Shown piece by piece: positions 1-64,000 of a stretch of DNA of 64,000 bases. A program made the position numbers and the translations under genes. Each line of letters starts with the position of its first letter. Positions within the stretch are counted from its first letter, which is position 1. The stretch comes from Thalia democratica (Eukaryota), in assembly GCA_965202585.1 (NCBI GenBank), contig OZ241830.1:69874001-69938000 (forward strand). Reading direction: 5' to 3'. The notes under the pieces were generated by a model. That model worked only from the letters and a program-made list of their open reading frames with translations. It was not told where the DNA came from and did no database searches.

Positions 1-2385
1 TGAATTGACACAGCAATTACTAATTTGCTTCATCTGGGCAGGTTTAACATAAATCCTTTGTCTTGTTTTGTTACGACCAAATGGAAGCAAATCTTTTATG
101 TCGATGATTTAACACAGATCATGCAACTGCTATATATAAAACACTTTCACTTTACAAGTAAAAATTTTCAATAAACTAAAGTTTTGTTTTGTTGATTTCT
201 TTTTGTTGAAAACATCAATAAAACTTAATTTATATATACTAATCATATTTGTGCTTAAGAGGAAGGGAATTTTTTAGAGTAATCAATTTTGATTAAGGAT
301 TGCAGATTTGGAATTCTATCTATACTGTTATGTATTAAATCGCCTCAGGTTGAGTCATTTTAATGTAGTTGACAAATTTGAACGAACTTATAAAGAGTTA
401 TTATTAAACACTTACAAGATTGCTATGATTCTTTATGTTAAAAAGAGTTTCGATGACTATGTTTTTTTTTTTTTTTTTTTTAAATTTTAGCTGTGTGTAA
501 GTTTTTGTTCTAGATACTGAAAAAAAGGATACTTGTGTATTGATAGAAGAATACATTAATATCAAACAGTTTTTCTTGGACAATATTTAAAACCACACGA
601 AACGAAAGATTAATTGCGAAATATTTGGTATGCAGTATGTGGTAGTTATATCTGTGTACTTTTTGTTAAGTGCAAAAGAAAAGTGTTCAATGATTTTTCG
701 TATCTAGATTTTTTGTTTTTTAAATAAAATATATACATATATATAATTTTAAATGATTATTTTTTTATGTTTACACTATATTTTACATATTTTCTAAACC
801 AAAAATTTGTTTTCTAATTTATTAAAAACTTTGATTGACACATGCTTTTAAAAGCATAACCTTTATGTTTTGTGTCAATTGTTAACAATACGTTTGTTTC
901 TGTAATTCAATTTTCTGCCGTGAAAAAAGTTTTTTTTTACGAAAACAATTGAAGCTTAAAAAAAAATTGTTTTTACAACGGCTCATAATGATGTTATACA
1001 CTTTTCTACAACTTTTCTTAATTTACTCCTAAGACACAAAAGAGGTAACAAATATTTTTCTGATCTATTTAAGTAGTAATACACTTAAATTTTATTTAAA
1101 TAAAATCAACTAATTTTATATTTTAGCAACAAACAAAAGGTGACTATTTACGCTCGATAAAAGAATTTTATCTATAGTTTTAACAAGTAGAAGTTTTATG
1201 ACAGTTTTATTGCAGTTAAGTGACAAAAATATTTGTATTAAGACAGCACCTAAGTAGTAACAGTCAAACAAAAAGCTTTATTAATATAAAACCGTAAATA
1301 ACTTGTCACTACCAGATTTTTGTTATGCGCAGTTAAATTAATAGAAAGCATACAAGTTATCTTTTTGGCAGAAGATTTTTATGAAAAACCTTTTTTTGTC
1401 TTTTGTGTCTTGATAGCATTATGAAACTTCGGGCCTTAAGATATTCTTGATCAATTTTGTTATACCATTTACTTTACAAAGTTTAGACGTAAACAGCTTG
1501 TCAATATAGAAGTTTAGTGAGCACATCTTGTTCCAACTAATAATTTAAAACATAATCAAACTCATTTCTGTATATTAGAATGGTTAGTTAACGACAGTTT
1601 ATTTTTTTTAAATGGTAAAATAAAAAGCTTTTTTTTTTGTTTTTTGCGATTAGGTTTTGTAATGTTTGCTCAGTACATAGCGATGAAACTATTTAATTTT
1701 TGTCAAGAATTATGTTTATAAACATGTCAAGTTTCTTATCACTTGTCTTTTCTTAAGTCATCTCTTTTGTTGTCTTTTATCCATAGCGCCGGCAAAAATT
1801 CCTCTCAAGTTAAGCGAGAAATACATCAAAAAACTCTTAAAAAATATTGATAACATTATTATTTAAAAAAGTTAATAAGTTTTGAGGGCTTAAATAATTG
1901 CAAAGAGTTATGAAAACAAAAGTGTATGTGTTTACTGTGTCAAAAATATTTACTTTATTTCAGTTTTTACTTTAATTTTAAACTTCTAAAGAAACATTAG
2001 AGTTGTACAGACACAAGATTACAACTTTTAGTAATGTAAAGTACATGTTTCTGAAATGAAATTTATATATTTTATTTTAAAACATTGTATAAAGAAACAC
2101 TATATGCTTTTCGAGTAAAGTAAAAGAAAGTGATTCAACTATTACTTAGCTGTTGTATAAGTTTTTTGGAAAAAGGTTATCTAAACAGCTCATAATTTTA
2201 AAGCTGTGAGTTTTTTATAACTCTGAAAATAAACTGCTTAGAAATAATATCTAAGACATAACAAATGTTACATACATTTTTTTGCTACCACAAAGAGACC
2301 AACACAATAGATAAAACGTTATGGTATCATAATTTATTTTTAAAGCTCTTAAGTAGACTGCTAGTTTCATGTCGTCTTTTTTCAG

Positions 2386-2404
2386 CTTATAACAGTACTA
2401 AGTC
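2386..2404 (+). other. Putative 19-nt non-coding 5' UTR exon followed by a 56-nt intron (2405-2460)
   Basis: ttttttcag|19 nt|GTAAGT ... atcag|ATG; identical layout in B (63430-63412, intron 63411-63356). Confidence 0.45.
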
Positions 2405-2460
2405 GTAAGTAAATTTGAACTTTGATCAAATTTCACCCAACCTGCGTCATCTAATATCAG

Positions 2461-2740
2461 ATGACAGCCTCTCAGCAGGCCGTCCAATTGTCAGGAGACC
2501 TTCCGGATTGTCAGAGACCACCGGAAAGTCAGGACACCTTTGATTGGAATAATTTTGACGACTGCTCGGTAGGCAGTAGTTCCCAGGGCTACTTCTCACC
2601 TGGGTACCAAAAAGGGGAAAACACCGGAAGCGAGACAGAGGGACAAGTTTCAAGTCAGGGGATGTCGAGTAGGTCAAGTCATACTGTGATAAAAGGAAAA
2701 TTTCCTAAAAATACTGACAACTCGAAACAAAGTAAAAGAG
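2461..2740 (+). CDS. Isl: Islet A coding exon 1 (Ser/Gly/Gln-rich N-terminal extension)
   Basis: ATG at 2461 with in-frame TAA at 2452; donor AGAG|GTGAAT, phase 1 matches exon 2; frame kept in copy B through a 15-nt indel. Confidence 0.8.
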
Positions 2741-5700
2741 GTGAATATTGATAATTTAAAAGTATTTCTTTTCTACTTTTTAGTTTTAGCACGTTTTAAA
2801 ATACTTTATTAAGGTCATTAAAAATTAAAAATGTAAACTGTACTTATACTTAGGTCCTTAAACTTACTAATTTTGTTTTTTAAATTGAGGTATCTAGTTT
2901 TTATATACTAGTATTTTTTAATGTGTTTAACAAGAACATTTTATTTTGTTAGTTTTTAATAAAAATTTTGGAGTTCAACTAGAGGACAGAACTTATTGAG
3001 ATACGGGTCTAAAAGATAAAAAAAACATTTAATTTCTTCAATTTAATTATTTTTTAAATCGAAACATTAGTTTCAGCCGCAATGAACCAACAAATTTGAT
3101 TGTTTTTAAAACTAAGTTACATCTAAACAAAAATAACATTGAAATTATCGGCTAGTTGTCAAATAAGCACGAAAGGACAGCTTCGCACGAAGAAAGTTTT
3201 GCAAGAACACACTTTTGCAAGGGTTTAAAATCAAGGATTTTAACTTTGTTTTATTAGTTTCTATTTTTCATTTGTATAATGTTTTGATATTTACTATCAC
3301 TGTTAGCTCTAACCCTTACCCTCGGTCGGTATTTTTATTTTCATTTTGATTTTTGAATCAATTTTTTTTTGTGATTTTGTTCTAACCTTTTTTTTTATTT
3401 TTAAAATACTCTTTTTTGTTTTACTATCACTGCTACCCCTAACCCTTACCCTCGGTCAGTAACTTTATTTTATTTAATTTTCTGTTATTTTACTAACTTT
3501 TATTATTATTTTTTTTTAATGTTTTTAATTTTTATAGTTTTTGTACTGTCGTGCATTAGTAACCCTCGTGAAAAATGTTAAATCGTGAAAAAGTCTCTTC
3601 GTTGAGAAATATGTCCCTTTGTGCTAAAGTGTCCCTTTAAGCATATTTGACCCGTTCTTGAAATTATCAGTATAACAAACGATAAAAATAGGTAAGTTTT
3701 ACATTTTCTGAGACCACAATATTTATTTTAATTATCTCATAGCACTTAAGTATACAGTAACAAACATTAATTAAATTAAAGCGTTCACAATATAAGATTT
3801 CAAAACTTAAAAGAGCTATTTTTAACTAGTCTAAAACAATTAGTCGAGTTAAGTCAAGATAACTTGACCGACATGGAAAAAAATTGGTGGGTGTCTGATT
3901 TTAAAATTTTGTAGTTACAAGTAAAATGTTAAAAAAATGTTAAAAAGAAAAAAAATGCAGTTAATTAAGTAGTTAATACCTTGCAACTACTGGAGAAGGT
4001 GAGTTTTAAAACATTTAGATTATGCTTTTCTATAAAAGAGAACAGCAATTTAACTCGGCGGTTGACCTTATATGAGTTGTAAAGAGGTGATTTAAAAATT
4101 TATTTCGGTGGTCAATTCTCCTGAGTTTTGATAAAGTTAATGAAAAAGCGCACTTAAACTAATAGATAGTTTATAATATTGTTGTGAAAATGTTTAATAG
4201 TATGCAAAACTTTTTAAGTTTTTATTTAAAAAAAAAAACACAATCACAAAAAAAAACCTCTTCAGTATGTCAAAATAATATATTTAATGAATTCAACTTA
4301 TCGAATCAGTTTCATCAAAAAGAAAACATTAAAAAAATATATTAATGTTCAAACTCCTGTTTTTATAATTCTAACAGTAGAGTTTATAATGAAATTATTT
4401 TTAGGACTTGGTATCAGAACTTGCATGGGTTGTGGTCACTTGATCTACGGTCCCTACATCAGCACCTCACATGGGGTCGACTGGCATTCAAAATGTCTCA
4501 AGTGCGCCGCATGTGGTTGCAACCTGGCTGATATGAAGACCTGCTTCGTTAGGGACAACAAACCTTACTGCAAAAACGACTACTTTCAGTTTGTTTGTTT
4601 TCTGTAACATAATAGATTTAAAGCTTAGAAGAGTAAAACACTAGAAAAATTAAACCTACAGTAGTTTAAAACACACAACATAAACATGTCAATAAATTTA
4701 TTTGAAAACTGCTAAGCATTATATCGAGTTAAAAGTTAAAGTAGTTTATTTAAAACAAAATTTATTGAAATTTAAAAAAAAACTTTTAAGTTCTTTGTGT
4801 TAAATAAATTTTTAAAAGTTTTAAAGACAAAATAAAATTTATTTTTTACTATCAATTTTATTAACTTTGCCGTTATGCTTTCGACGCTACAGAAAAAAAT
4901 ATATATTGATAAAATTAATATGCTCCATAAGCAATTAAATTATTTTAAAAACGCAAGTAATACATTGTCGGTTAAAGTATGTTCGGCAAAACTTACGAAC
5001 ATTTTAGTTTTGGCACTGTTAATTGAAAACACCTCTTCAGTTTATGCAGTTAATTCGATGCTTTGAAAAACAAAAGTAAATTTCTCTACTTGTCGAGTTT
5101 ATTTTGTTACTTGACCTAATAAACTGTCGGTTTGATTAACTCACATGTCAAATAAATAAAGTAAAAACGGTAAAACTACAGTGTGTGGTATATGTTTGGG
5201 AATTTTTCAAATTGTTTTGTTAAATTGAAAAAGTTTAGAGAAAGAAATCAAACTGCATGAAAACAAAACAAAACTAAATAGTGTTTTTCTTTTAAAACAA
5301 AATACTTTTAAAATTTTCATTTTTCAAAACTGAAAACTCTAAAGCAAACGATAAACAATATTGTTTAGAAATATAGTTGTAGAATGTTTTATAATAATTG
5401 TTTTTAAGCTTATGTTGATTAAATGAAATATTGTTTTAAAAATAGTCAATATATGCTAAAACTTAACTTTAATTTTTTTTTTTAATTTATCTTTTTTTTT
5501 ATAAAGAACAGTTATGCTATTTTACTAATGATTTCAAAACTTCATACTTAAAATTCGCATATACATAGAAATTATGCAAAGCAAAACTCTTAAATCAGTA
5601 GGTTATAACAGTTTTTAAATTATTATTAATTTTTCATGCTTATGCTTTAGTGCAATAATAAATAATCAATTTAACATGCGATGCAAGAATTCACAATTTT

Positions 5701-8700
5701 AACTAATAAACTCAAAAATATTCATCTTATCATTTTGCTAAATGAATTATTTATGCCTTTTAAGCTTTGGAAAGTCATTTATATTAAATATTAAGAAAAT
5801 TGTTTTTCGTTTTGATACATGCAGTGTTTGCTTTTAACTATATTTTTATCGTAAAACTTATGTAGTTATAAAAATTTAGAATAAAACGAATTGATTTGAA
5901 TAATTAACAGTTCGTTTAATACAAGTGAATTAGTTGTACGTAATTATAAAAATATAATTAATCATTATTTAAAAAAAAAAAACAAAACTAAAAGCTTAAA
6001 ATTCTTAAATTGTTCAGCTATCAAAAACTATCTACGCTAAGTTTAACTATAACATACAAACCAAATTGCCAGTTCTAAATATAAGTTACTGAATCTTACA
6101 ACAGTTGACAGCTTTTGAGTTGAACTAAACTTTTTGACTTAGTTTTTTTCGAAATTTTAAAGATAAAACCTATATTGTACAAAAATTGAATATTTTATGC
6201 TATTTAAATTGTTTTAATTTTAGGCACGAAAGTTCTTTGATTATTAAAAATCTAAGGAGTCCATATTTTACTGTTAAGTATGGTAAGGAAGTACAGTTTA
6301 ATGAGTGTGATAAAAACTTAGAGTCAGCTAAACATAGTCGTAAAAACCTATTTAATTAAAAAAATTTCACAACTTTATTAAAAATTAAATAAAGCGTTCA
6401 CCATTATATAACTCTACGAATTTTAAACGTACATATGATAACAACTTCAAAATGTCCCAAAAGTCTCGATTCCTATTTTTCAGCAATTACGCATGATTAA
6501 GTGTGTTTTACTTTGAATATTAACACTAAAAGCATTTTTTCAATATAAAAGAAATTCGATACTTGTGTGACAAAAAAGTTATAAAAATAAATCCATCATT
6601 TTAAATTCTTATTTTCAATTCACTCGCACTTCTCTGCATGCAAAGCTGTTGTGTGACAGAAAATTGTCTGTTTTGTTGTGTCCCTCTGTCGGCACACTCA
6701 TCAATATTATATAACTTCAAACAAGGGAAAATTTCTTAAACATTCTTTTCTAATTACGATCTTCTGATATATCACAAACTCCACAACTATGACCTTAAAA
6801 AGATCAGTGTTTTTTTCACTTCCGGAAATAATTATTATTAACATTTTACGTCTTTACAAAAACAGTTAAAAATTGAAAATTTAAGTTACAAATAAAACTT
6901 TTTCAGACGTGTTTCAGTTTAATTTGATTTTAAATATTGCCGTACAATTCAAACTCATGACTTTTTTCTAAGTCTTATTTTCAGCTATTTATTCTTAACA
7001 AGTTCATTTACGCTCGCCTATGCATGACATGTAAACCATGGTGTGTTAGAATTTTCACTATTCAGTCAGCTTAAACTGCTAATGTGACGTAACAACAGAA
7101 TACAAAACTCGAGTGCGCTCAGTGGAATGTGTCAATCACTAGTAAACGCCGGTTGTTGCTAGGCAACCTCGCTACAAATTGGGGAGGAGCTATTAAAAAG
7201 TTCCGATCTCACACACGAACCTGACGTCGGCCGACAAGCAACTTGCGACGTCGAATTGAGGCTTGTCTCTATCTCAATTGCTGCTTGCCGACCTTTGAAA
7301 GACTTATTGTAGTGTTTTGCTGCAGACAGTTAAAGAGAAAAATATATCTATATAGAAAAATCAGAAACTGTTAATGGAAGTAATTAATAAATTTTATAAG
7401 GAAATTGTACGATCAAATTACAATTTGTAGTGTTGTAAAGCGACGTTGATATGTATTAAGTTATCGCTTTATATCTCATCGTATGACGTCATAATCAATG
7501 CAGACGACAACTCGTCGACACCAGCCATGAAGTAGAACGAGTCGAGTATGGATTGTCAGAAAAGTTTTTATTTGATTTAAGTCCCTTAAGAACCTTAAAG
7601 AACTTGCATCTCACACAAAAAGTTTGCGTTAAGGTTTTTTAATTAACTTGTGACTACTTGTGCTTTTAAGGTGCTGCTATAATGTAGCTTACAGTTGTCG
7701 TTGTTTGTATGAAGCCAAGATAAACCATAAACACAGTTATAATAAAGAACAAATTACATTTATTAATAGTTAATTAAAACGGTTCGAGATTTCAACTATA
7801 TGATTAAATAGTTGAAGTTTTTACTTGTTTAGTAAGTACTTATGCAGTTTTACTTTTTCATTTTTCTTGTATATTGTCTACTAATCAAATTGAATGTTGC
7901 TTTGAGCTATAAAGTTTATTTAGGAGCTTAAAAAAGTACGTTAGTGTTTTTAGTTATAGTTTTATAGGCTTAAACCAATCTAACTTGTTAACAATTTTAT
8001 CATAATATAATTTCGTTGACGTTGACTAGATATAGAGTAAACAAAAAGTTAAATGAACATTTCTCCTCCAAAACTCGACTCAAGAAATAAAAAAACCATC
8101 TAATTAACTGTTTTTTTTGTAAAATGATACTTTTTAAAATAATTAATAAGCATGTATATTTACAAGTTTAAAGAAATTAATCATTCTATTGTTATTAGCA
8201 CTTTAAACAGACATTAACTGTCTTTTTATTTGCAACTCAGTAGGCAGCCATCGAAAATTCAAGTGACGTCACTCCGAAATGACGTCATGTCTGTTCAGTA
8301 AGTTCAAGTTTGCGACGTTTTTCGAGAAAATATTTTTTTTATGTCGCAATCAATACGTTAATATTTACATGTGAGGACAACTCGATAATTTGTAAGCCTT
8401 GTTGCATATTTTTTCTTAATTTATTTATGTTTATTAGAGTTATTTGGTGAAAAATTTTTTTTATTAAGTTCTTACCTCTTATTTATCAAAAATTTCTGAT
8501 ATTAATTTAAATTAAGTAACTCATGTAGTGCTCATTAAAATACTGGAATCTGTATGTCATTTTTACAATAAAATTAAAAAAAAAAGCACAAAAGTACATA
8601 TTTCAAATTCAAACTGTTTGCTGATAAATTCTATTACTATATGCGTGTGTAAATATAAATAATGTTTAATACCGGTCAGCTGTTCAAAACACGTAACTTC

Positions 8701-11700
8701 ATGTTTCTACTAAAATCACAAAAACTGTCAACTACGTTTATTTTCACCAAAAAAATAGTCATTAAGCATATTAGTGCCGAATTTAGTAAAAATATTTTCG
8801 TCTTTCCGTTTCGTGAATTGTTCGTACAGTGAGCTTTAAACAAAATCTTATCAGTTTTAAAGATAAATTATAGGACTATAAAGTGCCAATCATATTAGAA
8901 AATTTCACTTAAAAATTTACCTGTATAAAATTGGTTATGTATGTGGTAGTTTCTCGATAAATTCTTTAAAGTAAAATGAATATATACAAAGGCAGAATTA
9001 AATATCATACAAAAACTTGATGCTTTTTTTTTTAAATTATCAAGAAAATGTACATTAGTGTTTAAAAAAAGTTTAAGTGAGGAACTACATAAAAGTTTTC
9101 TGTTAATTTTCTCAGATTCTAATACACAACTTTCTAAACTGAATTAGAATCGAATGAGTTCTTTTTATTTTTTTGTAAAACTTATTTAAAAACTAAAAAA
9201 ATCAGAAAACATAGTTAGATGCCGCGAAGTAACAGGATTGTAATAACAACATAAAGTACAAGAAATTGCGGTTTTTGTCTGCTTGAGTCGAGACAGTCGA
9301 CACATGTTATCGACTGCAAATAACTTTGCTTACTTATCACTGTTTCTACACATCGTACTTTCTCATTCAACCGAACTTTGAATTGTTTACATAAATAATA
9401 TTTAAGCTATCGATAAACTTAACATAAAAAAAGATGCATGTCTTAAAATATAGAAATTCTGTTTCAAATTTGGCGCTTGACTTCAATTTACTGAGTTAAA
9501 GGATCAACACATGGCTGAAGAGTTCAGTTTTAATTCTAAACGGTTTTATTTTTCAGTCCAGAACAAATGGACTTTTGATTAATTATTAAATAAATTCCTT
9601 ATATAAAGCTTAAAGACAAATCTCGTTATGACGTCATAATAGCTGTTGAGGTCAGCTGCCAAGTTGTAATGCGGTTCAGCTGACATAAGTATGATTGATT
9701 TCATGCTTTCAATCCGGACTGCGACACTTTCATTTTTAATTACAAGCGTATTTACACAGCAAAATAGATAAAGTGACAAAACGTCACGGGTGCAGTAAAA
9801 ATGTCGTCATTTGATGCAGCAAAGAAATCCTACGGGAGCTCATTGTCAGGAAGTTTGAGCAGCGCATATTCGTGTATTGTCGCGATATACTTAAACATGC
9901 AGACATGTTTCGTGTACATAAGTTCAACCGCTAGTATTTTTCTCAATATTCAGAAAATAATGTTTGGACAGTCTTAGCGTAAAACTAATAAACTTAAAAA
10001 TACAAAAAGCAGTAACAAACGAATAAAACTAAACTTATACATAAAAAAGTTAAAAAAAAATTTATGGAGCGCTAAGAGTATAAACTCAACAAAAAACTGT
10101 GTTTTTAAAGAAGTTTTTAAAACAATATCCAAAGTAAAGTATTTGCAGTTAAGTAGTTATAAAGCTAATAAAAAATCCATTAAGCCATTTACAAAACGAT
10201 ACTTCTAATATTGATTAAGATGTAATAAGAAAAGATAGTTAGAAATACATTAAGTAAAATTAATTAAACCTAATCATAAAACGTTTTAAATATCAAATAA
10301 ATATTTCCTTCTTAAGCCTAGCAAGCAGTAATCAAAGTATCAATTTACAAAATGTTTTAGTTTTATACGTTTCATTTAAAAGTTGAAAATTGTTTTTTAT
10401 TGCAAATATAACTGTTTTATATAATTTTTTTTATAAAACGTTTTGAAACTGATCAACAGCAAGTTATATATACACTTATTACTTAAAAATTAATTATTTA
10501 TTTCAGCTTGTTTGCGCCAAGATGCGCAAAGTGCAAACTTGGACTGATCAAAGGGGATTTGATGATGTCTGTAAGAGATAAAAAGTACCACGTTCAGTGT
10601 TTTAGGTTAGTGAGAACTGTTAAAATAATATCTGATTTGGCATTTTATAGCTTGCCCTTATTTTATGTAAGTGAGCATTATAAGAATACTTGTTTTAAAT
10701 TTAGAAATGTTAAAAAAAAATGATCTAAGTAAATTAGAGGTGATAAAAACATTAATTTATATCTTAACAACATATACAATCTATCATTTAAACTTAATAC
10801 TAAGTAAATAAAGTTAGTTTGAAAGATACTGGCTAAAGTATTTATCACCGTGTTATTTAAAAATATATTGTTTATATGTAGACAATTTGTATCATCTTAT
10901 ACTCACTCTTATACAGTTCAGCACTGATGACTTGAAATTGTCAATATAATTTCTTACTACTTAACAGATGTTACGCTTGTCACAATCAGCTGATACCAGG
11001 AGATTCATTCGTGTGTAACGAAGATGGAAGCATCTACTGCATAAAAGATTACGAAAGAATTTTCAACAATTCAACAGATGACAACAGTATTATTGGTAAG
11101 TCATTTGGTACTTTTTCAAATCTAGTTTTAGTTGATGTATTTAAGAATTCGCCTGATGCAGTTTTTTTATTATTTAGACAAAAAAAATTCAAAACTGTAA
11201 ACGTAGACTAAAAACTTTTTAAGCAGCTTAAACACATTTTTATTATATTTCTAACTCTGTAAACGTAAAATATTTTATTTCTTTAGTTAAACTTTTAGTC
11301 ATAGTTTAGTATTTGAAGTTAATTTCAGTTGTTTATTAATTACTTAAAACATATAAAATGCGAATTAATTTATACTTACTTAAAAATATCAAACATCATC
11401 TAGTTCAGCTAAAACACAATATTTTTTCTACAATTAAGGAACATAATAATTTGATACCGTATTTAAAAAGCAGTTTATTGTAACCTCGTATCTTAAGTTG
11501 ATGCATAAAATCATGCTACTGAAAAGATTTTAGCAGTTTGTAGATATTGAAATCTACACAAACAATTTAAGTTATAAAGTGATGCTGCACCCAACTTTAG
11601 TACCAGAAATTATCGTTTTAACCAGTGATTGACCTCTAATGCATAAGGTTCTAATCAAGTTCAAATAGAAATCACTCATACATAAAAATCTGCACTACCG

Positions 11701-14700
11701 CCAGCTACTGTGCGATAATTGGATAATCCGTGTTACTTAACTTCGCATAACTCGACCTTCGCACTTTGTAATCAGATTTTGTGCAAGAAAGTCAATATTT
11801 TTTGAGATTTCATCATAATACCCTTTTGTTAGTTATGAAGCGCTTTTATGTTAAAAAGAGTTGGCTCTTTTATGTTATAGTTGCTGTTGTTTGTGTTAAT
11901 TTTCAGTTTTTGTTCGCGCCCATGCATTTGTAAATTTTAGCTGTATTTTATATAAAACTTTTCTTTGCTGAGAAAAGTTGTCGGCAGTTTTGTTAATCAT
12001 AGAGTTTGCAAAAAAAAAACACTGAATAAATGAAACTAATTAATTTCAGACAAAATAGTTTAAAAAATTGAAAGACTTTTCCTCAGAGTTTGGTTTATAA
12101 ACCTATACAAGTTATATTTTACTTGAAACTTATAAAGATGCAAACTACATTGATTACTTTAGTTCATTTGAAAAACAAAACCAACACATAAAGGTTTTTT
12201 TTTATTTATGATTTTTTTTACTTAAAGAATAGTATATAGACTAAAGTATTCTAATGTTTTATAATCCAGCTAGAAGTTGAAAGCTCAACTTATGTAAAAC
12301 TATAAATTAAAAACAAAAAACACAAGTTTATCCAATACCTGAAATCAATGGACTTGTTATAATGCAGTGTAAATAAAGTGTGAACAAACAAAAGCTGTTC
12401 ACACCTGACAGCTTATCTTTAAATATTCATGACAAAAAACTGAATGTTTTATGAAGTGACTCCACTTGTCAAAGTTTGAAATCATCTTAAGTACGACAGT
12501 TAAATTTTTCTTTTAAACCCGCAACTAAAGTATTAAACAACAAAAAGTCAAGTCGCAGCTTATACAGTCACCTGCTAAGGCTGAAGATTAGCAGAAAAAA
12601 TGATTTGAGTGATAAACCGCTGCAGCTAAAATAATTGGCTTTATCAGGATTTTACATTAATTTTAACAAACCTATACAAACGGTTAATTTTTTAGCTTTA
12701 TGTTTAAAAAAATACCAAAACTTTATGACCGTTTTGTTTCAAAAAACAATTTATTGAATTTCTTATAGAATTTTATTACAAGAATTATAACATTAAAATA
12801 AAAAAAAAAAACTTATCATTGTTATAATTTTATGTTAAAAAGATTATATAAGTTTCGACTTGATTTTGATGACAGCAAAAACATGCTTTTACCGACATAC
12901 GCTATCTTGACGTAATAAAAAAAAAGATCTAACAAACTTTTATGAATATGGTTTTTTTAAATTAAATATTTGATAATAACTATCGACATCGATGAATTAA
13001 TATGCAGTTAAAAATATTTTTCACATCTTTTAAACGGCGGTCTAATAGCTATTATTGTTTATGATTTTTAAGTTGTTTTATTTTTAACTTAGTAAATCAA
13101 GTTTTTAATTGACCTAAAAACATAAAAGTTATAAATTATAACAAATTGTAGTTTTTGTATTGTTTTCAAGTCTTCTTAGTTTTAATTAGAAAAATTTTGC
13201 AGATGCTTACACGGGCCAATTAATGCCAGGACAAAAAATAAACTCAGAGCACTCAGGTTGCATTAACAGGGGAGGACACATCAGCAAGGAACCAGGAGAC
13301 TCAGCAAGATCGAACAAGAACAAGGGGAAGACGACGAGACAGAGGACGGTGCTGAACGAGAAGCAGCTGACGGTGCTGCACACCTTCTACGAGAACAACT
13401 GCAGACCCGACGCCATCATGAAGGAGCAGCTGACCACGATGACGGGACTTCCTCAAAGAGTCATCAGGGTGTGGTTCCAGAACAAGCGGTGCAAGGACAA
13501 GAAGATCGCTATGAGGCAGCAGCAGGAGCAGAAGATGAGGAACGGCGAAGGAGGAAGGCAGCAGGATTGCAGGCAACAAAAGCAGCAGGTTGGCTTGATG
13601 ATTATTTGAAAACAAAGTTGTAAGGAATGTTTTATATACTTAAAACTGTAAAATTTTATAGATATTAATTTATATTTTTTTTTGCAAAAAGATATTTTAC
13701 TCTTTACAAAACACTTAACTTGAAAAATAGTTAAACTTATTTGAAAAAAAAATATTTATCTTAAAAAATGTATTGAAAAAAATAACATTATTGTTCTTAT
13801 TGTTGAACATTATCATGATTTTTTTTTGAACTACTTAAAGACTTTTTTTTCATATACTTTAAGAAAGTTGATTAAAAGTGTAGTTCAGTATTTTGAAATG
13901 TATAAACTTGTTTTAGTAAAATCAGCCAAAATTATTTATACAAGTAATTGTACCATATAAGCGTTTTTATTTTTAATCCGAAAAACAACAGGCATATTAA
14001 ATATTCCTGCCTTACCTGCAAACCAAAGTAATGTTATATAATTTTTTTATCTACTTATTTTATATAATGTACACAACACATTGAAAGTTAATGTTTAACA
14101 ATAAATAAATTTATATTAAAACGAACTTGAACACATCTTTAAAGTACACAGTTGTTTATGGAACAATAAAAAATATTACGATTGTTTCTACTAATCAAGC
14201 AGATGTATGTTTCACTTAATTTGAGCTACATTTTTTTTAAGGAATTGATTTTCAGGTTCAGTACTTACGAATGTTTTAAAACCTTATTGACTATATAAAG
14301 TAAAACAATATTTATAGTTTAAAAATTTTTATTTTAAAATGTTGTATTAGATTTAAAATAACGACAGCTAACACTAAGTAATTGAAAATTATTTGCTTCA
14401 AAACAAAAAAAATTCTTTGTTTTGTTATAATAAACTGCGCAAATTTTTATTATGTACACAAAGATAGTAATATATTTGCTTATTTCAACATGGTTTGAAT
14501 AAAAATACTCATTTAACCTTTAAACTTTAATTTAGGAAACTATACTTCAAACTTCAAGTTCGAATTTTACAATCGTTTTAACCTATACATAATATAAAGC
14601 TGTCGTGCGCTTGTAAACGTTTATTGAAATGGTAAAAGTCAGTCAAAAATGTAACAAATTTTCACACAACTTGATGCCGACCACTGCCCTTGACAATACT

Positions 14701-17700
14701 CTTGCATGTTGGCGATACATTTCAAGCAATCTGCATGCCACTGATCTATTCTCAACACCTGAGTCTTATGACGTCATAACCAAATGTATTTCACAGAGAT
14801 GCACTGTTTAAGGTGGCTTTCTTTATGACACTTTTATCTTAAAATTACTGATTATCTATGATCTAATAATATTTGTGCTTAATAAACATTTTATATTAAT
14901 TACTGTAGTAGATTATAAACAGAAAAACTAAATATAAAACAAAAATAATAATTCAACTAAATACACTAAAAGTGTTTTCAATTGAGTAAATAAGCTTAAG
15001 GGTTACAAAATAGTTTTAAACTAGCTTGTGTAACTTTTAAATGTACATAAAACCTTTTATTGAACCGCAATAAATAAAACGCTTAAAATAATATATGGTA
15101 ACGAAATAATAATATATGGTTCTAATATCTGGTAACGAAATAACGTTCCGGTTACCGAGTCAAACACCGATCGGATACAGTTTATTGTTCCTGGTCAATA
15201 TATAATTAAATTAGATTTTAAAGTACCTTATTATTATAAAATTATATTTTTTTTCATCTAAACGTTTAACAAATATGTAAAGTTATTTTTTACGTATACA
15301 TATTTGTTTAATCTTACCGTATAGTATTAGGGAACGTATAATAACTTATAACGTATAATAACTTGTTGTATAATCGGCTTTGTTAGTATTTTTCTAATGT
15401 TTAAAAAAAAAGATAACTTTAGCTTTAAAGTATGGTATTAGCTTACATAACGACAAAAAACGCTAAAAAGATTTGGTCCTAGGACCTGGTGTACGAAGAA
15501 TTTCGGTTATCGAGTCGAAAGCTTGTTTTAATTAAAAAAGTTTCAGTTTATCAAATTAAAGTGTGTAAATACAACTTTGTTCTAAGTAGATAACTTGTAA
15601 AGTATACAAACTAGAAAAACCAATCACCGCTTTATAAATCACACACATTAAACCTTTTTAAAACTCATAGATCAAATTTTTGTACTTAAAATTAAGTTTA
15701 AGTTCAGAAAAATATTTCGTTGGTCTTTAAATGCAATTGTGAAAAGTTTACAAAGTAGACAAAATAACAAATATCATTTGAATTTTTCTAAAAATTAGTT
15801 AGTATTTAAAAATCATAAAAATAGTGATTAATAACGTTATTATGATAAATAGCATTAATATGCGTTACCATGACGATGGTTGCCATATCTTAAAGACGCT
15901 CCTCAGGGAAGTTGTTGCTATGGAAGCGTTGTGGCACAAAAATAATTATTCGACAATCATGTTGGTTTTTATATCGGTAGAAAAAAAGTCAATTCTTTTA
16001 ATTTTTTTAAAATGTGTTTTAAATTTCTGCGTATACTTAAAATATCAATGTATATCACAGACAGATTTATTATAGGTAAAAATTTCCTACATAAGTAATA
16101 TTATAAAATAGGCGGTGGGTTTAAAATAAAACAACTTAAAGACAGTTCTTTAACTAAAGACAACATAGTTTTATTAAGAATACGAAAAAAAAAAAACTTA
16201 AAGAGTTTAAAAGAAATCAAAAAAAAATTGAAGAAAAAGTTTCTTCAATTAAAAATATTCAAAAAGTTTAGTTGAGATCGCATCTCAAGTTACTTCTGCA
16301 TATATTTTTTGCATCTAAGTTTATATCATTAACAAAAAAATAGTTATGTGCTTTAGAATAGTTTATATTTTAAAGAGAAAACAAACCTACGGAAGTAGTT
16401 CTTTTATTTTCAATTGAATCGTATTAAAAAAAAAAATTGCTAAAAATATACATTCTGTTACGTCACAACGATTAAATAACCGAGACTGCTCTTGTTCCTT
16501 GTTTGCGCCGCAGGTTGAGAAGGGTTGCAATTAAATCTGTTTAAATATTTATGATGGCATCGATCAATGTGGAGCATCTGAGATGCTGAGTTTCTTTTTG
16601 GATTAGTGACAAGCCACGCTTGACCTATTCGCTTTTCTGAACCTTTCTTGCATGAGTTTGCAAACAAAAAGAGACATGTTATCAATTATTAACTTAAACT
16701 CATCACATGCAATCTGGCTATTCGGTTTGTTTTGAAAAAATTATCTGATAAGTGAAGTGTGTTGTGCATCTTTAACTCAAGTAACTTGTCAGCGAAAACT
16801 GCTTTCACTTAAGTTTTGATAAAAACAACTTTCCTTTCACAAGTTTGGTTTAAACTTTACTTGGTCTAATGTGATAAATTGTAGATAGTATTGTATATGG
16901 TTTGAAAAAATGAGTAACATTTTATTATAGACAAATTAATTTAATTCCTGTAAATTTTTCTCTTTTCGATAAAAAACTTGTATTTAGAAGGATACACTTA
17001 ATAAAATGTTATATATGTAGCTTGCTGAACTATACGTTTTTTTACAACTTTAGCTATTGAATTATTTACAATTCACAAGCATTGTACTCGGTTTGGTATT
17101 TATATAAGATTGATTATATGAGTCTGATGTTATATTAATTTATTTACATTGGTAGAAACGCATAAAAAATTAGGAAACCACGTCAGAAAGCTTTTGGGTA
17201 TTCACAGCAGTACAACAATTATTAAATTACTATAATAAACGAATTTAATTTTATCACTTGCATTTCCCATTGTAGACGATGACGTATTTTGCTGTATACT
17301 TGCGCTTATCAGCAAAATAACTGAAAAAAAAACAAAAGGCATAGCATTTCAAAAGTCGATGCTCCTTTTTTTCATTTTAAGTTTAATTTCGAAGTTAAGC
17401 AGTTTTTTTTATGTAGTTTATAAACTTTTTTTAATTGCATGAGTTTCGATAAGCTTTGTTGGTAATTTTATTTTGGTTCGAAGAGAAGGTTATTTATGCT
17501 TATTTTTCGAAAAGTTTTTTATAGCACAAACTGTAAAGTTTATACGTATGAATATGATTACTCTGAATATAGTTTCTACTTGATTTTTAGAAAGAAGCGT
17601 CCAACTTAAACGATGGAACAAAAGCTACAGACCAAAATGTCAACGGTCCAGGACAAACTTCTAACCAGTCCACAGACATCAACGTGGACCAATCAAATTA

Positions 17701-18766
17701 CAACCATCCACAGCAACCGGCCTGGAAGGCGCTGAGTGATTTCGCGTTGCAGAGCGAAATTGAAAAACCCCCTTTTCAGCAACTAGTAAATTTTGTTGTG
17801 ATATATTTTTAAATATTAGACCAATTAAAATAGTTTAAGTAAATAAAAATTGCTGAAGAAAAAGTTAAAGATCTGAGCATTGTAAAAAGGAGATCAAATA
17901 AACTTTATACAATATATATTTTGATCAAAACTTAGTTGACAAAAATTTTTGAAGATTAAAGTAGCAAATAAAATACTTTAACTGGCAAAAATGTCTGTGT
18001 TTTATTTTTAATATTTGTAACTGACTGTTTTATTATATGTGGTTAAAGTTTTCACTAAACAGTATTATCAGATAGTTAAAATAATTTTTTACTGAATTAA
18101 CTAGTTTTTTAACAGTTTATTTATTGCATAGTTAATAGAATTAAAGGAAAACTTTATTTTTTCGCGTCTTGTTAAACTAAAATTTATAAAAAATATTTAA
18201 GTAAAATAACAAAATGTTTCTAAAAATCCACGATTTTATTTTTTTATTGGTAAAACTAATCTTTATTTGAAATAAATGTTTTTCCATAGGGTGGTGAATT
18301 TAAGTTCGGTTTTATTACCAAAAGTATTTGACCAAAATATTTAAAAAATTTTATCAAATATATAAATTTATTAAATCAATTCAGTAAAAAGTTATGAAAA
18401 CCGTCAAAATTACCCGTTGTGTTTAAAATAAAAAGTATTTTATTAATTTTTTGACTGGTTTAGTTGTATTTCTTAGTTTTATAATTATTATATTTTCAAA
18501 AATACAAAAAAAAACTACTATGGTTATAAACCGTTAATTTTACAGGTTATAGGTTTATAAAAATGGCGTTAAACATGTTAATAATTGTCTAAATAAAATT
18601 TTAACACTTTCAGGTCAACAACTTCTCGGGTCAGACTCCCTCTTCGATTTCTGATTCTTCGGAAATTCACAGCATCCCCTCCGTATCCTCACACAGCTAC
18701 GATCTCTCCACATTCTCCTGCACCACTTCTCTCCACTACGATTCTTCACAAACCATTTGCAGCTAG
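2461..18766 (+). CDS. Isl: Islet-class LIM-homeobox gene, copy A; join(2461-2740,4405-4588,10507-10605,10968-11095,13203-13588,17591-17785,18614-18766), 474 aa
   Basis: Two LIM domains with intact Zn ligands, Islet-type homeodomain ([13 protein letters not shown]...[16 protein letters not shown]) and the Islet C-terminal motif [23 protein letters not shown]. All seven exons have GT..AG boundaries with compatible phases (1,2,2,1,0,0), total 1425 nt, and are mirrored in copy B. Confidence 0.93.
3167..3640. mobile_element. Degenerate MITE-like foldback element in Islet A intron 1
   Basis: Imperfect inverted ends (3167-3223 vs 3563-3640, e.g. gcacgaaaggacagcttcgcacgaag vs reverse complement gcttaaagggacactttagcacaaag) around two ~130-bp-period units carrying CTAACCCTTACCCT. 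Confidence 0.5.
4405..4588 (+). CDS. Isl: Islet A exon 2 (LIM1)
   Basis: CMGC..H..CLKCAAC..CKND LIM pattern; acceptor tttttag, donor CA|GTTTGT giving canonical DYFH-LFAPRC spacing. Confidence 0.92.
7078..7300 (+). promoter_or_regulatory. Intron-2 conserved element, promoter-like (copy A)
   Basis: X-box-like GTTGCTAGGCAAC 7155-7167, GGGGAGGAG 7181-7189, TATTAAAA 7191-7198, CpG-rich; about 90% identical in three copies. Confidence 0.6.
9620..9870. promoter_or_regulatory. Second intron-2 conserved element (also 27160-27430 and 55760-56010)
   Basis: GC-richer block with TGACGTCA and two CAGCTG E-boxes in A; a ~45-nt core (CATTACAACTTGGCAGCTGACCTCAACAGCTATTATGACGTCA) is invariant in all three copies. 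Confidence 0.55.
10507..10605 (+). CDS. Isl: Islet A exon 3 (LIM2, first half)
   Basis: [12 protein letters not shown]...YHVQCFR; tttcag acceptor, AG|GTTAGT donor. Confidence 0.92.
10968..11095 (+). CDS. Isl: Islet A exon 4 (LIM2, second half)
   Basis: [14 protein letters not shown]...YCIKDY resembles ISL1 C..C.RQLIPGDEF; aacag acceptor, G|GTAAGT donor. Confidence 0.92.
12385..12430. promoter_or_regulatory. Intron-4 composite element (also 26461-26510 and 53170-53215)
   Basis: TTCACACCTGACAGCTTATCT: overlapping T-box-like, E-box, TGACAG and GATA motifs; flanking core retained in the pseudogene. Confidence 0.45.
13203..13588 (+). CDS. Isl: Islet A exon 5 (homeodomain and Gln-rich tail)
   Basis: Islet homeodomain; ttgcag acceptor; donor CAG|GTTGGC (phase 0, matching exon 6). 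The 3' boundary is less certain than the 5'. Confidence 0.93.
15451..15517 (+). repeat. Short interspersed repeat R (other copies 28461-28530 +, 48174-48248 -, 50234-50300 -)
   Basis: Pattern AAAAA(A)CG..CT(C/A)AAAA..TTTGGTC....TGTA..AA.A..TTCGGTTATCGA(G/A)TCG; two copies sit at non-paralogous positions. Confidence 0.55.
17591..17785 (+). CDS. Isl: Islet A exon 6 (ends in the conserved [11 protein letters not shown]...FQQL motif)
   Basis: Not in the ORF track; 195-nt open frame between tttttag and CTA|GTAAAT; the FQQL|V intron position matches vertebrate ISL1. Confidence 0.9.
18614..18766 (+). CDS. Isl: Islet A exon 7 (Ser-rich C-terminus, [11 protein letters not shown]...QTICS*)
   Basis: ctttcag acceptor, 50 codons then TAG; same length and frame in copy B. 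Confidence 0.87.
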   Translation, partial: VNNFSGQTPSSISDSSEIHSIPSVSSHSYDLSTFSCTTSLHYDSSQTICS

Positions 18767-20479
18767 TTGTGACGTCATAATATGAAAGATAAGCGGTGCG
18801 GGCACTGCATTATTCTTTTGACTTGTTTACATTTTGGTACAATTTTATATACTTGATTGCTCTTTTTTTTAATTATAGCACTTTATTCGACAGGTTTTGT
18901 CGCTCTTTTAATAATAACTTAAACCAACTGATTAATTGTAATAAAAAGCTATAATTTAATCACATAAAACATGATACTTATTATTAAGCTAAATGTTTAA
19001 ACTTTATACCATACTCTTCCATTTGTATTATGATTTTAAAAATCATCATAAGGGTTGAATAAATGCGTAAAAGTTTAAACAAAAAGTTAACTTCTAAAAA
19101 TTATATATAATTTTATATGAAACTATTCACTTAGTACGCTTATGCAAATTATTTAAACAGTTAATTTCATTTACACTTGTGTACATTAACTTTAGCTAAT
19201 GTTTGAAATATCTTGTTAAAGCAAAAATCAATTAAACTTATTATTAAAAATAAATTTTTACAACTTAAAAATCTAAATTTTGACAAACTCCAAAGCTAGA
19301 AATCTTAATGATATCTTGTTTAATAGCTGTTTTAATTTAACATAACACCTAAAGCTTGCTGTAAAAAAAGGACTAGTTTTGTTTATTGTGTTAGAAAATA
19401 AACTATCAATTTTAAAAGTTGTATTTTGATATCTTTATTTCATTATACTTTACTTTTTTTTTTATCAAAGGGCTTAAAAGACACTTCAAAAATACAGTGG
19501 AATTTAAACCATAGCAGAATTTAAAATCTAAAAGCAAAAGTTGTACATCTCTTTTTTTTTCTTTTCTTTTTAGCTATACCACTGTTCTGAAATTATTTAT
19601 ATAATACATACTTTTGTTTTAATATTGAATTTCTCTTTAAAACTTATAAATTTAATTTAAAGTACTAGTTCTTTTAACTTTACTATACAACTACTTATTA
19701 AAAACGTAAGTTAAAGTGTAGTCATAGGTCAACACTCTCTTTGCAAAATCTTTAATTGAAAATAATAAAGTGAGTTTTTGTATTAGAAGGCTGCAGATAA
19801 ACATAAGTTCATTTCTTCAAACTTTTTATTTGAAAAGTGAGTGCTGGTAAAAACTAAAAAAAAAACATACATTTTAATACTTTTTCAAAAATTCCACGTA
19901 TAATTCTTTAATCTTTATTGACCTGACACCCAACCTTTAATTAAGTTACATCACATCACTTACAGTATTCTTTTAGATGTTACTTTCGGTACACAGTGCT
20001 AAATTAGTAAAAATGCTGTCAACTAAATGCTTGTTGTCGCAATTTAAAATAACTCTCGCATCAAACTCAAAGCATTGACTTTAACGTAATCTTTTGGTAC
20101 TTTTCATTTATAAGTTACTCTACAATCAGCTTCAATATAGTTTTACTACTTTAGAACATTTAAAGAATTTTTAATTTTTGCAAACCTTGATGTAGTAAAT
20201 TTAAAATTAACTCCAAAAAAGTTAAACAATTTTTTTGTAACTTATGACAAATAAAATAAACATAATTAAAAGTTAAAAAATAAAAAAAATATAAGTTTAA
20301 TTTTTTATGTACAAAAAAATATGACTATTTTAAACCATTTTAACACTTAAAAACTTAAAATCTGCAATAAACTACTTAATAAATAAGTATATCAACATCC
20401 TCCACTATAAAATTTTTTCAAGAAAACCTTAAAAGTTATTATAAAACTTTCAAAGGTTACCGAAATGATTTATCGTTCC

Positions 20480-20620
20480 GATTATTTTTACTCAAGCGAT
20501 AATTGAATGATACATTATTATAAAGATTCTCATCTAGCGCACAGGTGCATTGTGAAGGAACTAGTGACATCCAAATAATTGATAACGTGTGATCACTGGA
20601 GCAGAAATAATAATATTTTA
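20480..20620. promoter_or_regulatory. 3'-flanking conserved element X (also 25650-25790 and 45130-45260)
   Basis: Core TGCACCTGTG(T/C)GCTAGAT found downstream of all three Islet copies in gene-matched orientation. Confidence 0.5.
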
Positions 20621-22574
20621 TTCTTTTACCGTTACATTTTGATTGTAATATAAACAAACAAATCGTACAGACTCTGTGTTGCAGCTGTTTAGTATGAAAC
20701 TTAAAGAACAGTTTATCTGCTTATTTTTCATAAAGAAAATTGTTAGTCTGCATTAATTCTAAGGAAATTTATTAAGTGTATAGTAGAGGGAAATTAGAAA
20801 ATTTTTAAATTGAATTAAATGTACTAAAGAAGTTTTTTCAAATATAATCAGGTTGACTATCAACTTGTTAGTAGTTTTTTGGCATATTGTTTGCTAGAAG
20901 CTTACAAAGTAATATTTCCATGGAGTTATATAACAACAAGCTAACATTTATATAATAAACTATATTTTTATATTAACATTTACAAAAAAGTTAATAAGCA
21001 TAAACCGTAAAGTCTTATGAATTTATAATAACCAGAACCATTTAATAAAATAATTTTATTTTACAAAAAATTTTCCCAATTTTTTCTGCAAGTTAGTTAA
21101 ATTATCATATTTTAATTTTGATTGAAAAATAGACTTTAAGAGTACTTATAATAAAAATTTATAAAGTTTATATTTTTTATATTACTTGTGCTTAAGTCGG
21201 TTAGCTGCTTTTGTACCTTGACAACTAAGTAAAGTAAATCTAAGTATGTTACCATTAACACCACAAAAAAACTAATTAAATTTAATTAACTATTTGTTAA
21301 ACTTAATATCCCTAAAGTTCTCAAAATATCAAAAAAAAGTTAAAAGTGTAAAAAAAAAACAAACAATATCTACTCACATAGATCTAACAAGACAACCACA
21401 AAACATTGGTAATAAAAAAACTAAATTTTCAAAAGAAGGTAGTCTTCAAAATACAATAAAATGTTTGTACCTTACCCGTAGATTTATTTTGTATTAGCTA
21501 ACAGGTTTTAATGAAAGTGGAAGCTAAAACGTTGCAAAGTAGGTTAACTGACATATTTTAACAACTGTTTTAATATTAAAAACATTAGAGTGAGGTGTTT
21601 TTTTTTTGTTTTTATCATTGTCATAAAGTTAGCTCGTTAACTACAATTGCTCAATTCCTGGGTTTCTTCCACTTACATTTTTACTTTCAGCTTTTCGTGA
21701 CTACCGTTCGTCAGAAGCAAGGACGGAAAAAATACAGAGTTAAGATAAGCAGTGAATGTTAAAATTAATTATTGATACATTTACATGCGCGGACCTGAAT
21801 TTTAGTTTAGCAATCAAAATAGAAATTAATGATTTTCTTGGACTTGACAGAAAGTCTAAATACAAAGTGACATGTCTGCAAACGCACATTTGATAAACAG
21901 GTTTAAAAAAACGTTATTTACGACATGGCACAGCTGCACTATGAATAAGACAATTGTATTTTTATAAACATTAAAATGTTTATAAGTTTGTGATTGATAT
22001 CACAATCAGATGTTTAAGTTATTTAGACTAAAAATAGCTTTGAATAGATTAAATGATTAGTGTTTCAAATAGGTGTTTTAACTAGCCAAGTTTCTTCTGA
22101 ATTAAAACATCTTTAATTTACTTGATTTATTTAAATTTGAGAATAAGTTTTTAAATGCTTTGTTTTACAAAATCCCACTAACTAATAACTGTTACAAATA
22201 TTTGTTTTAAGAATCATTCTTAGTAACAAAAAAAAATTTTTTTTTGTTGAAATTTTTTAAATTTGTTTACACAACCTAAGTTAAAATAAAAATAAAACTT
22301 TGTTTTATCTGAAAAAAGCTTCTTAGAAAGTAGTTTTGTTCATTATGTTTGTTCATTTTGACAAACAAGCTTTATAAATAGTTATGTTGGTTCTAATCAA
22401 AAATATTAATACATAAACTAAAAATTCTACCTAATCTTTTATTATAAAGATTTTTAGAGTTTCTTATGGATTTATTTTTACTATATAAAAGTTACAAACT
22501 GCAAAAAAACCATTCAGTGAAACTTTGCATTTCGAAAACAATTTACATTACGAAACGACGAACCTTTCAACTAC

Positions 22575-22915
22575 AAAAACTATACATCAATCACAATTTC
22601 AGTCTGCAAAAAGAGAGAGCAAATCTGCAAGTCAACAAGACTTACGAGCAAAAAGTTGTTTTGCCACCCACGAAAGCGCGTGAGTATCTTATCAGCTGCC
22701 AGACTCAGTCGCCGTTTCACTTGGAAGATGGATGCCTCAACCGAAAAGCATTAAACAAAAAAAATTGTGGCGCCACTTTTTTTCTTGCTTCAACAATTCA
22801 AAGCCCGAAAATCGAAAGAGGCAACTGATAAGCACTGATGGGAAACAACAATGGTGACGTAATGGATACGTCATAAACGTGTTTTTCAGTTTAGAAGCGT
22901 TTTTTACTGCTTGTA
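22575..22915 (+). repeat. Module Y, copy 1 (direct copies at 36530-36860 and, partial, 38790-38880)
   Basis: Shared ttttgccacccacgaa, tatcttatcagct, gtcgccg, ggcgccac, ggtgacgt blocks; indels between copies indicate non-coding. Confidence 0.75.
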
Positions 22916-23059
22916 AGCATTTTTAAATTACAACTACTTAGGTTAGAGGTAGTGGTTATATTAATGCAGACTTCAGATGTTTGATAGTAAATAAATGTTC
23001 GTATTCATACATGTAACAAAGTGTAAAAAAAAAAAATACAAACTTGAAATCTAAAAAAG

Positions 23060-23330
23060 CAAACCAGTATGTTTGATGTTTCAAAAGTAAAAAAAAATCC
23101 ATTAAAGCTTGATCAAGCGAGCAAAATTTCATGATGGCAGCCGCAAGTGTAATTTCGCATGGCAACGAGCGTCGCGGTTACTAAGCAACATATCACCAAG
23201 CAACATATCGACTCGAAATGATTAAGTATCATTATGTATTCTGTTTGCTTTTTACGGATTGATAATTACTGAGTCTAATGCAAAATGTGGTTTATATGGC
23301 TTCGTTCGCTGTCGTATGAAAAGTAAATTT
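23060..23330 (+). repeat. Module Z, copy 1 (X-box-like cluster)
   Basis: GCATGGCAAC, GTTACTAAGCAAC (23177-23189) and a 15-bp-period AAGCAACATATC repeat; direct copies at 37612-37830 and 39795-40010. Confidence 0.85.
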
Positions 23331-26300
23331 TCTTTAAACACATGGGAAAATAGAGTAGTCAAGAAAAAAAAAATTGAACGGAAAAGTAAGTTGACATAAA
23401 ACTAAACTGTTTATTTTAAAAACAAAATTTAATTTAATTAACTGATTTAATTACTTAAAAACGTTTCAATAACTTTGTTACTTAATTTTTTTATTTAAAA
23501 AGGGTTAAGCTTAAGTTTTTAGTCGAAAGTAGCAATAATCGATATAACTTTATTATCCATAGGCGAACACTTGCTTTTATAGTAGATTGCAAATAAAATT
23601 TATCAGGCACAATTTCATGTAAGGGTGCCACCATGGCAGGCATGTGTTAGAAGCTTATTACTATAGAAACTGTTTAAACTCGATACTATGAAAGCAATGA
23701 CAAATAGGCAAATTAGAAGACACGGTGAAACTTCAAATTTTAAGGCAAGTAGTTTTTAAACCAAAAAATAGATGTTAAAAGCTTATCGTAAAAAGCGACA
23801 CAAGTATAATTAAATGTCTGATACCATGTTGGCCATCCGGACATTAAAATTGTTTTATGAAAAATTACGCTAACTTTTTTGTGTGTAATTTGTAGTTGCA
23901 ATGTTTAAGAATTTTGTGCGGAAGCAATTTGCGAATTTTTGGTGAGCAAAAAAAATGAAATTTTGTCTAACTTTAGGTATTTTCAAATGAAACTTTCAGA
24001 TACAAACTATAGTTACACTTGACAGATTTATACGACTGTTTGCATTTATTACGATCATTCAATATAGATTTTTTTTTTAATTAGCTGTAAACGACATGAA
24101 AATACTAAGTATGCTGGAAACAATAATTTAAATTTTTCATTAATTGTCACAACAAACATTCTACTGCCTAGCTCACTTTATGAAATAATATTTTTGTTAC
24201 TTTGAATTTGATTGTAAATTAATTCATGGGATTTACTTAATATATGTAAAGTCACTAAGCAACAAAACTTTCTATTCCGTATTTAAACATTTTCGAACTT
24301 AAACAGTTAAAACCCGTTCTTTTCAGTTAGCTTTTAAACTTCCAAAAATTGTTTCATAAATAAACAAAATAAAATTGATTTATGCTTTATTTATCGCAAA
24401 TCCTAAAGCAACTTACTCCTTTAAATAAGGTAAACATCCTTTAAAATTATAAATGTAAATTCGAAGGAATACAATGCTATCAATCATTAAAAGGATTTAA
24501 AAAAAGATTTGAATAGGGATAAAAAAATAAACAAGTTTGAAGAAGATTTTAAGATTTTAAGAAAACAAATTTTATTGGGGACTGATTTTATCAGTTTAAG
24601 ATTTACTTTATATATCACCATGGCTCATATGTAAACTTTACTAAATTTACTACAAAGTTGATGTTGTCGGCTCCCTAAAGTTTAAATTTCAAGCACTTTA
24701 TTTTTAAATTCAAAATCTGTTTAACCGTATATGTTATAAAAATTTAAAATTAAAATAATCATTGGAGCTTTTTAAGAACACGTTCTGATTTTAGTTTTAA
24801 CTTATCTTTACAAAAAAATATTACTAAAAACTGTTTTTAAAATAATTAGTTTTTAAATCATTTGAAAAAAAAAGTATTTTTATCATACTCAATAGGGTTT
24901 CGTTAAAAAGAATTATATCAGTAACTAATTTCGATGTTCTAATGAAAATTTCTCATGTGTTTGATGTTGCCTGCAGCTTGTAACAACCAAACCAGAAAAT
25001 TAACAAAAAACATTGCTTTTGTTGTGTGTTAGTAAATAAGATGAACACGTATTTTTTTTGTTTATACTTTAAAAGGTTTTGTATTGTTAGTTTTTAAATC
25101 AATCAAAAAAATATTTTTTCATGTTTTATCGATTAAAACAAACTTAGCTTAAGTGCTATAGAATACATAGTTTTATTAACTTCATTTTAATATAAGTAAT
25201 TTAATTAAGACTGAATTTCGAACATAATGAAATAATGTTACCTTCAGTGGTATTGTGTCATTTGTTTTAGTGAAAAAAGTAAAAAGTAAACAACGTTTTA
25301 GTTATGTATGTAAAAAAAAAAATTTACATATCAAACTATTTTTAAACTATTTTGTTTTGAAAACTTCTAATAACAACTTTTCAAAGTATTTTTGTTATTG
25401 TCAACCTAAGAATATCGACAATACATACCTGTTTTCAATTGTATTATGCTACTCAGTTTTTAAACTTAATTCAAAAATACTACAAGTACATAGTTTGAAA
25501 TAGGTAAAATACTAAGCTTATCCAATCAAAATAAAAATGCAAATTTCCTAAACCTTTTTTGTACTTGTAATACAAACAGCTGGATCATTAAGTCGAAATA
25601 TTTATTTATATCACAGTCAAAGTGTGACGAAAATCTTAAATAATTATTCTTTAAACTCCAGTGATCACGTGTAATTAATCATTCTGAGCTCACTAATTAT
25701 GTTGTCTCACAGTGCACCTGTGTGCTAGATTGGAGTCTTTATTGTAATGTATCATTTGATTACCTGTCAATAGGAAATAATTGTAAAAATATTCAATATC
25801 AGCATCATTATAAAATTTTATAATTGTTTCAAATATAATCAACATAATAAGACACTTCATTCCAAAAAAATTTCCGTTTTATATTCTTGGTGACTTATAT
25901 TTACTATATACAGACTGGAATATTCAAAGCATAACCTACAATAAGTGCCACAAAAAGTTTATCAATTTTGTTTTGGTATCTTTTTACATAACTTATTGAT
26001 TCACCTCAACATAAAGACGGTAACATTCTTGATTTGTTATTGTACAGGTTAGGATAGAGTAGAAGAACTACTTCCTTTGTTCGAATCCCTTTTGTATGAG
26101 AATTTTCAATAACAAAGTCTTAGATGTAAAAAACATAGGCAAAAATAAATTAAGTGCCTAAAACAGTTTATAATAAAAAGAAAAGGTTCAGTACAACTTA
26201 ATTTAACATTTTTGATGTTAAAAATGGCGTCTGGCGATAAAAGCAAAATCAACTTAAACTCACACAAATTTTCAACACAAAAACTTTATAAAACTAAAAA

Positions 26301-29300
26301 TTAGTTCATTTAAGCATTTTTATACATTCTGTAATAGTTTTTATATATATATTTGTAGACAAAACTATTTATGACTATTTATATAATGTTTAACAAGCAA
26401 AAACCGGAAAACTTAACCGTTTGTATGAGTCACTTTATAAAACATTCAACTTTAGTATTATGAATATTTAAAGATAAGCTGTCAGCTGAGAACAACTTTT
26501 ATTTGATCACACTTTATGTAAGTTGCATTATCAAGAATCGATTAATTTCAGCTCTTTAGTGTATTTGTGATTATTTATTTTTTTTGATACAACTTTAGTT
26601 AAACTTTTAGTATTTACACAAGTTGAAATTTTATATTCTGACAGAATGAAATAAAGAAAAATTTTGGTCTATAAATTTTTATCTTTAGATAGCAAGCATA
26701 TCTTTAAAACTGATATCACTTTTATTTAACGTCTTTAATAGTTGTATCAATAAGTTCAACTTAATGTATATATATTTCAAATTTGTACTATAATTAAATT
26801 AGCATTGTATACAGCGTTTTCTGAATGACTTAATGAATTTTTTATTAACTTTGTAAAACTTTTGTTGTAAATATTTAGCTTTTTACATTTTTTAACAAAT
26901 ATTTTTGATAATTTATAGCAAAGCCTAGTATTTTGATATAGAATTTTGCTTTCAACTTTCATGTTAGTGGATTTTGATTTTAAAAATAAGTTTTTGCTTA
27001 AATTCTATTTCTTAAATATACTTTTGGATTCTTTAGATGTTTTTGTTGTTAACAACGAGTTGAAAAACTAATTCCTTTGGATTAAAGCTAAAAGTACACC
27101 CAGTTGAACTCATACAAACGACACGTGTCTGCTCAAATACTGTAATATGACTTAACAACACGTCATAATGCGCCGCTCAAAGCTTCCTGACAATGAGCTC
27201 CCGTAGGACTTTCTGCTGCATCAAATGGCGACGTTTTTACTGCTCCCGTGACGTTTCTTCGCTTTTTATATTTCTTTGTGTCTGCTTGCATGCTTGTGTT
27301 CTTTTGTTTGTATTTAAAAGTCAAAGTGTCGCAGTCCAGATTGAAGGCACGAAATCAATCATACTTATGTCACCTGAACTGCATTACAACTTGGCAGCTG
27401 ACCTCAACAGCTATTATGACGTCACAGCAAGACTTGAACTCAAGATGTTTTTTACAATGTTTTTTTTTTTTTGAATAATTAATCAAAATTTCTTTAATTC
27501 TTAAATGAAAAACAAAATGTTTAGAAATAAAGTTGATTTTTTTTGCCAAGGTTTGATCTTTTAAATAAGTAAATTCGTTACAAAATTATATAAACTTTAA
27601 AATAAAAATTCAAAACTTTGCAACATCAATCTGTTTAAACTTTTGGTTAATTTAAGCTATGAAAAACTAAAAATTAAAACATGTAGTGCTTCAGTTCACT
27701 AAAAATTAAAAACATGTTGAATCAATGGCAAGTACAGAGAATCACTTTGCAGTCGATAATATATGTCGGCTGTCGCGACACAAGCAGACATAAACCGCTA
27801 CTTTTTGGGTTTTCTGTTGTTATTATAACCATGTACCCCTGCAATTTTTACCTTGTTGTCTTGTTTGTTTTCTGTTGTTAAGTAAAATAAAAGATTTGAG
27901 TTAATCCTTTAATAACTTTCGTTTGAAAACTGTTTTTGTTTGCGAAAGACATTGTAACTTTTATTGTAACTTTTGTTTATTAGCAATTTTTTTTTATATT
28001 ACTAAAAGATTAATAGTCACGGATGTCAGAATTGCTCACTAAGACATTTTTTATTTTAACGTTTATAAACGTCGTTTTTTATAAATAATTTGTTATGTTC
28101 TTTTAACTTCGTTATATTTTTATGGAATATTAGTTTCACTTGCTATTTCCACTTAGTTGAGTATCGAATAACATAAAATCAATCAAGTAAAACACAATTT
28201 CGATTAAAAATTAGAACAGTGATATATTAACAATTAAAAGAGAGTGTATAGAGAGATTTGAGTCAATACCTTCCAGCAACCTATGTTAGCGGCAAAACTT
28301 ACTTCTAGTAATTAGAATGAAATATTATTTTTCTTGGTTATTATAAAGAAGTTTTTTTAAACAATTTTTATTTCCTAAAAGATTTATATAATTTAAAGTT
28401 TGATTAATTAGTTCTCATTTTATATTAAAAACATTTTACAACATATAACTGTTTATCGTACGATAAAAAAGCGCTCAAAAAGTTTGGTCTAACAACCGCT
28501 GTAAAAAAGAAACATTCGGTTATCGAATCGTATATCATATATGCACACAAAATATGTCTACATAGTAAATCATATAATATTGTTTGTCTAGTCAGAAATA
28601 TTGTTTTAAATACTGTTTTTGCATAAAGTTATTAACACTTTATTATTGTTTATTGACATGGTTTTTATAATACAATATAAAACTCGTTTATTATGCCTAG
28701 TTTATATAAAATAGCATTTAGTACTTTTCAGTATAGTTATTTATATATATGTTTAAATTTAATTTGGGTTATAGTGTGGGTGTAAAGTACACTATAGTTA
28801 TATTATTTTGTTAATTTCGGTAACCAATTTTCTTGGTAGGTTAGACTAATGTTATATATTTCAAATAAAGGTTAGTCTTATATACAACTATTTTTTTATA
28901 AATATTGCAAAAAGTACCACTTATTAAAAGTATCAAGCATTAAATTTTAAAAAATAATTTAAGACCAAACTTAAATAGATATAAAAACTAAAAAAAAAGT
29001 TTTAAGAAAGTTTGAATAACATATAAAATTGTTCTCGTATCTACTTGTTTTTTGTATATTGTTTACGCCATAGGAAAGCTAGCATTTTCGAAAGCGTCTC
29101 AAGTTTGAACTTACAACCTCGAACAAAAATGACGTCCTTTCGGACGTTTATTGAATTTCCGACAGAATTGCAGCTTACTGAGATACAAAATCGTTTTAAA
29201 CTAATTATTAAAATAAAATAGAGTGAGAAGAATTGATGTTTTTTCAAAAGTTTTAATTAAAAAATTCTATTATTTAAAAACTATTGATAATTATTTTTGA

Positions 29301-29989
29301 AATTGTTTAAATTGTAAAGAAATTGTTTATCACCAACCTTAAATACTCTTTATGGTTTTTCTATTTCGATGGATTATAGTTGCAATTTAATCGATAAATA
29401 CGAAAAGTACACTAAATTAAGTGATCACTTAATAAGTATTTAGTAAAAAACAGAAAACATCGACTAGTTTGTTTTGTTATTGCAACGTTAAACTATATTA
29501 TTTTTAATGATTATTTCTAGCACAGCCTGTAATCTATGTTGAAAAAAGTTGTGTTTTAATAGTTTACTACGATGTTTTGGCATCATAACAACAGCGACAA
29601 CTTAAAGGAGAAAATGTAACAACAATCTATAAAAAAAATTTCTAACATAACAAGTTGACTAAGTAAGCTACACACAAACTAATCGTCAATATGTTGATAT
29701 TACAAGCGGTATAAATCAAACAAGAGGTTAAGTGATAGAATAAAAGTTCTTCTGTAGTTTGTTAAGTTCACCATTAGTGTCGACGAGCCGTCGTCGGCGT
29801 TGATTATGACGTCATAAGGTGAGCCACATCGGTGTCGCTTAGTAGTAAGACAACTTGTAATGTTAACTTGTTATTAATTTTATGTAACTTATTATATATT
29901 TATAACTTGTTTCCGATTTTTAAAAATATAACAACCGTCTATCATTGCATTATACATACTATGTAAGCTTAAAAAAGCTTTTTTAGTCT

Positions 29990-30212
29990 TTCAAAGGTCG
30001 GCAAGGGCAATTGAGACAGAAACAAGCCTCAATTCGACGTCGCAAGTTGCTTGTCGGCCGACGTCAGGTTCGTGTGTGAGATCGGAACCTTTTAATTGCT
30101 CCTCCCCAATTTGCAGCGAGGTTGCCTAGCAACAACCGGCATTTATTTGTGATTGACACATTCCACTGAGCACACTCAAGTGTCCTGTTTTGAAGTTACG
30201 TCACAGTAGCGG
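29990..30212 (-). promoter_or_regulatory. Intron-2 conserved element (pseudogene copy C)
   Basis: Matches A and B closely although flanking AT-rich sequence is only ~65-70% alike; X-box-like motif 30121-30133 intact. Confidence 0.6.
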
Positions 30213-32923
30213 TTTGAGCTAGTCTTATAGAATAGTAATCACTTTTACTTTGAAAATAGAAATTTATTTTCTATAAAATTTAACGTCATGCTCAGGCGAG
30301 CGTGAATGTAATAAGTGACATAAAAAAGTTGAAAAGAGTTTTAAAAAATAAAATTAAAACAAGTGTTAAAACAAGTTTGGGGTTTCAAGCTGCTAATAAG
30401 AGATATTAGACTCAATTAAAAAAATACATATATGTAAATTATCCTTTTTTACAAAAAAGGTACGATAAAAAAAAATTTTGAGTAAAATTTATAGAAATGT
30501 TTATATGGGCGGCCAAAAATCAGATAGAAGTTGAATGAAGTTATTTTTGTTTAAAGTTGTGAAATATTCATGATGCTGCCGACAGAAGAACGCAATAAAA
30601 GAGACACTTTTCACACAACCGTTACATTGGAAAAAAGTGTGCGTATTGAGAGAATAAAACATGACTGTAAAATGTGAATTTTACTTCGCAACTATTTTGT
30701 TGCACGAGTATGTCATTTATAATGATATAAATCTGTTTTTAGAAGTAATGGTCGGTTAAACCTACTTTGTAAAATATTTATACTTAAAAGTATAAACGAC
30801 ATTTTTATGCGTACATTTAAAATGTATGATTAAGTGTAGTTGAGCAATTTAATTGCTTGGGTTTTTGTTTTAATCTAAGCAATTTTTTGAACTGAATAAA
30901 AACCGATAAAACAATCAGTTTCATTTTAATATATTTATTATGATTAAAAACTCTGATTCATACGAGAGTTTTAGCCAAGTATAAATTGATTTTAAACCGT
31001 TGATCAGTTTAGCTAATTATTAAAATCAACTTTTATTTTGATATACTTGAAAAATAATGCCGTCTTGTGAAAAAAAGTTTTGATTGCTAATAAAAGTTTT
31101 CCTGTATTTATAATAAAAAAAATAATTAAAGCTTAGTATAAAATTTAAATTTAACTTTAAATTTTTTACTTAACTAGAAAAAGCAGCAGGTTATGATTAT
31201 AACTGGCAATTTAAGTGGCAGTCAGCAATTAAAACTGATGCTGTCAATTGTCGACAATTGAACATGTAAAGCATTTCGAAATCTATTTTTAAATTGTTTT
31301 TAAACTTTGCTGTTAGGTTGTTTCTTGTCGAAAATTAAATGGGAGCTGAAAACATTTTTCCACAAGGTTTTTTTGTCAATGAATGCTTAAATGTTTTTAT
31401 AAATTATGTGTATCAAAAGGAGTTGAATCATGTTTATTGCTAAAGCAATCGTTTAAGCATTTTAACATTTTATAAATTGCACGAATGTTGTAGCTTTGAA
31501 TAACCTTGCTTATGTATAAAAGATTTTTTTTTAATGCTAAACAAGTGACGGTTTTCAAAACCTCAAAGAGCTTTAAAACCTACATCATTTGAATAATTAA
31601 TGCAGCAAAGTAATCAGGTAAACAATTTTGCGATTATACAGTTAAAAGTGCTACTTCTTACATTGCATGTTGAATTATTTATTTATATTTGTAATAAAAC
31701 ACGAAAGGCAAATTTGTGTAAAATTCTTAATTTAATTATTGATATTAAACTTTTGCTTAGCCTAATCACTTTGTCCAGCTAGATTTTAGCACAAGTATTT
31801 TAACTTATTTGTTAAAGTAAATAAAATTAGATGTTTCACCTACTAATAAAAAGTGTTTTTTTTGATAAATTTTATCAAACTATTTTTTTAATAAGTTAGA
31901 GTACACTATTAAACTATTTTCGAAACTAGCAATTTTCAATAGACATGCAGTTTGAAAAACTATTAAAAAACATTTGACAATTGTACGTCTAAAAAATTTT
32001 GTTGAGCATTTGTTTTGGAATTTTTGAGTTAAAAAATATATTTTTTGAAAAGTTTTTTTTTAATTGTTTAATAACAATATAAATTAATTTAAATTTTTCT
32101 TATGTCATTTGTTTACATGTTTTTCCGGATCTTTGTCCAAAAAATAAAACACACGAAAAAGCTTAACTGATGTTATATCAACACGCTTTAAAATTATTCA
32201 CTTCCCATGTGAGTTAATCGAACTGACAGTTTGTTAGGTCAACAAGCGAAATCAACTTGACAAATGGAAAAATTTAAATTACTTTTGTTTTTAAAATATT
32301 AATTTAAAAGCCTAAACCAAAAAGGTGCTTTAAATCAACAGTGTCAGAATTAAAAGTTCAAATTTGTTTTTTCGCTAAATATTCTTTAACTGATAATGTG
32401 TCATTAGCAACTTTAAATAATCGTCTTTTAAGAAGTTTTAGTTTTTCAAAACCTCGCTTTCTATCGCTTAAAAAATGGTAAAAATTTTATTAGTCAAAAG
32501 CGTTTTATTTGTTCATTTTTAAGACAGTAGAAGAAATATCGTATTTTTTGCAACAATTCTGTTATACTTATTTATTATTATTTACTATCTGAACATTAAG
32601 TTCTCATTATCTTGGACACTGGAAATAAAAACCGTTTAAATTTAATATGTAAAGTGTGAAAAATTTAATTTTATACTTTCTTTAAAGTTGGAGAAGTTAC
32701 TATATCCAGATTGTTTATAAAATTTTGTAAATTTTAAAGTATATCATATTTTACATAAGCTGTTTTCACTTTCAAACCGATTTAAATTTTTTTTTAACTT
32801 AAATATATTTTATGACATATTAATACTATAGTTCTTGAACATAAACATTATTTGTTTATTTATAAGTTTTAATTTGTTACAAACACAAACTTTAAAACTA
32901 GTATGTTTAAATAGTTAATGAAC

Positions 32924-33098
32924 TGAAGTAGTCGTTTTTGAAGTAAGGTTTATAGTCCCTAATAAAGCATATCTGCCAGGTTGCGACCACAAGCGGCGCA
33001 CTTGAGACATTTTGAATGCCAGTCAACCCCTTGTGAGGTGCTGATGTAAGAGACGTGAATCAAGTGACCACAAGTCATAGAAGTCCTCGTACCAAAAT
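32924..33098 (-). pseudogene. Isl: Islet C LIM1 exon relic
   Basis: Reads [43 protein letters not shown], then an 8-nt deletion shifts the frame to TAG. First Cys is Ser, last Cys is Phe, and a further 1-nt deletion occurs near the donor. Confidence 0.92.
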
Positions 33099-36000
33099 CT
33101 AAATATTGTTTCGTTATTTACATTACTATATTTTATTTGATTTATTTTAGGTAATATATTAAATCAATAAACTGTGTATGTATTGAAATGTAACAACTTT
33201 TATATTACAGTAGAATTAAAACTAATTTTGGCTGATTAATTAGACTTATATTGCTCAGGTAGTTATAATATTTTATAAATCTATATGCCGGTTAATTAGC
33301 TATTAAAAAGTTAATAAATTTTTTACGTAACACCTTCTTTATTTCCTTATTGACATTTATTTTGATTAAGTTAAACTGAATACCAAGATACAAAAGCAGA
33401 GATTAATTTTAAACTTGTAAATATTATTTTAACATATATTTCACAACTAAATTATCTTTTTATATCATTATCTATCTTATTACAGTTTTCTAAAATTCAA
33501 CTTTTAATTGATTTAATTATTTAGTTTATTTTTATAGCCAATTTTTTCAAATTTAGCCAAAATTGCCAAAAATTTGGAAAATTTGTTTAATTTTTATGTG
33601 CCACACTGTACTTAGTTTAATATAAATAATATCTAAAAGAATCTAAAATACATATTAACTTCAGTGTACAGTACAATTTTGCCACTCCTGCGCAAATCAA
33701 TAAAGTCAAAAGTTAACTTTTCAAGTCAGGTGGCTCATCGATGCATAAAATGCTTCAATAAAACGTGAGAACTTATCAACTTCAACCTTAAAGGTAAATT
33801 TCACTGCTCATGCTCAGCTGTTAGGGTCTTATTACACATTGTTTTTATCGTTTGATTCGAAACAACCTAACCTGACCACCTTTTCTATTGTTACGTCACC
33901 ACATATTTCAACGCTTGGTTGAGTTAAAGCCGTCATTTTAACCTGTATTTACACAACAATTCTGTTGGGTGTAGTGTTTCGCCCGTAGCCCTTTTATGTA
34001 TGGGATTTTCACACACATATCTGTTATAGCGCAAAACAGGTTTGAAGTAAAACTTGGATCTTTGTTTGTTAAAACACCAATCATGAGCATTTAAATAAAT
34101 AAACAAGAAATGTTTTATAATAAAGGACAAAAAAAAGACTTTTTAGTTTTCAACATCAACTTAAAATAAACTATGACTGTTGGTCCTTCACTATAGTTAA
34201 AAATTACAAAAATCTACAAATTGTTTAGAAAAACTCTAACTTCTTTAAACGAACCAACTTTAATTTAAGTTTTTTAGTGTAATAGATGAACATTTTTTCA
34301 GTTTTCTTTTATACTTCTTGTCTGGTGCATTTCTAACAGAGATCTGAACGCAGCAGTAACATTTTAAGAATGCAATTATTTTATTCTACCATGTATCGCT
34401 CAATTATAGATATATGTCACTGCACTAATTTTCATAATGAGAAACAGTAAAAAAAATTAAAAACAAGTTTGAGTATAAAATTATTTTTTGGTTTGTTTAA
34501 TTTTTGTGCATCAGTGTTAAACAGTTTTAGTGTTTCGATAATAAAATTGTTGCTTATGTGGTCGTGAAAGCATCACTCAATAAAAAACTTTTTAACTCGT
34601 TTATTTTAGTGGAGTTTAAGAACCCTAGAGCTCAGTTTTCATACTTTTTTAAAAAGACTATAAAATATGTTGTATTTATATATCAGGTTTCCAAATTACA
34701 CTCGTTGCTTTGCTAATAAACATACAAGCCGTTTTGTTAAGATAAAATTGTTTGTGTTTTCATTGACTACATTTTAACATAATTGTTTCACTAAACTTTT
34801 AAGGGACACTATTATAGTAGATTTTGTTATGACAAAAACATGTTTAGAAACAAAAACGTGAATCATGTAACGGAAACAAGATGATCTAGACTTAAATGGT
34901 GAACGTCAGCTTTTCCTAATTCGTTCGAAATCTGAATGACATAAAGATAAGCAATGAATGGAAAATATGTTCGTAAATTTTTGTCGATGCTTTTTTACGG
35001 ATTAAATAGGAAATTGTATTTGAAATACCGTAAAAAGTAATGGCTAATTTATGGTGTGCACAAAAAAAAGTTTAAATTATAAATAAGCATAAGCTACCTA
35101 CAAAAAGAGACATTGATAGTTTATTTATTTCGTGCTCATAAAAAAGAACTTGTTGCTATGAGAAGAGACAAATCTGCAAATAAAAGTTTAATTAACATAT
35201 TTCGTAATAAATGACTTCAGGCTTGATGAAAAATTTACGATGAATAAACAATTTGTACTTTAAATATAGTAAACATATAAAACAAGTAGATTTTTTTGAG
35301 GTCGTGTATATTTCCCTTTGACGTGACAGCTAAAACGTTTGGCTTTTTCTTTTGTGATCATATAAACAAAACAAATAGTTTTCGTCTTCGTGTTGGTGTT
35401 CAATATATTAACCATATGCTTCAGTTGACAGTAAAGTTGTCGATAATATGTTTTCTACTTAACTAAACTGTTAGATTTCAATCACGGTCAGATAAGTTTT
35501 TATTTTAACTATTTATTCAAATTCAATTAAATGCCACAGATAACTCCGAATACAAGAGTATTTTATTTATTGTTTGAAAATTACTTTATTTTGCTGTCAG
35601 CGCATAGGGCTTGTGTGAAGGCGAGTAAAAACAAATAGACTAATATGTTATAGAAATTTGAAAAGTGATAGATAACAAAAAAGATTATAACAAATATTTT
35701 TAGTGATATTATGCTTTTTTATAATTCACGCGACGTAAGACTCTTTACGGTTTTAGTTTTTGTTTATTTAAGTTCTTATGTCTTTAAACATAACCAATGG
35801 ACTAAGAACAACTTAAGTCTAAATTATTTTTTCAATTGTGAATCTAGACGAGAGAACTTTTAATTTCTTTTTTTCTACACTTTTTAAAACTTAATTTGGT
35901 AAAACCATATAAAGTGATAAAAATAAAAGAGTTTTCTTTCAAAAATTTTTAAAACAATATGTAAAAAAAGTTTTAGCATTATGAAGTAAACATTTTTCAG

Positions 36001-36529
36001 TTTTCAGATACAAAATACTAATGATAACCAAAAAAGCAAAAATTTGTTCTTTGATAATGTAATACTAAATATAAATATGTTTCAAAATTGTTGAAAGATA
36101 AAACTAAATTTTCTTAAGTGTATATGTATAAATTTATTGAAAAAAAGTCTCATAAAACGTTTAGATTTATCTTAATAACATCTATATTAGTTGTTACCTG
36201 TATTTAAAAATTTTTTTCAACTTAGCAGACTCGTTCTTTAACAATTTTAATAACTTTTTTTTACACTAAGTTTTCTTATGAATCTTTTTATTTAGTGTAA
36301 AATTATGCTTAAAGTTTTGAAGTTAAGGTTTTTTAAGTACTAGTCTCGACCAATTTTATAATATTTCATCTATTAAATATCTTTTGTTATTGATTACTGT
36401 TTTTAAAATACTTTTTTAATGACCAGTGAGTAAAAGTCAGAAATCAGTAAAAAAAAACAAATAAAACTTTTACACGTTTTCTACAACCTATTTCGAGTAA
36501 ACATATATTTTTACTACCATATATAAAAT

Positions 36530-36860
36530 TTCACATCAATCACAATTGCATTCTAAACAGCCATCTAATCCACAAGTCAACAAATCTCATCTTACACTCT
36601 ACAACTTTTGCCACCCACGAACTGCACGAATATCTTATCAGCTACCCGAGAATTTGTCGCCGTATTGTTTGGAAGATCGATGTATCAACAAAAGTGGAAA
36701 ATGCTGCAGTCTACACTAAAGGTGAGTTGGCGCCACATTTTCATTTCACAGTTTTAAAGTGAAAATAAAAGACTGATGCGCTCGACATGGTGACGTCATT
36801 GTTGCGTCACAAATGTTTTTCAGACTCGAAGCTTCTTTGACTGCTTGTAGAGATACTAAA
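36530..36860 (+). repeat. Module Y, copy 2
   Basis: Direct repeat of 22575-22915. Confidence 0.75.
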
Positions 36861-37611
36861 ATCAGAAAGAGCCAAGTTAATGTTTTATGGTTAGTGGTTG
36901 TACTTTACCTACCGTTTTTTACACTTTTGTACTTGTTGTATTTTGTTTGTGACCTTAATGAAATACTAAAGGTTTAGAAATATTAAAAACTTACAAATAC
37001 ATACTGTTTTGTAATTTAATGTTTATTCATAAGTGTTTTAGCATATACTATAAAATAAATTAATTAAAGAATACGATAAAGTTTTAAAATCGAATGTTAA
37101 CTGGTTTTAAGCAAAAAAAAGAAAGATAATCCAAAAAATAATATTGAATATTTGTTCTTAACAACTTACTTTAAAATATTTGAGTTAACCGAGTGTCAGT
37201 CAAAAAAAATATTTAAAACTAAAAAACTTACAAGTTTTGCAGTTACTGCTTCGACAACTTTTTATATTATTTTAATTAGAAATTTTATAACATTTTTTAA
37301 GGGTTACAGTTTTAAATTTCATCGAATACATCTTTAAGTATCTTTGTTGATTACCTGTTGTTAGTGCTGTTATTTTTTTCTATTTATAAACATATATCAA
37401 AATTATTTTGCTATTATAAAAGTTTTCAAATTAAGACTATAACAAAATAAAAACTTTATATTAAACTGGTTAAGTTTTAAAAAAATGTTTACAAAATATA
37501 ATTATTTTAAAAGGTACTTTAGTGCAGGCGTCAAGGGTTTAAAATATCGTTTATAAATTTTTGCTACATGTAACAAATTTAAACAAAACGATGCAAACAT
37601 AATGTTGAAAT

Positions 37612-37830
37612 TAGCAAACCGGCATGATAGATGTTGGAAACTAAAAATAAATTCCATTAAAGCTTTATCAGAAGAACAAAATTTCAAAGTTACAGCCGCA
37701 AGTGTAATTTTGCATGGCAACGAGCATCGCGGTTACTAGGCAACATATCACCAAGCAACATATCGACTCAAATGTAACTAAGAGCATTAATGTATTCTGT
37801 TTGCTTTTTGCGGATTCATAATTACTGAAC
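37612..37830 (+). repeat. Module Z, copy 2
   Basis: GTTACTAGGCAAC at 37732-37744; core about 90% identical to copy 1. Confidence 0.85.
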
Positions 37831-37935
37831 CTACTAAAAATAATCTGCAAAAGTTTATTTAAAGAAAAGTTCCTAACACTAAATAAATTAACTGCATAAC
37901 TTAAGTGTGGAGTTTGAACTCTTAAAAAAAAATTG

Positions 37936-38005
37936 TATACTAAACAGGTCATGGTGAGTTTTCGAAGTATTTAAATTAACCAGAAGTAAGCAACTGCTTT
38001 AAATG
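37936..38005 (+). repeat. Short direct repeat W (second copy 38921-38995)
   Basis: tatactaaa(c/t)aggtcatggtgagttttcgaagtatttaaattaacca(g/a)aagta: 2 mismatches in 53 nt. Confidence 0.85.
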
Positions 38006-38789
38006 TTTATCATAAGTTTGCAGTTTTGTCCTACAAAACAGAGTGAAAAGCTCACCATAAAACAACAAATGCCTAACAAACATTTAAAACGAACTTTTTG
38101 TTTAAAATTGCGGTCGATTGTAAAAGTTTCTTGACAGATTTCTTTATTATTTCAGTTTAACTTCAGCCTTGTTATTTTTGTAAGTATTTGCTTCGACTTT
38201 TTCTTAAGCAGTTGATGGGGTTTCAAGCATTTTCAATACAAAATCAATCAATTTTGCATTTACGTTTAAAGTGTTTTTGAAGTTCAAACAAGAAGGGTGT
38301 AATTTTATGGATTTGAATAATTTATCATTTAAGTTACTATAAACAAAGCAACAAGGTTTAGTTTGTAAATGCAATTATTTTAAAATATTTAACTTAAGTA
38401 CTTAAGTAGTATTTAATGTTTTATACAAAATAAAAAAAGTAAAGTTTTTATTCTAAAGTTTTTTTTATTCAGGTCGTTTCAATATCTAAAACTATATATT
38501 TTTGATAAGAATTTATAAAATAAAAAGTTTAATTGAATATTTTAAAATAGTCACATAGTTCAAAACACACTAAATAATTAAATTTAGTTGTGCATTTTGT
38601 TTTTGTATTTTAAATTAAACTTAATACAATTATACTCAATTTAATAACAGTTAGTACACATAAACTTAGTATGGTAAAATTTTGCTCTGTATACATAAAA
38701 CCGTTTGACTAAGTACTTATTACGTATGACATATGATTAAATATGTTCTTAATGTTAAGACAAGTTATTTGCTAATTTTATCTAACAAA

Positions 38790-38880
38790 CCTCACCAAAC
38801 ACAACAAGTTTTACCACCCACGAATCAGCATAAATGTCATATCTGCTGTCGAGAATTTGTCGCCGTGTTATTTGGAACAT
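38790..38880 (+). repeat. Module Y, copy 3 (5' part only)
   Basis: ttttaccacccacgaa ... gagaatttgtcgccgt shared with copy 2. Confidence 0.7.
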
Positions 38881-39794
38881 TCAAAACTATTTTTTTAACT
38901 TCTGCATTTAAAAAGTATTTTATACTAAATAGGTCATGGTGAGTTTTCGAAGTATTTAAATTAACCAAAAGTATATGCTGTTTTAAATGTTTACCATAAA
39001 CATAAGCTTCTGCATTTACCTTAAGCTACATATTTTAATGTCGTTGATCACAAACACAAAAGCGGCATAAACATAAAATTGTTATTCATACTAACTTGTT
39101 TAAAGTAAAAAATAATGTACTAGTTTCTTATTACACTTAAACTTTTTGTTGTATGCTCAAGCCTGCTTTGGTTAGAAATTGACAGTTGAAATATTATAGT
39201 TATACAAATGATCATTTTAACTAATCTGAGTTTTAATAACTAAAAAAAAAGTAAAAAGATAAAATTATTTATTTAACTAATCTAATTTATAAAAAATAAA
39301 ATAGGTAGGTTAAATATGCGTAAGATAAGTTTTAGATCGTAAAAACAAAAAGTCTTTTAAATGTAGCCAATAATAAATTTTGAATGTTTGTATCAATTAG
39401 ATTAGTAAAAGGTTCTTACTTATTTAAGTACACAAATTTTCAATTAGAACAATAACTAAAGAAACGATTGTGGTACTATTCATCTATTTCTATTACAATA
39501 TTATTAGCTACTTAAGTATTGACTAACGAAAAAAAACTTTTGACAGTTCTAAGAAAGGATGCTTTGTTTATTTTTCTTAAATTAAGTTCTTAAACTAGCT
39601 AATGTTTATGCTATTTTTAGATATATATGTATATATATGTACAAGTAAGTTCAATTGTAAAGTTATTTAGATAAGGTGTTAGGCTTTTCGACATAAAATT
39701 TACAACAATATTACTTTGTTTATAAAGATTAATGAAAAAGATGCAAGCAAAAGCTTTAATAAAAAAAAACATAAATGTAGTAAGGTTTTATTAC

Positions 39795-40010
39795 CCCAAC
39801 ATCAAGAGAATAAAATTTCATAGTGACAGCCGAAAGTGTAACTTTGCATGGCGACGAGCATCGCGGTTACTAAGCAACATATCACCAAGCAGCATATCGA
39901 TTAGAATTTATTTAACTGCATTTATGTATTGTTTGCTTTTTGCGGATTAATATTCTCAGTGTTTAATGCAAATTGTTGTAAATTATATTTCGTTTGCTGT
40001 CTTGAAAAAG
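39795..40010 (+). repeat. Module Z, copy 3
   Basis: GTTACTAAGCAAC at 39866-39878. Confidence 0.85.
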
Positions 40011-41003
40011 TTAGTTTAAGAGAATTAAGAAAGTATCAATAGTGAATATATGAAAACATTTAAACTTTTAAACAGCATGATACCTAATAAAAGATAAAAT
40101 TGCTTTTATAAATAATCATATTGAATAATTAAACTCTACACTTTAAAATATCGAATAAACAGTGAATAAACGAAATAAAATTAGGATATTAAAATTGTTT
40201 TAATAATTTAAATTGTTTATGATAAATGATGCTAAATAAAAACATAATTTAAATTTTTAGTTACTAAAAAAAATATATAAGTAAGTAGACGTAATAAACA
40301 AAATCTTAATGTTCAGTTGCTGTTAGATTTAATTTAAATGCAAATTTATTTTAGAGTACTTATGTAACCCGTATGTAGGTATGTCGTAACAGTAAAATTA
40401 AACAGGTAGAAATAAAAAATATATATTTAAAGTAAAAACTCCACTTATTAAAGTGGAGTTTCTTGTATTATTTTGATCTGCAGGATATTAATGTACTTAA
40501 TTTAAAATTACGCTGGTGTTAAGTGTGTAATTTTGTGCTTAAACAATTTCACTAAAGCTTATTTTTGTTTTTTACTTTTTTTTTGTTAGTTTAGATGTAC
40601 CTACTAAATAGTATTTTTTTTTGCTTAGATTTAAAAGTTGGATTTATGTCTAGCTTGCGATAACTTTAATCTTACATGTTTAAAAAAACTATGTAAATGA
40701 CCGGCCCGCTAATGTTTAGATAATAAAAATAATCAATATTGTTTTATTCATTTAAGGAGTGCAAAACTGCGATATAAGATTAATTGTTAATATAAATAAC
40801 ATAAATATTCAGTTAGTGTTAAAAGTGTATTTACGATATTTAATGAAAAACTGTTTTAATAAATATTTATTTAATTATAAAATTAAAATAAGAAGCAGTA
40901 AAAGAAAATACTTTTATTGTATAAAAACTCAAAGAGAATTAAATAAAAAAACTAAAAACTGAAAAAAAAATTAAACAAGACTAATAGTTAACACAAAATT
41001 ACT

Positions 41004-42014
41004 TCAAATTGAAGTTTTGTTCTGTTTAGTCATTGGGACTTTAACGCAGCAAAATTTCTCAAAATTTTCCAGCTTTATCGAAGTTTTGAAACTAATTTTT
41101 TTTTTCTTGACATCATAACTGTTTACATTGACTTTATTGTTTTCTCTTTGGAAGAAATAGATCTTATATCCAATGCTCACCACCTGGTATGTGCTGATAA
41201 ATAGATCTTGTATCCCTACCCATTTTGGAATGTCATTAATATACGTGAACTTTCTTGTAACACTATCAAATACTTCAAAATAGTAACTACTACCTCCAAT
41301 CATAAACATGTTATTGCCAATTCTAACTGCAGCATGATTGCTTCTTGGTGATAACATGTCAGGAAAACAGGACCATTTATTTTCATGAAAGTCATAAGCT
41401 TCAATTGATTTTAGCTTTTCAGCGCGAATAAGTACTTTACAAACTGGCCTATAATATTCTCTAAATCGATTTCGAACTACTCTTCTTGAACCTCCTGAAA
41501 CAATCATTTTGCCTTCAAAAACTGTACAAGCTGCCTCTCTCCTACTTTCTATCATAGAATCGGCAGAAGTCCATTGATCACATTGATTATCATAAAACAT
41601 ACAATAGCTGTTGTAACTATTTCCACTGATAACAAACACATTTTGCATAAAAGAACACACAAAGTAAGGTAGATCTAACTCTTTTAAATAAGGTAACTTT
41701 TTCAAGGTGTTTGTAAAAAACGAACACTTTATAACGGCTGATGAACTGCGGTCTTTAAACTGGCCAAATACAAAAATATCTGAACCACTAGACACAGCTT
41801 TAACATCATTATTAGGTATAGGTAGGTGAGAAAAGTAAGTTTTATTATGAAAGTCGTTCAACAGAAATGGTCTGTTGTTTGATTTACCTTCGCCATACCT
41901 TTTACCACTTAACACAGCAATACTAAAGTCTTCCTGATAACAATATCTATTTTGGTACAAAACAGAAAACTGATCACTTAAACTTCTGCTAAGTTTTTTA
42001 GAACTAGATGGCAT
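41004..42014 (-). CDS. Kelch-repeat (beta-propeller) protein, uninterrupted 336-aa ORF, no BTB/BACK domain visible
   Basis: Kelch signatures CTVFEGKMIVSGG, SIEAYDFHENKW, MLSPRSNHAAVRIGNNMFMIGG, FEVFDSVTRKF plus degenerate blades. The start codon is uncertain: the frame is open 19 codons further upstream and possible acceptors exist. Confidence 0.85.
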   Translation of the reverse strand: MPSSSKKLSRSLSDQFSVLYQNRYCYQEDFSIAVLSGKRYGEGKSNNRPFLLNDFHNKTYFSHLPIPNNDVKAVSSGSDIFVFGQFKDRSSSAVIKCSFFTNTLKKLPYLKELDLPYFVCSFMQNVFVISGNSYNSYCMFYDNQCDQWTSADSMIESRREAACTVFEGKMIVSGGSRRVVRNRFREYYRPVCKVLIRAEKLKSIEAYDFHENKWSCFPDMLSPRSNHAAVRIGNNMFMIGGSSYYFEVFDSVTRKFTYINDIPKWVGIQDLFISTYQVVSIGYKIYFFQRENNKVNVNSYDVKKKKISFKTSIKLENFEKFCCVKVPMTKQNKTSI

Positions 42015-45000
42015 ATTTTTATATATTGCTGAGAAATTTTTTATGTTAATCAGAACTGTACAAGTAAACTTTTACATATATTCTAATTGATTACTTTTTA
42101 TTCAGTTTTTAAATTACTCAAGTTTTTTTTTGAACCAAGTTTAATTGAAAAGTTTATTTTTTTGCTAACACAAGTTCTTTTAAACCAAGGAAGTTATTAG
42201 CTTAAGCATATAAAAAGTATTTAAGCTTTTTTTTTACTAAAACACTGTTTTTACTTTATTTACTGTTTTTGTTTAATATGTAAAAATATATTCAGGATAT
42301 ATTTAGTTTTAATAAAAAATCTAATTATATACTAAAACATCAAAAGATCTGTTACCACAGTTTATAAATACTATTTAACAAAAAAGTTTTATTGAAATCT
42401 TTTAATCTTATATTAATTTATTTATGTTTTTGTAAGGAACGTTACATATCAACTTAATATACAAATATTTTAAACAGCCTACTACATGAGAAAATTTCAA
42501 ACTATTTAAATTGAGTGTAGCATATACTGTATATTTTTCAAACTTTTAATAAATTATTATTGTTTTTTAGTTTTAAATACTAGTAATCTGAATTATTTTA
42601 TGAGCCAAGAAATTTAAAATAAAGCTTCAACAGCAATTACTACATTAGCTTTTCATTATAGATTAAATTAAATTAATTTAAAACTTTTAGAAATATATAT
42701 TTTCTGCTCAACTCATCAATTGTTTTCTAAGCAATAAAAATAAATTTTAAATCTACCATAAATACTAAAAATGTAAAAAACGTTAAAGTAATAATAATAA
42801 TGAAAAGGGTAATTAATAATAAATAAGTACTTCTAATTACAATGGAACTGAAAAATAACTAAAAATACATAACAACTTGTAAAACAGTTTATGAAAACAA
42901 CGAAACAGTAAAATTAAAGTATTTATGCTTACACAATTTAGGTTTTCTTATAAAATACATATCTCCTCAAGTTCAATTTAATATAAAAGGTTAAAACAAT
43001 TTTTAAAAGTTTTAAATGTTTTCGATTTATAATTACTAGCACAAAAGGTTATTAAGTAGGTGTTCTGCTAAAGCAAATATTTTTGAAGTATATGATACTC
43101 TGTAAGATTTATTCTCCTTACTACTCGTTTTACAAAATACATCAATACTTTTTGGAATATGCTACTTTATCCTTTTGCCAAGTTGCCTAGAATTCATTCT
43201 GACATAACTATCTTCACAGAAGCGCTTGAACTGGTAAACTACCATACTTTTTTCTCATATTTTATAAAATTTGAGTCTTGTGTATATTTTTTGAAATAAA
43301 TTATTTAAGGTTTCAAACAAATTTTATGCTTCAGACTTTATAAAGTTTGTGATAAACATAAACAATAGAAGCTTACTTACTCAAAAAATAGGTAAGAATA
43401 CTACTTTTTTAAATACAGACAAAATCCTCATATTTCTTAACTTCACTAAAGATTTATTTTAATTTGATGTATGCTTGTTAAATAAGTTTTCAAAGTTGCT
43501 CAACTAAAAAACAAAATTTGATCTACTTTACAATTTAAATTAAAACTGCAAACTTTTTCAGTTTTTATATTTTGAGTGTTTAGAGAAAAGAAATTTATGA
43601 TAAACTACAGAAAAAAAAGTACTTTTTTATTTCTTAGTTTTTTTTTTATTTGTCATACACCAAAATGTTGTGTTATTTATTTTTTTTTTCACTTTGTTTC
43701 ACAGAGGTTATTAGGATAAATATATGGAATGTGAATTTAGCAGTTAAAAACGAATGTAAAGCAAAAGAGATAAATAAAAAGTACAGCTTATTTGTTTTAG
43801 CTGAAAGTAACATAAAATAGAGCTCTTGAGTGAGACTTTATGTACCTTTACCTTTTTCATCTGTAAAATGTAACATAAAATGAATCAAATACTAACATAA
43901 GTATCTTTAGAATCGTTTAACTCAGCACGTGTTGATTCAACGACAGTTGTTTTTTCGTACTTCGCTCGCAATCCAATTGTTTTCTAATAACCAATAACTT
44001 CTTACTATTGTAACGCTTTGTTTAAGTAAAGTTTTGTGTTTGTTTTGACTCATATATTGAACTACTACACTAAAAAAAAGTTTAAGTATGTTTTAAAGTA
44101 CTATATTATATTGGCTATATAATTTTTAAAATCTTAATATTTTATGTTTTGGGCAGTTGTTTTGTAAAATCTATACTTTTATATAACAAGATAAATAAAG
44201 GTAGAAATAAGGTAATTTGAAACATTCAAATTATAAAAATTTAAAGCTAAAAGTAATTACTTTTAAAGCTAAAGTATAAACTTTAAAGAAAGTTTTCATG
44301 AAAAATCAAAAAAGAAAAAACTGATGCTTTGTTTATTGCATAGTCTAAATCAATCTACTGCTTTAATGACAAAAAAAAAACCTTCAAAATTTTTATTAAA
44401 AAAAAACTAATTTTATTATAAAGATCAGTACAAGAGATAACAAATAAATTAAGTATGACTAAAAAAACGATAGAAAAAAGTGGTCTAAAATATTTAAGAA
44501 CAAAAAACAAGACTAACTTTATCGATTAAGTTATGTTTTATATCCCCATTGCTCATATTTACACATAGTTTTTTAAAGGTTTTGTAAATTGGTACTGAAG
44601 GCTACCTAAAGTCTAAGTTTTAAACACTTTTTACAGCTTTAATCTTTTTTTATATAAGTTTAATACATGTATCTTCAATGAAAAAATTTAAACTTGTTCA
44701 CAATATTAAAACAGTTTTACTCAAAACATTTTGAAGTCAATAGATTATATGTGTGTACTATCAAATATTATAATAAAAGTATAAATATGAAAGTCCTTAT
44801 ATATTTCAAAACTTTAAATACAAGCTCTATTACGATTTACTTTTAACTAAATACCAATGTGTGTAATTTAAGTGAATGAAAATTTTGGTTGATACATAAT
44901 AACTTAATAAAGTTTTTGCCGTCCTAAATCATCTTTTAATTAAAATTTATTTTATGGTTGTCTGCTAAGTAAAACTTTATTTGAAAACAGTGCAGGCTAT

Positions 45001-46874
45001 TGATTAGTTACTTTTAACTCAAACTATTTTTCAGTTAATCCTAATTTAGAAAAGCCAGCTGCAGAGTCGAAACTGAGCGATATACTCGTTTATATCACAT
45101 TCAAAATCTAATGTAAAAATAGAAATTATTATAACTTTCGCTCAAGAGATATCACATGTTATCATTATTCTGATGTCATTAATTATGTTGCCCAACAATG
45201 CACCTGTGTGCTAGATGAAGGTCTTTTTTCAATAATATATCATCTGATTACTCTTGACGAAAAAAACCATTACAATGATTAAAATTGGCACCCTTTGTAA
45301 TCTCAGTTCTAAGTCTGAAGTTTAACTTCTAGAATTTCGAGTAAACAATGAACTTTAAACTATGTCTGAAATAACTGACGGAAGTGTATTAGTGTACAAG
45401 TGTTTTAGTTTTGGCTAAAATTGTTTTATGTTAAAAAAAAAAGGCATTTTTTTATTTTTTTTTTCAATTATAGCCATTTTTAAGAGTTAATAAATGATAG
45501 AAAAGTGATTAATTTCGTTGTAATTATGTTTAAAATCTATTAGTAATTAAATAACAGTCTCTCAAAGTGAGTGATTTTAACCAGTAAGGTGAACAAAAAC
45601 TAACTGAGTAGTTACCTAGTAAAGTGGCGGTATCTAAATAAGGGCGCGATTATTTTCAAGCTTCTGCTTAGTTGGAGATAATGTAAACGAGTTTTGGAAA
45701 CCTTTATTTAGATAAAAAATACATTTACTAGTTTTTTTTCTAGTGGTAATTCTCTATAAAAGTTTATTACACAGTAGAGTAAAACTAAAAATTAAAAATA
45801 AACAACATAGATATACTAAATTCAGAATATTGCTTTGATTTGATTCGTATTGTAATTTAACTTATTTGTGACACAATGAATTTAATTATATTTATTTTAA
45901 TGTTTTTTACTACGTACAAAACTTTATATGTAAAAATACTGAAACAGATAAGTTGTAATGAAGCAACAAGGTTTGTTGTCACCACATAAAGTTTAATTTT
46001 TATTGAATAAGGCTTTAAAATATTTTGTTTTAAAATTTATCAACTAAAATTTTATCTAACTTTAAACTGAACCAGGTATTAACAATTACTAAAAATAAAC
46101 AAAAAAATCATAGACATTTTTACGATGAATTTTAAAACGTTTACAACGAATTAAAAAACAGGATGAGTCATTTTGCTATAAGTTGTCTACGTTTACTGCA
46201 TTTTATTATTAATAATCACAACACATATGAATTGAAAGTTTTAATAAAATATTATAGTATAAACAATCAAAATAAATGTTTATACACTAGATGACAGTTA
46301 AAATCTATCAAAAACTACGATATTTTTCTTTTTTACAACAATGTTTACGTATTGTGTTCAGTAAAGATTTTGATTACATTATTTTAAAAATCTAGCATGA
46401 AAATCTATTAAAATATATATTTTTAAACTTCGAAACTTAAGCAAATAGAACTTGAAATAAATTTTCTAAAATTCAAGCACAAATTAACATGAACAAGCGT
46501 CAATTAAGATAGATTTTTAACAATTTTGAAAAAAAGAACAAAAAATAGTTAAAAAACTAAAATTCAACTTATGGTCAAGCAGCTTTATAATATTTTGCTT
46601 AATTAGTTTTTTGTTTTAAGTTTTATTGTTAAAAAAGTTTTACAGTAAACGAACATAATGAGTTAAACTATTTATTCTTCTTTTTAATTCAATCAAGCTC
46701 TACTTTTACTCCAGTTAATAAATTAAACTATTATAAAAAGAGCGACCTAATATATTTAAGTCGGAACTAGCAAATAAAGCAAAAAAAAAAACATGAACTT
46801 AACCCGAAATGTGTTCAAAACAAACAAAAAATGCAGTGCCAGCACCGCTTTTCTTTCATATTATGACGTCACAA

Positions 46875-47027
46875 TTAGCTGCAAATAGTTTGGGAGGAAT
46901 TGTTTTGGAGAGGAGTGGTGCAGGAGATTGTGGAGAGATCGTAGCTGTGGGAGGATACGGAGGGGATGCTGCAAACCTCCGAACAATCAGACATTGAAGA
47001 GGGAGTCTGATCAGAGAAGTTGCTCAC
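46875..47027 (-). CDS. Isl: Islet B exon 7
   Basis: [11 protein letters not shown]...QTICS*TAA; ctttcag acceptor; 153 nt. Confidence 0.87.
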   Translation of the reverse strand: MSNFSDQTPSSMSDCSEVCSIPSVSSHSYDLSTISCTTPLQNNSSQTICS

Positions 47028-50000
47028 CTGAAAGAATAATGAATAAGATGATTAAGAATAATAATTTTTTAATAAGTAACAGTGATGACATAAAAATTAA
47101 AACTACATTGTTAAAAAGTTCTCATTAAACAGAACAATTTTTCAAAAGGTAAATAGACAGTTGAACACAAGATAAACAAAAACTAAGACGTTTTAAACTA
47201 CTTCAAGCAGTTCATTTTTTAAAATGAAATGTAAATTTAACCATATAATACGAGTGTATAACAAAAAATTTAGTTACATTTACTTAAACAGCCAGTTATA
47301 ATGTTGAAGAAATAACGCTAACGTTTTTAGTTACTTAAATTATTTTAAGTACTTTTATGTTAGAAAATACTTCATAAGAAATACTTACCAGTTGCTGAAA
47401 CGGGGGTTTTTCAATTTCGCTCTGCAATGCAAAATCACTCAGTGCCTTCCAAGCCGGTTGCTGTCGATGCTGGTAACTTGATTGGTCAATGTTGATGTCC
47501 GTGGACTGGTTAGTAGATTGTCCTGGATCGTTAACATTTTGGTTTCTAGTGTTAGGTTCGTCGTTTGAGTTGTACGCTTCTTTCTAAAAATAATTAAAGA
47601 AACTTTAAGAAGGTTTGTTTAATAGTTTTCATATATACATAACTTATACTACTGTTTTTCGTATTACATTAATTTTTCAAATAATGACTCTCTCCGCTTT
47701 TAAGTATTAAAAACCAACCTTAAGGCTGATCAAAACTCATACAACTTTAAATTGGTTCAATCGACTGCGCAATCGATACCAGTTATTTTCTTCGCGTTGA
47801 TAAACACTTAGTTATTGATTTACAGAGACATGCTACAAACTAGTATGTTACGTAATAATCTACTTGTGGTTATGATGTCACTGTATTGAAATAATTCGGA
47901 TTTTATATTGTGTAACGTGAATTTGAGGCTCAAAAACTGATCTCACACACAACCAGCCTCAACGCTTTTGTTTATTACAAAGCGCTTTTTATTAATAGAT
48001 TGTAGTTTTTTTAATCGATTTTAGACAGGTTTTTCTATAAAATTTAGTTATACACTACCTTGAAAAAACTATAAAGTTTTTTTATTAAATTATTCTTTTC
48101 AATTTAATAAATCAACAATTTATTTCTACTACAAATTATTTAGAAAATAGTTATACTGTATAATAGTGGTGTACGGCTCGGTGAATGAAAAGTGTTTTTA
48201 TACATTGGATACTTAGACCAAATATTTTTAGAATTTTCGTTTTTGTGCTTTATTATCACACTTTTATTATAAATTAAATAAACATTAATAAATAAGGTTT
48301 ACAATCAGAGCAGTGTTATTAAAACTAATCACCTAAATTTGTTTTATAAAAAAATGTGAATTCCTAAAACACTTGATTATAAAAAACTTGAAAAAGGTTC
48401 AACCTTTATAATAATTTTACCTTTAGTAGTTGGTACATTTATACTGATAAGCGTAAGTATCATTAGAAAAATACAACAAACTACGCCATAATCTACAACA
48501 GGGAATTATTAGTGAAAAAAAATGTTTTTTTTTTCATTTAAAAATTTAATATTTGTTGTACCATTGTAAAAACCTAAAAGCTTGCTGAAGCTACTTTCTG
48601 TTGTGTGATGCGTTGAATTTTTTATGCGTCTTCGATTATGTTAATTTAGTAAATTAATCACATTCACTCGCTCATGCAAATGCAAGAAAAATATAATAAA
48701 AATTAATTGGTTTTTGAACTGTAAAGTTTCAATAGCTAGAAAAGGTAAAACACTTTTATTACAGAAAACAACTCAATTAATACTTTATTAAGTATTTCCT
48801 TTTAAGTATAAACTCTATATCGAAAAAACAAAAGTTTAAGAAAATTAAATAAAGTTTTCATTAACGAGATATTACTGATTTTTCTAATCACACATAGTTA
48901 AAATCAAACTTATGGAAAACGGTTTCTATCAAAACTAAAGAGATAGGATTTTTTGCTGACAAGCTACTTCAGTTAAAGATGCACAACACACTCTATTTAT
49001 CAAATACTTTTTTTTCAAAGTAAACCGAATTGGCAGATTGCATGTGATGAGTTGAAGTTAATAATTGATAAGATGCCTCTTTCTATTTGAAAACACTTGC
49101 AAGAAAGGTGCATAGAGGCGAATAGGTCAAGCGTGGCTTGTCACTAATCCAATTAGAAACTCAGAATCTCAGATGTTCCACAGTAATCGATGTCATCATG
49201 AATATTTAAGAAGGTTCAATCGCCAACCTTACTCAACCTGCAACGCCGACAAACAATAAGAGCAGTCTCGGTTATTTAACCTTTGTGACGTAACAGAATG
49301 TATACTTTCAGCAATATTTTTCTTAATACGAGTCAATTAAATATAAATGAACTACTTCCGTAGGTTTGTTTTCTCTTTAAAATATAAACTATTCTAAAGC
49401 ACATAGTTTTTATTTTTGTTAATGATATAAATTTAGATGCAAAAAATATAGGCAGAAGTAATTTAAGTTAAAATCTCAACTAAACTTTAAGAACATTTTT
49501 AACTGAAGAAACTTTTTGTTCAATTTTTTTTGATTTCTTTTAAACTCTTTAAGTTTTTTTTTTTTCCTATTCTTAATAAAACTATGTTGTCTTTAGTTTA
49601 AGAACTGTCTTTTAGTTGTTCTATTTTATATCTACCGCCTATTTTTAATATTACTTATGTAGGAATTTTTTATCTAAAATAAATCTGCCTGTGATAAACA
49701 TTGATATTTTAAGCAAACGCAGAACTTTGGAAGACATTTTTTTTTTAAATTTAGCAAAAAGAATTGATTTTTTTTCCACCGATATAAAAACCAACATGAT
49801 GGGCGAATAATTATTTTTGTGTCACAACGCTTCCATAGCAACAACTTCCCTGAGGAGCGTGTTAAAGATAACCATCGTCGTGGTAACGAAAATTAATGCC
49901 ATTTATCATAATAACGTCATTAATCACTATTTTTATGATGTTTAAATACTAACTATTATCTAGAAAAATTTGAATAGTATTATTTTTTTTGTCTACGTTA

Positions 50001-53000
50001 TAAACTTTTCACAATTAAATTTAAATACCAACGAAATATTGTTCAGAACTTCAATTTAATTTAAAGTACAGAAAATTTGATCTATGAGTTTTAAAAGGAT
50101 TTAATGTGTGTGATTTATAAAGCGATGATTGGTGTTTTAGTTTGTGTACTTTACGAGTTGTCTTTTTAGAACAAAGTTGTATTTACACATTTTAAATTGA
50201 TAAACTGAAACTTTTTTAATTAAAACAAGCTTTCGACTCGATAACTGAAATTCTTCGTGCACCAGGTCCTAGGACCAAATCTTTTGAGCGTTTTTTGTCG
50301 TTTTGTAAGCTAATACTATACTTTAAAGCTAAAGTTGTCTTTTTTTAAAACTATAAGAAAAGTACTAACAAAGCCGATTATACAACAACTTATTAATACG
50401 TTACCTAATACTAAACGGTAAGATTAAACAAATATGTAAACGTAAAAAATAACTTTACATATTTGTTCAAAGTTTAAATAAATAAAAAATACATTTTTAT
50501 AATAATAAGTTACTTTAAAACCTAATTTATTTATATACTAACCAGGAACCATAAACTGTATCCGATCGGTGTTTGACTCGGTAATCAGAATGTTATTTCG
50601 TTACAAGATATTAAAACCAATCATTTAAAGCGTTTTATTTATTGCGGTTCAATAAAAGGTTTTATATACATTTAAAAGTTACACAAGTTAGTTTAAAACT
50701 GTTTTTTTTTTTAATCCTTAAGCTTATTTACTCAACTGACAATACTTTTAGTGCATTCAGTTTAATTATTTTTTTATGCCTAATATTTAGTTTTTCTGTT
50801 TATAATCTACTTCACTTATTAATATAGAATGTTTATTAAGCACAAATATCATTAGATCATAGATAGTCAGTAATTTTAAGATAAAAGTGTCATAAAGAAA
50901 GCCACCTTAAACAGTGCATCTCTGTGAAATACATTTGGTTATGACGTCATAAGACTCAGGTGTTGAGAATAAATCTGTGGCTTGCAGATTGCTTGAAATG
51001 TATCGCTAACATGCAAAAGTATTGTCAAGGCCAGGGGTCGGCATCAAGTTGTGTAAAATTTGTCACATTGCATATGTTTTGACTGACTTTTAATATTTCA
51101 ATAAACATTTACTAGCGCACGACAGCTTTATATTATGTGTAGTGTAAAACAAGTGTACAACTCGAACTTAAAGTTTGAAGTATAGTTTCCTAAATAAAAG
51201 TTTTATGGTTAAATTAGTATATTTATTCAAAGCATGTTGAAATGAGCAAATATATTATTATCTTTGTGTACATAATAATCTGCGCAGTTTATTATAACAA
51301 AACAGAGATTTTTTTGTTTTGAAGCAAACAATTTTCAATTACTTAGTGTTAGCTGTCGTTATTTAAAGTTTAATACAACATTTTTAAACGAATAAATATT
51401 GTTTTTCTAAATTTTGACAATGAGGTCCTAAAACATTCGTTAGTATTAAAATTAAAAACCATTTACATAGAAAAAATGTAGATCCGATTAAAAATAACAA
51501 ACATCTGCTTGATTAGTAAAAACATTCGTAATATTTCTTATTATTACATAAACAACTGTCGTAGGTTAAAGATGTGTTCAAGATCGTTTTAAAAGGAATT
51601 TTATTTATTATTGAACATTTAATATAAATATGTGTCATATACTAAAGTAAAAAAAATATATGACATTATTTAGGTTTCCAGGTAAAGCAGAAAATTTTTA
51701 ACATTCCTGTCGTTAGAATATAAGAAAATGCCGAAATACACATTTAATGAACTACTTTAAAGTATTTAAAAAAAAGGTTAAGTAATTTGAAGAAAATTTC
51801 ATGATAACGTTTAATAATAAGATTAATGCTGTTATTTTTTCCTATTAATTTTAAAAAAGATATATTTTTTCTTAAATAAATTAAACTAAGCTAGCTGTTA
51901 AATATGTTTTAGCAGGAAATGATATTATTTATATCTATAAAACTTTACAGTTTTAAGTATATGAAACATTCCTAACAACTTTGTTTTCAAATAATCATCA
52001 AACCAACCTGCTGCTTTTGCTGCCCACAATTTTGCTGCCCTCCTCCTTCGCCGTTCCTCATCTTCTGCTCCTGCTGCTGCCTCATAGTGATCTTCTTGTC
52101 CTTGCACCGCTTGTTCTGGAACCACACCCTGATGACTCTTTGAGGAAGTCCCGTCATCGTGGTCAGCTGCTCCTTCATGATGGCGTCGGGTCTGCAGTTG
52201 TTCTCGTAGAAGGTGTGCAGCACCGTCAGCTGCTTCTCGTTCAGAACCGTCCTCTGTCTCGTCGTCTTCCCCTTGTTCTTGTTCGATCTTGCTGAGTGTC
52301 CTGATTCCTTGCCGATGTGTCCTCCCCTGTTAATGCAAACTGAGTGATCTGAGTTGATGTTCTGTCCTGGCATTATTTGGCCCGTGTAAGCATCTGCAAA
52401 AGTTTTATAATTTAAACTTAGAAGACTTGAAAACAATACAAAAACTACAATTTGTTATAACTTATAACTTTCATGTTTTTAGGTCAATTAAAAATTTGAT
52501 TTTCTAAGTTAAAAATAAAACAATTTAAAAATCATAAAGAATAATAATTATTAGACTGGCGTTTAAAAGCTGTGGAAAAATATTTCAATTGTATATTGAT
52601 TCATCGATGTCGATAGTTATTATCAATATAGCTAATTTAAAAAAAACCATATTCATAAAAGTTTATTAGATCTTTTTCTTTTTTATTACGTCAAGATAGC
52701 GTATGTCGGTAAAAGCATGTTTTGGCTGTCATCAAAATCAAGTCGATTACTTGTATAGCCTTTTTAACATAAAATTATAACAATGATAAGTTTTTTTTTT
52801 AATATCAATGTTATAATTTTTGTAATAGAATTCAATAAAATTTTTAAAAAACTGTATTTTGAAACAAAACGGTCATAAAGTTTTGGTATTTTTTCAAGCT
52901 AATAGCTAAAAAATTAACCGTCTGATAGGTACGTTAAAATTGATGTAAAATCCCGATAAGGCCAATTATATAAGTTGCAGCGTTTATCACTCAAAACAAA

Positions 53001-56000
53001 TTTTCTGCTAATCTTCAGCCTTAGTAGGTGACTTTATGAGCTGCAACTTGACTTTTCTTTGTTTTAATACTTCAATTGCGGGTTGAAAAGAAAAATTTAA
53101 CTGTCGTACTTAAGATGACTTCAAACTTTGACAAGTGGATTCACTTCATAAAACTTTTTTTTTCTCGTCATGAATATTTAAAGATAAGCTGTCAGGTGGG
53201 AACAGCTTTTATTTGTTCAAATTAATGTTCATTGCATTAAAGCGAGTCCATTTATTTCAGGTATTTAATAAACTTGTGATCTTTTGTTTTTAATCTATAG
53301 TTTTACATAAGTTGAGCTTTCAACTTCTAGCTGGATTGTAAAACATTAAGAATATTTTAGTCTATGTACTATTCTTCAAGTAAATAAAATTATAAATAAA
53401 AAAAAACCTTTATGTGTTTGTTTTGTTTTTCAAATCAACTAAAGAAACAAGTAAAAAAATATAGTTTGCATCTTTATAGGTTTTAAGTAAAATATAACTT
53501 GTACAGGTTTTTAAAACAAACTCTGAGGTCAAGTCTTTGAAATTTTTAAACTATTTTGTCTGAAATTAATTAATTTTATTTATTTACTGTTTTTTTTTTT
53601 GCAAACTCCATGATTAACAAGACTGCCGACAATTTTTCTCGGCAAAGAAAAGTTTAATATAAAATACAGCTAAAATTTAATAATGCATGGGCGCGAACTA
53701 AAACTGAAAATTAACACAAACAACAGCAACCAAAACATAAAAGAGCCAACACTTTTTAACATTAAAGCGCTTTCACTATCAAAAGAGTTTTATAACAAAA
53801 TTTCAAAAAATATTGGCTTTTGTTGCATAAAATCTGATTACGAAGTGCGAAGGTGAAGTTATCTGAGGTTAAGTTACACGGATTATCCAATTATCGCACG
53901 GTAGCTGGCGGTAGTGCAGATTTTTATGCATGAGTGATTTATGTTTGAACTTGTTTAGAACCTCATGCATTAGAGGCCAGTCAGTGGTTAAAAAGATATT
54001 TTCTGGTACCAAATTGGATGCGGCATCACTTTAGAACTTAAAGTGTTTGTGTAGATTTCAGTATCTACAAACTATTAAATCTTTTCAGTAGCTTGGTTTT
54101 GTGCATCAACTTAAGTTACGAGGTTACAATAAACTGCTTTTTAAATACGGTATCAAATTATTATGTTCCTTAATTGTAAAAAAAATATTTTGTTTTAGCA
54201 GAACTAGATTATATTTGATATCTTTAAGTGAGTATAAGTTAATTCGATTTTATTTTGATTTAAGTACTTGATAAACAACTGAAATTAACTTCAAATACTC
54301 AAGTATGATTAAAAGTTTAACTAAAGAAATAAAACAATTTACGTTTATAGAATTAAAGATATAACACAACTGTGTTTAAGCTGCTTAAACAATTTTTTAG
54401 CCTACGTTTACAGTTTTGAAATTTGTTTGTCTAAATAAAAAAAAGTAAAACTGCATCAGGAGAATTCTTAAATATATCAATTAAAACTAGATTTGTTAAA
54501 AGAACAAAATGACTTACCAATAATACTGTTGTCATCTGTTGAATTGTTGAAAATTCTTTCGTAATCTTTTATGCAGTAGATGCTTCCATCTTCGTTACAC
54601 ACGAATGAATCTCCTGGTATCAATTGATTGTGACAAGCGTAACATCTGTTTGATATTAAAAAATTGTATTGACAACTTCAAGTCATCAGTGCTGAACTGT
54701 ATAAGTGTGATTATAACATGATACAAATACTCTACATACAAACAATTCGTTTTTAAATAACATGGTGATAGATATTTTAGCAAGTATCTTTCAAACTAAC
54801 TTTATTTACTCAATATTAAGTTTAAATGATAGATTGTATATGTTGTTAAAATGTAAATTAATGTTTTTATCACCTCTAATTTACTTAAATCATTTTATTT
54901 CTAAATATTTCTAAATTTAAAACAAGTATTGTTATAATGCTCACTTACATAAAATAATGGTAAGATATATAATGCAATATCAAAAATTATTTTAACAGTT
55001 ATCACTAACCTAAAACACTGAACGTGGTACTTTTTATCTCTTACAGACATCATCGAATCCCCTTTGACCAGTCCAAGTTTGCACTTTGCGCATTTTGGCG
55101 CAAACAAGCTGAAATAAATAATTTATTTTTTAAGTCATTAGTGTATATATAACTTGCTGTTGATCAGTTTCAAAACGTTTTATAAGAAACTTTATATAAA
55201 ACAGTTATACTTGCAACAAAAAAAATTTTTAACTTTCAAATAAAACGTATAAAACTAAAACAATTTGTAAGTTGATACTTTGATTACTGCTTGCTAGGCT
55301 CAAGAAGGAAATATTTATTTGATATTTAAAACGTTTTATGATAAGGTTTAATAAATTCAACTTAGTGTATTTCTAATTATCTTTTTTTATTACATCTTAA
55401 TCAACTTTATAGTTATAGTTTTTGAATGGCTTAATAGTTTTTTTTATTGGCTTTAAAACTATTTAGCTTCAAATACTTTACTTTGGATATTGTTTTAAAA
55501 ACTTCTTGAAAAACACAGCTTTTAATAGATGTTATACTCTTAGCGCTCTATAAACAATTTTTTTGAAACTTTTTTATGTTTAAGTTTAGTTTTATTCGTT
55601 TGTTACTGCTTTATGTATTATTAATAGCTAATTAGTTCTACGCTAAGATTGTCCGAACTTTATTTTTCTGAACATTGAGAAAAATAAACCCGGTTGAACT
55701 TATGTACACGAAACAAGTCTGCTTGAATATTTAAGTATATCGCGACAATACGCTATTACGCGCTGCTTAAAGCTTCCTGAAAATGAGCTCCCGTAGAACT
55801 TCCTTGCTGCATCAAATGGCGACATTTTTACTGTGCCCGTGACGTTTTGTCACTTTAACCATTTCGTTGTGTCTGCCTACATGTTTGTATTTAAAAATTA
55901 AAGTGCCGCAGTCCGGATTGAAAGCAAGATTTCAATCATACTTATGTCACTTGAACGGCATTACAACTTGGCAGCTGACCTCAACAGCTATTATGACGTC

Positions 56001-59000
56001 ATAACGAAGTTTATATTTAAGCTTTTTATAAGGAATTTATTTAATAATTAATCAAAACTCCATTAGTTCTGGACTGAAAAATAAAACCCTTTAGAATTAA
56101 AACTGAACTCCTCAGTCATGTGTTGATCATTTAACTCAGTAAATTGAAGTCAAGTGTCAAATTTGAAACGAAATTTCTAATTTTGAGACATGCATCTTTT
56201 TTTATGTTAAGTTTATCGATAGCTTAAATATTATTTATGTAAACAATTCAAAGTTCGGTTGAATGAGAAAGTACGATGTGTAGAAACAGTGATAAGTAAG
56301 CAGAGTTATTTGCAGTTGATAACATATGTCGACTGGCGCGACACAAGCAGACAAAAACCGCTTTTTCTTGTATATTATGTTTTTATTACAATCCTGTTAC
56401 TTCGCGGCTTTTCCTGTTTATTTTAGTTTTTAAATAAGTTTAACAACAAAAATCATTCGATTCTAATTAAGTTTAGAACGTTGTGTATTAGAATCTGAGA
56501 AAATTAACAGAAAATTTTTATTTAGGTCCTCACTTAAACTTATTTTAAACACTAATGTACATTTTCTTAATAATTTTTATAAAAAAATCATCAAGTTTAT
56601 GTATTAACATTAATTCTGCCTTTGTTTATATTCATTTTACTTTAAAGAATTTATCAAGAAAAATCCACATACGTAACCAATTTTATTCGGTAATTATTTT
56701 AACTGAAATTTTTTAATATGGTTGGCACTTTATAGTCCTATAATTTATCTTTGAAACTGATTAGATCATGTTTAAAGCTCATTGTACTAACAATTCACGA
56801 AACGCAAAGACGAAAATATTTTTACTAAATTCGGCACTAATTTGTTTAATGACTTTTTATTTTTGGTGAAAATAAACGTAGATTACAGTTTTGATGTTTT
56901 TAGTAAAAAAGAATTTACGTGTTTGATCATCATACAGTTGACCGGTATTAAACATTATTTATATTTACTTACACATATAGTAGTAGACTTTGTCAGTAAA
57001 CAGTTTGAATTTGAAATATGTACTTTTGTGTTATCTTTTTTTATTTTAAGTGTAAAAATGACATACAGATTCCAGTTTTTTTATGAGCACTACTTGAGTT
57101 TGTTATTACATATACGTACTAAAACAGCTTTAAAAATTATTATAACAGTTATAATGATTATATAACTGTAGTTTTTCAAAGAGCATTTTTAATTAATTAC
57201 TTGTTGAAATCTTATAATTTTGTTGTTAAACTAATAAATTTTTATTCAAAAGTTCTCAAATTTTATTTATACTTAATTCAAACTAATATCAGAAATTTTT
57301 GATAAATAACAGGTGAGAACTTAATTTTAAAAAATTTCTCATTAAAAAACTCTAATAAATATTAAAAATTAAGAAAAAATATGCAAGAAGGCTTACAAAT
57401 TGTCGAGTTGTCCTCACATGTAAATATTTACGTATTGATTACGCCATAACAAAAATAGTTTTTCGAAAAACGTCGCAAACTTGAACTTACAGAACAGAAA
57501 TGACGTCATTTCAGAGTGGCGTCACTTGAATTTTCGATGGCTGCCTACTGAGTTGCAAATAAAAAGACAATTATTGTCTGTTTAAAGTGCTAATAACAAT
57601 AGAAATATTACTTTTCTTAAACTTGTAAATATACATGCTAATATTATTAACTATTTTAAAAAGTATTATTTTACAAAAAAATTCAACTTAATTAGATGTT
57701 TTTTATTTCTTGAGTCGAGTCTGAAGGAGAAATGTTCACTTAACTTTTTGTTTACTCTATATCTAGTCAACGTTAAAGAAATTATATTATGATAAAAATG
57801 TTAACAAGTTAGATTGGTTTAAGCCTATAAAACTATAACTAAAAACACTAACGTACTTTTTTAAGCTCCTAAATAAGCTTTATAGCTCAGAGCAGCATTT
57901 AATTTGGTTAATAGACAAAATACAAGAAAAATGAAAAAGTAAAACTGCATAAGTACTTAGTAAACAAGTAAAACTTGAACTAGTTAATCACATATTTGAA
58001 ATCTCGAACCGTTTTCATTAATTATTAATAAACCTAATTTATTCTCGAACATAGTTGTATTAAGGGTTCTCTTGGCATCATACAAACAACGACAATTGTA
58101 AGCTATATTATAGCAGCAGCTTAAAAACACAAGTAGTCACAAGTTAACTAAAAAACCATTCCGCAAACTAATTGTGTGAGATGATAGGTTCTTGAAGATT
58201 TTTAAGCGACTTGAACCAATTAAAAAGTTTCTAAAAATCCATTTTCGACTCGTTCTACTTCATGGCTGGTGTTGACGAGTTGTCGTCGATATTGATTATG
58301 ACGTCATACGATGAGATATAAAGCGATAACTTAATACATACCAACGTTGCTTTATAACACTACAAATTGTGATTTGATCGTACAATTTCTTTATAAAATT
58401 TGTTAATTATTTACATTAACAGTTTTATAAGTTTTCTATATATATATTTTTCTCTTTAACTGTGTGCAGCAAAACACTACGCTAAGTTTTTCAAAGGTCG
58501 GCAAGGGGCAATTAAGACGGAGACAAGCCTCAATTTGACGTCGAAAGTTGCTTGTCGGCCGACATCAGGTTCGTGTGTGAGATCGGAACCTTTTAATTGC
58601 TCCTCCCCAAATTGCAGCGAGGTTGCCTAGCAACAACCGGTATTTATTATTGATCGACACATTCCACTGAGCGCACTCAAGATTCCTGTTCTGTTGTTAC
58701 GTCACAATAGCGGATTTAGCTGACTGAACAGTTAAAATTGTATCACACCATCGTTTACATGTCATGCATAGGTGAGCGTGAAGGAACCTATTAAGAATAG
58801 ATAGCTGAAAAGAAAACTTATAAGAAAGTCATGAGTTTGAATTGTAGATAAGAGGCAATATTTAAAATTAAACTGAAAATTTCTAAAAAAGTTTTATTCG
58901 TAACTTAAAGTTTTAGTTTTTATTGCATTTATGAGCACGAAAAAGTTTAATTAAACTTGTTTCCGGAAGTGAAAAAACATCGATCTTTTTAAAGTCAAAG

Positions 59001-62000
59001 TTGAGGAGTTTGTGATATATCATAAGATCGCAATTAGAAAAGAATATTTAAGAAATTTTCCCTTGTTTTAAGTTTTGAAATATTGATGAGACTGCCAACA
59101 GAGTAACACAACAAAACAGACTGTTTTCTGTCACACAACAGCTTTGCTTGCAGAGAAGTGCGAGTGAAGTAAAAATAAGGTTTTTAAACGCTAGTTTTAT
59201 TTTATAACTTTTTTGTCACAGTTAAAAGTATCGAATTTCTTTTATATTGAAAAAACGCTTTTAGTGTTAGTATTAAAAAAAAAACACACTATATCATAAG
59301 TCATTGCTCAAAAATATGAATCGGGACTTTTGGGACATTTTGAAGTTGTTATCATTTGTATGTTTAAAACTCGTAGAGTAACACAATGGTTAACGCTTTA
59401 TTTAATTGTATATAAAGTTGTGAACTTTTTTTAATAAAATATGTTTTTACGACTATGTTAAGCTGACTCTAAGTTTTTATCAAACTCATTAAACTGTACT
59501 TCCTTACCATACTTAACAGTAAAATATGGACTCCTTATATTTTAAATAATTATAGAATTTTCGTGCATAAAAAATAAAAACAGTTCGAATAGCATAAAAT
59601 ATTCAATTTTTGTACAATATAGGTTTTATCTTAAAAATTTTGAAAAAAACTGAATCAAAAAGTTTAGTTTAACTCAAAAACTGTCAACTGTTGTAAGATT
59701 CAGTAATTTATATTTAGAACTGGCAATTTGGTTTGTTTTTTATAATTTCACTTAGCGTTGATAGTTTTTGATAACTTAACAATTTAAGAATTTTAAACTT
59801 TTATTTTTTTTTTTTTTTCAAACACTGATTAATTATTTTTTGATAATTACGTACAATTTACTCACTTGTATTAAATAAATTGTTAATTATTCAAATCAAT
59901 TCGTTTTATTCTAATACTTCATAAGTTTTACAATAAAAATATAATTAAAAGCAAACAATGCATGTATCAATACGAAAAAACTATTTTCTTAATACTTAAT
60001 ATAAATGACTTGCCAAAGCTCAAAAGGCATAAATAATTCATTTAGCAAAATGATAAGATGAATATTTGTGAGATTATTAGTTAAAAGTGTGAATTCTTGA
60101 ATCGCATGTTAAATTGATTATATATTATTGCACTAAAGCATAAGCATGAAAAATTAATAATAATTTAAAAACTGTTATAACCTACTGATTTAAGAGTTTT
60201 GCTTTGCGTAATTTCTATGTCTATGCGAATTTTAAGTATGAAGTTTTGAAATCATTAGTAAAATAGCATAATTGAAGTTTTATAAAAAAAAGATAAATCA
60301 AATACAAAAATGTTTTAAAGTTAAGTTTTAGCACATATTGACTATTTTTAAAACAATATTTTATTTAACTAACATAAGCTTAAAAACAATCATTATAAAA
60401 CATCCTACAACTATATTTCTAAACAATATTGTTTATCGTTTACTTTAGAGTTTTTCAGTTTTTAAAAATGAAAATTTTAAAAGTATTTGTTTTAAAAATT
60501 TAGTTTAAAAGAAAAACACTATTTAGTTTAGTTTTGTTTTAATGCAGTTTGATTTCTTTCTCTAAACTTTTGCTATTTAACAAAACACTTTGAAAAATTC
60601 CAAAACATGCACCACACAATGTAGTTTTACCGTTTTTACTTCATTTACCTGACATGTGAGTTAATCGAGCCGTTAGTTTATTAGGTCAACAAGCGAAATC
60701 AACTTGACAAATAGAAAAATTTACTTTTGTTTTTTAAATCATTGAATCAACTGCACAAATTGAAGAGGTGTTTTCAATTAACAGTGCCAAAACTAAAAGG
60801 TTCGTAAGTTTTGCTGAACATACTTTAACCGACAATGTATCACTTGCGTTTCTAAAATAATTTAATTGCTTGTAATGGAGCAAATTAAGTTTATCAAGAT
60901 AACTTTTTCTATAGCGTCAAAAGCATAACGGCAAAGTTAATAAATAGATTGTAATAAATTAAATCTAATTTGTCTTTAAAACTTTTAAAAATTTATTTAA
61001 CACAAATAACTTGAAATTTTTTTTTAAATTTTGTTAAATTTTGTTTTAAAGACACTACTTTAACTTTTAACTCGATATAATGCTTCGCAGTTTTCAAATA
61101 ATTTTATTGACATATTTATGTTGCGTGTTTTAAACTACTGTAGGTTTAATTATTTTTAGCAATTTACTCTTCTAAGCTTTAAATCTATTATGTTACAGAA
61201 AACAAACAAACTGAAAATAGTCGTTTTTGCAGTAAAGTTTGTTGTCCCTGATGAAGCAGGTTCTCATATCAGCCAGGTTGCAACCACATGCGGTGCACTT
61301 TAGACATTTTGAATGCCAGTCGACCCCCTGTGAGGTGCTGATGTAGGGACCGTGGATCAAGTGACCACAAGCCATACAAGTTCTGGTACCAAGACCTAAT
61401 AATAACTTCATTATAAACTCTACTGTTAGATTATAAAAACAGCAGTTTAAACACTAATATTTTTCTAAATGTTTTCGTATTTGATGAAACATATTCGAGT
61501 TTATAAGCTTAACTTATTGAATATATTATTTTGACATACTGAACAGGTTTTTTGTGACTACGTTTTTTTTTCAAATAAAAAGTAAAAAAGTTTTGTATAC
61601 TATTTAACATTTTAGCAACAATATATTAAATTATCTATAAGGATAAGTGCGTTATTTTATTAACTCAATCAAAACTCAGGATAATTGACTACCGAAATAA
61701 ATTTTTAAATCACACACCTTTTTACATCTATAAGGTCAACCGCCGAGTCAAATTGCTGTTCTCTTTTATAAAACAGCATAATCTAAATGTTTTAAACCTC
61801 ACTTTCTTCCGGTAGTTGCGAGATATTAGCTACTTGCATTTACTGCATTTTTTTTTCTTTTTAATATTTTTCACATTTTACTTGTAACTCCAACATTTTT
61901 AAATCAAACACCCACCAAAGGCTATCGGTCAAGTTATCTATACGTTTGACTGGACTAATTTTTGTAAGACTGACTAAAAAACAGCTCATAAAAGTTTTGA

Positions 62001-63355
62001 AATCTTATATTGTGAACGCTTTTTTTTAATTAACGTTTGTTACTGTATACTTAAGTGCTATGAGATAAATAAAATAAATATTGTGGTCTAAGAAAAGGTA
62101 AAACTTATCTATTTTTATCGTTTTTGATAATTTCAAGAACGGGTCAAATATGCTTAAAGGAACACTTTAGCACTAAGGGACATATTTCTCCACGAAGACA
62201 CTTTTTCACGAAAAAACATTTTTTTCACGAGGGTTACTAATACACGAGAGTACAAAAACTAAATAAATTAAATAGATAAAAAAATAAATAAATAAAAGTT
62301 AGTAAAAAAACAGAAAACTTAAATAAAATAAAGTTACCGACCGAGAGTAAGGGTTAGGGGTAGCAGTGATGGTAAAACAAAAAAAAAAGGCATTTTATAC
62401 AATAAAAAAAAAAAATTAAAACAAAAACTCAAAAAAATTGAAAAATCAAAATGAAAGTAAAAATACCGACCGAGGGTAAGGGTTAGAGGTAACGGTGATA
62501 GTAAATATTAAAACATTAAACAAATGAAAAATAGAAACTAATAAAACAAAGTTTAAATATTTGATATTTAACCCTCGCAAAAGTTTGTTCTTGCAAAACT
62601 TTCTTCGTGCAAAACTGTCCTTTCGCGCTTATTTGACAACTAGCCGATAATTTTAACGTTATTTTTGTTTAGATGTAACTTAGTTTTCAAAACAATCAAA
62701 CTTGTTGGTTCATTGCAGCTGTAAACTAATGTTTCGGTTTGAAAAATAATTAAATTGAAGAAATTAAATGTTTTTTTTTATCTTTTAGACCCGTATCTCA
62801 ATAAGTTCTGTCCTTTAGTTGAACTCATAATTTTTTTTTATATAAGACTAATAAAATAAAATATTCTTGTTAAACACATTAAAAAAATACTAGTACATAA
62901 AAACTAATTACCTCCATTTAAAAAACAAAATTAGTAAGTTTAAGGACATAAGTATAGGTATAATTTACTATTTTAATTTAAAATGACCTTAATAAAGTTT
63001 TTTTAAACGTGCTAAAACTAAAAAGTAAAAAAGAAATACTTTTACATAACAGATATTCACCTCTTTTACTTTGTTTTGCGTTGTCAACATTTTTAGGAAA
63101 CTTTCCTTTTATCACAGTAAGACTTGACCTGCTCGACATCCCCTGACTCGAAACTTGTCCCTTGTTCGAGTGAAAGCATATCTCGCTTCCGGTGTTTCCC
63201 CCTTCTTGGTACCCAGGTGAGAAGTAGCCCTGAGAGCTGCTGCCCACCGAGTAGTCGTCAAAATTGTTCCAATCAAAGGTGTCCTGACTTTCTGGTGGTT
63301 TCTGACAATGTGGAAGGTTTCCTGTCAATTGGACGTCCTGCTTAGACGTTTTCAT
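46875..63355 (-). CDS. Isl: Islet-class LIM-homeobox gene, copy B; complement join(63355-63061,61395-61212,55108-55010,54645-54518,52393-52008,47583-47389,47027-46875), 479 aa
   Basis: Same seven exons, splice sites and phases as copy A, no stops or frameshifts; 1440 nt. Confidence 0.93.
47389..47583 (-). CDS. Isl: Islet B exon 6
   Basis: KEAYNSND...[25 protein letters not shown]; tttttag acceptor, CTG|GTAAGT donor; 195 nt. Confidence 0.9.
52008..52393 (-). CDS. Isl: Islet B exon 5 (homeodomain)
   Basis: Homeodomain identical in protein to A; donor CAG|GTTGGT. Confidence 0.93.
54518..54645 (-). CDS. Isl: Islet B exon 4 (LIM2, second half)
   Basis: Protein identical to A exon 4, two synonymous differences; not in the ORF track. 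Confidence 0.92.
55010..55108 (-). CDS. Isl: Islet B exon 3 (LIM2, first half)
   Basis: LFAPKCAKC...YHVQCFR; 99 nt as in A. Confidence 0.92.
58491..58712 (-). promoter_or_regulatory. Intron-2 conserved element (copy B)
   Basis: Mirror of 7078-7300; X-box-like motif 58622-58634. Confidence 0.6.
61212..61395 (-). CDS. Isl: Islet B exon 2 (LIM1)
   Basis: CMAC..H..CLKCTAC..CKND; 184 nt as in A. Confidence 0.92.
62150..62630. mobile_element. Paralogous copy of the MITE-like element in Islet B intron 1
   Basis: Same structure at the mirrored position, so the insertion predates duplication or homogenisation of this segment. Confidence 0.5.
63061..63355 (-). CDS. Isl: Islet B coding exon 1
   Basis: [10 protein letters not shown]...QSKRG, paralogous to A exon 1 with a 5-codon insertion; donor AGAG|GTGAAT. 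Confidence 0.8.
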
Positions 63356-64000
63356 CTGATATTCGATGACGCACGTTGAGTGAAATTTGGTCAAAGTTCA
63401 AATTTACTTACGACTTAGTACTGTTATAAGCTGAAAAAAGACGAGATGTAACTAGCAGTCTACTTAAGAGCTTTACAAATAAATGATGATACCATAACGT
63501 TTAATCTATTGTGTTGGTCTCATTGTGGTAGCAAAAAAATATATGTAACATTTTTTTATGTCTTAGATATTTTTTCTAAGGAGTTTATTTTCAGAATTAT
63601 AAAAAACTCACAGCTTTAATATGATGAGTTGTTTAGATAAACTTTATTTAAAAAACTTATACAACAGCTAAGTAAACAATTAAATAACTTTCTTTTACTT
63701 TACTTGAAAAGTATATAGTGTTTCTTTATAAAATGTTTTTAAATAAAAAAAATAAATTTTATTTCAGAAACAAGTACTTTAAATTATTAAAAGTTGTAAT
63801 CTTGTGTTAGTACAACTCTAACGTTTCTTTAGAAGTTTAAAGTTAAAGTAAAAGCTGAAATAAAGTAAATATTTTTGACACAGTAAACACATACACTTTT
63901 GTTTTCAAAAGCTCTTTGCACTTATCTTAAAATTTAAAACCCTCAAAACTTATTAACATTTTTAAATAATAATGTTATCAATCTTTTCAAGAGTTTTTTA

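Follow-up and report, generated by a model that had tools for sequence, protein, structure and literature searches.

Copy C, an exon-depleted Islet unit on the minus strand at 25594-34458 of the window (the whole stretch of 64,000 nucleotides analysed from contig OZ241830.1 of Thalia democratica), is probably an unprocessed paralogue in decay, left behind as units were born and died (birth-and-death evolution) in a large Islet array of tandem and inverted copies, and no selection on C itself would be needed to account for it. What survives is the whole of intron 2, with conserved blocks dating from the lifetime of the gene, together with part of intron 4 and a block at the 3' end. These blocks were presumably under strong constraint through most of the history of the lineage, and the time since death, roughly 0.12 substitutions per site, may have been too short to erase them; onto the most similar islands, above all a 236-bp segment referred to here as the best block, ectopic gene conversion appears to have copied the sequence of other units time and again, which would relay selection on the live copies to C at second hand. 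The initial annotation had also described C as an unprocessed, exon-less pseudogene with conserved blocks in order, and this description stood; its further proposal, persistence as a shared or shadow enhancer array between the two live Islet genes A and B, was unsupported: substitution rates were not specific to C, the best block showed conversion, and the relics of the array decay.

Anatomy of copy C and of the Islet array

A and B were Islet-class LIM-homeobox genes, with two LIM domains followed by a homeodomain closest to ISL1. LIM1 matched Pfam LIM in both (E about 2e-14), as did the LIM2a open reading frame of A; the homeodomain matched Pfam Homeodomain (E 4e-16 in A and 6e-16 in B), and its best match of solved structure was the ISL-1 homeodomain (E 3.5e-24; next protein, 1.9e-16). 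The only coding remains of C were those of LIM1, and the unit had the marks of an unprocessed pseudogene: lesions in LIM1, an intron 2 collinear with that of A and B, and absence of exons 3-7. The dead LIM1 exon reported for this Islet relic was recovered, and so were the collinear blocks in introns 2 and 4 and at the 3' end; the features of the relic were as follows (window coordinates):

33118..34458, minus strand: former upstream/promoter region, 5' flank of the relic; 89% identical to L034 392-1998, flank identity 90.6%
32925..33117, minus strand: LIM1 pseudo-exon with deletions of 8 bp and 1 bp, loss of the Cys codons for two zinc ligands, and ATG>ACG
32166..32414, minus strand: conserved intron-2 block, with the junction between the L034-twinned part and the C2-twinned part
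31592..31825, minus strand: weakly conserved intron-2 block, 67-80% identical to other types
30485..30728, minus strand: conserved intron-2 block
29985..30220, minus strand: best block, 236 bp, GC 48%, CpG observed/expected 0.94
30121-30133: X-box-like palindrome in the best block
30196-30203, 30060-30066 and 30035-30042: CRE-like sites in the best block
30053-30062: GTCGGCCGAC palindrome in the best block
30088-30099: CAATTA in the best block
30172..30194, no strand: gene-conversion tract within the best block, six derived states common to C and relic L025
29653..29827, minus strand: conserved block that includes TGACGTCA, a perfectly palindromic CRE, at 29807-29814
28943..29189, minus strand: weakly conserved intron-2 block, 67-69%
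28301..28500, no strand: fragment of a very high-copy repeat in the relic intron, word depth about 72,000 (a few hundred elsewhere), loose ends at 28450-28497
27089..27885, minus strand: largest conserved block of intron 2, with a core at 27348-27426 and a second core at about 27720-27834
27348-27426, motifs of the core: CRE at 27417-27424, E-boxes at 27395-27400 and 27371-27376, TGATTGAT at 27354-27361
26583..26748, minus strand: deletion scar, 166 bp against 2058 bp in B with LIM2 exons 3-4
26427..26582, minus strand: intron-4 element, the quarter that is left of 1.3 kb conserved in the live types
25764..26426, minus strand: deletion scar, 663 bp against about 7.9 kb in B that comprise the homeobox exon, the final exons and the 3' region
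25594..25763, minus strand: 3' element common to A (20500-20658) and B (45078-45251), 73-74%

The LIM1 remnant was spread over two frames by tblastn and carried TGT>TCT and TGC>TTC at the two zinc-ligand cysteines, as well as ATG>ACG. The same lesions were present in L034 (C6:70210325-70220324), a unit whose 5' end is twinned with the 5' end of C, so that the exon was dead before C and L034 split. LIM1 showed 12 substitutions (about 9 of them nonsynonymous, codons read by eye) and 2 indels on the stem of type III, the lineage of C, against 0-1 in live types. No trace of LIM2a, LIM2b or the homeobox was found in C by blastn or tblastn (E<=10). The reported loss of exons 3-7 was confirmed, with two deletions responsible, and these deletions predate the last segmental duplication, since the twin relic C2 is also without those exons. 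Intron 2 was retained at full length, with 9 kb deleted around it. Survival of the intron-4 element had been overstated: of the 1.3 kb conserved in that intron, 76% is missing from C, which leaves about a quarter.

Compared with the window by BLAST, C matched both A and B at 25594-25763, 26427-26582, 26749-26899, 27090-27834, 28943-29189, 29777-29823, 29985-30220, 30547-30711, 31592-32421 and 32887-33117, the block at 29985-30220 being 90.7% identical to A and 90.7% to B. The intron between the blocks, for which 65-70% identity to A and B had been claimed, gave 48-58%, a range that equals or hardly exceeds that of shuffled sequence (48-52%), and whichever two types were tested, even the sisters II and III, sequence between blocks lay close to shuffled values. 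Against this saturated background, the blocks of C were in order and truly conserved, as had been annotated, and the idea that the weak blocks were merely alignable neutral DNA was rejected. A and B were a young inverted duplicate, 88% identical throughout, introns included; the lineage of C is much older.

Islet, a developmental transcription factor, is single-copy in most invertebrates. The array on this contig held 18 Islet units, six of them relics in three lineages; the best block occurred in it 17 times and homeobox exons 11 times. As 13 more homeobox exons lay on contig C4, the two contigs together had at least 24 of Islet type. Sub-blocks of 27089-27885 were also found in this second Islet array. 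Unit types were assigned by flank identity and exon content per unit, and type III was sister to live type II. A third type III 5' copy lies at C6:70239511, and no other unit came closer to C than 8% divergence. Of the sequence that live types conserve, 52%, 28% and 7% was left in the three relic types, and the block/flank ratios of the two older relic lineages were 0.87 and 1.02 (polarised sites). The relics as a class decay.

The twin relic C2, likewise without exons, was 87% identical to C over window positions 26058-32319; about 48 bp of the main block, at 27282-27381, were missing from C2. The 5' end and the body of C had different twins (L034 and C2, respectively), with the junction inside a conserved block, as might be seen if C were an assembly artefact, that is, a collapsed or chimeric join of paralogous units. 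Such an origin is hardly credible: independent contigs from the source sample matched C with 0 differences, both over pieces of 1.1-1.3 kb and throughout 27395-29742 and 31714-32263, and on this exact match assembly error was rejected. C2 also carries a type III LIM1 pseudo-exon upstream; the arrangement of C is therefore ancestral, and L034 is the chimera. Contigs of a second organism aligned to C at about 90%, in blocks and flanks alike, and may be orthologous to C or to C2.

Substitution rates in blocks and flanks

After the twins split, C and C2 remained 90.1-91.0% identical in the blocks and 87.9-88.2% in the flanks. The block/flank ratio was 0.76 as a mismatch odds ratio, 0.70 at polarised sites and 0.65 at outgroup-invariant sites; the same three measures in live pairs were 0.75-0.99, 0.62-0.81 and 0.56-0.70, ranges which omit two comparisons involving the very young pair L032-L033 (odds ratio 1.15, invariant-site ratio 1.39). 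The dead LIM1 exon, a single exon of 193 bp that forms the neutral baseline for formerly conserved, GC-richer sequence, gave a raw mismatch odds ratio of 0.78 (not significant). Because live pairs and the dead exon give similar values, the block/flank ratio is not a C-specific signal of selection. The question raised by the initial annotation, whether the elements of C change more slowly than their flanks, received a divided answer: the blocks are slower (about 0.6 at deeply conserved positions), but the same holds in C2, in live pairs and in the dead exon.

C at first appeared better preserved than C2 (17 vs. 29 invariant-site changes), but the gap vanished once the blocks were defined from C2 (25 vs. 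24), and this preservation was thus an effect of ascertainment. Complementary decay of C and C2, element by element, was not significant (runs test, p=0.08).

At deeply conserved positions, the rate in C and C2 was 0.031-0.038 per site with respect to about 0.06 in the flanks (Poisson P 0.0002-0.01), and this slow rate equalled that of the live copies. It would fit a role of some intron modules of C, the best block and the core at 27348-27426 first, as shared or shadow enhancers still serving A, B or the kelch-like gene under weak purifying selection, although a similar ratio was obtained in the dead exon, and in C2 once ascertainment was removed. In the blocks, the stem of type III, with 46 changes over 674 sites, did not exceed in length the one leading to live type II, its sister (41 changes), though LIM1 decayed on the former and an excess estimated at about 30 changes is expected under pure neutral decay after its death; against this, 24 of 55 changes in the C lineage struck positions at which all aligned other-type copies agree. 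Full-length intron 2 has persisted despite the 9 kb deleted around it, and the motif cores of C are unbroken, but the conserved part of intron 4 is down to a quarter, blocks were lost in the older relic lineages (ratios 0.87 and 1.02; retention 28% and 7%), and the identity of the best block is accounted for by conversion. Judged on these sequence data, enhancer function of this kind is possible but rather unlikely. The slow invariant-site rate, a stem no longer than that of type II and the intact motif cores are observations that count against the decay view.

The best block and gene conversion

The 17 copies of the best block, all in this array, were 83-95% identical in all pairs irrespective of relatedness (about 90% family-wide, twins included). 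Their identity matrix was star-like, type-specific fixed differences were absent among the copies compared, and 202 of 561 informative site pairs (36%) were incompatible. CpG decay was rejected as the cause of the star-like pattern: by eye, most CpGs were kept and most private changes were non-CpG. C and L025, a relic 266 kb away, had in common a 23-bp tract (clustering P=3.5e-5), whose six derived states were absent from the twins of both copies. This combination, clustered derived states in non-sisters and distances that ignore relatedness, marks concerted evolution and was found for the best block only. No second conversion tract was found in C outside it, nor one there that could be traced to the neighbouring A or B; conservation at second hand by conversion is therefore shown for the best block alone. 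The identity of about 90%, which had been taken for a sign of enhancer retention, is instead a family-wide plateau with clear ectopic gene conversion.

The best block also stood out in composition (GC 48% in a region of 26% GC), had sharp boundaries common to the copies and was almost invariant over its central 100 bp or so; its transcription factor-like motif cores, and those of the core at 27348-27426, were all intact in C. It may be an independent functional unit (a CpG-island-like promoter, an insulator or a protein-binding platform) and the reason each relic is kept, its uniformity then reflecting strong selection plus homogenisation, but this is quite improbable. Its presence in all 6 relics, even those that have lost nearly everything else, would agree with such a unit, but the relics were found by a search with the best block and its presence in them is partly ascertainment. 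The sharp common boundaries, the near-invariant centre of about 100 bp, the GC content, the CpG observed/expected ratio of 0.94 and the dense palindromic sites point the same way; high GC would, however, also be produced by GC-biased conversion. The apparently intact gene unit L035 and the C4 array are without the block, and the twins are roughly as divergent in the block as in their flanks (identity A-B 88.6%, C-C2 91.9%). A structured RNA was unsupported: compensatory change was seen in 0 of 50 predicted pairs, and no Rfam match was obtained within 25000-34500 at E<=1.

A broader version is unlikely: exon-less units across the array would combine the 236-bp CpG-island-like module, which has X-box, CRE and homeodomain sites, with intronic cores of greater age and would serve neighbouring Islet genes as additional enhancers or as platforms for protein binding, held by weak selection and repaired by conversion with live copies.

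Relation to known systems

Unprocessed pseudogenes are well known from birth-and-death arrays homogenised by ectopic gene conversion, such as the globin, MHC and olfactory-receptor clusters. As in those clusters, C keeps its introns and a disabled exon and has suffered losses by deletion, relics of different ages lie among live paralogues, and a conversion tract is held in common with a non-sister copy. Unlike in those clusters, the best-homogenised segment is a non-coding intronic module, and not only exons, and the family is that of a developmental transcription factor.

Shadow enhancers, a concept from Drosophila work, are redundant enhancers with overlapping activity. C resembles them in that its duplicated regulatory modules lie within reach of related genes; shadow enhancers are, however, defined by activity, and the duplicates of C come from duplication of the whole unit and are apparently decaying.

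Dong et al. 2009 (PMC2831330) described remnants, exonic as well as non-coding, which after the teleost whole-genome duplication persist in genomic regulatory blocks beyond the loss of their host gene. The likeness to C is that a gene copy is gone while its pieces remain recognisable beside a surviving developmental gene; the difference is that those remnants were defined by cross-species conservation after gene loss, whereas the rates for C, taken within one genome, resemble those of the dead exon.

If the blocks of C do act as enhancers, they would offer an unambiguous example of regulatory DNA that survived its gene in a tandem array, and the same locus provides a natural control series, made up of live units, the twin of C and the two relic lineages of greater age. 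The locus shows that conserved non-coding islands in a young, redundant array can mimic selection, their similarity being partly second-hand via conversion, and that 90% identity in such an array says little about a given copy. The more unusual fact is the array itself, whose Islet-type homeobox exons number at least 24 over two contigs.

Live Islet copies and the relic C

The region was AT-rich (GC ~26%) and carried two live Islet LIM-homeobox copies, A and B, with open ORFs. Pfam matches were to LIM, in the LIM1 of both copies and in the LIM2a ORF of A, and to Homeodomain; the closest solved structure to the homeodomain was ISL-1 (E 3.5e-24), the next protein being far behind. In their inverted arrangement A and B were 88% identical across ~17 kb, introns counted, and are a young inverted duplicate. 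The arms of this segmental duplication lay at window 1828-18837 and 63999-46804; beyond ~17 kb/48.7 kb identity fell and became patchy. Matches of the relic C to A and B were confined to collinear blocks.

Islet features of the window
4287-4607, plus: ORF containing the LIM1 exon of A
10508-10723 and 11011-11211, plus: ORFs with LIM2 pieces of A
13223-13609, plus: homeobox exon of A
61193-61411, minus: LIM1 of B
54901-55107, minus: LIM2 of B
51987-52436, minus: homeobox exon of B
25594-25763, 26427-26582, 26749-26899, 27090-27834, 28943-29189, 29777-29823, 30547-30711 and 31592-32421, minus: collinear blocks of C matching A and B
29985-30220, minus: best block of C, in intron 2 (236 bp; 90.7% to each of A and B)
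32887-33117, minus: collinear block of C, LIM1 pseudo-exon

The initial annotation had described C as a dead LIM1 exon lacking LIM2 and homeobox, with intron-2, intron-4 and 3' elements surviving in order, and both points were borne out: the LIM1 pseudo-exon showed frameshifting deletions (8 bp and 1 bp), two altered zinc-ligand Cys codons and loss of the ATG, no trace of LIM2 or homeobox was left in C, and the surviving blocks were collinear with A and B. Deletion scars in C measured 166 bp (vs. 2.1 kb in B) and 663 bp (vs. 7.9 kb in B). Contigs from the source sample were identical to C where matched. The annotated ~90% identity of the best block to A and B also held, but not the ~65-70% given for the intervening intron: inter-block identity between C and B was 48-58%, against 48-52% for shuffled sequence, and the C blocks therefore stand out from a saturated background.

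A 1.3-kb stretch in intron 4 of A (window 11554-12889) was conserved among the live unit types I, II and VI and exceeded in size every other conserved non-coding region of the gene; 24% of it was left in C. An ORF upstream of LIM1, with no Pfam match, was conserved in A (2461-2751, plus) and B (62978-63394, minus), and may represent an exon upstream of LIM1 or a separate gene that travelled with the duplication. In C (27193-27474, plus) and A (9579-9779, minus) an open frame spanned the core conserved in the main intron-2 block, giving similar peptides on the strand opposite the Islet gene; indels in other copies speak against coding. High-copy repeat fragments were present within C (28301-28500 and 32501-32700; word depth ~72,000 and 4,100 vs. 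a few hundred elsewhere), and a three-copy direct repeat family occupied the spacer around C (23026-23284, 37581-37840 and 39715-39972; 63-86% identical). Between C and B lay an intact single-exon kelch ORF (41004-42014, minus; 336 aa; Kelch_2 E 7e-11, Kelch_1 E 4e-10).

The Islet array and the twins of C

The Islet-type gene expansion is very large, spanning C6:69.82-70.25 Mb (the contig carrying the window) and C4:36.17-36.71 Mb (a second array); a small contig, C899, gave one LIM1 match. Eleven copies of the homeobox exon were found on C6 and 13 more on C4 (73-82% identical to A in amino acids), with a similar count for LIM1. No description of the array was found in literature searches. The 10 kb around each unit were compared, and 18 units were typed by flank identity.

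Unit types of the C6 array
Type I (live): A, B, L030, L031, L034
Type II (live): L022, L028, L029, L032, L033, L035
Type III (exon-depleted relic, at most dead LIM1): C, L026 (C2, the twin of C)
Type IV (exon-depleted relic, LIM2a remnant): L021, L024
Type V (exon-depleted relic, zero exons): L023, L025
Type VI (live): L027

For L022, otherwise of type II, neither the genome search nor the 10-kb locus itself yielded a homeobox match. L028 (C6:69981036-69991035) and L029 (C6:70025624-70035623), in opposite orientation, shared 8 kb at 100% identity with a 100-N gap in one; they would reflect a palindromic duplication of very recent date, or else one introduced by the assembly.

The body of C (26058-32319) was 87% identical to C2 all along, neutral intron included, and the type III LIM1 pseudo-exon was also present upstream of C2. 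The 5' end of C (32626-34458) was 89% identical to that of L034, whose LIM1 had identical lesions. Since C shares the dead exon with C2 and L034 and the exon deletions with C2, both are older than the last duplication round, and the fate of the relic after death can be followed independently in C and in C2. L034 (C6:70210325-70220324) was chimeric: its LIM1 was the dead type III version, with the acceptor additionally lost, and few units had better-kept LIM2 and homeobox exons (2 private changes in 469 invariant sites). That would mean that the unit functions with no LIM1 or that conversion maintains its exons. Runs from a second organism (X3, organism B) and a marine metagenome (X4) matched window 27101-33100 at ~90% identity along the length of C, which indicates that a close relative has a type III relic too (the counterpart of C or of C2).

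The best block and gene conversion

All 17 copies of the best block lay inside 420 kb of C6; it was absent from L035, a unit otherwise complete, and from the C4 array. The 27090-27834 sub-blocks, unlike the best block, were present in the C4 array and are thus older. Pairwise identities among the 17 copies were 83-95%, twins being no exception (A-B 89%, C-C2 92%), with no type-specific fixed differences; 56 of 136 variant states were shared, chiefly across types, and 202 of 561 informative site pairs failed the four-gamete test. C had one private change. Six derived states of C were packed in 23 columns (window 30172-30194; three were non-CpG transversions), common to the relic L025, 266 kb off, and found in neither twin (clustering chance 3.5e-5); this tract arose by ectopic gene conversion. 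Identity through conversion, named by the initial annotation as evidence against its enhancer reading, is what the star-like identities and the C-L025 tract point to for this block, and the ~90% is a family-wide plateau, no measure of constraint on C.

The block had 48% GC, a CpG observed/expected ratio of 0.94, an X-box-like palindrome, several CRE-like sites and one CAATTA site, which would fit a regulatory module of the live genes and GC-biased conversion equally well. RNA searches gave no known family and no covariation. Exon identities (LIM1, LIM2a, LIM2b and homeobox, all units) were also star-like across types, the homeobox exon of A being 98.2% identical to L034, 97.9% to the type II unit L033 and less so (96.9%) to B, which is its twin, suggesting that the exons too are under concerted evolution.

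Block rates after gene death

Block/flank ratios
Mismatch odds ratio: C-C2 0.76; live pairs 0.75-0.99 (very young L032-L033 1.15); type IV 0.94; type V 1.02
Rate ratio, polarised sites: C-C2 0.70; live pairs 0.62-0.81; type IV 0.87; type V 1.02
Rate ratio, outgroup-invariant sites: C-C2 0.65; live pairs 0.56-0.70 (L032-L033 1.39); type IV 0.68

The initial annotation had taken equal rates in the blocks and flanks of C as contrary to an enhancer role. The blocks were slower by a quarter to 40% (0.65-0.76; raw C-C2 identity 90.1-91.0% vs. 87.9-88.2% in flanks), yet live pairs other than L032-L033 gave 0.56-0.99, and the dead LIM1 exon of C against L034, a negative control, gave 0.78 (not significant, n=193; 92.7% identity vs. 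90.6-92.0% in flanks). As the slowdown was equal in live copies, twin relic and dead exon, the C figure does not count as a sign of selection on C. Real constraint in the array is shown by the invariant sites of live exons (0.004-0.024 changes per site). Of the polarised C changes, 24 of 55 fell where all aligned copies of other types agree, and ~48 bp were absent from the main block of C2. An apparent better preservation of C than of C2 (17 vs. 29 changes) was rejected as ascertainment, the counts being 25 vs. 24 once C2 defined the blocks.

One comparison favoured the enhancer idea. Across four types, the type III block stem carried 46 changes in 674 sites (41 in the live sister type II), and LIM1 on that stem 12 substitutions (~9 nonsynonymous, as read from the codons) and 2 indels, vs. 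0-1 in live types; had the blocks turned neutral at LIM1 death, an estimated ~30 extra block changes would be expected. The shortness of this stem is suggestive only, because the estimate assumes, besides stem lengths, non-homogenised exons, yet the star-like cross-type identities indicate that the exons are homogenised.

Taking as reference the sequence in the unit of A conserved among the three live types, retention was 52% in type III, 28% in type IV and 7% in type V; relics as a class lose blocks. Exonic remnants within regulatory blocks provide a conceptual precedent (PMC2831330). The enhancer-array idea is a less probable reading, with no support specific to C. The C blocks are probably inherited regulatory islands, the showcase best block being kept alike through conversion, and C itself, in an Islet array with rapid turnover, is an ordinary duplicated pseudogene, though a well-preserved one.
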